Source of the DNA: Lepidodermella squamata | Lineage: Eukaryota; Animalia; Gastrotricha | Assembly (NCBI GenBank): GCA_047495785.1 | Contig: JBLDXI010000024.1 | Span: 2,604,001-2,668,000, forward strand | Length of the DNA: 64,000 nucleotides | Direction of reading: 5' to 3' | Part shown: piece after piece, positions 1 to 64,000 of the stretch | Layout of the letters: each line of letters begins with the position of its first letter | Position numbering within the stretch: position 1 is the stretch's first letter | The notes under the pieces: generated by a model | The model's input: only the letters and a program-made list of their open reading frames with translations | Databases searched by the model: none | What the model was told of the DNA's origin: nothing | Position numbers and translations under genes: made by a program

Positions 1-123
1 GCTGGGTTGGAGAAAAACCTGTTTGCCAATGATAATTGACCGTTTTAATGACTTCATTTTATGAAAAAGCAATAAACACCTGTGCTCTGTTTTATTCATG
101 TGTGTTGTTTTACCAATTAACAT

Positions 124-2430
124 TCAAGAGTGTGAAACCCTAGAAACTCGACTAGATCTTCGAGAATCTGAGTTCAAGGTCAATGGAACGCGAGGTTTGA
201 AAATAAGCGGAAAGAACACAATAGCGTGCGTCGAAAACGATACAATGATGCAGGAGATAGATATGACGATATCTTGTGCTAAGGGTACATATTCCATAAT
301 GAAAAAAATTGCAATTGTTGCCAGGAACAAAGTCGAGATATTGACAACAGCAACCAAAAAGTGTTTATCACTCGCTTGTTTGAATCTTGCTGATCTGAGT
401 TGGTAAGCGATAGCGCAAGAAGAAGCGAGTAGGGTGGCATGAATGATTAAGAGGGCTTCAAATTGGAGATCTCGGCTGGCTGAGTAGCATGAGTCGACGA
501 AACTGTCGATAAAAGCGTCTTCAATCTCATCATAGTCTGACAAAGCTCTAACAGGGAAGCTTTTCTTGACCGGCGGAAATATTATGAACACGATAGCTAG
601 GGTTAGTAATACCGCGCCAGAGAAGGTTAAACTGCCAAATATAATTTTCTGCTCTCTTTCGTTTGACAATTCAACTACCGAGATGCTGAAATCAATTGAG
701 GCTTTCCCAAATGAACGTGTTCTAAGCCTCGGTCTGATGTAATCTTTCGAGGCCCTTTTCAGCAGATAAACTTTCAGAAAAAGATAGCTAGATGTCATAG
801 CAAATCCGAGAACTAGAATCACTGGACGAGCGATGCAAAGTCCATCGCCGAGATCTGAGAGATTCAAAGCGAACAGAATGGCAGATACTGCTAGTAGCAA
901 GCACCCTATTGTGAAGATCACATCCCCAATCTTTTGCCTTATAAATATTGCGCCTTGCGCTTTGAAAGATGAAGTTACGAGCAGAGATAGAATGAACAAA
1001 ATCGAAAGACTGGAGAACACAATCAATGCATATCTTCCAGCTGAAGAAATGTTCATAGTTATTCTCACAGATTTCGCAAAGTCTCGCGGGCGATCCCAGT
1101 TGATGTTGGAAACTTTCTCAAGCTTCAAACTTTTTACATCGTAATCCTCAGAATTCAAACGAATTGTTCGATAGTGTAGGGTTAAACCGTTTTCGCGAGT
1201 CCATCGAGCAAAGTAATTCGGTTCTTCGTCCATTTCTAACCGAGCGCTGTACCTTACCCGGCCAACTCTTAACCCATCAAAGTCAGTTAGCTGCATACTT
1301 TGATTAACAGCCAACATCACGTCCATCGGTTTCGATCGATAGTCCTTTAGAGACATGTTTTTGATGATCAAAGCCTTCTCAGCGCGGTCGAGAGCAAGTA
1401 TGTCCATAAGTTGCCGATCGTAGCACCCAGTTCTGTCCTCAAAATCTGCAGGGAGCCGAGAAGGGTTCGAGTTCGATGTGAGAGCATCGTCCAATATCTT
1501 TGTGCTGTAATTGAGATAGCTTGAAGACGCGAAGTTCTCAAAAGAAGATTGCGCTGTTCCGTATAAGATAATTCGCTCGTACTGGTCGATCATCACGTTC
1601 TTAGTGCACCCGTCCGGGCTTATGTCAGGTTGCGTTCTCGGGTCCAATGAGACCGCGTGCGGTGCGATAAAAACATACCTCGAGCGACGCATTCCAGATT
1701 TGAAAGCGAGGCATAGGAACGACATGATCACCGGCACTTCGACAATCTGTAACACAATGATCCTCGCTCCGCTTGCCTTCATAGCAGTGACAACAGCAGA
1801 GTTCACGCCAGAGGCAGCGTCAAAGAAAATGAGTTGAATGCCTTGCTGCATGGATTGATAGTAAAACCCAATCGCTTGCATTGTGTTGTACTGATTATCA
1901 GCGTTTGCGTACTGAGCCACCTTCAACCAGCCATTTTCTTTGAGAAACAGAATCAAAGCTATGTTGTTCAACTCGGCGGGCAATCGAGTTCGGAAGAGGT
2001 TAGGGTAGCTTTTACGGTTTGAAGTAAAAAGAGGATTCAAACAAGCTGATGCAAGCATAACTCGATTAAGGTGGTGAGCCGTTGATCCGACTGCCTTGCA
2101 TCCCGGGGTGAAGCCGATTCCGTTGATGATTGGCGAGGGTATTTCGTCCATATTTGACTCAGCACGCCTGATTGCATTGATTGTCCCAGCCATGGCGAAC
2201 AGACTGCCAGGCCCTTCGTCGACAAAGTCTGGTACTAGCTGGTAGTCGGGTAGAATATCACTGCGGTTATTGACCGCTTCGATAGCCAGTGTCATAGCTG
2301 CCATGCAGATTCTGCCATCTTTCGGGAAATTTCCCGTTCGTTGAACAATGTTCAAAAGCCTCAGGTTGAAAGGCTTCCTAGCTTCAACCAGAAGGGTAAC
2401 TAAGAGATAGGTTGTTATTAGGATTCGCAT
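124..2430 (-). CDS. Intronless class C GPCR with GABA-B-type architecture (signal peptide, Venus flytrap domain, 7TM, no Cys-rich domain), 768 aa
   Basis: Single ORF with signal peptide. AIEAVNNRSDILPDYQL and YPNLFRT motifs of ANF/Venus-flytrap domains, followed by seven hydrophobic segments including CIARP in TM3. Paralogous to 5973-8372. Confidence 0.85.
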   Translation of the reverse strand: MRILITTYLLVTLLVEARKPFNLRLLNIVQRTGNFPKDGRICMAAMTLAIEAVNNRSDILPDYQLVPDFVDEGPGSLFAMAGTINAIRRAESNMDEIPSPIINGIGFTPGCKAVGSTAHHLNRVMLASACLNPLFTSNRKSYPNLFRTRLPAELNNIALILFLKENGWLKVAQYANADNQYNTMQAIGFYYQSMQQGIQLIFFDAASGVNSAVVTAMKASGARIIVLQIVEVPVIMSFLCLAFKSGMRRSRYVFIAPHAVSLDPRTQPDISPDGCTKNVMIDQYERIILYGTAQSSFENFASSSYLNYSTKILDDALTSNSNPSRLPADFEDRTGCYDRQLMDILALDRAEKALIIKNMSLKDYRSKPMDVMLAVNQSMQLTDFDGLRVGRVRYSARLEMDEEPNYFARWTRENGLTLHYRTIRLNSEDYDVKSLKLEKVSNINWDRPRDFAKSVRITMNISSAGRYALIVFSSLSILFILSLLVTSSFKAQGAIFIRQKIGDVIFTIGCLLLAVSAILFALNLSDLGDGLCIARPVILVLGFAMTSSYLFLKVYLLKRASKDYIRPRLRTRSFGKASIDFSISVVELSNEREQKIIFGSLTFSGAVLLTLAIVFIIFPPVKKSFPVRALSDYDEIEDAFIDSFVDSCYSASRDLQFEALLIIHATLLASSCAIAYQLRSARFKQASDKHFLVAVVNISTLFLATIAIFFIMEYVPLAQDIVISISCIIVSFSTHAIVFFPLIFKPRVPLTLNSDSRRSSRVSRVSHS

Positions 2431-2894
2431 TGTCTGTAGAGGTTAGAATGCAGTTCTTTCTGTCTTCACGCAGTTATATATGGCTGGAGGCGGTTGGATG
2501 TTGACAACTTTGGTCACGTTGGTGCTCATGAAGAAATCGGATAACCTTACGAACTCAAATTTTCGACTTAATCTCAGTAAGTAAACCGATTGCGTGGCAG
2601 TAACCCGACATTAACGTATCTATTTCCAACTGTTAAAACGTTTTCATTGACAGGTAATTTCTCTGGAGTGTTTTCATTTACGCAAGCGACATGCGTGAGA
2701 AACGAGCTGTCTGAATGATCACAACATTCAAAACATTTCAAAATGATGCATTTTTGGAAATGAATCTCTGATTAGTTGTCCTTATGAACTCACAAGAGGC
2801 TCAATATCAGCAATTACTGTTGAGTGTTGTTTTTTTTCTCGAATAAACAAAAAGCTATAACTTAGCTGCCAATTTATATTAGAAAATTATTAAT

Positions 2895-4274
2895 TTAGAG
2901 ACTCAGAGTCCTCATCAAGTTATTTGTTAAAGCATCGACTTCATTCTGCTGATAGACATCCGTTTTGTAGCGCCGGTAGACGGAATCGATAACCGGCCGG
3001 ATCATGACGTCAGCGATTCGCGGGTGATTTCTGCATAGTGCTTTTACAGACCTCCAGCGGACCTCTCTCAACTGTTCAACATAGCCGACAATAGCCCAGA
3101 AATGCGCGATACGAGCGGCAGCGTCGATTTCTGAGTTGGCAGTCGAAGTGATGTGCTTCGAAACAAGTCGCCTGAGAGTTTCTTTATAGTCGTTCAGTTT
3201 CGCGCAGGTTCGTTGGCTTACTAGTTTTATTAAAATTAATATAACATATTACTATCACAATGAACAAATTGAATTAAACCTGCTGATGGATCTGCTCCAT
3301 TGCAGAATATAATAGCCATGAACATAGCCTTCTCCGCGGGTTGGAGAGGAGGCTCGAGGGATCGGATGCATGTGTTCATCTGATTTGTAGCCCCCATCAT
3401 ATCCTGAGGTAGTTCAATTAGTTGATGAGAAACAGAATGGGTCAACAAACAACAACTCACAAATACTTCTGGCCACTGGTGGATCATTTTCGTAATCATA
3501 AGCTCCTGGAAAGACTCGATGACATTCTTATGGCCCGGTAGAGCTGTTTCAGCGTAGAACATGATGGCGTAGCTTGACTCGACCAAGTAGCACATCTCAG
3601 CGATTGGTATCTCTGGGCTGTCTGCTAAATGCTGCATCAACGGAAGCTTGTACTCAACCAGCTCCTGGATGCACCAACTGATGAGGTGCCAAAATGCATT
3701 CACTTCATTTGGTATGTGATCTTTCAAGTTTTTCGCTTGGAGAATAGGTTTGTCGATCAGATAATCGGTGTCAAATTTTAGGACGATATTTTTTAACAGA
3801 TTGTCCCGAAGTGTCGGGTCACTTTGACGGGTTCTTCTCGAGAGCTTCTCACGGGCCCAGTTGCTGATCTGAAGGAAAGGATCGTCAGCTGCGGTTTCCA
3901 TGTTGAATCGCTTGTCGGCGTTCACTTTCAAACAAGCGTATTTAACTAAGCGGCAGAGTTTGCAGGGGAAATTTCTCGTTAGGTTGCAAGTGAAATCGCC
4001 AGCTCCAGTGCACGTAATAGTCAATATGTATTCCAATCGAAACATTGTTTCCGCTCTATCAACAAATCTCTACTAGTAAAAGGCTTAAAATTTGAAATAA
4101 TAAGGCAAGCTTTCTCTTACTCCACATCTTTCGTCAAGGTGAACACCTAGTTTTGTTGGGAGATGAGGACTTGCGGCATTGCAAAGCTTAAAAATGTGAA
4201 ATTAGGTAATCCCATAAAAATAAATGAATTACCTCACAAAATCCAGCTTGGAATTCGGCGTCAAAGATTGACAT
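2895..4274 (-). CDS. Divergent nuclear receptor (C4-type DBD plus LBD), 4 exons
   Basis: Exons 4274-4233, 4186-4121, 4069-~3280, ~3220-2895 joined by GT-AG introns of 46-59 nt keep frame. Product reads FCELC..DERCGRFVDR..TCTGAGDFTC..PCKLCR, followed by an LBD-like helical region (EKAMFMAIIFCN). Confidence 0.75.
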
Positions 4275-5972
4275 GATGTTGTGTAGATTTTAGTGTAGTT
4301 CACTCAGTTCAGGATCATAACCTCTTAAATCTCTAAGGGAATGTTAGGAAATGAAACATACAGCAACGTATAAAAGGCTAATAGGAAGGATAGTGAAATG
4401 GATTGAATAGAGAGGACAATAATTGACTGTGAAAATTGTTTACACAGCAATTTATTTAGTGGTTTTTTGAGTTTTGTAGTACATAAATGGCTGTGTAGAG
4501 TACACGCAGGAGAAAAAACAACCTGCCTGATAGCATTAAATACAAAAACTAAGTTGCCTGCGTGTACTTTTTTGTGCGCGGAGCCTGAGAACATTGCTTA
4601 TTATTAGTGATCACGCCATTTTCTATTCATTATTAAATTTTTAGTGATATCACTGCTGTGCTGATGTCAAAACGAGTAGAGGACATGATAAGAAAGCAAG
4701 CTGTTCCGAGGCGTTATATATACCGCAGGATTATCTGATAAAAAAGAAAATCCTGTACGCTTTCTTAAATGGTTCTTGTAAGGTTCGTAATCCGCCATGG
4801 TACTTCCGCTAATTCATGTGTAGCGTAGCCACTGTTATTTCCGCCACGTCTATGAACAATGCCGCCACGAATAATTCTATCCTCCAGGTGACATTTCCGG
4901 TCAAGCTAATTGCGTCATAATTCCTGTCTATATTATCGCTTTCACGCACCTCGTAGGGTGCCAAAACCGTCCTCAATGCACCAAGTGTCTGTGAAGTAAA
5001 AACACATTTTGGCATCGCTATATCGCAGATGGATACATTGAGCTTACATTTTCTGACTCGAATAGGCTTTAAAACGGTTTTTTAGACTACGCTAGTATTA
5101 ATCTCTAGGAGATATTCATTTTAATTTCTGTTCATCCTGTCATCAAACTTGTTCTTTTCGCGAGCTGTTTTGACCTGAAGTGGCTTACTTCATTTAATTA
5201 CCAGTGGGAGCTAGAAAAGAACGAACATTTCTGATAGCAACAAGTCAGACAGGCTAATCTATATGTTTTCACGATAATTCGAGGAAAATGGCTCACGTTT
5301 AGTAATGACGTTGTTTTTCTCAAATCAAAAAGCTGCCTTTGCTATTATTAATGCGACGTTAACATGCATCGGGACTCATGAACAACTAATCGTAGATGAG
5401 TCGTTTGACAGGCAACCGCACTTCGCTATTACAGGAGATCCGCGTCTACGCAAAGCCAAAAAGGCTCATCTTCATAAGGCCATCGCTAAATGTTTTCATC
5501 AAGCTCATGTCTGCAGATTAAACAGACAGAACAACGAAATAAAAAAGCCCATCTAGAGCAGAAGATAAGGCGAAAATAAGGAGTGCCACAAAGCTATGAT
5601 TCCACCCAACAAAATCCAGCTTAACTGTGTATTGATTGAAATCAACAGGGCTAATCCTCTAGACCTTTAAAATTAAAGTTTTGCTTCGCAATCTCTCCAA
5701 CTAGAAGTCTACTTTAATGCCGTTCATTCAACTGATTTTATTCAAAACGAGTGCAAATATGCGTATGAATTGTCGGGTTTGTGTAACATAAATATTGTCC
5801 AGGTGTATGTGTTGGCGTTGATGACTGAATCAAAATGTTAAATAAATAATTATTTCGAACTCTGTGGGAGGGCAGTCCTGCAAGATTGCACGAAATTACT
5901 ACTCGCAACCTATCACATTACTTCTCAAGAACATCTTAATTTCATACTACTCTAAAGAATGAGGTTCAAAGC

Positions 5973-8372
5973 TCATCCCCGTGAGTTTGGCATTGCATCC
6001 GAGTGGGCAGACCCTGCAACTCGGAAACCATGGTTTGCTGCTGATTTCCAACATCTGCCAAGTGCTGAACCGAATACGCTGAAGAAAACACTCGCAGAGA
6101 TTGAAATCGACACCACAGCCACAACAAGAAGCTGAGTAGGCTGATTGGCGGAACTCCCGCTGAGTATGCCGACGATGGCTAGGGTTGCACTGAACAGCGT
6201 AGTCACATTCCACGTGACGATTCTGAACAACTTATTCCGCCCTCCAGGGTCTTTATACCGCTTAGTGCTGTAGGCGCGGAAGGAACTGATAAACAGGAAA
6301 AGCAAGTTTAGAATCGACAGAGCGATCTCGCATTTGATAGTCGATGAGTATCGACACTGATAGACATAAATTTCCGTCACGGTGTCACTTGTCCCATCGT
6401 AAAAGGGTAGCTCGAAACCCGGGGTGAGGACTAAATTCGGCTTGTCCAGGCCCATTGTGATAGCAAGGCAGACAACATTTATTGTCGCAAATGCGAGAAC
6501 AAAAATGATCGAACCATTCCTGGTTAATCTATAAGACGCATGAACGCGAACATAAGATCGGGCTCGAGATCTAATTCCTTCTCTCGAATGGCTAGTTGAG
6601 CGCTCGTGGAAGTTGCCAACAACGTTAGCCGTCACGTTCCTTGACGGCCTATGGGCTTCAGATGCCAGAAGAAACAGTTGAGCCATAAGGGCCGGGTTGA
6701 TCATGGAAAATCCAAGAAGCAAAATCATCGGGCGCGCTATGCAAGACAAAGCTGAGTTTTTAGCGAAATCACTGGTGAATAAAATCGCCGCGACATTCAG
6801 CAATAAGCAGCCGATTGCTAGAATGATGTTCATAGTCAACCGAAACCGGCTGAATGTGGGTTTTTTGAGAAAAAGCAAGGCTAGGATGACAATTTTTGCG
6901 CAAAGAATCAGCGATGTTATCGAGGTAATCCCCACAAAGGCTGAAAATGGAACCTGATTTATCTCAACGACTTGTGTCACTGAGTCTTTGGGAGGCCTGT
7001 TCGCTGCTCCGGTGCCCCATAGAACAGAATTTACTGCTTGCAAGTAATAAGCATTCGCGTTGTCCCAGGAAGAGTTCTCCTCGCGGTAAACCTTGTAATG
7101 AAGCCGCTGACTCTCACCGGGCTTCCACGATAAAATGTACATTGCTTCGTCGTCGGCCTCCAATCGTTTCGTGTATTTCAGCCTCCCAGCTCTCAAGCCA
7201 ACGTAAGTCATTGCAGCAATCGTTTTGTTCGTAACATCCATGACGTATTGAGGATCGCGACGATAGTCTTTCAGTGTCATATTGACCGAATTTAATTTCT
7301 GCTCCGTTTCTTGCAGGACAACGATGGTTTGCAACATCCTGTCGTAGCATTGATGCCTGTCCTCCCAATCAGTTTGCTTGGTTCTGTTGCTGTACTCGAA
7401 GAATTGTCTCTCAAATGAGGTCAAATCGTAACCAAGCAATGACGTCGGCCCGTTGTTTTCAAGAGCTGCGCCTGTCGCTCCAACGGAAAAGCAGCTTTTC
7501 ATTTGCCTGCCGGCCATCTCCCTAGTACACCCAGGCATTATAACATCAGGCAAGCTATCAGGATCGTAGAGAATTGCGAAGGAGAGTATGAAGACGTATC
7601 GTGGCCCGGTTAGACCGACTTTGAGGGTGAAGCAGAGAAAGCTGAGAAAAGTTGGCAAATCGACTGTTTCAAATGTGAAGATTCGCGCACCGCTCTGTTT
7701 CATGCCCATTGCATTAATCTCAGTGAACCCTGGCGCAAAATCGAAATAGACAACTTTGAGCCCGTTCGCCTCGGCGACCTGATTGAAATTCGTGGCGAGT
7801 TGGACGTTGTATAAATTAGCTGAGTTCGCGTAAATACCAACTTTCGTCCAGCCACCTACTTTTTTCACGAAAATCAGCTGGGCGTAGGCGTACATCTCTG
7901 CAGAGATTCGAGTTCGGTACATATTAGGAAATATCTTCCTGTTCGCAGTGTAGATTGGGGCGAGACAGGTTGAACCTATCATAACAGTGTTCAGATGTTG
8001 CACGAAGGATCCCAGCGATTTGCAACCAGGTGTGAAAATAGGTCCGATGATGAGTGGAGACTGAAACGCGTTCTGCGTGTTCTCCATAAAACGAACGTAT
8101 TGAACTCCGGTAGCTGCAGATTTCATACTACCTGGGCCTTCGTCTCTGAAATCTCCGATTAAGCGATATTTCGGTAGGACGTCACATCGCTTGTTGATTT
8201 CATCCATTAGAAATTGCTGAGCGGCTTCACAGGTTTTCCCATTTCGAGGCTCATTTCCAGTATAGCCAACCATCGAAAGGATGGAGAGGGTTTCTGTTTT
8301 ATCGCGACATTGCCCATCACTTTTCCTGATACCTGCGACGACCAATAAGAGGATGAAATAAATTGACTTCAT
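5973..8372 (-). CDS. Intronless class C GPCR with GABA-B-type architecture, 799 aa from MKSIYF
   Basis: Single ORF with signal peptide after ATG 8372. Shares DEGPGS, FTPGCK, HLN-x-VM, CIARP with the 124-2430 gene; 7TM region present. Confidence 0.85.
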   Translation of the reverse strand: MKSIYFILLLVVAGIRKSDGQCRDKTETLSILSMVGYTGNEPRNGKTCEAAQQFLMDEINKRCDVLPKYRLIGDFRDEGPGSMKSAATGVQYVRFMENTQNAFQSPLIIGPIFTPGCKSLGSFVQHLNTVMIGSTCLAPIYTANRKIFPNMYRTRISAEMYAYAQLIFVKKVGGWTKVGIYANSANLYNVQLATNFNQVAEANGLKVVYFDFAPGFTEINAMGMKQSGARIFTFETVDLPTFLSFLCFTLKVGLTGPRYVFILSFAILYDPDSLPDVIMPGCTREMAGRQMKSCFSVGATGAALENNGPTSLLGYDLTSFERQFFEYSNRTKQTDWEDRHQCYDRMLQTIVVLQETEQKLNSVNMTLKDYRRDPQYVMDVTNKTIAAMTYVGLRAGRLKYTKRLEADDEAMYILSWKPGESQRLHYKVYREENSSWDNANAYYLQAVNSVLWGTGAANRPPKDSVTQVVEINQVPFSAFVGITSITSLILCAKIVILALLFLKKPTFSRFRLTMNIILAIGCLLLNVAAILFTSDFAKNSALSCIARPMILLLGFSMINPALMAQLFLLASEAHRPSRNVTANVVGNFHERSTSHSREGIRSRARSYVRVHASYRLTRNGSIIFVLAFATINVVCLAITMGLDKPNLVLTPGFELPFYDGTSDTVTEIYVYQCRYSSTIKCEIALSILNLLFLFISSFRAYSTKRYKDPGGRNKLFRIVTWNVTTLFSATLAIVGILSGSSANQPTQLLVVAVVSISISASVFFSVFGSALGRCWKSAANHGFRVAGSAHSDAMPNSRG

Positions 8373-8768
8373 TTTTCGAAGAAATAGGAGAAATGACTCT
8401 GCAATAACTATCCCCCCTCGATAGAGCCGCACATCAAATTTGATCTCTTCCTTCCTGCATCAGAGGTATGGTAATGTTTTCCTGCCAAATTTTGATCGTT
8501 AATGCATTCTTGCTGTTGTATCGAAGCGAATTCGATCCTGAGAAAGTCCGCCCAGGTATCATATTTTGTTTTCATGCTATGCCACCGTTTTGAACAATGG
8601 ATCGATCGATCTTACAGCAAAAAATCGATCATCCGATTTCTCTCATAAATAATTCCAGCGATAAAGACCAAAAAACCGCTGGATCGACAATTCTTTTTTA
8701 AACGAATCAGCTTTCAGCCATTTAATGCATAAGCCCGAAGGTTGTGTTGGTTAATGCATTTGAGAAAA

Positions 8769-10066
8769 ATGGGTAACTTAGCCATTACTTTGATCGGAAT
8801 CGTCCTCTTTAATTCCGGATTTCTATCCGCAACATTTGATTACTACGAAAAGCGCTGTGCACATATAAACTTGGCGAAAAGTGGTTGGCATTCATACGCT
8901 GAATACAAACTAGAAAAATGCTACCAACTTGTCGATAAAGATTTGACGTGGCAGAAGGCTCAAGAGTTTTGCAACAGCCAGGTTGGACCGAGTGGTTACT
9001 ACGGCGAAGGCCAGTTGGTCACGTTTGACTCTGCTGAAGACCTCAGCACAGTGAAACAATGGCTGAAAGACATCAAATGCCAGTCGCGTGGGGTATGGAT
9101 CGGCGCTAATCGCTGCAACTCGAATAATGACTTCTGCTGGATGGATGACTCGGCGATGGATACTAACGTCCTGAACTTGAACTGGGCCCCCAGCCAGCCA
9201 ATATTCAACATATTCTTCTTCATCAAGGCTGATTGTGTTCAGCTCATACGGGACTCCTTTTGGAATGCCGGGTCGTTCCCCTGTGACCACCCTTTCTGGC
9301 TAAACTCCTTCATTTGTGAATATCGTAAGGCTTTGAATCCGTATTTGAAATAAATTAAGAAATACTCATTTGACAGCAATGTTGCCCGAGGAAACAACGA
9401 CTACCACGACTACTACAACAACTACAACACCGCAAGTGACAACCTCTACTACTTCACTCGGAGCCGTCTCAAACAAGTCATCGAATTTACTGATGGCTAA
9501 ACGGGTCATGTTTGACGGTGCTGAGGTACCACAGGAAGGCTACTCAAACAGCGACTTGTCCAATGGAGCTGATTCGGCTATTCTTACCCGCTTTATGCTT
9601 CAACTTGTTGACAAGATTCTACCGAATGGTCACACTGACAGCCCGGTGTCATCACCATTGCCGCCATTGTCTTCAACCAACCAGCCTTCAAACAGCAAAG
9701 ATGAGCTGCCTGGAAGTAAGTTTTCTCCTTGGTCTTTCCTTAATCCAGCCTAACTGTATCACAAACATAGACACGCTGCTGATAATTGGGGTGTTTATTG
9801 GCTGCGGAGTTACTGTGATTGGGTTTGCCGCTTTTGCAATCTATCGCTACAAAAAGAGTCGCGTCTCGCCTCTAGATGGCGGCATTATCAATACAGCTGG
9901 CGGTACAACTATTATCAACGTTATGCCAGCGGCGAGTGGAGGTATATCAGTTACTGAAACCTCGAAATCTCTGCTTCAAACTCCTCGAACCAAAAGCGCG
10001 AAGCAAAATGCTGAAAATGAAATTAAAGCCGGGTCAGCCGGGCTACCGCCGCCTTATGCTACCTGA
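8769..10066 (+). CDS. Type I transmembrane C-type lectin-domain protein (CTLD, Thr/Ser stalk, TM, PPPY tail), 3 exons
   Basis: KCYQL, TWQKAQEFC, WIGA, FICE motifs. Introns 9325-9376 and 9716-9770 give a continuous frame; intron positions and phases match the neighbouring paralog. Confidence 0.85.
9394..9429 (+). repeat. ACN codon run encoding 12 consecutive Thr (mucin-like stalk)
   Basis: Directly visible ACA/ACT/ACG/ACC run. Confidence 0.9.
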
Positions 10067-10332
10067 AAATTATGAATCAAATGCCCTACAAGGCTCTAAA
10101 TATGACCGCAATCGACCTTAAACGCCTGATATATTATGTATGCTTTCGATTTTGTTTCACTTGCCTCCGAATAAAAGTAAACTTTCTGGAAAATATTCAG
10201 TCTCATATCGAAATGTTAAAATGTGGTTAATGAAAGCACCATGAATAATTTAGAGGTTTTATAGTGCTGCTCGACTACATCTACTTGTTATTTCAGTTTT
10301 GAAGCTTCAATTTCCGCAATATTGCGAATAAA

Positions 10333-11533
10333 ATGCTGGGCATTTTAGGGATCTTACTTGTTAGCTCAGGCCTGGTGTCTTCTCAAATTTATGATAATGC
10401 AACCAAAAATTGCGGATCAGTTAATTACGAGGCCAGTGGTTATCGGACCTTAGCTGATGAATCTCTGGGAAAGTGTTACCAGCTCATTGATAGCCAACTC
10501 ATCTGGGACAATGCAACAATATTTTGCAGCAGCCAAACAGGCCCGAATGGAACTGCTGGCTCTGGAAGGTTGGCCAAATTCACAAACGTTAGCAGCTACG
10601 AACTGGCGTTGATTCAACAGTGGTTACGCGATGTTAATTGGTCAAAGCCTGGAGTTTGGAGTGGGTTGATTCCTTCTTACATCGGTCTCACGTTTTTCTT
10701 TCGCATTGCTATGCAAGTCATGTTTCCACCAGGATGTATTCGACTGGATAAGGCGAAAGATTGGAGCGCCGCTAATTATACCTGCGACCAGTGGAAGGAA
10801 ATTAATTCCTTCATATGTGAATTTCGTTAGTTTTAATGGTCTTGCTATGAATTATTTTAATTTACTGCTCTTCTTTAAGCTATGCTGGACACTTCTACAG
10901 CACCACCAATTTCGAAGACATCAACAAAAAGCTTAGGATCAACAACTTCCTCTCAAGACGGAGCGACTTCAAAGGTTACGCCAGCTGCAAGATTGGTAGT
11001 AACCGATACAGTGAACATAACCTCTTCGACAACTAAAGCCCCAACTCAAGGCCTCGATCAAATGCCTTCAAGTATGTTTTTTTTAGGTCGAAATTTTGCT
11101 CAACCCAATTTTTTTACGTTTCCTAGCAACACTGTTGTTGGTCGGAGTGTTCGTTGGCTTTGGACTGTGTGCTGGAGCTTTCGCAATTTTTGCCGTCGTT
11201 CGATGCAAGAAAAAGCGTAGTCGCACCGATGTTGTACAAGTTGTCCATAATAATGACGACGCAAACGCGCCACCACCCGCCTACGGCGCACACACTCAGC
11301 CGATGCCTATGATGAACGTTCTAGGCCGACAGGTGCATGTGACTCCATCTGCTGTGCCTTACGTCAACGCGACTAACAGAATGTTTTCGCAAATGGCTGC
11401 TATGAAACAAAGTGGCGAAGATCCATTTGCTGGAAAAACAATGCAGCCTGGAGGCGTCGAGGCACCCTATAGCGCTTGGATGATGAGCGAAAACAATCCT
11501 TATGAAGTCGAGGCGAATGAGCAGACGAACTAA
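10333..11533 (+). CDS. Second tandem transmembrane C-type lectin-domain protein (PPAY tail)
   Basis: KCYQL, WDNATIFC, INSFICEF motifs; introns 10826-10879 and 11072-11126. A possible in-frame intron at ~10661-10732 is unresolved. Confidence 0.8.
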
Positions 11534-11719
11534 GGCCAACAGAAAGTTGGAAATTTGGAGTCAACAAAACGATCCAATTTATAAAAATATCCCCTTTCAT
11601 CATCGGCTTCTCATTTTGTTTATTAATCATCGATATTGGAAATAGATGTTTGAATCACTAACCTTGCAGAGCACCAATTTATGATTATACAAATTCGATA
11701 CTTCATTACATTTTTCGAA

Positions 11720-13695
11720 CTAGAAACCATCGGCATAGGCTATGTCCTTTCGCCAATCTGAGCAAGCCATGATTTTTCCATCTCTTCTTTGAATAGCTTG
11801 TGATATCGCAATTTCAGCCATCAATGTTCTGTTAACGTGGCCTCTATCTTCCAGTGATTTGATTAGAACCCAAGGAATGTTCTTCTCGTAGTAAAATGTC
11901 TCCGGTATCAATTGATGGTGGAGTCTTAACGCATCTAATGCCTCTTTCACAGTTTCATTGAACCAAAGAACTCGCATACTGACGTAGGCTGTAGTCGAGG
12001 TGATTCGGCTACCCCCAGCAGCGCCTACGACCAACACTGCATGGCTCGTATTACCACTTGGGTCAAGCTCAAGATCTGGCGTAACGATCACAGATGGTGC
12101 TGTAGAAGACTGAGGCCGTTTACCAGGTGCGATGAAGTTGTGAACGGCTGGAGGGAGATTGAATGAATTAGTCTCATTCGGGCTTGAAAAGTCATCCATT
12201 TCATCGTTGAAAATGATCCCTGTTCTATTGCCCATAATGCCACTTCCGAAGCTGAAAGATAAATGATTAAAATAGTATATATTCCTTTTGAAGTATCCTT
12301 ACTAAGTGTTGATCGTAGAAGTGATTCCAACGGCATTGCCAAACGCATCTAACGCCGAAATATGGGATGTTCCGTGGATTCTAGGCGGCATCTCGAGATC
12401 CGGCGAATAATAAGCCGTAGGGTGAGTGTAAGAGTCGTTGATCATCATCCTAATTTGCTCACCATATGCTGGGTTTGTCATATTCTTGATCAAAGCCTCG
12501 ATTTCAGGCGCGTAGCTTTCACCCTCAGTATCGTCACCGAGATAGGTGCGTTTTGCATAGGCAAATTTCAACGCTTCAATGAATCGGTGGTAGGTCAGTG
12601 GGTCATGCTTCGAGGTCTCGTTGAAATTGTAACCGGAGAGAATATTCAAAATGAATCCCATGATGGACCCACTGCTTGGCGGGGGCGTGCTGATCACTCG
12701 GTACTTGTTCTGAAGAACGACCTGAATAGGGGTCCGCCATTTTGCCTCGTAAAGCTCCAGATCCGTCTCGTTGATCGGAGAGCCAGCATCTTTCAGATCG
12801 GCCAAAATGTCTTTAGATAGAGCTCCAGTGTAATAATCTGGACCACCGAAAGTCGCGATTCTCTCCAGAGTATCAGCCAACTGAAGGCAGTGTAGAGTGT
12901 CTCCTTTAACATATGTCGTATTAGTACCGTTAATGTATAGAAACTCCTTGAGCTTTTCAAACGGCTGTTGGTCTTCTTTCGCAGCGATGTCTTGCAACGT
13001 TTCATTGATAGCTGAAGCGAGCGCTCCAGATACTTTGAAGCCCTTTCGGCAAATTTCGATTGTTGGCTCGAAAAGAGCACTCCATGGCACCCTACCGAAT
13101 TTCTGATGAGCCGCCCAGTACCCAGCGATTTCACCAGGCACAGCAATGGCATACGGGCCTAAGACGGATGATACGTTGTTGTGTTCAAACATGTCCTCAG
13201 TCGAGTTCAACGGCGCCATTTCCCTAGCATCGACAACGTAGCCAGTCTGAGAATCTTGATGCCAGATTGTCATGAAAAACCCGCCTCCAATGCCGGCGTT
13301 GTGCATGTTGTAAACGCCGGTACAGATTGTGGCGGCTATAGCAGCATCCACAGCAGAACCGTCCCTTGCCAGAATTGAAACGCCTACCTCAGAGCATGGA
13401 CCAGCATCGGCAGCGACCGCAGCGTAGCGATAAACGCCTAATTTACTCTTTTGGACTGGGAAATCGATGCTAACAGTGGGCAAGGGAACTGTTGAAATTG
13501 TGTAGATACTGCCCGCAACAACAGCTGCTGCCACAACAATAACTGTCCCGATCATGAAAACTGATTTGAAATTCCATTTGCTCGGCTCCTCCTTCTCGCC
13601 GCCTGGTTTCAGTGCTTCAGTGTCTGCGAAAACATTAAATTCGAAAATAGGATCAATATTAAGCTGGATTGATTAATTATACCTGAGTGGTGCAT
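11720..13695 (-). CDS. GGT: Gamma-glutamyltranspeptidase / glutathione hydrolase proenzyme, 3 exons
   Basis: N-terminal signal anchor, GSAVDAAIA, GIGGGFF, catalytic HGTSHIS, TSTINTYFGS (across an intron), NDEMDDFS, PGKRPQSS, GAAGGSRI, RLHHQLIP. Confidence 0.95.
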
Positions 13696-14327
13696 TTTCT
13701 GTGAAAAATGCTGTTATTTTTTTGCTAACAGACCAAGGTCTTCTTACTAACACATCCTTTCAAAGCATGTCACGATTTTGTTTACTTAGTATTATCTCCT
13801 TCCCGTTCCCTACTACGAACGAATGCAAATGGTCACTTTTTTAAGCGATAAGATACTGAAAATTACGGCGGCGCTTGCGTATATAGGGTAGAAACGATCG
13901 ATAAAACGCAGAGTAAAATTCAGTCAATGCTCTATAGGTATTGATCGGCAGGAAAAATTGAATGTACCTGTAGAATGAGCAGATATTAGTGCGATATACT
14001 CTTCTCCTTGCTCCATGAAATAATAAAGGCAGTAAAACTTATAATATATACACAAGCTGTAGACGCATAGCTCAATGAATGAACGTGCAGTGGGTAAAAA
14101 ATGTGTTTTTTATTCACATGCCTATTCTGAACGATGTGTTGTGTGTCAAGTATATACAGAAAAACTGCTGCCAATCCTGGTCGCTTTTCAAGGGGAACAT
14201 CTCTATAACCATGGGAGTCAGATCTCAAATTCGAATAACTTTAAAAACAGCGAGTTCTTTCGCTAAAACTGTCATCGAAATTACCCAGATCTAGTTCCTT
14301 TATTACTTTTGAGGATATTAACCACAA

Positions 14328-14819
14328 TCATCCTTCGTTCGTGGTATGCTTTATGTTATCATGAGAAGGTAAAACGACTAGAAAAACTATCAATAAAATG
14401 ATTGCAAGAACTCCAAGAGAAATGGCGACAACGCTCATAATCATAGCTGTCCGGTATCTCCGTTTCGCGTCTTCGAAGTGAATCGGCCTCATCGCAAGTA
14501 GTAAAGCAGGTATTGACAGGAACAAGACGCCGAAGAAGCAAGAAACCACTGCTAGGGAAATCGCCTGTAAACGGAGTCGTTTCAGTAGGAACAGACTGAA
14601 CTCTTCCGGGTTCATCTGTACCACGAAAACTCGTGCCATATCATTGCCGCTGGAATATGTCCCAACAGGCACGCCGATAACAGCAGCGGACTGGTCGCCA
14701 TTGAATTGTGTCAAGTCGGTGAATTGCTGGCGGTTAGCTGAATGAAGATGGCCATTAGCAGGCAGGGAGTGGAACTCCATGCCGTTGGATTGCTTATCAT
14801 ACGAAAAAAATGCAGACAA
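14328..14819 (-). CDS. CD225/dispanin-like two-hydrophobic-segment membrane protein; 5' end uncertain (upstream exons likely)
   Basis: Low-complexity N-terminus, then LAVVSCFFGVLFLSIPALLLA..EDAKRRYRTAMIMSVVAISLG, matching dispanin topology. Confidence 0.55.
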   Translation of the reverse strand: MSAFFSYDKQSNGMEFHSLPANGHLHSANRQQFTDLTQFNGDQSAAVIGVPVGTYSSGNDMARVFVVQMNPEEFSLFLLKRLRLQAISLAVVSCFFGVLFLSIPALLLAMRPIHFEDAKRRYRTAMIMSVVAISLGVLAIILLIVFLVVLPSHDNIKHTTNEG

Positions 14820-15263
14820 GTAAGCTCTTACGGCAGTGCTGATGCCTTCCGCTACCTGGCCATCGATCGGGTAAACAATTTCCGCTCTTGTAAGAGTATT
14901 TGGGCAGTTTACCGATGCTTCTACGTAGAGATAATTATAATTTCTCCCGTATAAAAACCATTAACCAAAACGTGACGCAAGCAGCCCAGTCACCACAGAC
15001 TGGAACAAATGCTGTGTTTCAACTTCATTCGCACTGATTCGATGATTTAGATCTGACAATCCTTTGGGAATGATTGGCAAAATAACAAACCATATTGCGT
15101 CATATCACTAATTCATGAAAATACCTAGATACAATTAATTGAAAATTCATGATTCCAGTGAACACTATTCAACGACATAGAGCTATGTCTGTTGGTGCAA
15201 TGATTTTGCTTGCACCTGCAAACAAAAAACCGGAAAACCCTATTAAATTGAATTTCTCTTGTA

Positions 15264-15948
15264 ATGGCCGAGTCAGGTTTGACGTCGAACGAATCTGTTA
15301 CCCAAGCCAGCCTGTCTAGCGGATTATTAAGAGGTCATCGGTTTATCAGTGCCCCTGATCACTCGGGTCATGTTCACTACAACTCTGAGAACCAATTGAT
15401 AGGCGCCATGAGCTTACTCATCTTTATTATTGCAATCGGAATGATGGCCCCCGTAAGCTGCCTTAAATTTCTGAAATTTCTCCTAAATTTTCCTACAGGC
15501 CATTCGAATCATCTTCCAGGCAATGGATAAGCTGATTTTCCGAGGGAAAAATCTTGTAACAAAACACGCGAGCTGTGACTATGGAGTTTGCTTTGAAGAA
15601 GTTCTAGACGATGGTAATGTCATCATACACGAATGTCCCGGCCTTCTGGAGTTGGAAACGGACCTTGGGCTGAATTTCGATTTCAACGATGATTCATCTC
15701 TCAAGAAACCATTCCTACCTCCGAGGCGGAATTCAAAGAGCGTGCGGTTCGATTTTGATAAGACCTCAGTCAGTGAGATGGCTGATACTAAGGATAACTC
15801 AAGCCATACCAGTTTCACAAGTGTTCAAGAATCAGCTAACAACTGCATCTCAAGGGACAACTCAATATTTTCTGTTGAAATTATGTCCGACGCGAATGAT
15901 ATGACTAATTCTGTTTCTTTTGATAACGCTAATGCTTTAAACGTGTGA
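15264..15948 (+). CDS. His-rich single-pass membrane protein, array copy 1 (212 aa; exons 15264-15452, 15499-15948)
   Basis: Shared motif QLIGAMSLLIFIIAIGMMAP|AIR with a phase-0 GT-AG intron at the same position as in the four paralogs. Confidence 0.8.
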
Positions 15949-16155
15949 TCTGGGTCCGGTATTATCCACCACGGCATGATTATCGATTTTTTCCTGAGAT
16001 TAGTAGGCTATTGTTTTCAGCGATTTGTGAGGTCATTTTTGCGTCTCAGCTGAACCATATGACTTTATACCCCTATATGATCAATAAAACAATCACTTGA
16101 TTGCATGCTTTTTCATCCAAAAATTGCGTTGGCCACCCCACCCTTGTGATCAGCC

Positions 16156-16556
16156 ATGTCACCGTACATTTCTCAGACGCAGCTCGCGATAAAAAAGATG
16201 AATCGGTCATTGCTGCTGGCGGGCAATGGAAGTGCCATTCACGTTCATCTCATGCATAGCCACATAAAGGTTGCTGAACGCGACGAAGATCACTCTCATG
16301 ATGCGCATTATCCACTTGTTGGCGCTATGTCATTTCTTCTGCTCATCATAGTCGTCGGCATGATGAGTCAGGTCAGTTATATCTTGATAATAATTACTTG
16401 TTTTTATTGAGTTGTTTACGATTAATTCAGGCAATTAGATTCATTTCTCGAGCTATTGAGCAGCTGGTACGGGGAGCTGGGATCAGGAGGCCTGTTCTCG
16501 ACAAATCTCAGCCTGTGATGTCACAATTTCATGGATCTGACGAGGGAATCTTTTAA
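16156..16556 (+). CDS. His-rich single-pass membrane microprotein, copy 2 (113 aa; exons 16156-16371, 16431-16556)
   Basis: YPLVGAMSFLLLIIVVGMMSQ|AIR; conserved intron position. Confidence 0.8.
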
Positions 16557-16761
16557 TGAAAATGAAGAGTTATCATTGCATTATTTGCTCATTCGAAGGG
16601 TTGATGTCGAAAATTGTAAAAATTCGAAATTAAATCAATAAAAACGCGTCAACGGATAATGCATGTTACTACCATACAACGAGAGCTGATCAATCAGTTT
16701 CATCTATTAAAGCCGGTTTTGGCGAATTTCAACAAATTTCTTCATTCTTCGGCGACCTTAA

Positions 16762-17067
16762 ATGAATAGGAACGAAACATTAGATCACCACCACATCATT
16801 GCATCTCATAGCCACGGACACGGTCAAGATACAATTGAATATTCGCTGGTCGGTGCGATGTATCTCCTCATCTTTATCATAGCATTCTGGACGATAGGAC
16901 AAGTAAGTTTGAATCTAGCTTAATAATTTCAATTTCGATGAGTTTTTTACGTTCATAAGGCAATTCGATACGTATTAGAGGTCGCTGAGAAACTGATGTT
17001 CCGGGGCGAAGTTCCTGAGGTCGATGAAGATATTCTGTTCCAGAACTTTGCTATCGATAACGACTAA
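16762..17067 (+). CDS. His-rich single-pass membrane microprotein, copy 3 (82 aa; exons 16762-16902, 16960-17067), absent from the ORF track
   Basis: MNRNETLDHHHIIASHSHGHGQDTIEYSLVGAMYLLIFIIAFWTIGQ|AIRYVLEVAEKLMFRG... Confidence 0.8.
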
Positions 17068-17313
17068 CACATCCTATACATAGGTGTTATGTATCAAAAT
17101 CTGATCAAGAATAAGAGCATACTCATCAGCAATAACAGTAAATGAACGCAAATGCGAGAAACACAACTGCGGCAATTACGCGATAAAACCATGGCCATAA
17201 AGCACCGCACGCCGAAATTTATTGCTCTGGAATCAACGGCGAGTGCGCAGACGTTACCACTATGATATCGAAAGCTGTGTGGTCCATATTTCGATTCTTA
17301 TGCCTAGTAAATT

Positions 17314-17693
17314 ATGGACAATTCGAGCAAGATTGATAGCGAACCTGCTGTTGGCGGTCACGAAGTTTTGCATCGCTTCACTGGAGCACCCGAGCATGCA
17401 GGCCATGGTGAAGAAAAGCCGGAATACCAGCTGATGGGGGCGATGTTCCTACTGGTCTTCATTATTTCAGTCGGCATAATGGGACAGGCATGTGAAGAGA
17501 TTTTGTGACATTATTACTCATTTTATTGGGGTAAATTTAGCTATTTCGGGTATTACTACATGCCGTGGAAAATCCTTCGCCAGTCGAATCCGACCACCCT
17601 CCGGAAGATGGATTTGATGAAATCGATAGTTTCGAAAAAGATACCTCTAACAATGACGGCAACATGATGCGTGAAACCGTGAATGCGGTGTAA
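17314..17693 (+). CDS. His-rich single-pass membrane microprotein, copy 4 (108 aa; exons 17314-17487, 17541-17693; GC-AG intron)
   Basis: YQLMGAMFLLVFIISVGIMGQ|LFRVLLHAVE; the donor at the homologous position reads CAG|GCATGT. Confidence 0.7.
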
Positions 17694-18050
17694 AAATCTG
17701 TTTTGTGAATTCTTGAGACCAGATTAGTAAATTGAATAATTTCGTTATTTTTAGCTCTTTAAAAGTGAAATGTGTCTATGATTTGGCCGCAGTAATAATC
17801 TCATGTCGAGGCTCCTTTAATTAAGCTAAGTGTAATTTAGGGGTGAAAAATGTATGATTCAGCAGTATCACCTATACAATAGAAGAGGAAGTTTCTAGCT
17901 ATTCAATTTGAGATGATGAAATCGACGAGTCTGGTTCGTAAACACATCAGCATGAGTGATTCAGCAGAAGTCTACTTCCCCCTCGGATTCTCAATGCTTT
18001 CATATAAAAATAAGTTTTGCCTTGTCGGTGGTTAAGAATATTTCTTTTCA

Positions 18051-18412
18051 ATGGGGAAAAATCTAGTAATCAATGCAACTTTGCTATCCGTCAACCCGGC
18101 CGGGAATAGCAATAATGGTGGAGACAAGCAGCATCCACAAGATTCCCACGACCATTCTCACGATACCCAATATCAGCTATTAGGCGCAATGTCCCTTCTG
18201 ATAGTCATCATAGCTGCGGGAATGATTGGGCAGGTGAGCAATTTTTCAAACACTTCTTCATTCTCTATCTTTTGTTTATTTGAATATAGGCAATCAGGGT
18301 CGCTTTTCACACGTTCTCGCGAGTGCTTTATCGGTCAGACTCTCCATCGAACATAGACGCGGAAAGTGTTCAGGCTATGATAGACAGTAACTACGACATC
18401 CTTTCCGAATGA
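18051..18412 (+). CDS. His-rich single-pass membrane microprotein, copy 5 (101 aa; exons 18051-18233, 18290-18412)
   Basis: HDHSHDTQYQLLGAMSLLIVIIAAGMIGQ|AIRVAF; conserved intron. Confidence 0.8.
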
Positions 18413-18607
18413 CAATTGATCGGAACCAATCGATTGTTGGATCATCTGCTATGTTCGATTGCAATGAAGTTCCTAATTCAGCATTCAGCCGTGTTGTGAA
18501 TCCCGCATGCAAGACAGGAACTTGATTGCGTTGTTAGTAAAGTGCGGCCACATATAATGCTCGAATATTTTATTCACTTTTAAAATCAATTTCTGAGGGT
18601 AATCAGT

Positions 18608-20502
18608 TCAGGTATCAACATCAGGCTGCTGGCTGACTACTGCCAAAAATATTACACAAGGTGCGATTAAGGTCATAGCAATGTAAAGAATGGAGATTAT
18701 TCTCGAAAAGCTTAGGGCCAACAAGTACCAAGCCCTGTTCGAAGAGATGTCATATTTAGGGTCAGATTTAGCTGCCAGAATAGCATTGAAGTAAGGCTCA
18801 GCTTCCGCCGTGTCAAAGAAGGATGATATACTGATAGCATCCACCACGTCATTGGCAAGAAAAGGGTTAACCCGTGTTGGCAAAAGGCCAAAAACCTGTT
18901 CGAACGGCGACAGGTAGCGTAAGGCGCGTAAATCTTTCGATTTTACACGCTTATCACCGGCTTCAAGCTCGTAAGCTTCTTCGAAACTGACCCGTAGAAA
19001 AATTGCGAAATCTACCACGAAATGGCGGAAATTTTCCGACATTTTAGTCCGCTGTAATGCGCAGATTTTCCCGCATTCAACGATAAGCATTGTGAAGCCT
19101 TGGCCGAGAATAGCTATCATGACGAATACCATTTGCATCAACAGGAATTGGGCGATAATCGCTGAAACAGATTTCAAAATCATCATACAAATATTACAAA
19201 ATTATTTGTTTGAACTTACGCGGATGATCGGATGTTCGAGGTAGGTTTTTATTCATTTCGGCCTGAAAATGGCATGATTGAGGTACAACATCTCAAAATG
19301 AAGAAATCGACTCACGTGAACAAAAGTGTAAGACAAGAGGCATACGAATGAGACTTGAATGTTGGTAGCGTCAAGAATCTGTAATCCGCAATTTCAATAA
19401 GCTCCTAACTTTAAAAAGCATGAAATCGAACCGGAAGTTGGAAAGTTGAGAATTCCGTGATGCTGATGATGATGACAGGAAATATGACGAAGACTAAAAC
19501 CAAAAAACATAAGAGACACTTCTCGAGAGATGCTCTAATCTTACGTTTGTAAAAATCACTTCTCCGCTGTACTGCAATCTCAAAATACACCTTAATATTG
19601 GAAAAATGCTGTAAAAAATTCTCGAAAAAAACTTGTGTACCAACCCCAGCGTTACAGTCAGCCCCAGTAGCGTTTGGCGCGCAGTTGATGTATTGACCGT
19701 GGTCAACACTGAGTAGTTGCCACTGTTCGCTTTCAACGTACTGCGTCAAATCAAGTGGAGCGTCGCTTAGCCTAAAATGCTGCTGATCGGGCGTGTAAGT
19801 CCAACTTTCGAATGAAATGCGACACTGCTGTTGATCGTATGGGAAATACGTTAGGTCAAAGTCGCATGACGAGCCAAAGCTAGCTGTCGGGTAGTAAGTT
19901 ACCCTGCCATCGGATTCAATGTTCACCATTACACCGTTTGCCAGACTCAGCGTATACATATCCTTACTGTGAACAAATAAGACAGACCAATGACGATTTC
20001 GAAGGCAAATCTGAAGTGACTTATCGAAATTGCGGCAATGTCTGGGGTCCAAACCTTTTCAGGGTCAAGAACGATATTTGGAATAGCACCGAACTCAGTC
20101 TCGTTCCACACCAGGTATTCATCCATCCATGACGCTGTTAAGGTAGCTGATGTTATGATCAAATTATCCACCTCAAGCTATTGCGATAGAATAATCATAG
20201 AAGAAAGATAGCTGTCATAGTTATCTTACAATTTCTTCGATTTCAAATAGACGCAGACTCAGGGTGACTTCGATAGGATCCAGTGAGTTCTTTCTAGGCC
20301 GAAACCATGGATTGTATCCGCGCTGCAAGTGGCGTAGAAGTTGTAACTCGGATGGGGCTACAAATTGTCGATATAAGCAACGGCTTCTTTCTATACTCTA
20401 AGAAGACCTACCCTCCCTGTGTTTATCAAAGCGGAAGTTATTGCCATGGATCTCGAACAGGTGAAGGCTCAATACAAGCATCACAATTTGAACTTTTCCC
20501 AT
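18608..20502 (-). CDS. Divergent Cys-loop (nAChR-like) ligand-gated ion channel subunit, multi-exon
   Basis: YNPWFRP, WMDEYLVW, VWTPDI, Cys-loop CDFDLTYFPYDQQQC, ESWTY, M1-M4 and LPRTSD, joined through short GT-AG introns. Confidence 0.9.
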
Positions 20503-20931
20503 GATGTTGTCGCTGCGACAGAAAATGTAAAGACACCGCGGGGTTCTGTAATGGAAATCTACAAACTCGCTTACTTCATCGAATCGATGAGCGGTACCAG
20601 CTGCGTCGATTCTTTCGATCACACCCTGGTCGTCATTCAATTATTAACGACATGGTCGATTATTAATTAATCATTTATTTTTCTCTCTTCGTCGCGATGG
20701 TCATTAGCAAGTGACGATATTTTGAGGAAAAGGAATTCTAATGCAGACTTCGCCAACGAAATCACCTGCCGTTTGCCACGCCCACGATGTCTGAGCCCGT
20801 TATGGTTGTTCGAATAATTTGGGATAAAAGCTTTTCTCGGGTGCTATAGGCGTGATTATCCAAAATACCTAATGCATTTAAGGTTATCAGGACACACGAC
20901 CCTGAAGAGCAAAGTACAGAAAACAGAACAC

Positions 20932-20938
20932 TATAAAA
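20932..20938 (+). promoter_or_regulatory. Candidate TATA box (TATAAAA) upstream of the secreted Cys-rich gene
   Basis: Consensus sequence about 45 nt upstream of ATG 20981; position only. Confidence 0.4.
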
Positions 20939-20980
20939 GACCGTGGAATAAGCCTTAAATATAATAACGCCTCAAAAGAA

Positions 20981-21636
20981 ATGTTCGCCACTCTCGTTTT
21001 GATTGCTCTGGTCTCGGTGGTCGCAGCAAATGAGCTGCCTAACGATATGAGGTGAGATTTCTCGTAAATCGATGATTTAGCAGTAAAAGGATGTGAAATT
21101 ACTAGCTGTGACTACTACGGCAACCCTAATAACCAAAATCCGTGGTTGATGATGTCGTCCGCAGACTGCTTTGTTCCGCCTTTCAATAACGGCCGTTGCT
21201 GCAAGGATAACATCTGCCGGTTTGGCTATGGCGAAGGAGATCGCCGATGCCCTGAGGACATCCAGTGCGGCCGTGATGGCGACTGTTTGGCTACCCAATG
21301 CTGCTCGAGGCAGCACACAGAGGCCGGTCAGATTTGCATCCCTGTTGATAAGGATCAAGACTATGGCATTTGCAAGTAATTTTTCAAAGAAAAAGATGAA
21401 AGATGATTTCATTATTTATTTCTTTCAATTTTAACAGAAGCGCCTGTCTGACGAAAGCTGACTGCAACCCTGGGTCTTGTTGCTTCAATGGTATGTGCGG
21501 AATCCTTCGTGCTCAAAACTGCGAATGCCAGTCCGACAGTGATTGCTTTGAGGATTTGACCTGTCTCCAAGGCCGCAATGGTGACCCTACCAAGTACTGT
21601 ATCTTCCCTGCCCAACAAGCCGGATTCGACTTTTAA
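20981..21636 (+). CDS. Small secreted cysteine-rich protein with repeated C-x5-C-x4-CC modules, 3 exons
   Basis: Signal peptide MFATLVLIALVSVVAA; two short GT-AG introns keep frame; modules CGRDGDCLATQCC, CLTKADCNPGSCC, CQSDSDC. Confidence 0.8.
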
Positions 21637-22255
21637 ACAACACTTGATCGAGACATTTTTTGAATTTATGAAATGCAGTGCTTATGAATTTTTTAATTAA
21701 TTTTTTTAAAATATCAAAGGATTGGGTATTACCGTGTCAAATAGCCCCTAGTAGCGCCATCCGCACTTTTTTATTAGCAGGCATTGAAAAAATTCGAAAA
21801 ACAAATAAAGCTGCGCAGAATCATGAATAAGAAATCGCTTGTTATTTACCTTTATTGCCTCGTGCGGGTGATGACGAAGCAAGCGGCGGCGGATCTCGCG
21901 CAAACAAAGCGGAAATTGACACGCTGATGGCGCCTAGGCGACCACGTTCACGCGCCATCGGCCTTGCAAAATAATAGCATATTGAGTATACGAGACGCAA
22001 ACAAATTTGTTTTGGTCAATTCCAGAAAAGCACTTTTGATTTTCTTCCGAAATTCGGTTAAAATTTTGTTTCAAAATGTAGGGAAACGTCATTTCTGTTC
22101 AGGCTAGCCTCTCTCAATTGACTATGGAAGTTTCGGATTTTCTTGAGAATTAGACTTGGTCATTCGCAGAAGCGGACTCCATTGGCCTGCAAAGGAGCCA
22201 TTTTTCTTAATTTTGACTCTCATTTTTTTTAGAATGAGCGTTGGTTAAATTTATC

Positions 22256-25200
22256 ATGCCCAAGTCTGTTAATTTGCCGCACTCGGCATCCGACCACGAG
22301 GCCAGTGGTCCGGAATCAGACAGTGATGAGCCTCGCGTCCTGATCCTTGCCAGGAAGAAGCAATGGACGGCAATTGAGACGTACTTGAGTGCGATGCGCC
22401 GGCGCCAGGCGCGCCTTGATAAGTCGCTACTCAACCCGACAGATCCAACGACGAGCCTCACTCTGCTCATGTTGGCGTGTCGCGAAAATCGCCGTGGGGT
22501 CATCGAGGCTCTTCTCGACATCGGAGTTGATGTCACCCAAGAAGCCGATGTAAGTCCTTAAATAAAATATAAATGATGACATATATGTTTACAGAAAAAC
22601 TTCCAAATCAGCCTTTGAAATTAAATTTTTGAAAAATGTTCTTAGGATGGCTCTACTGCTTTGCATTTCGCCGTTGGAGCTTGCAGTGACATAATAATAG
22701 AAAACTTGCTGAAAAGTGGAGCAGATCCGAATATAGTCGGTGGGGTAAGTTTTCAAACAAAATCGTCTCAATTTTTATTTTAGCGTTTTTAACAGCCAAA
22801 CGAGCAACTTCCATTGCACATTGCCTGCCAGCGAAGTTCTACTGCCCTAATTACGACTAAAATGCTTATGCGGAAGATGAGGGCCGAAGGTCGACTCATT
22901 AAGGACAAGGTCACAAATCTTGGTTAAATAAGCGAACAGTATGGAAAACCAAAATTTTATCATTTTAGAATGGCTGGATGCCGATAACTTATGCTGTATC
23001 GAATAGCAATCCGACCCTGGTTCGGGAGTTACTGACTTACTTCCCTCGAGAACAAACCGACGGCTGGCGGGAGGAGAAAACTGGAAATTCACTGGTAATA
23101 ATGGCAGAATTTACGGAAATCTGTACCTATCGCCAATTTTCTGTATTAGCTACATCTAGCGACTTTAAAACGAAGCCCAACAACAGCTGAGGTGCTAGTA
23201 AGACAAGGCCACGCCAATGTGAATCTTCAGAACTCGAAAGGCCAAACAGCCTTGCATTTAGCTGCGGCAAATTCAGATGAAATTATGGCGAAATGTCTTC
23301 ACTCTTTACACGCGAGTGCTGATATTGCGGATAAAGCCGAGCGAACACCGCTTCATGTGGCAGCCGTTGCTGGAAATACGTTGATAATTGAAATGATGGT
23401 CGATCGGATGAAAGCTGATGTCATGGTAAGTGCAAGCAGTTACTTTATGTATCTAAATTCAAGGAAAATTGATTCTCATATATATACCATACCCGAATTC
23501 TCTAATGTTTACTTCAACCAATTTGCAAGCCGGTCACAGAAGAAACGTTGTTAAGGAAGCTTAGGAATGTTGTCTAATCTAGGACCCGATGTCTTTATTG
23601 AAAAGAAAGATAGTTAGCAATGGAAACAGGCAGTTTTAAGCTGGCAATAGCTGCCATTCTTTGCTTCTGTCTTAGTGGCAACTTGCTCAAAATGACGGAT
23701 CTAGCAAGGGCTTGGAGCTTGATTCGACTCATCAATCCGCGTTTTAAATTGAGAATATCAAAGGTTTCATCCTTGACATAAACTTCAAAGAAAGTAGATA
23801 ATAGTTCGTCGCTGGTGTGATGCAGCATTTCTGTTATTTGGTATAGCTCACCGCGAACTCGTCTGTGAAATCCAGAAAATCTCGGGCCGGACTGAAGGAG
23901 AGGGATAACAACAGTACGCAAGACTTTTTCGGGGGGGTTTTTCTGGAATGCGAGGCCGGCCATGCAGGCGAAGAACTCAAGTCCAGCAGTGTTTGTTCCT
24001 TCGGTATCGTAAGCAATAGCTTCAATTACAGACACAGTCACGTCATCGTCGCATTCTTCGAGATAAGGGACTAAGTTGTAACAAATACCACGTCCCAGTA
24101 TGTAGCTACTTGTTCTGCTGTCTTCGAGCTTTTCAGGATCAGCTTTATCAAGAATCAGCTTTATGATGGCGTTTTTGCGGGAACGAAGTTCATCATTTCT
24201 GTCGTACCTCATCAAGGTCTTTGCGAGAGGTGAGATGAAAGTCATATAAGACCATAGTGGGTACTCGGCCGAGGCTCCAAAAGAGAGTAGAATCTCAACT
24301 CCGGGTGGAAATCGCACCCCAATGGCTATTGCAAGTAGATATGAGAGCAGGCAACTTGGCAGGGCTGAATGTTTGCCTAATAGCTCTTTCAATGAAGCTG
24401 CATTGCGAACTTGAACGCTTAGACTCATCAAAATCACCGATGAGTAATCACCACAGCTCGAGGCAGGAAGCATGCCCTGCAGCAATAACAGTTGTTCATT
24501 TTTCCACTCGCCGTCTATCGGATGCACATAGACATTTCTTGGTCCGATCGGGTAAAAAAGCGGTGGAATCAGTAATTTGTCGAACCCCGAGAAAGCCTGC
24601 CTTGTGGGAAGTTCAAGCAAGGTCATCGTCGTTAGACCAAGGTCATCGCTTTTAGTTTGAAATAGGTGCTAAGTCTCATCGAGAGCATTGCGTAGAACAT
24701 TTGAATCGTCCGGTTGGTGAAAATGGCACCGAGAACCGTTGCAAATCAGGCCCTCGGTGAAGTCTTTTTCTAAACTGTTCAATGCACTTTCCCCCCACTG
24801 TCTTTGATGCGGATTGAAGTTCTGACTCCCACTGAAAAGTGCTGTAGCCATTTTCTTAGACTGGTGTTCTGACGGAACTCAAATTTGGTGTTTCACGGGA
24901 TAAGCGGAATCTGCGATAAGATAAAGACGTCCAGAAACATCTCAGTGTGATTTCTGTCTTCTAATCAAACTTATTTTTCTATAGATATGGGTGAAACAAA
25001 TAAACTTAAAAAATGCCAGAATATTGCTTTTCTCTATTTTCAAGATGCGAACAACTGATGGCTCGACATTGATGCACCTTGCAGCTGAAGCTGGCCACAA
25101 AGCATGCGTAGCCGCTTTCCTGAAACGCGGCGTGTCTCTCGCTATGCCTAACAAATCCGGCATCTTATCGCTCCACCTCGCAGCGCAAAACGGGCACATC

Positions 25201-28200
25201 GACGTTGTACGCACCCTACTGGAACAAGGCGCTCCCGTCAACGCGCGGACGAAAGAACGCGTCACAGCTATGCATCTAGCAGTGATGTACAACAAGCCGG
25301 AGGTGATACAGCTGTTGATGGGCTTTGGTGCTAATGTCGACGTCAAGGGCGGCGTTAAGTTGGAGAGTCCGCTGCACATAGCGGCGAAGACGAATGCTGT
25401 TGCGTGTGCCCGGATGTTGTTGCTGAGTGGGGCTAATGTGAATGCGGTGTCGGGTGACGAGCAGGAAACGCCGCTTCACATGGCGGCAAGGCGGGGTTAC
25501 GACACCCTGGCGGCTCTACTTCTCGATGAAGGTGATGATTAGCCTATTTCGAACTATATAATAACACGTGGAATAAATATGGAAAATTTAACGATTTATT
25601 CTCAATAAAAAATAAAATTAAAAAATTCGCGAAATTTCGAAAATTATTTCGAAAAATCATCTTAAATTTAAAAATTTCCAAAAAAATATGTAGAAATTTT
25701 TCAAAAATTAGGGCAATATTTTAGGAATAATTTGCATATTTATTTTTTATTCCAAAAAATGCATGGGATTTTTGTAATATTTTTCATTTTTCACTCAATT
25801 CAGAATATGCCTGAAACCGCCGTTGGGAATTGTTATCGAATTTCATTTCTTTTATTTGTTTCTAGGAGCCCATGCGTCCATGTTGTCGAAGAATGGCGAA
25901 TCAGCCCTGCATCTAGCCGTTCGCCACTGCCACTTTGCAATGGTCCGCCTGTTGCTGGAGCACGCGAAGAAGCGCGCATCGCAGCGCGAAGTCGCTCACC
26001 TGGTCAACCAATCATCGGCCGACGGCGAAACCAGCCTGCACATGGCATTCGAACTCGACGACCGCCGGGTGCACTATGCTTTTGAAGATGTTGATATCGC
26101 TGATATTTTAATGACGAATGGCGCAGACCCGTTGGCTAAAACTAAATACGTAAAAATTTGAAAAAATAATTTCGAAAGAAATTCTGAATCTGAGATTTTT
26201 TCATTAAAGACGCTTGAAACGCCGCTACATTACAGTGCTCGATCCGGAAACATCAACGTCACGGTTGAATTAGCAAGATTTATGGTTAGAATTTTGAAAT
26301 GAGAACGTTTCGAATTTATTATTTTTTAATTTTTATTCAAGGGTCATAATTTCTCCCCTCTTGCTAACCGCCAAGCGAAGGTGAGTCTAAAAATAGAATT
26401 TTATTCTGTATTGAAGATGATTTTTTCGATTCGATAGAACGGAAAATCTCCGCTGCTCACTGCGTGCTATCATGGCCACACGGAAATCGTCGATTTTCTG
26501 AGTAATTTTTTCAAATTTTTATTTTCAATAATATTATTTAAATTTTCTACTCAATTTCAAACTTTTCAAATTTCAAATTTTTTAATTTTTGTAAATTTTT
26601 TCTCATGATATTTTTTGTATTCAGCCCAGCAAAACGCTCGTGTGGACCTTTTCGATGAAATGGGTCTCGCTGGGCTTCATGTGGCCGCCGAACAGGGTTT
26701 CATCGAATGTTGCGAGCTCCTTTTAGCTAAAAAAGCCTTCGTCAACGCCAAGTCACGTGCCGGCATTGCCCCGCTCCATCTGGCGGCCGCAAACGGCTTC
26801 AAAGATCTAGCCGTCCTTCTAGTCCGGAAATACCACGCCGCTCTCGACATTACGTCATTCGACAAGAAAACTCCCCTACATTTCGCCGCTGAAAATGGGC
26901 ACGAGTCCGTGGCCCATGCCCTGGTCCAGCTGCGGGCTGATGTGAATGCGGTTGATTCGATAGGCCAGACGCCGTTGCATCTTGCGGCAGAGAGTGACCA
27001 CTCGGGGGTTGTTAAAATGTTCCTGAAATACAGGCCTGAGCTGGTGTTTTCGGCTACGGCAGACGGCATGACTTGCGCTCATATAGCTGCCGGTTCGTTT
27101 ACTAGCTGTTTGAAATTTTATGAAAATTTTAAAATTTTTGAATGAAATCATAAAATTAACATGACAAAAATTTATAAAATTTACAAAAGATTGAATTTTA
27201 TAGGGATTAAATAAAGATTTTAAAATAAGGGTGAAAAATTGGGAAATTGAAAAAAATTATTTACGTTAATTATGAGAAATTCAAAAAATATTCAAAAATT
27301 TTACTTCAAAGCTTTGAAAATAAATGTAATGTTTTTAATTATAGCCAAAGGTTCTGTCGCCGTAATTAAAGAGCTGATGCGGTTCAACCGCGGCGTAGTA
27401 ATCGGGGCTCGAAATAGGGCCGAAGACAAGCCGCTTCACCTTGCTGCAAGCGGCGGCCATGGTGACGTAGTCAAAATCCTTATCGACGCCGGTTCGCCGC
27501 CGCAAGATGAAAACGCCGACGGCATGACGGCGCTTCATTTAGCCGCAAAGGAAGGATACCCGAATATACTCGGCGCAATCCCGGCATCGGTATCATGGGG
27601 GCTGCCTAGTGTGAAAACGGGGCTGACGCCGATTCACGTGGCGGCTTTCTTCTCAAAGGTCGACATGGTTCGCGAATTGCTAACCCGCGTGCCGCCTGAT
27701 GTCAAAACAGCCCCGCCGACCTTTATCAATATCAAGGATGAAAGTTTGAAAAAACTCATATCAACTGATGTAAGTCTTGAATTATTGAATGAAAAATCAA
27801 GTAAAAATCTGAAAAATTGCTTATAGCATGGCCTTACTCCGCTGCATGTTGCTTGCTATGCCGGGGTCGATCAAGTCGTTCGGCTTCTTCTGAATATTCC
27901 AGACGTACGGCCAGAAGCTAGGAGTACAGTTCAGGTACAAATTATCATTAGGCTGAAAGCTGATTGCTGAGTTTTTTTTAATATTTTTCCGAATTGTTTA
28001 GAAAACGACACCTCTTCATTTAGCAGCTGAAACTGGAAGTTTGACCGTTGCCAGTCTGTTGTTGTCGAAATCAACTGCCCTAATGAATAAAGAGGACGCC
28101 AGGGGTCAGAAGCCGTTGCACCTTGCAGCTCGAAATGGCCAAACCGACATGATTTCCAGCTTGGTCGGTCAGGGAGCTGATATTAATACTACAGACAATG

Positions 28201-31200
28201 TAAGTAAAAAAATCAATTAAAATTATGAAAATAAGCTATGATTTTATAGCATGGTTGGGTTCCATTGCATCACGCGGCAAGGAATGGTCAGCTTAATGCT
28301 GTTAAATTGCTATTGGAACTGGGCGCCTCTGTTACCCATGAAACTCGAGATGAAAGGGTGTCGCTGAGCTTGGCAGCTGGGGCGACTCATCTTGACGTTT
28401 TCATGTTCTTACTCAGCCGAGAACACGATACTGACAAATTATTGGAAGACAAAAAGGTAATAAACCAATAAATTCGAAAAATCAACAAAAAGCCTTACTT
28501 GATCTGATTAATTCCTGGCAAACAGCCTTTTGAATTTAGAAAAAATTCGCAAAATTTCAAAATATTATTCCGTGATTTTTTTATTTTTCAAAAATTTTCA
28601 AAATTTTAAATTATCATTAGGAACTTTTTTGAAATTTCAAAATTAAAAAAACTTTAAATTTGCATTAAAAAGGATTCCTATATTTAGCTCATGTTTTAGC
28701 TGATTTATTTTCATTTGTTCCTCTCTTCAATTAGTTTGTCGTTGATTTGATGAGATGCGGCCGAATTTCGGAGCAGAGAGCCATCGAAGAGTTCATATTA
28801 GCCTCCGAATCGCCTCTCGCTACCTCAGCGCTACTATCTCATCTATTCATCGAACAAGCGCCTCACAACCCAGACTTCGCTAAAGACTTGGAATCATCGG
28901 CTAAATTCTGCGCGAAAATAACGTCCTCCTTAATGGACATCGCCGCCCTTCAATCGTCGCCATCTCGAATCTTACAAGCAACCGACGCTAGGGGCAAACT
29001 TTTCATCGACGCGTTGCTGGACGACAATTTGAAGACAGTCATCGCAGATTCGGCCGTCCAGCGATATTTAACCGAAATTTGGGGCGGAACGTTGACGTGG
29101 AGTGGCGCGACGCAGTTTCTCCTCCAAATCGGCTTCATTTTATTCCCGCCTCTGATCGCCATTTTTACCCTGCCTTTGAAGCACGGATTTTTCAAAGTCC
29201 CCCTCGTTAAATTTATGTGTTACCTAGCGTCACATTTACAGTACATCTTCATTCTTTGCACGGTTTGTGTTGTCCCACTTCATCCGTTATCATCACGGGA
29301 AAATTACTACCCGACTTGGAATGAGATTTTGCTGGCGCTTTGGCTTGGAGGTATACTGACGGCTGAATTGACTAACCCGTCGAATGGGACATTCGATCGA
29401 GTAATGAAAGGCCTTATCATATCATTCTCCGGCGTTGCATTTGTCCTTCAAGCTATTGCGATTTACTACGGGTATTTAAAGCAAATTTCGGAAATATTTT
29501 AATTAATTTTTCGAAATTTTTAGGGCCGAAACTTATGATGGCAATATTTTGATGTACATCAGGAATCAAGTTTTTTCGCTGTGCGTCATTTTATCGGTCT
29601 ATTACCTAATTGAGGTATGTTTATTCCTATATGGGTCCGAATAATTGCACCACTAAAAATGATGCTCCAGCTTTATATTTAAGCGTCCTGGCACTCAATT
29701 TTTCCGATTCGTTGCGATTTCAGCGTTTTCTTTTTTTATCGATACTGAAGCCCTCCATGAACCTAGGATTTTTCAGTTTAGCTACATGGTGCCCTAAGCT
29801 ACGTAGAATAATTATCGATTTTGGGTTCCAAGGCGGCTGATATCGGGAAAATCGCTGATTTGTAAAATCGATACTTGGAATCGATATCGGCTCTATAAGA
29901 TAAAGTATGATTCATAAACTGATCGCTCGTAGCGCAAAATACGCGTAATATGAAGGTATATCGGTTATGCATGATAACAAAATATTGCACATTTCCCCAT
30001 CCGCCAGTGTTTCCTCCACGCTCGCATTCCTATTGGTTGGTTAAATTTACGCGTAACCGCACGTCGCGCGCATTTATTGCGCAACAAATAATTGCAGCTT
30101 TCTACGCGCGCGCTGCAAAGTTACAAGAAAACCACAAGTCAGCCAGCCCAAATTGAACAAGTCCAGTATATCATGTGAAGCGCGCGCATCGAGAGTACAT
30201 TTTTCAATTAGTGCAAAGGTTCTCAAAAAATTGCAAATATATATGCGAGAAATAATGGTGCCTTACAATCGACAGGCCGCTCAAAAATATTTCCAAGCAA
30301 AATAAAATCGCGCCACCATGGTTCATCATGATAATATGCCGCTTTTATGAAATCGCAATTTTTCTACATTTTTAGAAGCGCTTGAGTTTTGATCATTCTA
30401 AGAAATTTTTACAACCACTTCTACATAAGCGGCTCCGGTAATGAACGGTAACTTTTCAAACGCGCAAACTTTCTAGGGCAAGAAACATTTTTCAATCAAT
30501 TCGACGTAGCGCGAAAATAATCAAATGGCTAGAGTCGCAAGCTATATTTTGATGAAATTACCCCAAATTCACCGAAAATAGCTCGTGCCATCGGTGCGCG
30601 CTTTCGCAATTTGTTAGGTGAAATTTGAATTTTGCACGCGCACTATTTTCTATTTTCTATTCAATCGATAGGTAAACATAACGTAACATAAGAACAGAAT
30701 ACATGATAATCCAAATTTTGTCAAGTGAGACTAACAAAATCTGCCTTAATTTAAGCTTTTTTTATTTTCTTGAAACCATTTCGCTGACTCAGCGCAGGGC
30801 GCAGTCGTCTTTGCTCTCGTCCGTGCGCGCGCGCACGAAGGCAGTAATTATCTTAGTTGTTGCGCAACAACGCCCAGCCAATAGGAGCGCGCGCGTGGAG
30901 GAAACACCGGCGGATGGGGAAATGTGCCAAAATATTTGAGATTCTAGTGAAGACTAGAAACTCCAAAAACGATAACAAGGGGTAATCTAGCGCTAGTCTC
31001 AAATTTAGTGCTGGAACCCTAAATTTCGGGTGCGCAATTAGCAGTATTCCTACGATTTTTGAGGCTCCAGTACTAAATTTTACAAGATATTAGATTTTTC
31101 TAGGTCAATGCCTTCCTTATTTCATATAATCTTTATTATTAGGATGCCTAAGCGATAGATCTCACTAGGTCAAATCATATCGTCAGCGTCGTTGAATAAC

Positions 31201-32736
31201 TCGGATTAAGGCTTGTTTACATCCATTTCAAGGTGACGACTGACAAGTAAAAAGCGGCGTTTTTTACGTGAACGAAGAGGCAAAAACAAAGGACTGTTTA
31301 CTTGTCACCCGTCGCCTTGAAACTGACGTAAACAAGCCTAAATCCGAGTTATTCAACGACGCTGACGATATATCGATTTCAATTATCGGTTTTTATGAAT
31401 CAGTGATTTGTTTATATCAGGATTGTAGGAAGCCAACATTGGAGGTTCGTCTACAGGCTCGAGGCTATTCAAGGGTCTTAGAAGGGTTCAGGGTGTAAAA
31501 TAATCGACCTAGAAAGGAAATTTTGTGTTGGAACATCATTTAGGTCAAATCATGCCTAAATCAAATTGTTGATGTCATTTTCTGTTTTTTTCTCAAGTTT
31601 TTGACCTTCAACGAAATGTTTGGCCAACTGATGATTCTCATGTTCTACATCATCGGAGATACAATAGTTGGGACAATCATAATGATCGTCTTCTGCTTTG
31701 GCTGGTGGCTTCAATTAAATGCGATTTATAGCCCTGTTTGCCCTGAAGTTGAGCCGGAACTCACCGAAGACTGCATTTGCAACTTTCGAGTACCAGCCGG
31801 GTGCGAAATGCCTTATTCGGCCGGCGATGGAGGGGTAAATCCTAATCAATCCCACATAATGAATGACCTGCTTAATTAACTGTAATTGACCAGATTCCTG
31901 GCTGTCGTACGAACACAGATATTCTGGGAACTCTCTCCACGAATTTCCAACTCATTTTCATGGCTATGGCTCATAACAGCGACTACGGCTTCCAGCCATC
32001 TATTCGAAACTCGCCGCAGTGGGTCATCAGTTTCCAACGATTTCAATTCGCCCTTTTCCATATTGTTATCGTCCTGACTATATCAACAATTATTTCGGCA
32101 ATGGCGTCGGATACCTTCGAAAGACTGATCAAATACGGCGATCTTGAGTGGAAATTTGAGAGGGCTAAATTGATTCGAAACGTCATCAAAACCTCGCCAA
32201 TGCCGAGCCCGTTTAACCTATTCATTAAGCCTGTTATCTACCTGAAGGCGTTGATAAGGCGTGGGAGGTTGCTTTGCACACCCTACGCCTGGTTCTACCT
32301 GGGCCTCGAGGAGGAGGGCGGAGGTGTTGACGAGGAAATGGGCCTTGAGTCGAAAAGAGGCCAAGGGACGCTTAAATCTGAGATTTATTGGTCGAAATTA
32401 CGTGTTCTAGTTCGAAGGCCGTCTCGCATCAAGGCGTTGGCTGAAATTCCTATGGTTAAGACTAGTAAGGTGAGGAAGGATGACGAATTTGGCGTGAAAC
32501 GAGAAAGCCTTATGGAGGTGGCTGATTGGAGGCAGGTGATTCAGCGATATCGGGAGCTGTCTAGTGAGGTTGAACATGAAGATCAGTATATCAAGGAATT
32601 GAATTGCAAGCTGAGTGAACTGGATGAATGGCAGCAGGATATGTGGGAGGAGGCGGATGAGCTGGAGGAGGACGAGGAACGGGAGATCTACCGAAATTGG
32701 CTCATCGAAGAATTCAAAGAAGTCATAAAAAGCTGA
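22256..32736 (+). CDS. nompC: TRPN/NompC-family mechanosensitive TRP channel (long ankyrin array, 6TM, TRP box), many exons
   Basis: N-terminus resembles NompC (ILARKKQW..DPTTSLTLLMLACRENR); more than 20 ankyrin repeats across exons; VQRYLTEIW, VPLVKFMCYLASH, SDTFER..DLEWKF..KLIRN, PSPFNL. The junctions checked are GT-AG and in frame. Confidence 0.9.
23595..24851 (-). CDS. Nested antisense single-exon gene: degenerate ankyrin-like repeats plus C-terminal SOCS box (ASB-like); one in-frame TAG at 24669-24671
   Basis: C-terminus LQALARSVIL..IASLKLPVSIANYL is a SOCS box. The 60-aa and 343-aa ORFs share a frame, separated by TAG plus 14 codons. Lies in TRPN intron 23426-25044. Confidence 0.65.
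29987..30927. mobile_element. Non-autonomous Mutator-type MITE (941 bp)
   Basis: About 55-bp TIRs GCACATTTCCCCATCCGCC.. flanked by a perfect 9-bp TSD CAAAATATT (29978-29986, 30928-30936). Confidence 0.85.
31177..31371. mobile_element. Palindromic MITE (~195 bp)
   Basis: About 75-bp imperfect inverted arms ATATCGTCAGCGTCGTTGAATAACTCGGATT.. / ..AATCCGAGTTATTCAACGACGCTGACGATAT, with TA/ATAT flanks. Confidence 0.8.
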
Positions 32737-34520
32737 GAAGTACAACAGAGACAGCTTCGATTAAATTATTTGAAAATTGAAAAAGCTCTGTAAAATTGTT
32801 ACTTCTGCAATGCAGTATATATTTTAGCAATAAAATAAAAATTATGTCGGATTTTTCTGTAATTTGTATGTAGGTCATAACAATTTAAAATAACACTGAA
32901 GCAATTTTGGGCATTTTTTGGAATTTATTCATTAATTTTATGATCTTGCTTTGAATTTTGAAACCCTTTTCTGAATTTTCTGGAACTTAATAGATTAATA
33001 GAGAAAATCCAAATTAATTACATTGAAATTATCATTGATTTTCAGTTTAAGGCCTTGCTTGCGATACTTATGTACTTTTATGAAATCAACGGTCCTGACC
33101 GCGGAGAGAGCGGTCCTTTTCCATTCAGATACTCAGGCCCGTAGACGAATTTAGTTATATTTCGTCAACGGAGAACTCAGCCTAGGAATTCACCTCTCCC
33201 TTGACGCCGCTGTAACTGATAATTTCAAGCGCTGAAACAAATAAATCAGGGCGTTGAATATCCAAAAAAATAAATTTTAACGCTTGGCGTTAATAAGTAC
33301 AGTGCTCCCTCGATATAAGCAAGGGGGCGGGATCCACGCGATTGCTCTTATCGAGGGTTGCTCTTATAGAGGGCTGTTAAAGAGCTAGCGATGAATCATA
33401 AGTGCGTCGCCAGGTTTTTTTCTCAGTTGCTAGGGCGACGTTTATTTCACTGGTTAGCCATATCCAAGATAATCTGGTGTTCATGTAATGATTTTCGATG
33501 TGGTAGATAGTATTTGATATGCAAAGTTTGATCATTTGAATTCCAATTGTATTTTAAGCTGGCTGACATTTTTTAACATTTTTCTAATAATTTCTGAAAA
33601 ATATTTCATCGAATAATTTCTTCATTTATGATCAGGACACTTCGGTTACGCCAATTTACCCAGCGATAGTTGCGAGCCATCTAAATCGAATGCGATATTT
33701 TAATTTAATTGATCCAAATTTGGAAATTTGAAGGTTAACAAAGCTTGAAAGCCTTCATTAGAATTAAATGTAGCAATTCCATTTGGTTCAAAGACAAACC
33801 ATGGATACACTAGCGGATAAGCGAACAATGTTAGGTAAAATTCGGCTAGGAGCCTGTGATGCCTAAAACCTATCCAAGGTTGAAACGCATTTTTTCTCAT
33901 AAATCCGTGAAAAAACTGAAGGACTCGGGGCGAACATTGCTTGGAAATCTTGTTGGAAGTTTGCTTGAATCTTGAGTCGAAGCTGTATCCTAACTTCATT
34001 TTTTCAGAATTCTATAGAATTAAAACAGATTTACGGCATTACGATTCCTCGTGATGTGCTTTGATGGAATACAACAGCTTGAATGCCACCTTTATCTGTT
34101 CTGAAAACTTCGGTAGAACAGTAGATAATCAGCAGTTTGCTTTTTATCGCTCTTTAAATAATTTTTCTAGACCCGTAGCGTAATCACTATCATTCTTTAA
34201 AAAATCTCATCAATGGCTAGTAGTAGTGTTTGTGAATGAAAAAATACGAGAGAGCAAACGCGCGCGCACGATCTCAAAATTGAAGCCAGTGCTGAGATAA
34301 AAAACATCGATCTGTAAAGATGGAGATCAAGAGATCACGGCGCGCCGCCGTCCAACTGAAAAATCACAAACGCCAGGAGCAGCGTTACAATTCTGTTGCT
34401 AACGTAAACAAATTCTTCATGTAAATTAAAAATTATCATGTAAAAAATTTTAATTTGTCGAGAAATAATTTTTTAACAAATAAAATCAACGGGATCCAAA
34501 AAAAGTTGCTAGTAGCGAGG

Positions 34521-37335
34521 GACTCAGCTAATGTCATCGAACCTTTATTTTCTTTTCGCGTACCATTTTGACTTAAAGCGTCGGAAATACAAAAATCGCA
34601 AGGAAAGTAAATTAAACCATCGGAATGACTTGTTTTGATTTATTTCATCGGAACACGCGACTAATGTATCGTAACACTACCTTAAACCGTCGGAATTCGC
34701 GCTAAATTGAAGCAGCAATGAACGATTTATTAAACATTAATTTATTCTCCCATTTTTCATCATTCGAAACATGAATTTTTTGAAATTGTACGAATCTGAC
34801 GGAAGTGTAGAGGAATTTGAGGACTCCGACGAGGCTATCGATGGGCAGTCGGTCGAGAATCAAGATCAGGACTGGGATGAAGATGACCCTGCTCTGGTTG
34901 ACGATGAAAATGACTTTATTGCCGACCCGAAGCCGACAGATGAATTTGAGTTTGATTTGTTCGAAACTTTGCCATTCGGCATTACATTCCATGAAGCCAA
35001 GGACTTTGTCAAGCGGAACTACAGCATTCTCTGGATTGACACTACGAAGAGCGGTTTCAACAAGCAAACATGCTATTACGTCTGTAAGCATCGGAAGTCT
35101 GGCTCAAAGGATTGCCCCCATCGGGGTGTACTCAAATGGTCTCCTGACCAAGCCGTGTTTTCGTGTGGCGGCGCTCATGTGCATCCAACCAATTCGACAC
35201 GCGTGTTAACAGCCGAGGTGAGGCGATATGTGCTGGATCATATCAATGATCCACCCAAGTACATCAGGGAGCGGCTCATCAAAGACAATCCAAAGCTGAC
35301 AACGAGGCAAGTCGCCAATTTGAAGCAACAGTTGAAGAGAAAACATCGAATGGCAACTGTTGGTCCTGACGCGCTTTCAAGCTCTTTCGGAACAGCCGAG
35401 CTTCGTGCCTGGTGCGAATCACGAACTCAGAAGCCTGTCGATGACAAACAACCTTATGTCGTCCACTACGAAGTCGAGGAATCGCTGGCTAACAAGGATA
35501 GGAAACCGTTCTGGGCAGTTGTCATTAGCTGCACGTTCCTCCTTAATCTTCTGGCCGTCGCTAGAAGTTTCCAAATCGATGCCACGCACAAGGTAATCCA
35601 GGGTGGCCACAAGGTCTTTATTGGCGGCTCAAGTGACAAAAACCGCAAGTTTCACCCCATTTTACTCGGAGTTGCGAGCAACGAAAACGGCAGAGCATAC
35701 GAGGTCATTTTTCGTAGTTTGAGAAAGTTTATGCCCCTTTATCTTCCGATGGCGGTAATGGCAGATGGCGCGGGCTATATTACTACTGCAATCGAAACAA
35801 TCTTTGGCAAGGGAGCAGTGCTACGATTGATGTGCTATTTTCATGTGAAGTTCAACGCGCGGAAATGGTTTGGGCGTAAGTAATTTGCCTCTTTCCGACG
35901 GTCGTAAGACAATTTTACCTTTGTTTACAGAGAGTCGGATCAAATTGTGGTACAAGGTGCACGACCTACTAACGCTCGTTCAGCTCGCATTGTCACGCCC
36001 TGAGGTAATTCCGACGGTGTTAAGATATTCCGAAATTAAAAAATTTTCATTTTTAGTTTTTGCTGTTGTGGCAGCTTGCCAAGGATGAGATGGCGGCCAG
36101 CGATCACGCCGATGTTTATGCTGAGTTCGTCGCTTATTTCGAGCCAATATACATTTTCGGGCCTCTTGCTAACTGGTTCGAGGGGGCTTCAGAGTTTTGC
36201 TGCACTAATAACGGCAACGAATCCCTCAACAACGTTACCAAAAACGAGCAGACTCATCGATTGATTCACGCCCTGACCGCATTCTTGGCAAAAACCGACA
36301 ACGTCATTTCGAGTTGGGTTGTTAATTCAGAACCGTTCGCAACGTCAGCCGCGATAACGGACCGCCTTAAAAAAGAAGGTTACCAGCTGTTTTTACGTTT
36401 CACTCAGTGCTTCGAAGAAGTCGGTCCCTCATCATGGCTCGTTATGAAACCTGGCTGGCAGGTCAACAGTGTTGTTTCTGAAGCGCGAACGACAGCCTTG
36501 TGGACGAGTTTGGCCCAATTTGAATGTTCGATTGACTTCTGTTCACTGATCACTGCCGAGCCAAATCTTATCAGCTGTACGTGCCGCTTAGGTTCCAAGA
36601 AAATTCCGTGCGAGCATGTTGTAGCTCTCGGTCACAAGCTGGATTCGAAACCGATTGATAAACATCTTCAGTCGATTCCGCTGGTGCTGCGCGGTAACCC
36701 TCGGGGTAGGCCGCCTCGCCACGGTCGTGCGCTGGAATTCGCTAAGCAGGTTGGCATGGCTCCTGAAACAGCTACTGAAGCCACTTTTCCTGCTGGTCCT
36801 CCTGAAACCGAACCGATTGGTCGAGGCTCTAGAGCACGAGGTCGCGGCCGTGGACGTGGTCGAGGACAAGCCACCACAGTGGAGCAACTACCCGCTGTTG
36901 TTCGAGGAAGAGGTCGCGGGCGGCCCCGAGGCCGTGGATCAGGACGAGGACAGGGATCAGTTGATTTGCTGGCAGTTGAAGATGCTCCGATTGCCGCTAC
37001 AGCAGCGATGACACGAAGCCGAGGTCGCGGTCGTGGACGCGGGGTGGAGCTTCCAGAAGAGCTGGTTGCTCCGGCGGTTGCTCGCGGCCGTGGCGCGGGT
37101 CGCCGACGGGGGCGGGGACGTTCTTAATTAAGTCTTAATTTGCGACTCTTTGAAAGTTACTTATTTGATCGAACATAATGTCTTAACACATCGGAAAATA
37201 AGAATAAATATAAAGGCGACTTTTCCGATGCTTATTATTTAAAATATAAAAATTGAATATTCCGATGGTTCCGACGCTTTAAGTTAAAATGGTTCGAGAA
37301 AAGAAAATAAAAGTTCGCGGGTTTCATGTTACTTC
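34521..37335 (+). mobile_element. Mutator-like element (MULE), 2815 bp, apparently autonomous
   Basis: 9-bp TSD GTAGCGAGG (34512-34520, 37336-37344), GA..TC termini, ~47-bp subterminal inverted repeat CGAACYTTTATTTTCTTTTC..ACTTAAAGCGTCGGAA, internal transposase. Confidence 0.85.
34771..37127 (+). CDS. MULE DDE transposase with SWIM finger and RG/AT-hook tail (749 aa; exons 34771-35875, 35931-36004, 36057-37127)
   Basis: IDATHK, MADGA, CYFH, TNNGNES, SWIM CTC..PCEH, RGRP motifs. The two GT-AG introns give an uninterrupted 2250-nt frame. Confidence 0.9.
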
Positions 37336-39038
37336 GTAGCGAGGGATTGCTCTTATCGGGGTTGCTTATATCGAGGGAGCACTGTACTTGGGAAAAATTC
37401 TGAGACTCAAGTCCTATTAAGAGATCTAACGCTGTAAAATAAAAATTCCTAGGGAGAGAAAGGGACACCTATTGTTACGAAACAAAGCTGGACACAAGAC
37501 CACGTCGCCTCATCATTCCTTCTCATTACTTAATTTTTGTCTCTAAAATCGAGGAGATATCTTTCTTGAGATCTGAATTTGAGATTTTGTTGCTCTAACC
37601 TCTGATTTTTCGGCAATTGGCGTGGTGATGGGGATTTCAAGGTGCATTCAGTTAATACCGCAGTGCGCGCTGATTTCGCTTCAGGTTAATTACTGAATTT
37701 ATGAATTTTAACCTAATTTCTTTTGATTTCGGTCGATTTGGCTCAAATATTGCGCTCATTTATGGCTCGTTTACTGTCAATCGGCGAAGAAGAATGAAGC
37801 ATGAAGGGCGCTGAATTTGTCTTGCACTGCAGCCGATATCGATTATTTCAAATTCGATGAAGATTGAAATCATCGCAAGCCAACTGGGGCTAATGAAGCT
37901 AAAACTTTGAACATCAAAATTGACCGAACAAAAACGTCTCAAACATGATAATAGTCTCATTGTTTTCGTTTTCTGCCTAACTACACCTTTTTGATTTGCG
38001 TGTTCATTGATTTGCAGAGCAAATTTGAAAGCCTTGAGGGTCACGTGCGCATTTATTGTTCAGACTTTCACACAGTTCTCATTTCTCGGCACGAAAAGAT
38101 TGGCACGGACCACGGACAACCAAGGCCATTGAAATTCGCTTTGCTAATAATGCTATTGAGTTTGTAGTTATACCTAAACGTAAATAATACTCCATTTGAC
38201 TATATAACTCATATTTTCGGACTTAATAAAAAATTGAAATTGTTCAAATTTTGAAATTGAGTTTGAACCGGTGGGGCAGGGGGCAGGAGAGAAATATATA
38301 ATATTCAACGCTCATAAATAATATAAATATTCAGCGCATGCATTATTTTAAAAATTCAGCGTTTCACGATATTTCTTGAAAATATCTACCGCTTAAATTT
38401 GTTAGATCGGTCCGAAAAGTTTCAGCGTTAAATATGAATCTGTTCCTGCGGTGCGTTTTCTAATGGTCTGGACCGTTGATATAAAGTAAGAGTGTGGGAC
38501 ACGCTGTATTAGCGTTAGATGCCAATTTCACAAATTTTCACAAAATTATTCGGAAATTGCCCTGAACGATTTTAAAATGCGGTATCTTACCAAGTTTATT
38601 AATTTAATTTAATCTATTAATTAATGATTTTTAATTTTTAAATGCGAACGCTGAACCTGAAAATGAAGTATTGCACAACAACAAAGCAATTACCGGCAAT
38701 AACAGCGAAAATAAAGGAAGCGAAAATAAAAGTCCCTATAGCTACGAATTCAATTAACAGAATAACTTCCGCACCCCATGTCACCACACCCCCTTCAACA
38801 CCCTGACAACACCATGGCCGCTAATTAAAACGCAACCTAGCTGCCGTGCAGTCGAAATCATTGCAATAATATTTTTCAAAGTTCACATATCGCGTGCAAA
38901 TTCTAACGAAATAATGGGACATGTTGTAGTTGAATCACCGTCTCAACTATTGTTACCGTGAAATCGAACCGAGTAGCGTTTGAAGAGGGCGTAATATCGT
39001 GTTTCATAATAATAATAATATAATTACGCCATCGAACC

Positions 39039-42000
39039 ATGCTGACGAAAAATATCAAATCGAAATTGGCGACAATAAAGGCGTTTTCTTCGTCAAGTTC
39101 GATGGATGTCGACGACAAGTCGCAACAAGCGAAACGTGCAGAAGAGGTACTTTCGAAACGTTGCATTCTCAACTGTATTGGTTATATTGTTTTAATGAAA
39201 ACGTGATAATTCAATTATATTTGCTATAGGCAAATCGAGCCGCTGCGATGGCGAAACCGCAGGTTAAAAAATTCCCGCGAGATGAAAGGCGAATCACAGA
39301 TATGGTTTGTATTTATTTTTAATTTTTTTTAAATTGTTCAATATTTATGAAATTTAACAGAAAGATGAGCGTTACAAGTATGTTATCACCATTACATGCC
39401 TTATTACCGGCCTCGACCCAGACACTGTCGAGAATTTTTTCGCGTAATTTTTAAAAATTTTCCTAATTTTCGCGAATTTTAATTTTTCTTCATTTGATGA
39501 AGGTGTGATGAGAATTTTTATCAGATGGAAGAATTTATGAATGCGCGACGTGATCGGCGATTTGTGACGCTCTTCTACCAAGACGCGGTCGAAGTGGAAC
39601 CGATCACGCCAGAGGGCAAACGGCTTTTCATCGCTAACTGCTCCAGTGATGTGAGTCCTCAATAGTTTTGATTTTTTTTCATATAAAATTAAAAAAAAAA
39701 TTAAAATTTATTTTCAAGTTCCAAAATAATTTAAAAAAAATTCTGCTGAAAACATTCGATTTTCCAGAAATTTCTAGAATTGTCTAGAATGTCCTCAAAA
39801 GTTTTGATTTTATTCAAATAAAATTCCAAAAAATTTCAAGTTGAAAATGATTTAGAATAATTCTGCTGAAAATTTGTAAATTTTAATTATTTTATAATTT
39901 TTAATTTCATTGGGGAAATTTCAAAAAATTTTATAATTTTTTTAAATATTTTCACAATTTTTAGCCACTCACTGGTGTAGTCATCGCATTCTCGCGATCT
40001 TCCCAAAGCGACGATTTGAAACCAATTGTAGCCGTTAATTTACCGCAAGAAATCGCTACGTCAACATTCGACGTGTCAAAATCAACTATCCTAACGACAT
40101 TCGCCGACGTTTTAAAGCGGCAAATGTTACCGTCCCTTCGCGGGCTCGACGACTGGGGCCAATTGTCCCGCGACGGTCACGAGGATTTCCTGCTCCAACT
40201 CGATAAATTCGTCCAAATCCTGCAATCAGCCGAGGATGGAATTCGTGGGAAAACATCCCTCGCAAAAGTTGGCAATGCCGAAAACATCGAGGCGGCGAAA
40301 ACTCCGTCTGAATGCGTGCGACTCGCCGGGAATCCTGACGTAGTCGCGGATTTCGAGCAAGTCATCGACGTCTGGCTCGGGCAGATCGAGCAAGTCCTAA
40401 CTGAATCTGACCAAATGCGGCGAGAAGCCCACGACGCCGGCCCATCGGCTGAACTCATCTATTGGAAGGCTAGACTAGCGAAATTCGCGAATTTAATCGA
40501 GGAAATTCGATCGCCGCGTTGCCAGGCCGTTATTCGACTGCTCCACGTCGCCAAGTCGCGGAAAGTCGTGAAATTCCGCGAACTCGACGGCCGAGTTACT
40601 GTGGCGATGAATGAGGCTAAGGATAACGTGAAATACCTCTACACCCTGGACAGTTTTATGTCCCAACTGGCGAGATGTGGCCCGGTTCAAATGATTGAAC
40701 ACCTGCCGGGTATGATGAATGCTATCGGGATGATTTACGCGGTTTCGCAGTACTACAACACAAGCGATCGAATGACGAGTTTGTTCGTGAAAATTACGAA
40801 TCAGATGATTCGAAGTTGTAAGAATTACATCATGGGCGATGCGAGTAAAATTTGGGACATTGAACGTGTTGTCCTGATTGAGCGGGCGGAGGATTGTTGT
40901 AAGCTGAATGCAAAGTATCAGGAGACTTTTCAACGGGCGAAAGCGCGGCTGTTGGCTTCGAATACAGAGCGGCAGTTCGAATTCAGCGAAAACTACGGTA
41001 TGTTTTACTGTTTGAAGTTTGGAATTTCGAAATTAATAGCTGATTTACTAAAATGGAGGTCCGGATACGATCCAGAAGCCTCGATTTGGAAGAGTGAAAT
41101 GCCAGATGTACTCTTTGGCAGATTTTATTTCTGTTAATAAAAACAGAAGGCTACCGTAAGTGTAGTTATTTTAGACAAAAGCATGGTTTTCAGCTCTGGA
41201 AAATTTTACAAAAATTTTACAAAAATTTGAAAATATCAGGGCCCACTTCCCATTCCTGTGTAAAATTTGGTAATTTCCCCATGTTACCTTGATTTTATAA
41301 GATTTTATAAGAATAGTGCGTGCTTAGGCTAAATTTGGACACTTATGGGGTAATTTTGGACACCTCATTAGCATATTCATAATCGTCGGAATGCGTGCAG
41401 AACTTGAAGCTTTTCTTGAAATTCTGAAAAAATGCGCACATGGTGCCAAGAAATTAATGACGTCATTCAAACACGATTCAAATTATGTTTTCCCGCTATT
41501 TTTAGCTCAACGCATTTATCATGTCCAAAATTGCCCCAGCCTAAACTTTGAGCTCACCTGTACAAAATCCCCAGCGCCAAATGTCCCGCATTTTTTACAA
41601 CTCGACAGTTCATAGTGTCAACGCTGCTGGTAAATTTTTTCAGAGCAATCCGCTTTCAGGTTGACCGGGAATAAAGGGGGTCCCACATCGACGTATTGAG
41701 ACATCCCACCTTTCAATTTATTTTAAAAACAGGCAAATTTCAGAATAGCTTCAATTTGGTACCGTTGGAAAGCCCGTCTTTCAGGGCACCTCTAGATTTT
41801 AATGGGAATTTTTTCAACCTCACTGATAGAACACGCACTTACGCGTAGAAGTTGTTTTGTCCTAATATAGCCTGTCCAAAATTAACCAGTGTTACGGTAC
41901 GATCCGCAGAAAAGTAGTTTATTGTTAAAACAATGATCCGACTGATACTAAGTAACAGTTTGCCTATAGACACGGGTATTTACATTTAATTCTTTCTGTA

Positions 42001-45000
42001 CAAATGATTATTTATGATTTTGCATGAGTCTTTTATCGTTGAAATGACGATGTCGCACATGAGTGACTGCGGTAGTTCGAGACGTTTTGCGAAGTCGCGG
42101 AAGAACTTGGTGATGGTACCACGGGCTCCAACGAAGAGACCGATTACTTCGAGGGAAGTTAGATTGTATCTTTCCTTGAAGTATTCTGCGCAAGGCTCGT
42201 AGTGTGCCCGTTTTTCTTTGTCGACTTCCAGGGCTTGATCTGGGCTTTTTTCGAAGCGGATGGTAGGGTCCAAGATCCACCCTTCTCTCGTGTTTTTAAA
42301 ACGACGCCTATTAATCCGTGTCCTGCCAAATAGTAGCGGTCTTCCAAATCGAGGCTTCTGGATCGTATCCGGATCAAAATGGAAATTAATATTCTGAATC
42401 TCAACTTTTCAAATACATTTCAAAGCGACCTGCTTCTCGACTCTAGAATTTATATTATGTAATTTTAACGAGCTCGAAATTCAAAGGAATTGGAGGAAAT
42501 ATTCCGAGTACCTCAGTTAAAATCGACTACATTTTATACATTAATAAAAGTAGGTATACATTTTTGCAAATATTTTCTTGCGACATCTACCGCATCATCA
42601 TATATTCGCGCACGCGCAATTAAAAGCTTCAGTCCGCAGCTAATATTTTATAATATTTATTAAGCAGTGCGCGCATCATCACGCATAATAAAACGGCGCA
42701 TCAGCTGAATAAATTTCGGACCTTAGCTCATGGTAATATTGACCGTCTAGTTTCACCGAGCAGCCCTTGTGGCCTAATGGCAAGGCGTCGGCCTCCTAAG
42801 CCGAAGATTGCGGGTTCGAGTCCCGCCGGGGGTGCAATATTTTTAGGGTTTCTCTACATTTTTTCAAAATTCGAAGTGACTAAAAAATTCAAGAAACCGA
42901 TAAACGAATTTCTTCCGCGTCGGAAATTGGTTGCTAACATAGTGAAAAATGGCCGATTTTATATACCTGAACTGAACTGATTTTTGCTACATTAAATAAA
43001 ACCCATATTCTTTCCCTCGTATCGCGAAAGTGATATTATGCGATTTCCACTGCTATTAAGTTGAAAACGCGGGATAAAAGCGGGATAATAATTGCCTCCC
43101 TTGAATAAAAGCCCCATTGAATTATTGCACAATTTCCACTAGTAGTAGCCCTGGCTATTATTCGATGAAACACGGTAGTAGAGCGTAGAGCGCTTTTTAC
43201 GTTCAATCATTCGATATACTATTTATTTTGAAATTGAATGCTAATTCAGGGTGATTCAAACAGCCCTTGTGGCCTAATGGCAAGGCGTCGGCCTCCTAAG
43301 CCGAAGATTGCGGGTTCGAGTCCCGCCGGGGGTGCAATATTTTTTCTAATTTATCACGATTTTTAATGTAAAAGTCGAAGTAGGGTGACTACAAAAAGTA
43401 TTTCGCCCCTGGTGGGACTCGAACCCACAATCTTTGAATTAGAAGTCCAACGCCTTGCCATTAGGCCACAAGGGCTGTTCAGATGATACATTCTGTACCT
43501 GAAATTTCAAAAATTCCACCTTAATGTTTTCAGTTTTCGGAAAATTTGACGCGTTCTGCATTCGCCTGAACAACGTCCTGTCCCTAATCAACACAATCGC
43601 ATGCTACTCAACACTAGGCAACGTCAAACTCGAAGGACTCGATCCTATCATCAACAAATTCAAAACCGTAGCCGAGGCGATGAGGCGTAAAACCTACGAT
43701 TTTCTAGACGTGCGAAAAACCGACGAATTCGACGCCGACTACGCCGATTTCCAGCGCCAGATCGACGCTATCAATGCCCAACTACAAAAATACGTCGACA
43801 ACTGGTTCGACAAGCCGTTGAGTGTTGAAAAATTTGTTCAACTCCTCGAAAAATTCGAAACACTACAAGGCATTCAAATTAATTTAAAGGATAAATATTC
43901 GCGAATTTTGCAGCAATTCGCTCGAGATTTGGATAATGTTCGAAAAATCTACCAGAAAAATCGACTCACCCCACCGGCGAGTCGAAACCTGCCGCCTGTC
44001 GCGTCGAAAATCGCCTGGGCCCGGCAGTTGTACATGTCAATCGAGGGGCCGATGAACCTACTCAAGGGCCGCGAGTCGTTAATTAAAGCCCCCGAGGCGA
44101 AAAAGGTCATTTCGCAATACAACAAAATCGCAGCTGTGATTACGCAATTCGAAATGCAGTACCACCAATTTTGGAGCGAGGCGGTCGATGCTGGTCTCAT
44201 CGGGCTAGCTGCGACTATATTCGTCCAACACCCGAGTACTGGGCAGATTTTCGTCAATTTTGACCCAAGGCTGTTGGAGCTATTCGAAGAAACTCGATTT
44301 ATGATAAAAATGAGGCTGAAAATTCCGCCAGCAGCCGAGGCGATTAGTACCAAAGCGACTCAGTTTAAACAATGGAAAAATGAATTTGAAGAAATTTTGC
44401 GGAGTTTTGAGAAGATTAAATCGCGAATTCCGACTATTCTCGGCCCTGTTACCAAGGTTATCAGGTCGAAATTTGAGAAAATGTTGGAGCCTGGACTACT
44501 GACTGTTACCTGGCGATCCGTTGCGATTGAGACGTTCATCAAGCAGTGCCATCAGGGTTTGAAGGAGTTCAACGATTTAGTCACCCTGATTGACGATATT
44601 GTCGAGGTGAGGATTGAGGCGAGGCTGCGCGAGGTGGCTGAGATGCCGCTGATTGAAATGCCGACGGAAGAACCGGCTGCTGTGGCTGATTTTGTATCGC
44701 AGACCGAGGAACGAGCGGCGGAAATGGCGTTGGAGATCAATTCGATCAATCGACAGGTTGAGACGTCGGTTTTGGAGCTGATCTCACTGTTGCGGAGCTT
44801 GAGCCCGGCGGCTGATTTGCATCGAAGTCACGCTAATGGGTACTTCATCTGCCGTATTGTGGCTCGGGAAATGTCGGCAATTGCCCATCGAAGGTGAGCA
44901 ACTTTGGCGAAAAGGGCTTATAATAGAATTCGAGGGTTAGGACTTCATGGGCGCTGCTAGTGTAACGGTATCATACAAGATTCCCATTCTTGTGACCCGG

Positions 45001-48000
45001 GTTCGACTCCCGGGCGGCGCATATAATTTTTATCGAAGCATGCGAAACAAATTATTGCCCTTTCAAAATGTAACAAATGTTTAATCTCAAAAATTCGTTA
45101 CGAACCAATTTCATAAAGTATGTGAAGGTTTATGTCATGTGACAAAATCTGAATTAATTTTTTCATTAGATTAGGAACCTTCAAAACCATAGAGGAATTC
45201 ACGTTCAAAACGCAAGCAACCTGTCACATTTAGTATTTCAATTATTTTTAAACTACATTTTTAAACGAATTTCTTTCCTGGGGAAATCCAAGTGAAATAT
45301 TTGCTTTGCCATTTCAGATGCATTCAAAATTTTGTTAGGTATCTGTTAGGTTTCTCAGATCAATAACAATCATCCCAATTTCGAAATTCGAATTTGTTGA
45401 AAAATAAAATTCCGCTCACTAGTGATCAGATAACATTCTGAATTCAATGCTGAAATTCTGTGAAAAATTAAAATAATTTGTGTGTTTAATTTTCTAATTT
45501 TTGAAAGAATTCAAATGAATTTGAACGACAAGATATTGAACAGCCCTTGTGGCCTAATGGCAAGGCGTTGGACTTCTAATTCAAAGATTGTGGGTTCGAG
45601 TCCCACCAGGGGCGAAATACTTTTTGTGGTCACCCTACTTCGATTTTGCATTAAAAAATCGCGAAAGATTCGAAAAAATATTGCACCCCCGGCGGGACTC
45701 GAACCCGCAATCTTCGGCTTAGGAGGCCGACGCCTTGCCATTAGGCCACAAGGGCTGCTTGAATCACCCTGCATTAAGATTTTATTTAGAAAATATGAAA
45801 AATCTGCTCAAATTACTCAAAATTATGAAGGAATTGGACCCTGCCAATCATTAAAATGATGCAATTTTTATTATTCTTAAATAATTCAACCCTAATTTCA
45901 CGGACGAAATTACAGCGATAAAGCAAATGAACGTGGGGAATTAGTGGCTAAATTATTCAAGGTTAGGCAGACATGTTTTACTACGCTAAAATTTAGGCAA
46001 AAATAGGAAAAATTTCTGAAATTTACCGGATAAACAGAAATCACCTGGAAAGATTTACAGGATTCTATGAAATTTCTCTCAATTTTTAGATTTATTTTCG
46101 ATTTAAACAAGTTATGTAAATCTAAAAATCCGGCTAATTTTTAGTTTTAGTTTTTGATTTTTGAAATTCGGATTTATTGTTGAATTGACTTGCAATGAAT
46201 TTTGATTTTTAATTTTCAAGAAACAACCATCTCACCCACCTCGGAGCCAGTCAACTGAATCTGCCAAAACCAGGCAGTGCTACGGCAAGTGGCGGCCTGT
46301 CGCCGCGCGAAGGCTCAACGCCCGGCCCAAGCGACGGCGCCGAAGCGAAACCGCGCACAACGCAACGCTGCGGCGAGTGTGAAAACTGCATTTTCTTCTC
46401 CATCATGAGCCAATTCACGCAGCAAAAAACCGACGCGCTCATCCGATGCGCCGCCCTCGCCCTCGATAGCCTACGCCGGCGACTTCAGGTTCAACAGGAC
46501 TTCTACGGCAACGTGAAGGAAGGCTTCAAAATGCAACCAGTCTTCGCCGTAGACCTCACGCTTAGCATACCGAACATAGTCCTAAAGCCGAGCCTTGAGG
46601 AGATTCAACAAGCTGTATCGAAACTTACCCAACTAATCCTGAAGGTCCCGCATTCAGTCGCGCTATGGCAGCACCAGGTTCAGCAATTTCTAGCCCTTTT
46701 AAACCGGGATCCTAGCGAACTTGAGGGTGATGCCGTTCTGGCTGAGCAGCTTCAAAATCTTCACGCTCGCCAGATCAGCGACCATAAGGACGTGTTCCGC
46801 CATCTAGGCACCCTGCAGGTCATTATCAGCGCGAATCGTAATGAGGTCGATAAGGTCATTAAATCCTTAGACGTGCATTCCGACCTCTGGAGCCAAGAAC
46901 CAGCCGCAGGGGTTGCGGAGTACGAAGCTAATAAAGCCTCATATGGCGAGTACGAATCCGTCATCAAAATGTACCACGCTAGGGAGGCAACCCTAGACGA
47001 GATTCGAGCGTCCTTTCAATGTGGGCCTTTAGTCCTATTAACTGAAAAACTCCGCCTAGCCCTCGTCCAAGAAGCTAGGGCTTGGAAAATCGCGTTTTCT
47101 AAGGCGTTGAATGACAAAGCTGGTCGTCAAATGACGGATCTATTCACGTTTTTCGACTCGACTATGGTCAAATTACAACGGCCTATTAAGGATCTGGATG
47201 ATATCCGAGGCGCTATGGCTGCTTTGAAGGAGGTTCGAGATAACGAAATCTATGTCGATATGACGATTCGCCCCATTGAAGAGGCCTATGCCTTACTCAA
47301 CAAACTCGAGCTGGTATTTTCGGACGGGAATGCGGAACGGGTTGATTCTCTAGGCTACGGCTGGCGGAAGATTAGGAAGCTGACTTCAGAGGTTGGCGAT
47401 GTGTTGCTTGAGGTTCAGCCTCAGTTCAAAACTGAACTCATCGCCGGGATTAAGTCGTATGCTGATTCTGTTAAAGGCTACGTCCAGCGTTACGAAACTG
47501 CTGGGCCGATGGAGCCCGGGATTCCGCCGCGAGTTGCCTCTGAGCGAATGTCGATTTTCCAATCGGATTTTGACGATCTGTGGGGGAAGTTCATTTCCTA
47601 CAGCGGCGGGGAGGAGTTGTTTGGGCTGACAGTTACGCCGTATCCTGAGCTTCAGAAGATAAAGCGAGAACTTGGATTGCTTCAAAAGCTTTATCAGCTG
47701 TATAATCAAGTGTTGGAGTCGGTGAATGGGTACTACGACATTTGCTGGCAGGATTTGAATATTGATAAGATCAATACGGAGTTGACGGAATTTCAAAATC
47801 GCTGCCGCAAGTTGCCGAAAGCTCTGAAGGAGTGGAAGGCCTACGACACCCTTTCAAAGATGGTCAACGATTTCAGCGAGACGTGTCCACTGATGGAGCT
47901 GATGAGCAATAAAGCGGTACATTATCATTCTACAATTTTCGATTTTTATGTTTTGAGAATAAAAGCACATTTCACATTTCTGTTGCGTTTTTGTTACCTA

Positions 48001-51000
48001 TAAGTTTTTATTCTTCAATTTTAATTGGCAATTAATTAAATTCTTGGAACTAAAACGTGTCCCATAATTAACGCAAGCAAAGAAATGCAGGGAAAAGGGT
48101 TGAGAAACTCTAAAATGAGAGACGAAGTCGCATCTCATGGACAGAAAATTGTTTGAAAATTTCGAAAAAATCACGAAAATAGTCATCAAGCATGTCACTT
48201 GTTAATGGGATAAATAAATTCGGTGAAATTCGATCTAACCGGCTAAAATACCGAAAATTACCGCACCAGTAACCATCGGGGTTTTCCAGAATTTCTCCGG
48301 TAAATATTTTATTTCTTGGGTTAAATCGCGGATGAGAGATTAACTATCCTCTCGGTAGGTTCAATTTATTAAAATTCTCCCAAAAAGTTGCTGAATTGCG
48401 CATTTTCTGGGACACGCTGCAGGTCACTGAAATGAGATTTTCGAACATGAATAAATCACATTTTTTCTTTTCCGAATTTAAGCTGACTACGGATGATTTA
48501 TTTGTATTTTGTGAGACCTGAAATCCGAACAGCCCTTGTGGCCTAATGGCAAGGCGTTGGACTTCTAATTCAAAGATTGTGGGTTCGAGTCCCACCAGGG
48601 GCGAAATACTTTTTGTAGTCACCCTACTTCGATTTTACGATGAAAAATCGTGAAAATTCGGAAAAAATATTGCACCCCCGGCGGGACTCGAACCCGCAAT
48701 CTTCGGCTTAGGAGGCCGACGCCTTGCCATTAGGCCACAAGGGCTGCTTGAATCACCCGGCGTTAACATTTTATTTCAAAAAATCAACACAAAAATATAT
48801 CAATTAATTCATTTTTTTCCAGATGCAAAAGCGTCATTGGGAACGCATTGAAACGCTAGTCGGGCACAAATTCGACTACGAATCTGAAAATTTCTGCCTC
48901 CGAGACCTCATGAAAGCTCCGCTCCTAAAATACCGCGAAGACATCGAAGACATCTGCATATCAGCCGGGAAGGAAAAGGACATCGAAGCCAAACTCAAAG
49001 TCGTAATCGCCGACTGGACAACTCGCGCATTTTTATTCGCCACCTTCAAAAACAAGGGCGAATTACTGTTGAAAGGCGACATGGTTCAGGAATTAATCGC
49101 GGCTCTGGAAGACAGTCTCATGGTACTAGGATCGTTAATGTCAAACCGCTATAACGTGCCATTCAAGCCGAAAATACAAGAATGGGTGTTCAAACTGTCG
49201 ACTACGTCAGAAATCATCGAAAAATGGATGTATGTTCAAAATTTATGGGTATACCTCGAAGCCGTTTTCGTAGGCGGTGATATCGCTAAACAACTACCTG
49301 TTGAGGCGAAACGATTCTCAAATATCGATAAATCGTGGCAAAACGTTATGCGGCGGGCCCATGAAAATAGCAATGTCGTAATTTGCTGTACGGCCGATGA
49401 CACACTGGCCCAGATTTTGCCGCATTTGAGCGAGCAGTTGGAACTGTGTCAAAAATCGCTGGCCGGCTATTTGGAGAAGAAGCGGTTGCAATTTCCGCGA
49501 TTTTTCTTCGTCTCAGATCCGCAGTTGTTGGAAATTTTGGGACAGGCCAGCGATTCGCATACTATTCAGTCGCATTTACTGTCAATTTTTGACAACACGA
49601 AAAGCGTCAGATTTGATGAAAAGGTAAACAAATTCATCTTAAAAATTTGAAATTTGAATTTTTCGATTTATTTATTTGAAATTCTTTACAAGTTTTGAAG
49701 AATAAGAAAAAATTCTGAAAATTTCAAATAAACTTCTTCGCAATATTTCCGATTTCCTGCAATTTTTTTGTTTTTCAGCTATATGACAAAATTATCGCGG
49801 TTTTATCGAGCGAGGGCGAGATGATATTGTTGGAAAACTACGTCATGGCTACAGGCAATGTTGAAGCCTGGCTATCTGAGCTTCTAAAAGAGTCACGTCG
49901 ATCTCTGAATGCCGTTATCCGATCAGCATGGATAACTATTCAAGATGTCCAATCCTTCAAATTGCTCGATTTTGAAAATCAATTTCCAGCTCAAGTCGGT
50001 TTATTGGGAATTCAAATGGTTTGGACTCGTGAGTTTTCGCTGGTTTTAAAGTTCAAGAACAAAAATTGAAATTTTTCAAATTTTCAGGCGATGCCGAGGA
50101 GGCTTTGTACGCAGCTCGGCACGATAAGCGAGCAATGTTGGCCGCAAATCAGCATTTCCTCGATATTCTAAACGAATTAATCGACGTCACAACGAAGGAA
50201 TTGTCGAAATTCGAACGAATCAAATTTGAAACCCTAATCACGATTCATGTTCACCAGCGCGATATTTTCGATGATCTCGTTAAAATGCACATCAAATCGT
50301 GCTACGACTTTGAGTGGCTCAAGCAGAGCCGGTTCTACTTCCGCGAGGAGGAGGACCGATGTGTTGTCTCGATCACAAACGTCGATTTCGTGTATCAGAA
50401 CGAGTTCTTAGGCTGTACTGATCGACTTGTAATCACACCGTTAACTGATCGATGCTACATTACGTTAGCCCAGGCGCTTGGAATGGCGATGGGTGGTGCT
50501 CCTGCAGGTAAATTTTCTTGAGAGATGCGATTACGCAACAATGACCAAGCTAATTACTGCGCGCTGATCGGTTAGTGCGTTTGGCATTAGTGCGCGCGCG
50601 AGCTATTTTATTGCGCACTTTATGGCCAATGAGAGCGCGACCCAATTATTAAGCACGCGCACTAATGCCGGACGCTAATTACTGCGAAAAATGACACTTT
50701 CTTGCTGATTACTCTTTAGGGCCGGCTGGTACTGGGAAGACGGAAACCACAAAAGACATGGGCCGTTGCCTTGGCAAGTACGTAGTAGTCTTCAACTGCT
50801 CAGATCAAATGGACTACCGCGGTCTTGGCCGCATTTACAAAGGCCTAGCCCAATCCGGATCTTGGGGCTGTTTTGACGAGTTCAACCGCATTGATCTACC
50901 TGTCCTTTCCGTCGCCGCTCAACAAATTGCTATCATCCTTACGTGTAAAAAGGAGAAACGCAGCCAGTTCATCTTCACCGACGGCGATATAGTCGATATG

Positions 51001-54000
51001 GACCCGGAATTCGGCCTGTTTCTCACAATGAACCCGGGTTACGCCGGTCGACAGGAGTTGCCTGAGAATTTGAAAATCAATTTCAGGACTTGCGCGATGA
51101 TGGTGCCAGACCGGGCTATCATCATGCGGGTCAAATTAGCCTCGGCCGGTTTCCAGCAAAACGTGATGTTGTCGAAAAAATTCTACACTTTGTACAAACT
51201 TTGCGAGGAGCAATTGTCTAAACAAGTTCATTATGATTTCGGGTTACGTAACATTTTGTCTGTTCTACGCACCCTGGGCACTGTAAAGCGTGGCAATCCT
51301 AACGACCCTGAGCCAGCGATTGTCATGCGAGTTCTAAGAGATATGAATCTGTCGAAATTGGTCGATGAAGACGAGCCACTTTTCATGAGTTTGATCGACG
51401 ATTTAGGCATGGTCCTACCTAAAGCCGGTTACCCCCAGGTCGAGTCGGCTATCGATGCTCAGGTCAAGGAGTCGAAATTAATCAATCACCCTGCTTGGAC
51501 GTTGAAGTTGATTCAGCTGTATGAAACGCAACGAGTTCGGCACGGTATCATGACTTTAGGGCCGACTGGAGCTGGCAAGTCGAAATGTATCAATATTTTG
51601 CTGAAGGCCATGACAGACTGCGGTCAGCCTCATAAGGAATGGCGAATGAATCCTAAATCTATTACAGCTCCTCAAATGTTCGGTCGCTTGGACGGTTGGT
51701 TTTTTAATTTTCAACGAAATCTAATGGCATTATTCCAATTTTTCTGAATGCTTGGCCAACATTTAGACTTAATTTTAATATATATTTTTATTCGGTTCTA
51801 TGTCAATTGAGCAAACGAAAATTGAGCAACGAAAATAGAGCAAGGGCTTTTGAGCAACGATATTAGAGCAAACGAAATTAGAGCAAAACGACTTCTGAGC
51901 AAACGAAATTAGAGCAAAACGAGATTAGAGCAAAACGACACGAGAGCAAATTTAATAATTAATTGCAGCTGTTGTTTATTTTAAATAAAATTTGCTCTCG
52001 TGTCGTTTTGCTCTAATCTCGTTTTGCTCAAAAGTCGTTTTGCTCTAATTTCGTTTGCTCAGAAGTCGTTTTGCTCTAATTTCGTTTGCTCAGAAGTCGT
52101 TTTGCTCTAATTTCGTTTGCTCTAATATCGTTGCTCAAAAGCCCTTGCTCTATTTTCGTTGCTCAATTTTCGTTTGCTCAATTGACATAGAACCTTTTAT
52201 TCCCATCGATTCCTGGATTTGTTCAATTTTTCAAATTTTCAATTTTTTCAATTTTTTCAATTTTTTCAATTATTAAAACTATTAAAAATTTTTAATTTCT
52301 TTCAATTTAAACAAAAATTGAAAGTTTTTCAGATTTTTGAAATTTGTGAAGGTTTTAAAAAAATTTCAAATTTCAAGGAAATTTTATGATAATCGCCATT
52401 ACTGCTACTTTTCGACCAATTTGCACAATTTCGCGAATAAAGTACTAAGAATTGTTTGAACTGGTACTTCGAGGAGATGAATAATCGACATTTTGTTACC
52501 AAAAGTAGCTTTTCCGAAAATGGAACAAACTCAAATTTCCTATAATTTATTTTCAGTTGCAACTAACGATTGGACTGACGGCATTTTCTCAACACTTTGG
52601 CGAAAATCGCTGAAAATCAAGAAAACCGAAAATGTCTGGATCATCCTCGACGGCCCAGTCGACGCTATCTGGATCGAAAATCTCAACTCCGTACTGGACG
52701 ATAACAAAACCCTAACCCTAGCCAACGGCGATCGTATCGGCATGGCTCCGAACTGCAAACTGGTCTTCGAAGTCGATGTAATCGACAACGCCTCGCCGGC
52801 TACTGTCTCGCGAATGGGCATGGTCTACATGTCAAGTTCCCAGCTTGATTGGCAGCCTATTCTAAGGGCTTGGTTACTAAAACGGCCGCCTAATCAAGAG
52901 GCGCTGATTTTCGGGACATTCGACTGTTGCTTCACCGAACTCTACGTCTGCGTTTCTCAGGTCCTAAACCCGAAAATGAATGCGTTAGAATGCATCTACA
53001 TCCGACAGGCCTGCGATTTATTGGACGCCTTATTAGCTCCATTCGAAGATCAGCGGGACATTAATCAGGATCATTTGAAACGGCTGATAATTTTTGCGAT
53101 TATGTGGTCGCTAGGGGCGTTGCTGGAGTTGAATGATCGGCGGAAATTCGAGGAAACGTGGTACAATCTACCGGCTAGACTCCCGCTACCTAATCGGACT
53201 GATGATTCGAGTCTTTTCGAGTATGTTGTAGCTGACAATGGCGAGTGGCAGCATTGGTCTGAGAGGGTGCCTGAATTCATCTATCCGACTGATTCGACCC
53301 CGGAATACACGTCGATTCTTGTGCCGAATGTCGATAATATCAGGACGGATTTTCTGATCGATTTGATTGCGAGGCAGGGCAAGGCGGTTTTGCTGATTGG
53401 CGAGCAAGGAACGGCGAAAACTGTTATCATCAAAGGATATGGGTTGAAGTACAATCCTGAGAGGCACATGTTTAAGGTGAGTGGGACGGGGCGTGTTTAA
53501 CAGAGGCGCCGCTAGTGTAACGGTATCATACAAGATTCCCATTCTTGTGACCCGGGTTCGACTCCCGGGCGGCGCATATATACTTTTTGATACAAATATT
53601 CGCATTTTTTCATAACTCCGATAATATAAAACCAATATTCAATAAAAAAACGATGAGAGCTATTTTAATTCAAATTTCTTACTTTTCGAAGGAATTTAAA
53701 GGAATTTTAACGACCCTGAATTTCGAACAGCCCTTGTGGCCTAATGGCAAGGCGTTGGACTTCTAATTCAAAGATTGTGGGTTCGAGTCCCACCAGGGGC
53801 GAAATACTTTTTTCAGTCGCCCTACTTTGAATATTATTAAAAATAATTGTGAGAATTCGTAAAAATATTGCACCCCCGGCGGGACTCGAACCCGCAATCT
53901 TCGGCTTAGGAGGCCGACGCCTTGCCATTAGGCCACAAGGGCTGCTTGAATCACCCAGCATTAGCCATTAGCCTTAAATTTCAAACAATTGGCTCCATTT

Positions 54001-57000
54001 TAATATTGTCGCATCGAAACGCTACTGAGGCACACATACAACCGAGAATCTGATATTTGCATTTAACAATCAAAATTGAACCAAAACAGCTTCTCCTAAT
54101 CCATCTTAAAACAAAATATCCAGTTGACATCCAGTATCATTAGCTATTATGTTAAGTTCCCGAACTGCTTCAAAAACGTGTCGGAACAGCTTTGGATTGT
54201 TCAAAGCAGGTTCCATAAAGTGAAGGGCTGAAGTGGGTAGGAACAAAGAGATTTGCCGCATTCAAATACATTTCAACCATCGAAAAACCAGCAAGAATCG
54301 CAGCCTATCCCTGCCTATTCAGCTGAAATCGATAATGCAAAGAAAACTGCGGATTGTAAGCACTGCCATCAATCCTGAACACAGTTTTCTACTTCTCCAG
54401 TTGACATATTGCTTCCTTGGCTATAGTTTTAGTAAATGTGCATTCTAAGGGAACCCTGACATGTGGTACATTACTAATTACTAATATCCCTCGGGATGTA
54501 ATATGCAATTCTTGGAACTTCATTCGCAAGCCATGTTGTATTCCCTTGTGCTGACATCAAACTATGTAGAATCACGGTTACATCGATGCAACGCCAACCT
54601 TCGACTTGAATAACGCAGTAATGCATCTCTTCAGCTTGTAAATATCATTAGTAAAGCCCGGGCGGACACTTTGAATCATCGGTCCTAAAATGAACGCCAT
54701 CATGAAGATTACGGCTGTTAGCTTGTGGAATTCAGCCGTCAGAACCTGAGGCCCGAGATCTTCGTAGAAAATAACGAGAATGAACGCGATCAAAGCTGGA
54801 ACGTGGAAAATTGTGAAAGCGAGAAGGGATACGATAGATTGCTTGACAAAAAATAGCTCGCGTTTCTGCCATTCTTCGTGCATGACTCTCTGGGTCGGAG
54901 TCGCACCAGAGCGAGTCGAGCTACCTAACGTGTTGTTTTTATGTCCGCGCGAACGCGTAGGAGTCATCTGCCTCTGAATCGAATGGATTTTGCTGAAAAC
55001 TCTCCTGGCGAACAAAATCATTCAGCTTCTTTAAGCAATTTTAACCAAGACTCACCAATAGTTATAAGCTATCATTGATTCTGGCACTAGCACTACAACA
55101 ATCGCGTAGTAGACTGTGATAAGAATCGAGGAATCGTATTTGCCGAATATTCGATAGTCAAAGCTCGCGCAGATAGGTACAGCTGTGCCATTGTTCACGC
55201 CAGGTACGACTATGTACTTCACAGTGAACGATTGTAAGGGGTAGAACGAGAGAGTTGCCCATGTTAAAGAAATCAAAACCATCGAAATAACAGCAAGAAT
55301 GGCAACCTAGAAAATTCGGAAAATTACAAGCATTTCTTATTGAGCTTGATTTCCACCTTCTTTGAGTTCGATCTCGAATTCGGGTCGTTCGAGAGCAAGC
55401 ATAGTTTCCTCTCGTAGCTGATAAGCATGAAAATCCAGGGACCAGTTGATCCACAGGTGAAGAGGAACCACTGCAAGCAGACACAGCTCAGCTCACTGCC
55501 GTCCCAGAATCCAGTTCGGACTGTCATCGCGACGAGGACGGTGAAGGTGGCGCAGAAAAGGGTGCAACTAGCCGCTAAAATCGAGCTTAGAACAAGAAAA
55601 TCCCGTCGAACTTGCCTTTTTTGATAAATAACAATGTTAGCGACATTCGCGGCAGCTACAAGTAGTGTCGAAACAGAGAAAATTAGGACGAAAGTAAGTC
55701 GATGCTCGAGAGTTGTAGCTCCCAAATCGTGATACCATCCCACAAAGTAAGGCCTTGGTTCAGGGAACCCACGCTCGGGAAATTGCGCCAAAATCCACGA
55801 TTTACCAATTATTGCATAATTTGAATAATTCATTGCCGAAAGAATCTACGAGATGGAAACAAATTATAAACCTGCAACATGATGATATTACTTCAAACAG
55901 AATGTATTCTAACAATTCGACACCGTTCAAATAAAAAAATCCTCATCAACAATTCATTTGCAAATCTGGATACTTAATTCAATACTCGACTTTGAATTCC
56001 TTAAATATAGTCTGGCGTGGGATTTGAGAGACTTTAAAAGGAGGAGGTAGGTGGTTTGGAAAGCCGGATTTTAAACGGCTAAAAGCATAACTGACATTTA
56101 TTCGTCTTTATTCACGGCGGAAGTCGTGGAAAAAGGTTGATGATCAGCTAATGCAAGATAAGTTATACTGTACTCAAGTTTCAATTTTTCAACTTCCGAA
56201 GTCGGCTGCATTACACATTCCTAACTTCCAACGTCCATTAGTGAATGAGATAGTCAGAAATCAGATGGCGTATTGCTCCAGACCGCGCCTTTGGGGACAC
56301 TGACGCACAGCCAGGTGACGCAAAGCTTCGATTGTGACTCTTGAGCGGATGGAAAATTTGTGAGGTCTGACATTTTCCGAAGTGCGAGTTAATCCGCGAC
56401 GTGAACGGGCTGGGTTTCAGGATTAAGGTAAGGGTCAGGTTTAGGTCGATTAAGGGCCTTCACTTCCTTACACTTCACAATTTTCACGCGGAAAGAATTT
56501 CCTACGTGATAGTCCGCTATCATTTTCCAGCCCGAAGTGAAGAACAAAATATGCATGAAGAAACGTAAAAATTGTGGGTTACTTTTGACTCAATTGAAAC
56601 CTGGGGCGAAATACTCATACCTTAATTTTCACTCTTCTTGAATTTTCTTGCAAAAAATCATGGGCGATTGGAAAAAATAGTGCACCCCCGGCGGGACTCG
56701 AACCCGCAATCTTCGGCTTAGGAGGCCGACGCCTTGCCATTAGGCCACAAGGGCTGCTGACTTTATCCTAATCCTTGCCGCTTAATTTATTATCTATTTT
56801 TTAATTTCAGTCGTTCAATTTCTCATCTGCAACTACGCCACTCATGGTCCAACGAACAATCGAATCCTACGTCGACAAACGTGTCGGAACTACCTACGGC
56901 CCGCCCTCGGGCAAGAAAATGACCATATTCATCGACGACATCAACATGCCGATCATCAACGAATGGGGCGATCAAGTCACTAACGAAATCACGCGACAAA

Positions 57001-60000
57001 TGATGGAAAACGTCGGGTTTTACAACCTCGAAAAACCCGGTGAATTCACGTCGTTAGTCGACATTCAATTCGTAGCCGCAATGCCACACCCAGGCGGGGG
57101 TAGGAACGACATACCTAACCGGTTGAAACGCCAATTCAACATTTTCAACTGCACCCTGCCGTCGAATGCTAGTATCGACAAAATCTTTGGGACATTAGGC
57201 CTGGGCCACTTTTGCCCTGAAAGACGCTTCCAACCCCAAGTCATCGAGGTAATTCAAAAGTTGATTCCAGCCACGAGAAAATTGTGGCAAAGGGTTAAAA
57301 TTCGAATGTTGCCAACCCCGGCCAAATTTCACTACATCTTCAACCTTCGAGATCTGAGTCGAATCTGGCAGGGAATGCTGAATGTCATCGCTGATATCGT
57401 CAATACCCCAGCTATGGCCTTACTTCTTTGGAAACACGAATGTTGCCGGGTTATCTCAGACCGATTCACCATTCAACAGGATAAGGATTGGTTCGAAAAG
57501 GCGCTGAGGAATATCGTTGAGGAGGATATCGACCCGCATCTGGTGTCAGCCTTACCTCCTGATCCTATGTTTCTCGACTTTTTGAGGGAAGCCCCGGAGG
57601 CGACTGGCGAGGATGCGGATGATGTTGATTTTGAGGCGCCGAAAATTTACGAGCCAGTTACGTCGCTCGACCAGCTCGAGCATCGCCTTCACGCCTTCAT
57701 GGATCAGTACAATACCGAAGTTCGAGGGGCGAATATGGATTTGGTGTTCTTCAAAGATGCCATGTCGCATTTGCTGCGGATCTCGAGGATTATTCGTACG
57801 CCAAGGGGTAATGCCTTGTTGGTGGGTGTTGGCGGGTCTGGCAAGCAGAGTTTGACGAGATTGGCGTCGTTCATTGCCGGGTATCGGACTTTCCAGATCA
57901 CCCTCCATCGATCCTATGGCATTACTCATCTCATGGAGGATTTGAAATACCTTTTCAGGTGAAACATTAACATTTGTTTTGAATCATACTTTTCAATTTC
58001 GATTCTAGGACCGCGGGCACGGATGGTCAAGGAATAACTTTCATTTTCACGGATAACGAAATCAAAGACGAGGCTTTCCTTGAATACATGAATAACGTCC
58101 TCGCCTCGGGAGAAGTCTCTAACCTATTCGCTCGAGATGAAATCGACGAAATGATGGGTGTAAGTCTAACTCCTCTTTTCTTACTCCATCAGACCATTAG
58201 ATCCCTTGATTTTGCAGAACCTGATTCCAGTTATGAAGCGTCAATTCTCCAGGCGACCTCCAACCCCGGAAAATCTATACGACTTTTATTTGTCTCGAAT
58301 CCGAACCAACCTCCACATATGTCTGTGCTTCAGCCCGGTTGGCGAGAAATTCCGATCCCGAGCCCTCAAGTTCCCAGCCCTCATCTCGGGCTGCACCGTC
58401 GACTGGTTCACCAGATGGCCGAAAGACGCTTTACAGGCTGTCAGCCGCCATTTCTTGGCAGACCTCGAAATCGTGTGCACACCCGCTGTCAAAAACGCGT
58501 TGATGATCGTTATGGGCGAGTATCAAGACCAAGTCGCCGATGTATGCGGCGAGTATTTCGAACGCTTCCGGCGCCAAACTAGCGTCACCCCGAAATCATA
58601 CCTATCCTTCATCGCCGGGTTCAAATCGATCTACGACACGAAGAGAAATGAAATAGGGTCCATGGCATCTCGAATGAACACTGGTCTTCAAAAACTCGTT
58701 GAAGCAACCGTCTCAGTAAATGAACTAAGCAAGCTGTTGGTCGTTAAGGAAAAGGACCTAGCAATCGCATCAGCCGAAGCTGACAAGGTCTTGGCCGATG
58801 TAACGGTCTCAGCCCAAGCTGCGGAATCCGTAAAAAAGCAGGTTCAAGTCGTTAAGGACAAAGCGCAATCCCTCTACGATATAATCATGGCTGACAAAAG
58901 GACGGCAGAAGGCAAATTACAGGCGGCGAAACCTGCTTTGGCTGAGGCAGAAGCTGCTCTTCAGACTATCAAACCTGCCCATATTTCTACTGTCCGAAAA
59001 CTGGGCAAACCGCCTCATTTAATCATGAGAATCATGGATTGTGTCCTATTGCTGTTCCAGCGACACTTAGACCCCTTGACACCCGACCCTGAACGACCAT
59101 GCCCAAAGCCGTCGTGGAACGAGGCATTACGATTGATGGGCGGCAACCTTCTCAGCGGGCTTTTGAACTTCCCGAAGGATACGATTAATGAAGAAACTGT
59201 TGAATTGATGCTTCCTTATTTTGACATGGAGGACTACAACCTTGAAACTGCGAAGAAGGTTTGCGGTGACGTAGCCGGGCTTTGTTCGTGGACGAAAGCT
59301 ATGTCAACGTTTTTCGGCATCAATAAGGAAGTGTTACCATTAAAGGCGAACTTGGTCATCCAAGAGGCCAGACTCCAAGAAGCTGAGAAGAAACTCAAAA
59401 TCGCCCAAGGTCAGTTGGATGAAAAGCAAAGGGAACTAGACGCTGTGATGGCGATCTACAACGCAGCAATGGCTAGAAAACAGGCGTTAATTGACGACGC
59501 TGAGGCTTGTCGACGGAAAATGAATAATGCCGTGCTGCTGATTGATGGCCTGGCTGGGGAGAAGGTTCGTTGGACGGAATCTAGTCGGCAGTTTGACGCT
59601 CAAATTACTCGGCTTGTCGGCGATGTCCTTCTCTGTACTGGTTTCCTATCCTATGCTGGTCCTTTCAACCAAGAATTTCGAAGTTTGCTGATAAGGAGGT
59701 GGAAGAAGGAAATGATGAACCTGAAAATTCCATTCAGCGAGGATATCAAAATCATTGACGTAAGATATTTGTGAAACTTTTAGAAATCACTGAAATTCTT
59801 CGTTGCAGATGTTGGTCGACCCTGCTACTATAGGAGAATGGAATCTTCAAGGATTACCGAATGTAAGCTAGCCGAGCCCACCTTTGGCATATTCTTTGAT
59901 TAATGTTTGTTTAGGATGAGCTGTCCATTCAAAATGGTCTCATTGTCACGAAAGCCGCTCGGTATCCTCTCCTCATCGACCCTCAAGGTCAGGGTAAGAA

Positions 60001-63000
60001 CTGGATCAAAAATCGAGAGGCCAATACCGAGCTGCAAATCACAACTTTGAACCATAAATTCTTCCGAACTCACCTCGAAGATTGCCTCAGCATGGGCCGT
60101 CCTCTCTTGATCGAAGACATCGGCGAGGAACTTGACCCAGTTTTGGACAATGTTCTGGAAAAAAATTTCATCCGCCAGGGGAGTCGGCAGAAGATCAAAT
60201 TGGGCGATAAGGAAGTTGACTACGCCGATGGTTTCCGGCTCTATATTACTACAAAAATGGCTAATCCAGCTTATCGACCTGAAATCGCGGCTAGAACTGC
60301 AATTATCGACTTCACTGTCACACTTCGAGGTCTGGAGGACCAATTACTCAGTATTGTAATCGTAACCGAAAAGGCTGATCTCGAACAAGCGAGAAAGGAA
60401 CTAGTCGAGGAAGTTATGGCTAACAAAAAGAAGATGAAAGAGCTTGAGGACAACTTACTCTACCGACTCACCAGTACCGAAGGTTCCTTAGTGGATGATG
60501 ATAAGCTGATTGAGGTCCTTTACAGCACGAAAGCCACAGCCGAGGAGGTAAAAGAAAAACTAAGAGTTGCCGGCGAAACTGAGGTTCAAATCACATCAGC
60601 TCGAGAAGAATTCCGACCAGTTGCCGCCCGTGGTTCCATCCTTTATTTCCTTATCGTCGAAATGTCAATGGTTAACTGCATGTACCAAACGTCGCTGAAA
60701 CAATTTCTCGGAATTTTCGACAATTCCATGGCGAAATCAGCTCGATCGCCTTATACTAACAAGCGAATCTCAAATATCATTGATTACCTCACTTATGATG
60801 TGTTCAAGTACACGTGTCGAGGTCTTTATGAGCGGGACAAGTTCATGTTCACCCTTCAAATGGCTATCAAAGTCCAGTTGCAGCAGAAAATCATTCGGCC
60901 GGAAGAGTTTCAAGTCTTTATCAAGGGCGGAGCTTCCCTTGATCTTAACTCAGTCGAACCGAAGCCGAAAAAATGGATTACAGACATGACGTGGCTCAAT
61001 TTGGTGGAACTATCCCATCTTCTCCAATTCACCAATATTTTGAAGCAAGTTGCCGATAATGACAAACAGTGGAAGGCATGGTTTGACTCCGAGGCCCCAG
61101 AAGAGATCATTATTCCAGATGGTTATTCCGCCCTGCCCACTTGGTATAAGTTGCTATTGGTCCGAAGTTGGTGCCCAGATCGGACTGCTCCGATGGCGAG
61201 GAAATATGTCGCGGAGGCTTTGGGTGAATCATTCGCGGAACCTGTTATCCTCAACTGGGAGGTGATGTGGGAAGAATCTACCCCGAAAACACCAATGATC
61301 TCCTTCCTATCAACCGGAGCTGATCCAACGGAAGATATCGAAAAACTTGGCAAGAAGTTGAATGTTAAGACTGGAGCTATTTCAATGGGCCAAGGTCAGG
61401 AAATTCATGCAAGACGTTTGCTCCAACAGGGTATGACAGAGGGACGTTGGGTCCTTTTCCAAAATTGCCATCTCGGCCTAATGTTCATGGACGAACTGAT
61501 GGAAACGATTCTAGAGGCTAATCCGGTTCATCAGGACTTCAGATGTTGGGTGACTACAGAGCCTCACCCCTCCTTCCCGATCAATCTACTGCAAATCAGT
61601 ATAAAATTCACGAACGAACCTCCCCAGGGTGTTAAGGCTGGTCTGAAGCGAACCTATGCCGGCCTGACCCAGGAATTGATCGACTATACCAATGCCGCAC
61701 AATGGCGACCAATGTTGTACTGTGTCGCCTTTTTACACACTGCAGTTCAGGAGAGGCGTAAATTCGGCCCAATAGGCTGGAATATCCCTTACGAGTTCAA
61801 CCAAGCCGACTTCACGTCGACAGTCCAGTTCGTCCAGAACCATCTGGACGATATGGACCCGAAAAAGGGGGTTAGTTGGTCGACTGTAGCCTATATGATT
61901 GGTGAGGTGCAGTACGGGGGTAGGGTGACTGATGATTACGACAAGCGTCTATTGAACACTTATGCTCGAGTTTGGTTCCGAGACGCAATTTTCACGGACC
62001 AGTTTGAGTTTGGTCGGGGTTACAAAATCCCGAAGTGTAGGACCGTGGATGAGTACAAAAACTATATCGAACAAATGGCGGCTGTTGATTCGCCCGAATG
62101 TTTCGGCCTTCATATGAATGCTGATATCATCTATCAGACTAATACGGCTAATCAAATGCTATCGACTATCATGTCTATTCAGCCGAAAGATGCGGGATCT
62201 GGGGCTGGGGAGACTCGAGAATCTGTTGTCTATCGATTAGCTGATGAAATGCTGCAGAAGTTACCGTTGGACTACAACCCTCATGAGGTGAAGGAGCGAT
62301 TGAAGAAACTAGGCCATTTGCAGCCTTTGAACATTTTCCTACGTCAAGAAATCGCGAGGATGCAGAGAGTTATCGCAGCTGTTCGAAGCACCTTAACTGA
62401 TCTAAGACTCGCAATTGATGGTACTATAATCATGAATGAGTCGCTGAAAGACGCTTTGGATGCGTTGTTTGATGCGAGAATTCCGACTGGTTGGAGAAAG
62501 GTCTCGTGGGACTCAGCCACCTTAGGATTCTGGTTTACTGATTTATTGGACCGCAACCAGCAATTTTACACCTGGGTGAACAGCGAACGGCCAGATTGCT
62601 TCTGGCTGACAGGATTCTTCAATCCCCAAGGCTTTTTAACCGCAATGAGACAGGAAATAGCCCGAGCTCATAAGGTATTAGGAAAACTAAAAAAAAATCC
62701 GCCTTAATATAATATTTTTATTTTTCAGGGCTGGGCGTTAGATGCAGTTGTTTTGGCGAATGAAGTGACGAAGTTGAATAAGGAGGACGTGAATCACGGC
62801 CCGCAGGAGGGTGTCTACATTTACGGGCTTTACATAGAAGGCGCTGGATGGGACAGGCGAAATTGCCGCTTGACTGAATCCTTACCTAAAGTCCTCTACA
62901 CTGGAATGCCTGTCATATGGGTGTACGCTGTGAATGCAGAGAATAAGCCGAAAAATGCGAATTGCTACGACTGTCCTGTGTACAAAAAGCCACGACGCAC

Positions 63001-63097
63001 TGATTTGACCTACATTTTCCCGCTACAATTGAAAACGGCTAAGGATCCTGATCACTGGGCTATGCGCGGAGTTGCCCTACTTTGTGACACAAAATAA
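39039..63097 (+). CDS. DNAH5: Axonemal outer-arm dynein heavy chain, DNAH5/DNAH8 type, complete multi-exon gene
   Basis: P-loops [33 protein letters not shown]; CFDEFNR; C-terminal W..RGVALLCD. The first exon (ATG 39039) is less certain. Confidence 0.95.
41154..41897. mobile_element. Tc1/mariner-type MITE with CCGTAA termini
   Basis: TA-CCGTAA..TTACGG-TA; imperfect ~27-bp TIRs and internal TTTGGACA/TGTCCAAA repeats. Confidence 0.65.
41917..42296 (-). mobile_element. 5'-truncated non-LTR retrotransposon fragment (restriction-like endonuclease, R2/NeSL-type C-terminus plus short 3' UTR)
   Basis: [29 protein letters not shown], stop at 41986, AATAAA about 65 nt downstream. Confidence 0.75.
42763..42834 (+). 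tRNA. tRNA-Arg(CCT), unpaired copy
   Basis: Cloverleaf; anticodon arm TCGGC-CT-CCT-AA-GCCGA; T-run terminator. Confidence 0.95.
43263..43334 (+). tRNA. tRNA-Arg(CCT), cassette 1
   Basis: Identical to 42763-42834. Confidence 0.95.
43404..43475 (-). tRNA. tRNA-Arg(TCT), intronless, cassette 1
   Basis: Anticodon arm TTGGA-CT-TCT-AA-TTCAA; cloverleaf. Confidence 0.95.
44951..45021 (+). tRNA. tRNA-Gly(CCC)
   Basis: Anticodon arm CAAGA-TT-CCC-AT-TCTTG; closely resembles metazoan Gly-CCC. Confidence 0.95.
45543..45614 (+). tRNA. tRNA-Arg(TCT), cassette 2
   Basis: Identical to the other TCT copies. Confidence 0.95.
45684..45755 (-). tRNA. tRNA-Arg(CCT), cassette 2
   Basis: Identical to the other CCT copies. 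Confidence 0.95.
48532..48603 (+). tRNA. tRNA-Arg(TCT), cassette 3
   Basis: Identical copy. Confidence 0.95.
48673..48744 (-). tRNA. tRNA-Arg(CCT), cassette 3
   Basis: Identical copy. Confidence 0.95.
50549..50686. repeat. Small GC-rich inverted/direct repeat (probable MITE relic) in the intron that splits the dynein P1 loop
   Basis: GCGTTTGGCATTAGTGCGCG / CGCGCACTAATGCCGGACGC inverted pair; GCTAATTACTGCG direct repeat; intron 50508-50719. Confidence 0.5.
51794..52194. mobile_element. Foldback-type palindromic element (401 bp) with arms made of ~15-bp tandem GAGCAAACGAAATTA units
   Basis: GGTTCTATGTCAATTGAGC..GCTCAATTGACATAGAACC; 8-bp TSD TTTTATTC (51786-51793, 52195-52202). Confidence 0.85.
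53506..53576 (+). tRNA. tRNA-Gly(CCC)
   Basis: Differs from the 44951 copy at one acceptor-stem base. Confidence 0.95.
53730..53801 (+). tRNA. tRNA-Arg(TCT), cassette 4
   Basis: Identical copy. Confidence 0.95.
53871..53942 (-). tRNA. tRNA-Arg(CCT), cassette 4
   Basis: Identical copy. Confidence 0.95.
54578..55833 (-). CDS. Nested antisense rhodopsin-like (class A) orphan GPCR, 3 exons
   Basis: Seven TM segments, TM1 Asn, TM3 Cys and ISYERK (DRY variant), TM4 Trp, TM6 FHVP. Two ~50-nt GT-AG introns join the three ORFs. Lies in dynein intron 53477-56810. Confidence 0.8.
56571..56615 (+). pseudogene. Decayed tRNA-Arg(TCT) remnant, cassette 5
   Basis: ATTGTGGGTT and CTGGGGCG-AAATACT (tRNA 3' end plus the cassette trailer) at the expected place, 74 nt from the CCT gene. 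Confidence 0.55.
56683..56754 (-). tRNA. tRNA-Arg(CCT), cassette 5
   Basis: Identical copy. Confidence 0.95.
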
Positions 63098-63236
63098 AAA
63101 AATTATGTCTTGAAAATCTAAAATAATTTAAAAAATTTGAACTAAAATTATTGCATTTTTTTCTCGTCAATCAATGCACGGACCTGTAATTTCTCACCCG
63201 CAATAAAATATCGGTTAAGTGTAATTAATTTGTTAA

Positions 63237-63790
63237 TTATTTATGCCACTGCTCTCTCGAGGGCTGTATGCCATGAAAAAATATATCGCAGATTTTCCTG
63301 TGAATAGAAAGAGTAAATATCAGCAAGATCTTCTCCTGCGCGTACCTGAAGGCTATTTGGTTACAAAATCTTCCTTTAGGATTGATTGAATTTCCACTCT
63401 GCTGAAGGTTCCCTCGTTCATAAGCAAACACTACTACACCATTGAGCCATAATTAGTCAGAGTAATAAACCGCAACGCTGTGGCCCGAAGCCATCGAGCT
63501 GCAAAGCGTTTTTCCCAGGATAACATTGAGCCTGAAAACCGCGACTATTTACAGATTGATTTTCTCTCTGTAGTTGAATAAAACTGCAAAACGATGAGTT
63601 ACGTTGCTAAGCATTTCAACTCAATTCTACCCCTACTCCTTTTTGCGATCCAGATTATCGGGGCTATAACTGGCACGTTTGGTGAGCTCAGCAATTCCTT
63701 TGTTTTGGAAGTTTTTGAAATCGTTTCTCTTATATTTAAAAGGCGGAGTTTTAGTCGAAAATTATCGTGATTTAGAATCAGCAAATTCTA
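63237..63790 (-). CDS. Possible 3' exons of an unidentified gene converging on dynein; frame ambiguous
   Basis: Several plausible short GT-AG introns between open segments; no recognisable domain. Confidence 0.25.
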
Positions 63791-64000
63791 AGTTATAAAT
63801 CATGGAATTGGATCCGCATTAAATCTACAATCATCATAAAATAGACTCTTTTCTGTCATTGACTAAAATTTGCAATTTTTTATATAATATTATATCCAGT
63901 TTTTGTAAATAAATAAACGATTTACCTATTTTGAGTCGCGATTGCGTCCAAATTGAGGCTGCTTTATTGACTACAGGATTTCCGTGACAGCCCGAGGGTA

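Follow-up and report, generated by a model that had tools for sequence, protein, structure and literature searches.

A tandem array of genes for five small, histidine-rich, single-helix membrane proteins in the gastrotrich Lepidodermella squamata

The window analysed, a stretch of 64,000 nucleotides of the L. squamata genome, contains at positions 15264-18412 an array of five co-oriented two-exon genes (g1 to g5, + strand), for which products of 212, 113, 82, 108 and 101 amino acids, respectively, were predicted after the gene models were rebuilt from the sequence. Gene g1 (15264-15948) comprises exon 1 (15264-15452), an intron of 46 nt with GT and AG ends (15453-15498), and exon 2 including the stop codon (15499-15948), followed by an AATAAA signal at 16083; g2 (16156-16556) comprises exon 1 (16156-16371), an intron of 59 nt (16372-16430) and exon 2 (16431-16556), with AATAAA at 16637. 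The remaining models are g3 (16762-17067; exon 1, 16762-16902; intron of 57 nt, 16903-16959; exon 2, 16960-17067), g4 (17314-17693; exon 1, 17314-17487; intron of 53 nt, 17488-17540; exon 2, 17541-17693) and g5 (18051-18412; exon 1, 18051-18233; intron of 56 nt, 18234-18289; exon 2, 18290-18412). The helix core of g1 is encoded within exon 1 (15396-15452), and those of g2 to g5 at 16315-16371, 16846-16902, 17431-17487 and 18177-18233 of the same strand. The 3' exons of a gene for a Cys-loop ligand-gated channel, which is outside the family, lie on the opposite strand (18608-20052, -; Neur_chan_LBD, E 1.5e-20); its stop at 18608 is 195 bp from the stop of g5, i.e. tail to tail.

All five introns are in phase 0 and lie at the same codon, so that core position 22 (Q or P) ends exon 1 and position 23 (A or L) opens exon 2. 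The gene lengths, orientation, two-exon layout and shared intron position described in an earlier note on this DNA were reproduced by the rebuilt models. The model of g4 requires a GC-AG intron with the non-canonical donor GCATGT; a canonical GT donor 4 nt downstream was rejected, as it moves the frame off the conserved x-x-R helix pattern, and retention of the intron gives a product of 64 amino acids. Translation of g2 may start at the second Met (16198; 99 amino acids), a position matched in the alignment by the start codons of g3 and g4. A tblastn search of the window found only these five copies, and a degenerate DNA pattern of the core matched three of the five genes in the window and nothing in 100 shuffles; no upstream motifs common to the genes were found. 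A single larger gene with alternative exons was also considered and rejected, because an ATG and a stop of its own are found in every unit, AATAAA signals follow g1 and g2, and the RNA-like contigs are interrupted between g2 and g3.

Purifying selection acts on the 35-residue core, whose synonymous sites are saturated (pS 0.61-1.0, versus pN 0.29-0.37) at a dN of about 0.4; a dN/dS near 1 in the transmembrane core, one of the results that the earlier note had named as counting against its reading, was not found. The core of g5, an intact gene, is 43-51% identical to the other four. In the second haplotype, every indel listed falls in introns or between genes and none in exons, e.g. those of g2, six in number and small (net -7 nt), which are confined to its predicted intron, and the exon SNPs listed are three synonymous changes and one I>V; two of the synonymous changes and the I>V are in exon 2 of g3, where the indels are again confined to the intron, and one SNP in exon 2 of g4 (17546) is synonymous in the spliced frame. 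Saturated dS against a dN of about 0.4 in the core, together with haplotype indels that spare the exons, therefore marks g1 to g5 as selected coding genes.

Evidence for transcription comes from one RNA-like run at low depth, whose contig depth cannot rank expression. Genes g1 to g4 are thinly and patchily covered: g1 at low cover over 15235-15795, g2 by a contig over 16574-16646 that represents the 3' UTR, g3 by contigs at 16690-16779 and 16751-16822, and g4 over 17292-17665, where one read-pair-like contig continues past the end of exon 1 and reaches about 17514 within the intron; g5 has zero cover in this run. None of the splice junctions of the five genes is among those listed for the run at its low depth; in the RNA check suggested in the earlier note, patchy cover of g1 to g4 was therefore recovered, but not the junctions. 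The same run holds a spliced contig of the neighbouring channel gene from which five introns of 51-58 nt are removed, i.e. verified introns in the size class of the 46-59 nt predicted for the array. The GC donor of g4, the read pair entering its intron and the lack of cover of g5 could also indicate that g4 and g5 are decaying or unspliced, with the exon-1 product as the functional unit and the AIR helix and tails dispensable. We regard this as quite unlikely: past the acceptor, the frames of g4 and g5 keep the pattern x-x-R-hydrophobic-x-x-x-small-x-acidic (g5 less fully at the end), the exon-2 SNP of g4 is silent, and GC-AG is the commonest class among non-canonical introns; the RNA depth itself is too low to judge either way.

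The five proteins share an invariant core, L-x-G-A-M-x-x-L-x-x-I-I, and an invariant R three residues past the splice site. In each, a single hydrophobic segment is present (Kyte-Doolittle 19-residue mean of 2.1-2.5), placed internally after an N-terminal region of 28-53 residues and followed by 36-150 residues; a cleavable signal peptide is absent. Histidine makes up 25 of 125 residues before the helices, the five proteins pooled, and all five carry a juxtamembrane His cluster, densest in g3. The 14 residues past the helix are amphipathic throughout (muH 0.49-0.94), with LFR instead of AIR in g4, and lead into divergent, mostly acidic tails (net charges of -11, 0, -6, -9 and -5 for g1 to g5). 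A structure prediction (AF2) models g3 as one long, continuous helix from residue 3 to 62 that would include both the membrane segment and the AIR stretch (pLDDT 86-97 for roughly residues 31-60); the prediction for the g1 tail of 149 amino acids was uninformative (pLDDT 32). A motif search detected neither MxxxM nor FxYD in any of the five proteins, and GxxxG in none of the membrane helices. The re-analysis recovered the features initially noted, i.e. the His cluster, the N-terminal sequon, the single helix, the amphipathic helix and the mostly acidic, divergent tails.

For the orientation in the membrane, type III (N-out), as first proposed in the earlier note, is the better prediction. The N-flank of the helix carries a net charge of -2 to -4 and the C-flank, in four of the five proteins, +1 to +3; in these four, the positive charge of the C-flank exceeds that of the N-flank by 3 to 6, in keeping with the positive-inside rule. 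An N-x-S/T sequon is found near the N-terminus in all five proteins (joint chance 0.0025 in composition-preserving shuffles), and is kept although the N-termini are otherwise unalignable; the only other sequon is in the long tail of g1. The C-flank of g4 is not basic, and for this protein the flank charges do not discriminate, which, like the absence of a cleavable signal peptide and N-terminal regions of a length that can stay cytoplasmic, would also suit the reversed topology of a type II signal anchor. There, the His-rich N-terminus would be cytoplasmic, giving the His cluster a cytoplasmic role, the acidic tails would be lumenal or extracellular, and the sequons would be unused; the flank charges of the other four proteins and the retention of the sequon at the N-terminus make this arrangement improbable.

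The conserved core positions (4, 7, 8, 11, 14, 15, 18, 21, 22 and 25) form a heptad-like stripe on one face of the helix, with a mean conservation of 4.6/5 on the stripe versus 3.25/5 off it. Over core positions 4-25, the spectrum of conservation peaks at 100 degrees per residue (p 0.017 by permutation, from five sequences only); when the periodicity is extended over the post-membrane helix, significance is lost (p 0.12, five sequences). The stripe is composed of L/M/L/I/G/Q and is almost wholly hydrophobic, includes Met and Gln, and is accompanied by a conserved small-residue pair, G-A. As a stripe along one helix face is expected for a fixed helix-helix contact, this pattern suggests helix-helix packing.

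No described relatives were found in the collections searched. In Pfam-A (E<=10), there was nothing for the five exon-1 or the five exon-2 translations, the tail of g1 included; a match of spliced g3 to DUF599 was rejected (12.6 bits versus a cutoff of 27). A word-indexed search of 5.8 billion proteins (E<=10) gave no match for exon 1 of g2 or for the five-sequence alignment, and did not return the genome's own products either. An exhaustive HMM search of 1.84 billion representatives gave two matches, which were both rejected as long repeat proteins (one with HYR-like repeats, the other bacterial with a repeated LAVGAMYELIF) whose scores were summed over 5-8 repeats. All PDB chain sequences were searched with a profile and with single sequences, and the matches were noise only, namely His runs (an NDUFB5 subunit) and a designed protein. 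In the JGI metagenomes, a back-translated pattern yielded 28 stretches, none of which was confirmed, and a 41-bit degenerate pattern yielded three chance matches, rejected because they lay outside ORFs or were without a His-rich context; the best score of a feature search of the ESM Atlas (0.84) was under the lead threshold. Likewise, no orthologue in another species was found in these collections. The description of the family as unrecognised has therefore stood against searches of Pfam, PDB sequences, and protein and metagenome collections for a clear match to a described family, and the sequence evidence confirms g1 to g5 as a real, previously undescribed family of predicted one-helix membrane proteins with a His cluster just outside the membrane.

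Small single-pass proteins with key regulatory roles at channels and pumps are known, e.g. KCNE, FXYD, phospholamban and EAT-18. With the KCNE proteins (PF02060), g1 to g5 have in common their small size, a single pass, the lack of a cleaved signal peptide, N-terminal sequons, a predicted N-out orientation, a predicted basic juxtamembrane helix and a variable tail; in addition, the register pointed out in the earlier note, G-[IM]-M-x-x-x-I-R at the inner helix end, may represent a local KCNE resemblance. However, KCNE proteins lack a His cluster, no Kv partner is indicated for g1 to g5, and the resemblance that the earlier note had drawn found no counterpart in Pfam-A (ISK_Channel, E<=10; five exon-1 and five exon-2 translations, and spliced g3) or among the PDB chains returned. 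Phospholamban, sarcolipin and FXYD resemble the family in being small and in the divergence of paralogue tails, and may also share with it a function residing in one helix with a Leu/Ile heptad-type stripe; a check against the Leu/Ile zipper of the phospholamban type placed the stripe of g1 to g5 at core positions 4, 8, 11, 15, 18, 22 and 25, plus 7, 14 and 21 (periodicity p 0.017, from five sequences only). In phospholamban and sarcolipin the N-terminus is cytoplasmic and the helix C-terminal, whereas the helix of g1 to g5 is internal and predicted N-out. Membership in FXYD is unsupported, with the F.YD signature absent from all five proteins; neither FXYD nor phospholamban or sarcolipin gave a Pfam or PDB sequence match. 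The Ctr transporters (PF04145) and the His-rich loops of ZIP/ZnT share a His-rich, possibly glycosylated segment by the membrane on the extracytoplasmic side (as predicted for g1 to g5). Ctr spans the membrane three times (MxxxM in TM2, GxxxG in TM3), unlike the one helix of g1 to g5 with neither motif within it, and with no Pfam or PDB sequence match a relationship to Ctr is not supported. The N-termini of g1 to g5 hold the histidines before the helices but contain no Met motifs.

We give about an even chance to the reading that g1 to g5 arose by an old tandem expansion within a lineage-restricted, undescribed small single-pass family, and that they would act as regulatory or accessory membrane microproteins; for small single-pass proteins as obligate partners of channels, EAT-18 with EAT-2 is a precedent. 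The N-terminus would face the lumen or the outside, and the divergent acidic tail would be cytoplasmic; the membrane helix would be the working part, its stripe making a fixed contact with the protein's own copies or with a partner of several membrane passes. Located 5-20 residues outside the membrane, the His cluster could bind Zn, Ni or Cu, or titrate with pH, and so tune the helix contact, and the variable tails could provide a different cytoplasmic output for each paralogue. The membrane helix is probably the part through which the family works, and the His cluster probably binds metal or protons; stretches rich in His are also found as low-complexity sequence that has no role. Gene prediction routinely overlooks small single-pass proteins, and none of the protein collections searched contained g1 to g5. 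With its sharply conserved helix face, its free-running tails and a His cluster that is conserved on the predicted extracytoplasmic side, the array is a clean case in which to ask how tandem duplication gives rise to new membrane-protein regulators and diversifies them.

The heptad-like L/M/L/I/G/Q stripe with its Met, Gln and conserved G-A pair, and the juxtamembrane His cluster in all five proteins, would also be compatible with homo-oligomeric bundles formed through the stripe, like the phospholamban pentamer or a viroporin, with no separate partner; a ring of His at the outer mouth would then represent a pore that handles metal or protons, or a metal buffer tethered to the membrane. This is unlikely, as so hydrophobic a stripe would be a poor ion path, MxxxM is absent, and five paralogues with unrelated tails suit modulators better than one pore.

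In a more specific form of the accessory reading, the family would consist of subunits that sense extracellular Zn, Cu or pH through the His cluster and bind through the conserved helix to an ion channel, e.g. the adjacent Cys-loop channel, or to another multi-pass partner. We consider such sensing subunits very unlikely; if real, they would represent a class of auxiliary channel proteins that is new and evolved independently, in a little-studied lineage of invertebrates. A partner-coupled His cluster that senses metal or pH would, if demonstrated, amount to a new type of regulatory module.

The link of the array to the channel is its adjacency and nothing beyond. That g1 to g5 are dedicated accessory subunits of this orphan channel, an idea of the earlier note, would be in keeping with the tail-to-tail position at 195 bp and has its best precedent, by analogy, in EAT-18, a lineage-restricted single-pass auxiliary protein that is the obligate partner of the nematode Cys-loop receptor EAT-2 and has an intracellular N-terminus and an extracellular C-terminus (PMC7173930). 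The comparison with EAT-18 is one of topology, not of sequence, and its N-in orientation is opposite to that predicted for g1 to g5; furthermore, the EAT-18 gene is nested in lev-10 and not beside eat-2, whereas the array adjoins the channel gene. Adjacency carries little weight here, because the genome is compact (intergenic spacers of 200-450 bp at this locus) and the other neighbours (GGT, GPCRs and ankyrin genes) are unrelated to the array. In the RNA-like run the channel exons are fairly evenly covered, but the array is patchy and g5, the copy nearest the channel, uncovered, with the reservation that contig depth cannot rank expression. A dedicated role at this channel is accordingly rated as highly improbable.

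The best relative of the neighbouring GGT gene (60% identical) is on a metagenome contig of 4.9 kb, and no family member was found in its 3.8-kb upstream flank, which also speaks against the channel association, on a contig that lacks the channel region; a small gene upstream of this relative has no similarity to the 163-amino-acid ORF of the window. The best named matches of the neighbouring GGT are from Lingula and molluscs, at about 45% identity.

Five small genes, all on the plus strand, were rebuilt by script from the sequence of window 15264-18412: g1 (exon 1, 15264-15452; 46-nt GT..AG intron; exon 2, 15499-15948; 212 aa), g2 (16156-16371; 59-nt intron; 16431-16556; 113 aa), g3 (16762-16902; 57-nt intron; 16960-17067; 82 aa), g4 (17314-17487; 53-nt GC..AG intron; 17541-17693; 108 aa) and g5 (18051-18233; 56-nt intron; 18290-18412; 101 aa). 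These models agree with the five co-oriented two-exon genes, of the same lengths, described in an earlier note; the phase-0 intron reported there was found in all five, splitting the same aligned codon pair each time. The five proteins, used as tblastn queries, recovered only g1-g5 in the whole window. Spacers between the array genes measure 205-357 bp; AATAAA is present downstream of g1 and g2, and no motif common to the five upstream regions was found.

Hydrophobic segments number one per protein (2.1-2.5 as a Kyte-Doolittle 19-residue mean), and an N-terminal hydrophobic signal is absent from all five. Net charge is -2 to -4 over the 15 residues preceding the helix, an acidic flank, whereas the 15 residues beyond it are basic in four proteins (+1 to +3; g4, -1); 25 of the 125 residues before the five helices are histidine. 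An N-x-S/T sequon lies within the first 24 residues of every protein (joint chance 0.0025; composition-preserving shuffles), the 14 residues beyond the helix are amphipathic (muH 0.49-0.94), and the tails carry net charges of -11 (g1), 0 (g2), -6 (g3), -9 (g4) and -5 (g5). Run without an alignment, AF2 gave one unbroken helix for residues 3-62 of g3, with pLDDT 86-97 over approximately residues 31-60, where both the membrane segment and AIR lie; for the 149-residue tail of g1 there was no Pfam domain, and AF2 gave no fold (pLDDT 32). The computed features bear out the earlier description of the proteins (sequon, His cluster, one helix, amphipathic stretch, no signal peptide), and the flank charges together with the conserved sequon would place the His cluster outside.

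An ungapped block of 35 residues (the core, numbered within the block) fits all five proteins at 43-51% pairwise identity, while their N-termini and tails are not alignable, as the earlier note had also seen. Identical in all five are L4, G6, A7, M8, L11, I14, I15 and R25, and four of the five share Y2, L10, G18, Q22, A23 and I24; a degenerate DNA pattern of the core matches three of the five genes versus none in 100 shuffles. Synonymous differences in the core are saturated (pS 0.61-1.0), against a pN of 0.29-0.37, and dN/dS is 0.13-0.31 for the pairs where dS was computable, below the value near 1 that would speak against the selection proposed earlier. Selection has preserved the membrane helix together with both ends of it, and not the soluble parts. 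Over core positions 4-25, conservation shows a periodicity of 100 degrees per residue (p 0.017 by permutation, five sequences; p 0.12 once the post-membrane helix is included), and from the outer to the inner helix end it follows a heptad-like stripe (positions 4, 8, 11, 15, 18, 22 and 25, plus 7, 14 and 21) with a mean conservation of 4.6 of 5, versus 3.25 of 5 off the stripe. This stripe, though drawn from five sequences and weaker with the post-membrane helix, is the probable signature of a fixed helix-helix contact.

The X2 run (DNA) covers 98% of the stretch and carries two haplotypes. Among the haplotype differences listed, all indels fall in predicted introns or between genes: six small ones in the g2 intron (net -7 nt), two in the g3 intron, and the remainder either intergenic or in an intron of the channel gene beside g5; the exon SNPs listed comprise three synonymous changes and one I>V. 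These listed differences are supportive, short of a pN/pS estimate. Heterozygosity at the array locus is very high; the second haplotype stands at approximately 40% of depth over 16338-17001, with roughly 10-12% divergence, and between g2 and g3 (16598-16783) it has 184 nt swapped for 221 other letters.

The family had been called unrecognised, and no relative was found in the collections searched. All exon-1 and exon-2 translations were without a Pfam match at E<=10; spliced g3 matched DUF599 only, at 12.6 bits, which is below the cutoff of 27 and was rejected. Neither g2 exon 1 nor the five-sequence alignment had a hit (E<=10) among 5.8 billion proteins in a word-indexed search, and an exhaustive search with the profile, over 1.84 billion representatives, returned two long repeat proteins with scores summed over 5-8 repeats, which are not relatives. 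All PDB chain sequences (profile and single-sequence searches) gave only His-run noise and one designed protein, two scans of JGI metagenomes gave unconfirmed or chance matches only, and an ESM Atlas feature search gave scores of at most 0.84. Divergent orthologues could be missed, since products of this very genome did not come back from the collections, annotation covers small genes poorly, and a profile of 60 positions would take an estimated 45 bits or so to reach significance in a library of such size. Synteny added no relative: for the neighbouring GGT gene the closest match (60% identity) sits on a metagenome contig of 4.9 kb, where no member of the family lies upstream, followed by Lingula and molluscs (about 45%).

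The five genes are a genuine orphan family. Among known families KCNE is nearest in kind, with the N-out topology, sequons, conserved helix and basic juxtamembrane helix that are predicted here, but membership of that family, which the earlier note had likened to the array, found no support in the Pfam searches of the exon translations and spliced g3. Ctr, also likened there, is ruled out because its helix number and motifs differ; the FXYD signature is absent, which excludes that family, topology rules out phospholamban and sarcolipin, and EAT-18 has a topology opposite to that predicted for the five proteins. They form a new family of a kind already known, small single-pass membrane proteins, marked by an unusually clean conserved face of the helix and by a His cluster.

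Phospholamban, FXYD and KCNE are regulatory microproteins that act through helix-helix contact. EAT-18 likewise acts by helix-helix contact (PMC7173930). The family might operate similarly, as N-out single-pass proteins that use their membrane helix to act upon each other or upon a partner; the juxtamembrane His cluster, outside, would be a sensing or binding element, with Zn, Ni or Cu as possible bound metals or with titration close to neutral pH, and the tails would be cytoplasmic outputs specific to each paralogue. We put the chances of this mechanistic reading at about even.

The X1 run is labelled as a guess at RNA; in its contig of the neighbouring Cys-loop channel gene (18608-20052, minus strand) five CT..AC introns in a row (GT..AG on the minus strand; 51-58 nt) are missing, which shows that X1 contains cDNA. 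Transcription of g1-g4 is supported, with low-depth cover of g1, the g2 3' UTR, the g3 5' UTR and exon 1, and g4; 17666-18600, including g5, is without cover. The earlier note had asked for junction support; no g1-g5 splice junction is among the X1 joints listed. Splicing of the array introns is predicted on indirect grounds: past each acceptor the conserved x-x-R pattern of the helix resumes directly and in frame, the intron phase is common to all, the listed haplotype indels within genes fall in introns alone, and the introns are of a size class with those verified by RNA in the neighbouring gene. The g4 intron (17488-17540) requires a GC donor (GCATGT); a GT donor 4 nt downstream was rejected, as it shifts the frame off the conserved pattern. 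One X1 read-pair-like contig extends beyond g4 exon 1 into intronic sequence, to about 17514, and unspliced g4 would yield a 64-aa product; intron retention or poor splicing of g4 is possible. Many 'opposite strands' joints in X1 (14300-19900; sides of ~50 nt, spaced 90-160 nt) look like mate pairs joined end to end, and not like rearrangements or biology.

That the five proteins serve the adjacent channel, with which g5 lies tail to tail, is very improbable: the idea has its only basis in the 195-bp spacing, in a genome with short spacers throughout, and X1 covers the channel exons but the array patchily, leaving the copy nearest the channel uncovered. The ligand-binding domain of the channel matches Pfam; for its last exon (192-aa ORF with the membrane part) Pfam gave no family at E<=0.001, which makes the channel divergent.

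Between GGT and g1 lies a 163-aa ORF (14328-14819, minus strand) with two hydrophobic segments, no Pfam family and RNA-like cover at 14487-14673; it does not resemble the small gene that accompanies GGT on metagenome contig L001. Two class C GPCR genes (124-2430 and 5973-8432, both minus strand; ANF_receptor and 7tm_3) are each readable as a single unbroken ORF of about 770-820 aa, and a C-type lectin ORF follows at 8742-9353. At 23595-27826 a SOCS-box ORF (minus strand) precedes three ankyrin-repeat ORFs (plus strand), which could belong, as exons, to the TRPN-like gene of the earlier note. A MULE transposase domain occurs together with a SWIM zinc finger in adjoining ORFs (34771-37127, plus strand) between the ankyrin genes and a dynein gene; they represent a Mutator-like transposase or a domesticated copy.

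What the first reader, a model, noticed from the sequence alone, without database searches (positions are those of the whole stretch)
42763..56754. A 213-bp convergent tRNA-Arg(TCT)/tRNA-Arg(CCT) cassette repeated across four introns of one dynein gene
Seen: 12 intact tRNA genes, all inside the four largest dynein introns (40998-43533, 44894-46220, 47917-48822, 53477-56810). Four cassettes have exactly 72+69+72 nt, one is inverted relative to the others, and a fifth is half-decayed. tRNA bodies are identical between copies while spacers and flanks have diverged; no TSDs are evident. In two introns the order is Gly(CCC), Arg(TCT), Arg(CCT). Because the copies are separated by unique exons, tandem duplication alone cannot explain them. 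Inference: a unit supplying both AGR decoders has spread intron to intron (transposition-like copying or gene conversion) and may couple AGA/AGG/GGG tRNA supply to the ciliary gene's chromatin state.
Basis: partly seen in the sequence, partly recalled or inferred. Interest (0 to 1): 0.82.

Follow-up and report, generated by a model that had tools for sequence, protein, structure and literature searches.

The report
Intron-nested Arg/Gly tRNA gene cluster
Twelve intact transfer-RNA genes, including a tail-to-tail tRNA-Arg pair copied into four different introns, sit inside one ciliary dynein gene of an unidentified small invertebrate. This looks like an ordinary, locally duplicating tRNA gene cluster and not a new kind of system.

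Summary
ARAGORN and Rfam both find 12 tRNA genes (4 Arg-TCT, 6 Arg-CCT, 2 Gly-CCC), all in the four largest introns of a DNAH5-type outer-arm dynein gene.

- **Copies:** Four 213-nt convergent Arg-TCT/Arg-CCT cassettes (72+69+72 nt) exist, one of them inverted.
- **Selection:** tRNA bodies are 100% identical, while the spacers are only 65-87% identical. Every copy is therefore under selection or gene conversion.
- **Shared unit:** About 0.26-0.34 kb, with different end points in different copies. There are no target-site duplications and no terminal repeats other than the two tRNAs themselves.
- **Relatives:** The same gene in four other animals carries no tRNA gene.
- **Best reading:** A local tRNA gene family spread by repeated short DNA-level duplication into originally short introns, then evolved by birth and death.

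"Transposition-like" spread is not supported. Coupling to the ciliary gene is untested, and the dynein uses AGA/AGG codons less than neighbouring ORFs do.

Whether the cassette is confined to this gene could not be tested. Unchecked notes from this scan report similar dispersed tRNA cassettes in and among other genes of the same genome. Modest interest.

The parts
39968..63097 (+). Host gene: axonemal outer-arm dynein heavy chain of DNAH5/DNAH8 type (about 4,400 codons recovered in at least 12 exons)
   Evidence: Pfam DHC_N1, AAA_9, Dynein_heavy, AAA_lid_11 and Dynein_C. The best PDB match is human DNAH5, 1378 bits. Exon map from tblastn with relatives.
40998..43533 (+). Intron 1 (2,536 nt, GT..AG). 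It holds a TIR element, the solo Arg-CCT and the inverted cassette c1.
   Evidence: The orthologous intron in relative L001 is 60 nt and has no tRNA.
42763..42887 (+). 'Solo' copy: an intact tRNA-Arg(CCT) at 42763-42834 followed by about 50 nt of spacer-derived sequence. The TCT gene is gone.
   Evidence: Spacer remnant: 0 of 500 shuffles reach the score.
43224..43484 (-). Cassette c1, inverted relative to the others: Arg-CCT 43263-43334 (+), 69-nt spacer, Arg-TCT 43404-43475 (-). The TCT 5' end lies 58 nt from the 3' splice site.
44951..45021 (+). tRNA-Gly(CCC), starting 57 nt after the 5' splice site of intron 2.
   Evidence: 59.3 bits; T5 terminator.
45488..45795 (+). Cassette c2: Arg-TCT 45543-45614 (+), 69-nt spacer, Arg-CCT 45684-45755 (-), plus homologous flanks.
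48496..48784 (+). Cassette c3: Arg-TCT 48532-48603 (+), 69-nt spacer, Arg-CCT 48673-48744 (-). The CCT 5' end lies 78 nt from the 3' splice site of intron 3.
53506..53576 (+). tRNA-Gly(CCC), starting 29 nt after the 5' splice site of intron 4. It differs by one base from the 44951 copy.
   Evidence: (61.5 bits).
53673..53989 (+). Cassette c4, the most diverged intact copy: Arg-TCT 53730-53801 (+), 69-nt spacer, Arg-CCT 53871-53942 (-).
   Evidence: Its spacer is 65-70% identical (ungapped) to the other three.
56599..56758 (+). Half-decayed cassette: a TCT remnant, a spacer of about 74 nt, and an intact Arg-CCT at 56683-56754 (-). The CCT 5' end lies 56 nt from the 3' splice site of intron 4.

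Best explanation
This is a local family of nuclear, Pol III-type tRNA genes (Arg-UCU, Arg-CCU and Gly-CCC, which read AGA, AGG and GGG) nested in introns of a dynein gene.

A tail-to-tail Arg-TCT/Arg-CCT pair of about 0.26-0.34 kb was copied repeatedly at the DNA level into neighbouring introns that were originally short. The end points and the orientation differ from event to event.

The copies then evolved by birth and death:
- Selection, possibly helped by gene conversion, keeps every tRNA body identical.
- Spacers and flanks drift.
- Two copies have lost their TCT gene.

The copying step is inferred, not shown. The most likely route is repair- or replication-based ectopic copying (template switching or break repair) at a site made fragile by Pol III genes and by the cassette's long inverted repeat.

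The tRNA genes are probably transcribed on their own by Pol III. The link to dynein is positional: within this gene, introns are the only non-coding sequence in which an insert would not break the coding sequence.
For: Shown:
- 12 canonical tRNA genes, each with a T5-T6 run 6-7 nt downstream.
- 4 TCT and 6 CCT bodies are 100% identical, while the spacers are 84-87% identical among c1-c3 and 65-70% identical to c4. The flanks are 65-86% identical.
- Two decayed copies keep spacer remnants. This graded series is what repeated duplication followed by decay predicts.
- Homology is limited to the cassette plus 36-65 nt on the CCT side. About 60 nt on the TCT side is shared only by c2 and c4. The rest of the introns is unrelated.
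- No TSDs.
- The cassette as a single strand folds into a hairpin of about 85 bp (MFE -129 to -145 kcal/mol, z -15 to -20).
- DNAH5 orthologue loci of two metagenomic relatives (L001, L002), Capitella and Macrostomum contain no tRNA gene. The intron of L001 at the position of intron 1 is only 60 nt.
- At 5 of the 8 ends of the four host introns, a tRNA gene lies 29-78 nt from the splice site. This fits early insertion into short introns that later grew.
- A separate TIR element in intron 1 does have an 8-bp flanking repeat, so transposon footprints are visible in this region when present.

Background:
- 44-46% of tRNA genes are intronic in C. elegans and Drosophila (PMC4999229, PMC9249942).
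- tRNA genes cluster, turn over quickly by duplication and deletion, and are linked to replication-fork pausing and genome instability (PMC2888827).
Against: - The copying mechanism is not demonstrated. No junction microhomology could be read, because the copies are too diverged.
- Purifying selection and gene conversion cannot be told apart while the tRNA bodies are identical.
- Expression of any copy is untested.
- The genome-wide distribution of the cassette is unknown, so a larger dispersed family, possibly mobile, is not excluded.
- All four intact spacers are exactly 69 nt despite compensating indels. That might mean a constraint this model does not explain.
Confidence: 0.68

Rival explanations
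1. The cassette is a non-autonomous DNA transposon (MITE-like). Its inverted arms are the two tRNA-Arg genes. A transposase moves it, and it prefers nearby targets ('local hopping').
For: - The unit is small, AT-rich outside the tRNAs, and has inverted arms about 85 nt long at 84-86% identity.
- Copies occur in both orientations within 14 kb.
- Unchecked notes of this scan report TIR-bounded tRNA-cargo elements and a tRNA-like MITE family elsewhere in this genome.
Against: - No target-site duplications: flanking direct repeats are no longer than in shuffles.
- The ends are not uniform. The TCT-side homology runs about 60 nt in c2 and c4 but is weak or absent in c1 and c3.
- Outside the tRNAs, the sequence upstream of TCT is not significantly the inverted repeat of the sequence upstream of CCT.
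- The similarity between the arms appears to be (from my memory of human tRNA sequences, not checked here) the ordinary similarity of the two tRNA-Arg families.
Confidence: 0.1
2. The copies are old and were dispersed long ago. Their spacers look alike only because gene conversion, anchored on the identical tRNA bodies on both sides, keeps homogenising the TCT-spacer-CCT core (concerted evolution).
For: - Identity is highest in the core and falls off outside the tRNAs.
- All four spacers are exactly 69 nt.
- Follow-up notes on other tRNA blocks of this genome concluded that copies exchange sequence with one another (unchecked).
Against: - The flank upstream of CCT has no tRNA anchor on its outer side, yet it is about as similar (77-86%) as the spacer.
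- c4's spacer has diverged to 65-70%, although it is flanked by the same identical anchors.
- A simple tree ((c1,c2,c3),c4) with different duplication end points explains all segments.
Confidence: 0.15
3. The arrangement is an adaptive module. Placing AGA, AGG and GGG decoders in a cilia-specific gene ties their Pol III transcription to the host gene's chromatin, so that ciliated cells get extra supply.
For: - In C. elegans the host promoter affects an intronic tRNA gene, and host-tRNA pairings are conserved among Caenorhabditis species (PMC4999229).
- All copies are kept intact by selection or conversion.
Against: - The dynein gene uses AGA/AGG for only 22% of its Arg codons, against 34% in other long ORFs of the window. 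GGG is 21% against 19% of Gly codons.
- None of four orthologous loci carries a tRNA gene, so the pairing is not conserved.
- Another intronic Arg-UCU locus and many intronic tRNA cassettes in unrelated genes are noted in this genome (unchecked).
Confidence: 0.05
4. The introns themselves were copied (intron transposition by reverse splicing, or introner-like gain), carrying the tRNA cassette with them.
For: Introns 3 and 4 lie at positions where none of four compared orthologues has an intron.
Against: - Homology between the introns is confined to the roughly 0.3-kb cassette. The other 0.6-3 kb of each intron, including the splice-site ends, is unrelated.
- By the tblastn exon junctions, most of the tRNA-free introns of this gene also appear to lie at lineage-specific positions. 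These junctions were not checked residue by residue.
- One cassette is inverted.
Confidence: 0.02

Closest known systems
Intronic and clustered nuclear tRNA genes of invertebrates (C. elegans: 44% of 609 tRNA genes intronic, PMC4999229; Drosophila: 46% intronic and frequently clustered, PMC9249942)
   Same: Independent Pol III genes sit in either orientation inside introns of Pol II genes. Identical gene copies are kept while the flanks differ. Clusters mix isoacceptors.
   Different: Here one defined two-gene unit recurs in four separate introns of a single host gene, with two more decayed copies. I did not find this exact pattern described, but I did not search for it exhaustively.
Fast-turnover tRNA gene clusters by duplication and deletion (Bermudez-Santana et al. 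2010, PMC2888827)
   Same: tRNA genes behave like repeats, cluster within 1 kb, and show lineage-specific orientation biases (tail-to-tail pairs in Caenorhabditis and Oryza). Their positions change at about the rate of neutral sequence. They are linked to replication-fork pausing and instability.
   Different: That survey describes genome-wide statistics. It does not describe insertional copies interleaved with the unique exons of one gene.
Tandem tRNA arrays (Entamoeba as cited in PMC2888827; Arabidopsis tRNA-Cys cluster, PMC10701932; also the 20-tRNA arrays noted elsewhere in this genome)
   Same: Amplification of a fixed multi-tRNA unit, with identical tRNA bodies and diverging spacers.
   Different: This one is not head-to-tail. 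The copies lie 0.5-5 kb apart, one is inverted, and unique coding exons lie between them.
MITEs and tRNA-derived SINEs
   Same: Small, non-coding and repeated, with inverted arms (like a MITE) or a tRNA-derived body (like a SINE).
   Different: No TSDs, no uniform termini, and no A-tail or LINE-derived tail. The unit holds two convergent, fully intact tRNA genes, which one Pol III transcript could not carry.

Membership tests
Nuclear Pol III type-2 tRNA gene | Cloverleaf and sequence fit to the tRNA covariance model | tested here: met
   RF00005 scores of 59-71 bits against a gathering score of 29 for all 12 genes. ARAGORN assigns the anticodons TCT, CCT and CCC.
Nuclear Pol III type-2 tRNA gene | Oligo-T terminator shortly downstream | tested here: met
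   A T5 or T6 run begins 6-7 nt after each of the 12 genes.
Nuclear Pol III type-2 tRNA gene | Transcribed and processed to mature tRNA | not testable with these tools
Ordinary RNA-seq would not show tRNAs in any case.
Local tRNA gene cluster evolving by duplication and decay (birth and death) | Paralogous non-coding sequence (spacer and flanks) shared between copies | tested here: met
   The flank upstream of CCT matches in all six c1-c4 pairs (0 of 300 shuffles reach the score). Spacers are 65-87% identical.
Local tRNA gene cluster evolving by duplication and decay (birth and death) | Graded divergence and partly degraded members | tested here: met
   c1-c3 are closest, c4 is further away, and the half and solo copies have lost TCT but keep spacer remnants.
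Local tRNA gene cluster evolving by duplication and decay (birth and death) | Lineage-specific: absent from orthologous sites of other taxa | tested here: met
   No tRNA gene in the DNAH5 loci L001, L002, Capitella L003 or Macrostomum L004. All four are distant (64-92% amino-acid identity at best), so the timing stays open.
MITE / non-autonomous DNA transposon | Target-site duplication flanking each copy | tested here: not met
   The longest direct k-mers shared by the two 110-nt flanks are 7-8 nt, and 44-117 of 200 shuffles reach that length.
MITE / non-autonomous DNA transposon | Uniform termini with terminal inverted repeats | tested here: not met
   End points differ between copies. Outside the tRNA bodies, the two outer flanks are not significantly inverted repeats of each other.
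MITE / non-autonomous DNA transposon | Many dispersed copies genome-wide | not testable with these tools
   There is no access to the rest of the assembly. Two metagenome pattern scans found nothing, and the search of earlier findings by sequence was blank, which means nothing.
tRNA-derived SINE / retroposed copy | A single Pol III transcription unit with a 3' tail and TSDs | tested here: not met
   The unit holds two convergent genes separated by two terminators, with no TSDs.
Intron transposition / introner | Homology over the whole intron, including its ends | tested here: not met
   BLAST between the introns finds only the cassette. The intron 5' ends are unrelated.

The most novel reading that the evidence does not exclude
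The convergent Arg-TCT/Arg-CCT pair is a self-propagating quasi-palindrome. Its 85-bp hairpin, together with Pol III-induced fork stalling, would drive template-switch copying into nearby introns. That would make tRNA pairs a source of intron growth in this compact genome. Because each copy also forms a long double-stranded hairpin in the dynein pre-mRNA, the cluster might in addition tie tRNA supply or small-RNA production to expression of the ciliary gene.
Probability: 0.08. Interest if true: 0.6.

Novelty: new member of a known kind. Interest (0 to 1): 0.27.

Why it matters
This is a clean, datable example of how tRNA genes spread over short distances without tandem duplication. There are six copies at different stages of decay, interleaved with the unique exons of one conserved gene.

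If the mechanism could be read from fresher copies in the same genome, it would show how tRNA gene families relocate. The survey in PMC2888827 reached no firm conclusion on the mechanism of such relocation. It would also show how short introns grow.

As it stands, the locus mainly documents that intron-nested, locally duplicating tRNA clusters exist in this tRNA-rich genome too. It does not change how such clusters are understood.

Tried and rejected
   - The patterns were taken only from the spacer and the flank upstream of CCT.
   - Window-only analyses (repeat finder, and the sandbox scripts) still read the window as a whole.
2. **Two metagenome scans.** One used a spacer pattern. The other used a spacer-end / N-gap / CCT-flank pattern. 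Both gave 0 hits.
3. **A larger Gly-Arg-Arg unit of about 485 nt.** A BLAST hit of 75% over 168 nt suggested it. I rejected it because, outside the Gly tRNA body, the similarity is at shuffle level (108 of 500 shuffles).
4. **Palindrome extending into the outer flanks** (origin by inverted duplication). Not significant.
5. **Retroposition of a Pol III read-through transcript.** I rejected it because the unit contains several T4-T6 runs and two convergent genes, and has no TSDs.
6. **Intron transposition.** Rejected.
7. **Naming the organism.** The best named DNAH5 matches are spiralians at about 75% identity, and none is close. The window's own proteins are not in the protein collection. The organism stays unidentified.
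8. **Codon-demand link.** Not seen.


Full report
**What is there**

ARAGORN and Rfam's tRNA model (59-71 bits against a gathering score of 29) agree on 12 tRNA genes in the window. All lie between 42,763 and 56,754.
- Six tRNA-Arg(CCT)
- Four tRNA-Arg(TCT)
- Two tRNA-Gly(CCC)

Nothing else in the 64 kb matches the tRNA model. A window-wide repeat search finds the cassette only in this stretch. The motif upstream of CCT occurs only at the four intact cassettes, and the spacer motif only at c1-c3; c4's spacer is too diverged to match.

**The host gene**

The host is a + strand axonemal outer-arm dynein heavy chain of DNAH5/DNAH8 type.
- Pfam finds DHC_N1, AAA_9, Dynein_heavy, AAA_lid_11 and Dynein_C.
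- The best PDB match is human DNAH5, at 1378 bits over an 886-residue exon.

tblastn with relatives gives at least 12 exons from about 39,968 to 63,097. The four tRNA-bearing introns (40998-43533, 44894-46220, 47917-48822, 53477-56810) have GT..AG ends and are the four largest. By the tblastn junctions (splice sites not checked), the other introns are about 30-210 nt, except one of about 0.8 kb that holds a palindromic short tandem repeat. A 0.3-kb insert would make any small intron large, so this part of the observation carries little information.

**Anatomy of the repeat**

Four cassettes are exactly 213 nt: Arg-TCT (72 nt), a 69-nt spacer, then Arg-CCT (72 nt) on the other strand, arranged tail to tail. 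The copy at 43263-43475 is inverted.

Both terminators lie in the spacer. Every one of the 12 genes has a T5-T6 run beginning 6-7 nt downstream.

| Segment | Comparison | Identity |
|---|---|---|
| tRNA bodies | 4 TCT and 6 CCT copies | 100% (the two Gly genes differ by one base, a G-U instead of a G-C acceptor pair) |
| Spacer (ungapped) | among c1, c2, c3 | 84-87% |
| Spacer (ungapped) | c4 against the others | 65-70% |
| About 60 nt upstream of CCT | c1-c4 pairs | 77-86% |
| About 60 nt upstream of TCT | c1-c4 pairs | 65-79% |

Shuffle tests refine the limits of the unit:
- The flank upstream of CCT is homologous in all six c1-c4 pairs over 36-65 nt (0 of 300 shuffles reach the score).
- The flank upstream of TCT is clearly homologous only between c2 and c4, over about 60 nt (0 of 300).

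The unit is therefore about 0.26-0.34 kb, with end points that differ between copies.

Two more copies are decayed:
- 56599-56758 keeps a TCT remnant, a spacer of about 74 nt and an intact CCT.
- The 'solo' CCT at 42763 is followed by about 50 nt of spacer-derived sequence (0 of 500 shuffles reach the score) but has no TCT.

Neither decayed copy shares the flank upstream of CCT. Outside the cassette the introns are unrelated.

An apparent Gly-Arg-Arg super-unit from BLAST did not survive testing. Apart from the Gly tRNA body itself, the similarity is at shuffle level.

**What the pattern means**

With 13-35% divergence in adjacent neutral sequence, 144 nt of tRNA per cassette with no substitution cannot be neutral. 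Every copy is held by purifying selection, by conversion from functional copies, or by both. This is an inference.

The graded series fits repeated duplication followed by decay:
- c1-c3 are close to each other.
- c4 is older.
- The half and solo copies are the most decayed.

The exons between the copies are unique, so each event must have been an insertional copy of a short segment.

- **A transposase-type mechanism is not supported.** Direct repeats shared by the two flanks are no longer than in shuffles. The termini are ragged. Outside the tRNAs the two ends are not inverted repeats of each other. By contrast, a different element in intron 1 (41060-42373) has perfect 34-nt terminal inverted repeats and an 8-bp direct repeat just outside them. 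Transposon footprints are therefore visible here when they exist.
- **Retroposition is unlikely.** The unit has convergent genes, several oligo-T runs, no tail and no TSD.
- **Intron transposition is excluded** by the lack of intron-wide homology.

As a single strand, the cassette folds into a hairpin of about 85 bp (MFE -129 to -145 kcal/mol, z -15 to -20). This is possible because the two Arg tRNAs differ mostly by transitions. Published work links tRNA genes to replication-fork pausing and genome instability (PMC2888827). On that basis I regard ectopic, repair- or replication-based copying as the most likely route. This is an inference, not a demonstration.

**Comparison with other taxa**

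A word-based protein search with exon 2 found two metagenomic relatives. Their contigs, L001 and L002, come from ENA sample ERZ27332993. They are genomic and intron-poor.
- L001 is 64-92% identical at protein level. It has introns only at the positions of window introns 1 (60 nt) and 2 (478 nt), and then a single ORF whose called product is 3,678 residues.
- Neither relative contains any tRNA gene. Neither do the DNAH5 loci of Capitella teleta and Macrostomum lignano.

The host-tRNA pairing is therefore not conserved at these (large) distances.

Introns 3 and 4 lie at positions where none of the four has an intron. Capitella's nearest intron is 13 codons away from the position of intron 4. By the tblastn junctions the same appears to hold for most tRNA-free introns of this gene, so there is no specific link between cassettes and intron gain.

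At five of the eight ends of the host introns, a tRNA gene lies only 29-78 nt from the splice site. This fits a history in which tRNA genes entered short introns early, and later insertions enlarged them. Those later insertions include the TIR element and a nested GPCR-like gene.

**The functional idea**

An influence of the host promoter on intronic tRNA genes has been shown for sup-7 in C. elegans, and tRNA-host pairings are conserved among Caenorhabditis species (PMC4999229).

Nothing here supports it:
- The dynein uses AGA/AGG for 22% of its Arg codons, against 34% in other long ORFs of the window. GGG is 21% against 19% of Gly codons.
- The orthologues carry no tRNA genes.

**Genome context**

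These are leads, not evidence. Earlier notes of this scan on the same ~121-Mb genome describe many tandem 20-27-tRNA arrays. They also describe tRNA cassettes in introns of unrelated genes, another intronic Arg-UCU locus, TIR-bounded tRNA-cargo elements, and an eight-tRNA block in about a hundred scattered copies. That last case was judged by its follow-up to be ordinary block duplication with exchange between copies.

The scan has therefore met this kind of thing before, on other DNA of this genome. I tested the transposon lead here and found no TIR or TSD at these cassettes.

**Limits**

There is therefore no read-level confirmation and no copy count.
- Two metagenome scans with those patterns found nothing.
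- One public run (X1) holds 79% of the sampled words of 45400-46000. It may be the source sample, so it is not independent support.
- The diverged spacers make an assembly artefact very unlikely.
- The organism remains unidentified. The best named DNAH5 matches are spiralians at about 75% identity.

**Verdict**

This is a new member of a known kind: an intron-nested, locally duplicating tRNA gene cluster. It has a tidy internal chronology, an unresolved but probably repair-based copying mechanism, and modest interest.

Noticed in passing
window 41060-42373 (intron 1): A 1.3-kb element bounded by perfect 34-nt terminal inverted repeats (41060-41093 and 42340-42373). An 8-bp direct repeat (AAAATGGA) lies 2 nt outside each end. 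It looks like a non-autonomous hAT-like DNA transposon inserted 62 nt into what was probably a short intron. The inner ORFs have no Pfam match.
   Followed up: partly
window 51794-52194 (intron between exons ending ~51693 and starting ~52514): A palindromic block made of a 15-16-nt tandem repeat. The arms, 51794-51934 and 52054-52194, are 97% complementary. This roughly 0.8-kb intron, the largest without a tRNA gene, is mostly this structure.
   Followed up: no
window 54578-55833, minus strand (inside intron 4): Three consecutive ORFs (169, 76 and 147 aa) on the strand opposite to the dynein gene. They look like a nested gene. The first has a weak rhodopsin-type 7TM match (PF00001, E = 0.0021, below Pfam's cut-off).
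   Followed up: partly
window 46234-63097 compared with L001 2039-11560: Across the part of the gene covered by locus L001, the window has at least nine introns (several apparently only about 30-50 nt) where L001 has one uninterrupted reading frame (3,174 residues held in the locus; called product 3,678). By tblastn junctions, most of these positions also appear to lack an intron in Capitella and Macrostomum. This suggests strong intron turnover in this lineage.
   Followed up: partly
window 43475/43533, 44894/44951, 48744/48822, 53477/53506, 56754/56810: At five of the eight ends of the tRNA-bearing introns, a tRNA gene lies only 29-78 nt from the splice site. Both Gly(CCC) genes are the first thing after a 5' splice site.
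   Followed up: partly
window 43335-43403, 45615-45683, 48604-48672, 53802-53870: All four intact spacers are exactly 69 nt, although aligning them needs compensating 1-nt indels. The decayed copy has about 74 nt. This is either a spacing constraint between the convergent terminators or chance.
   Followed up: no
window 36060-37127 (+): An ORF with a SWIM zinc finger (PF04434, E = 1.7e-4) and a long RG/RGG-rich tail, just upstream of the dynein gene.
   Followed up: no
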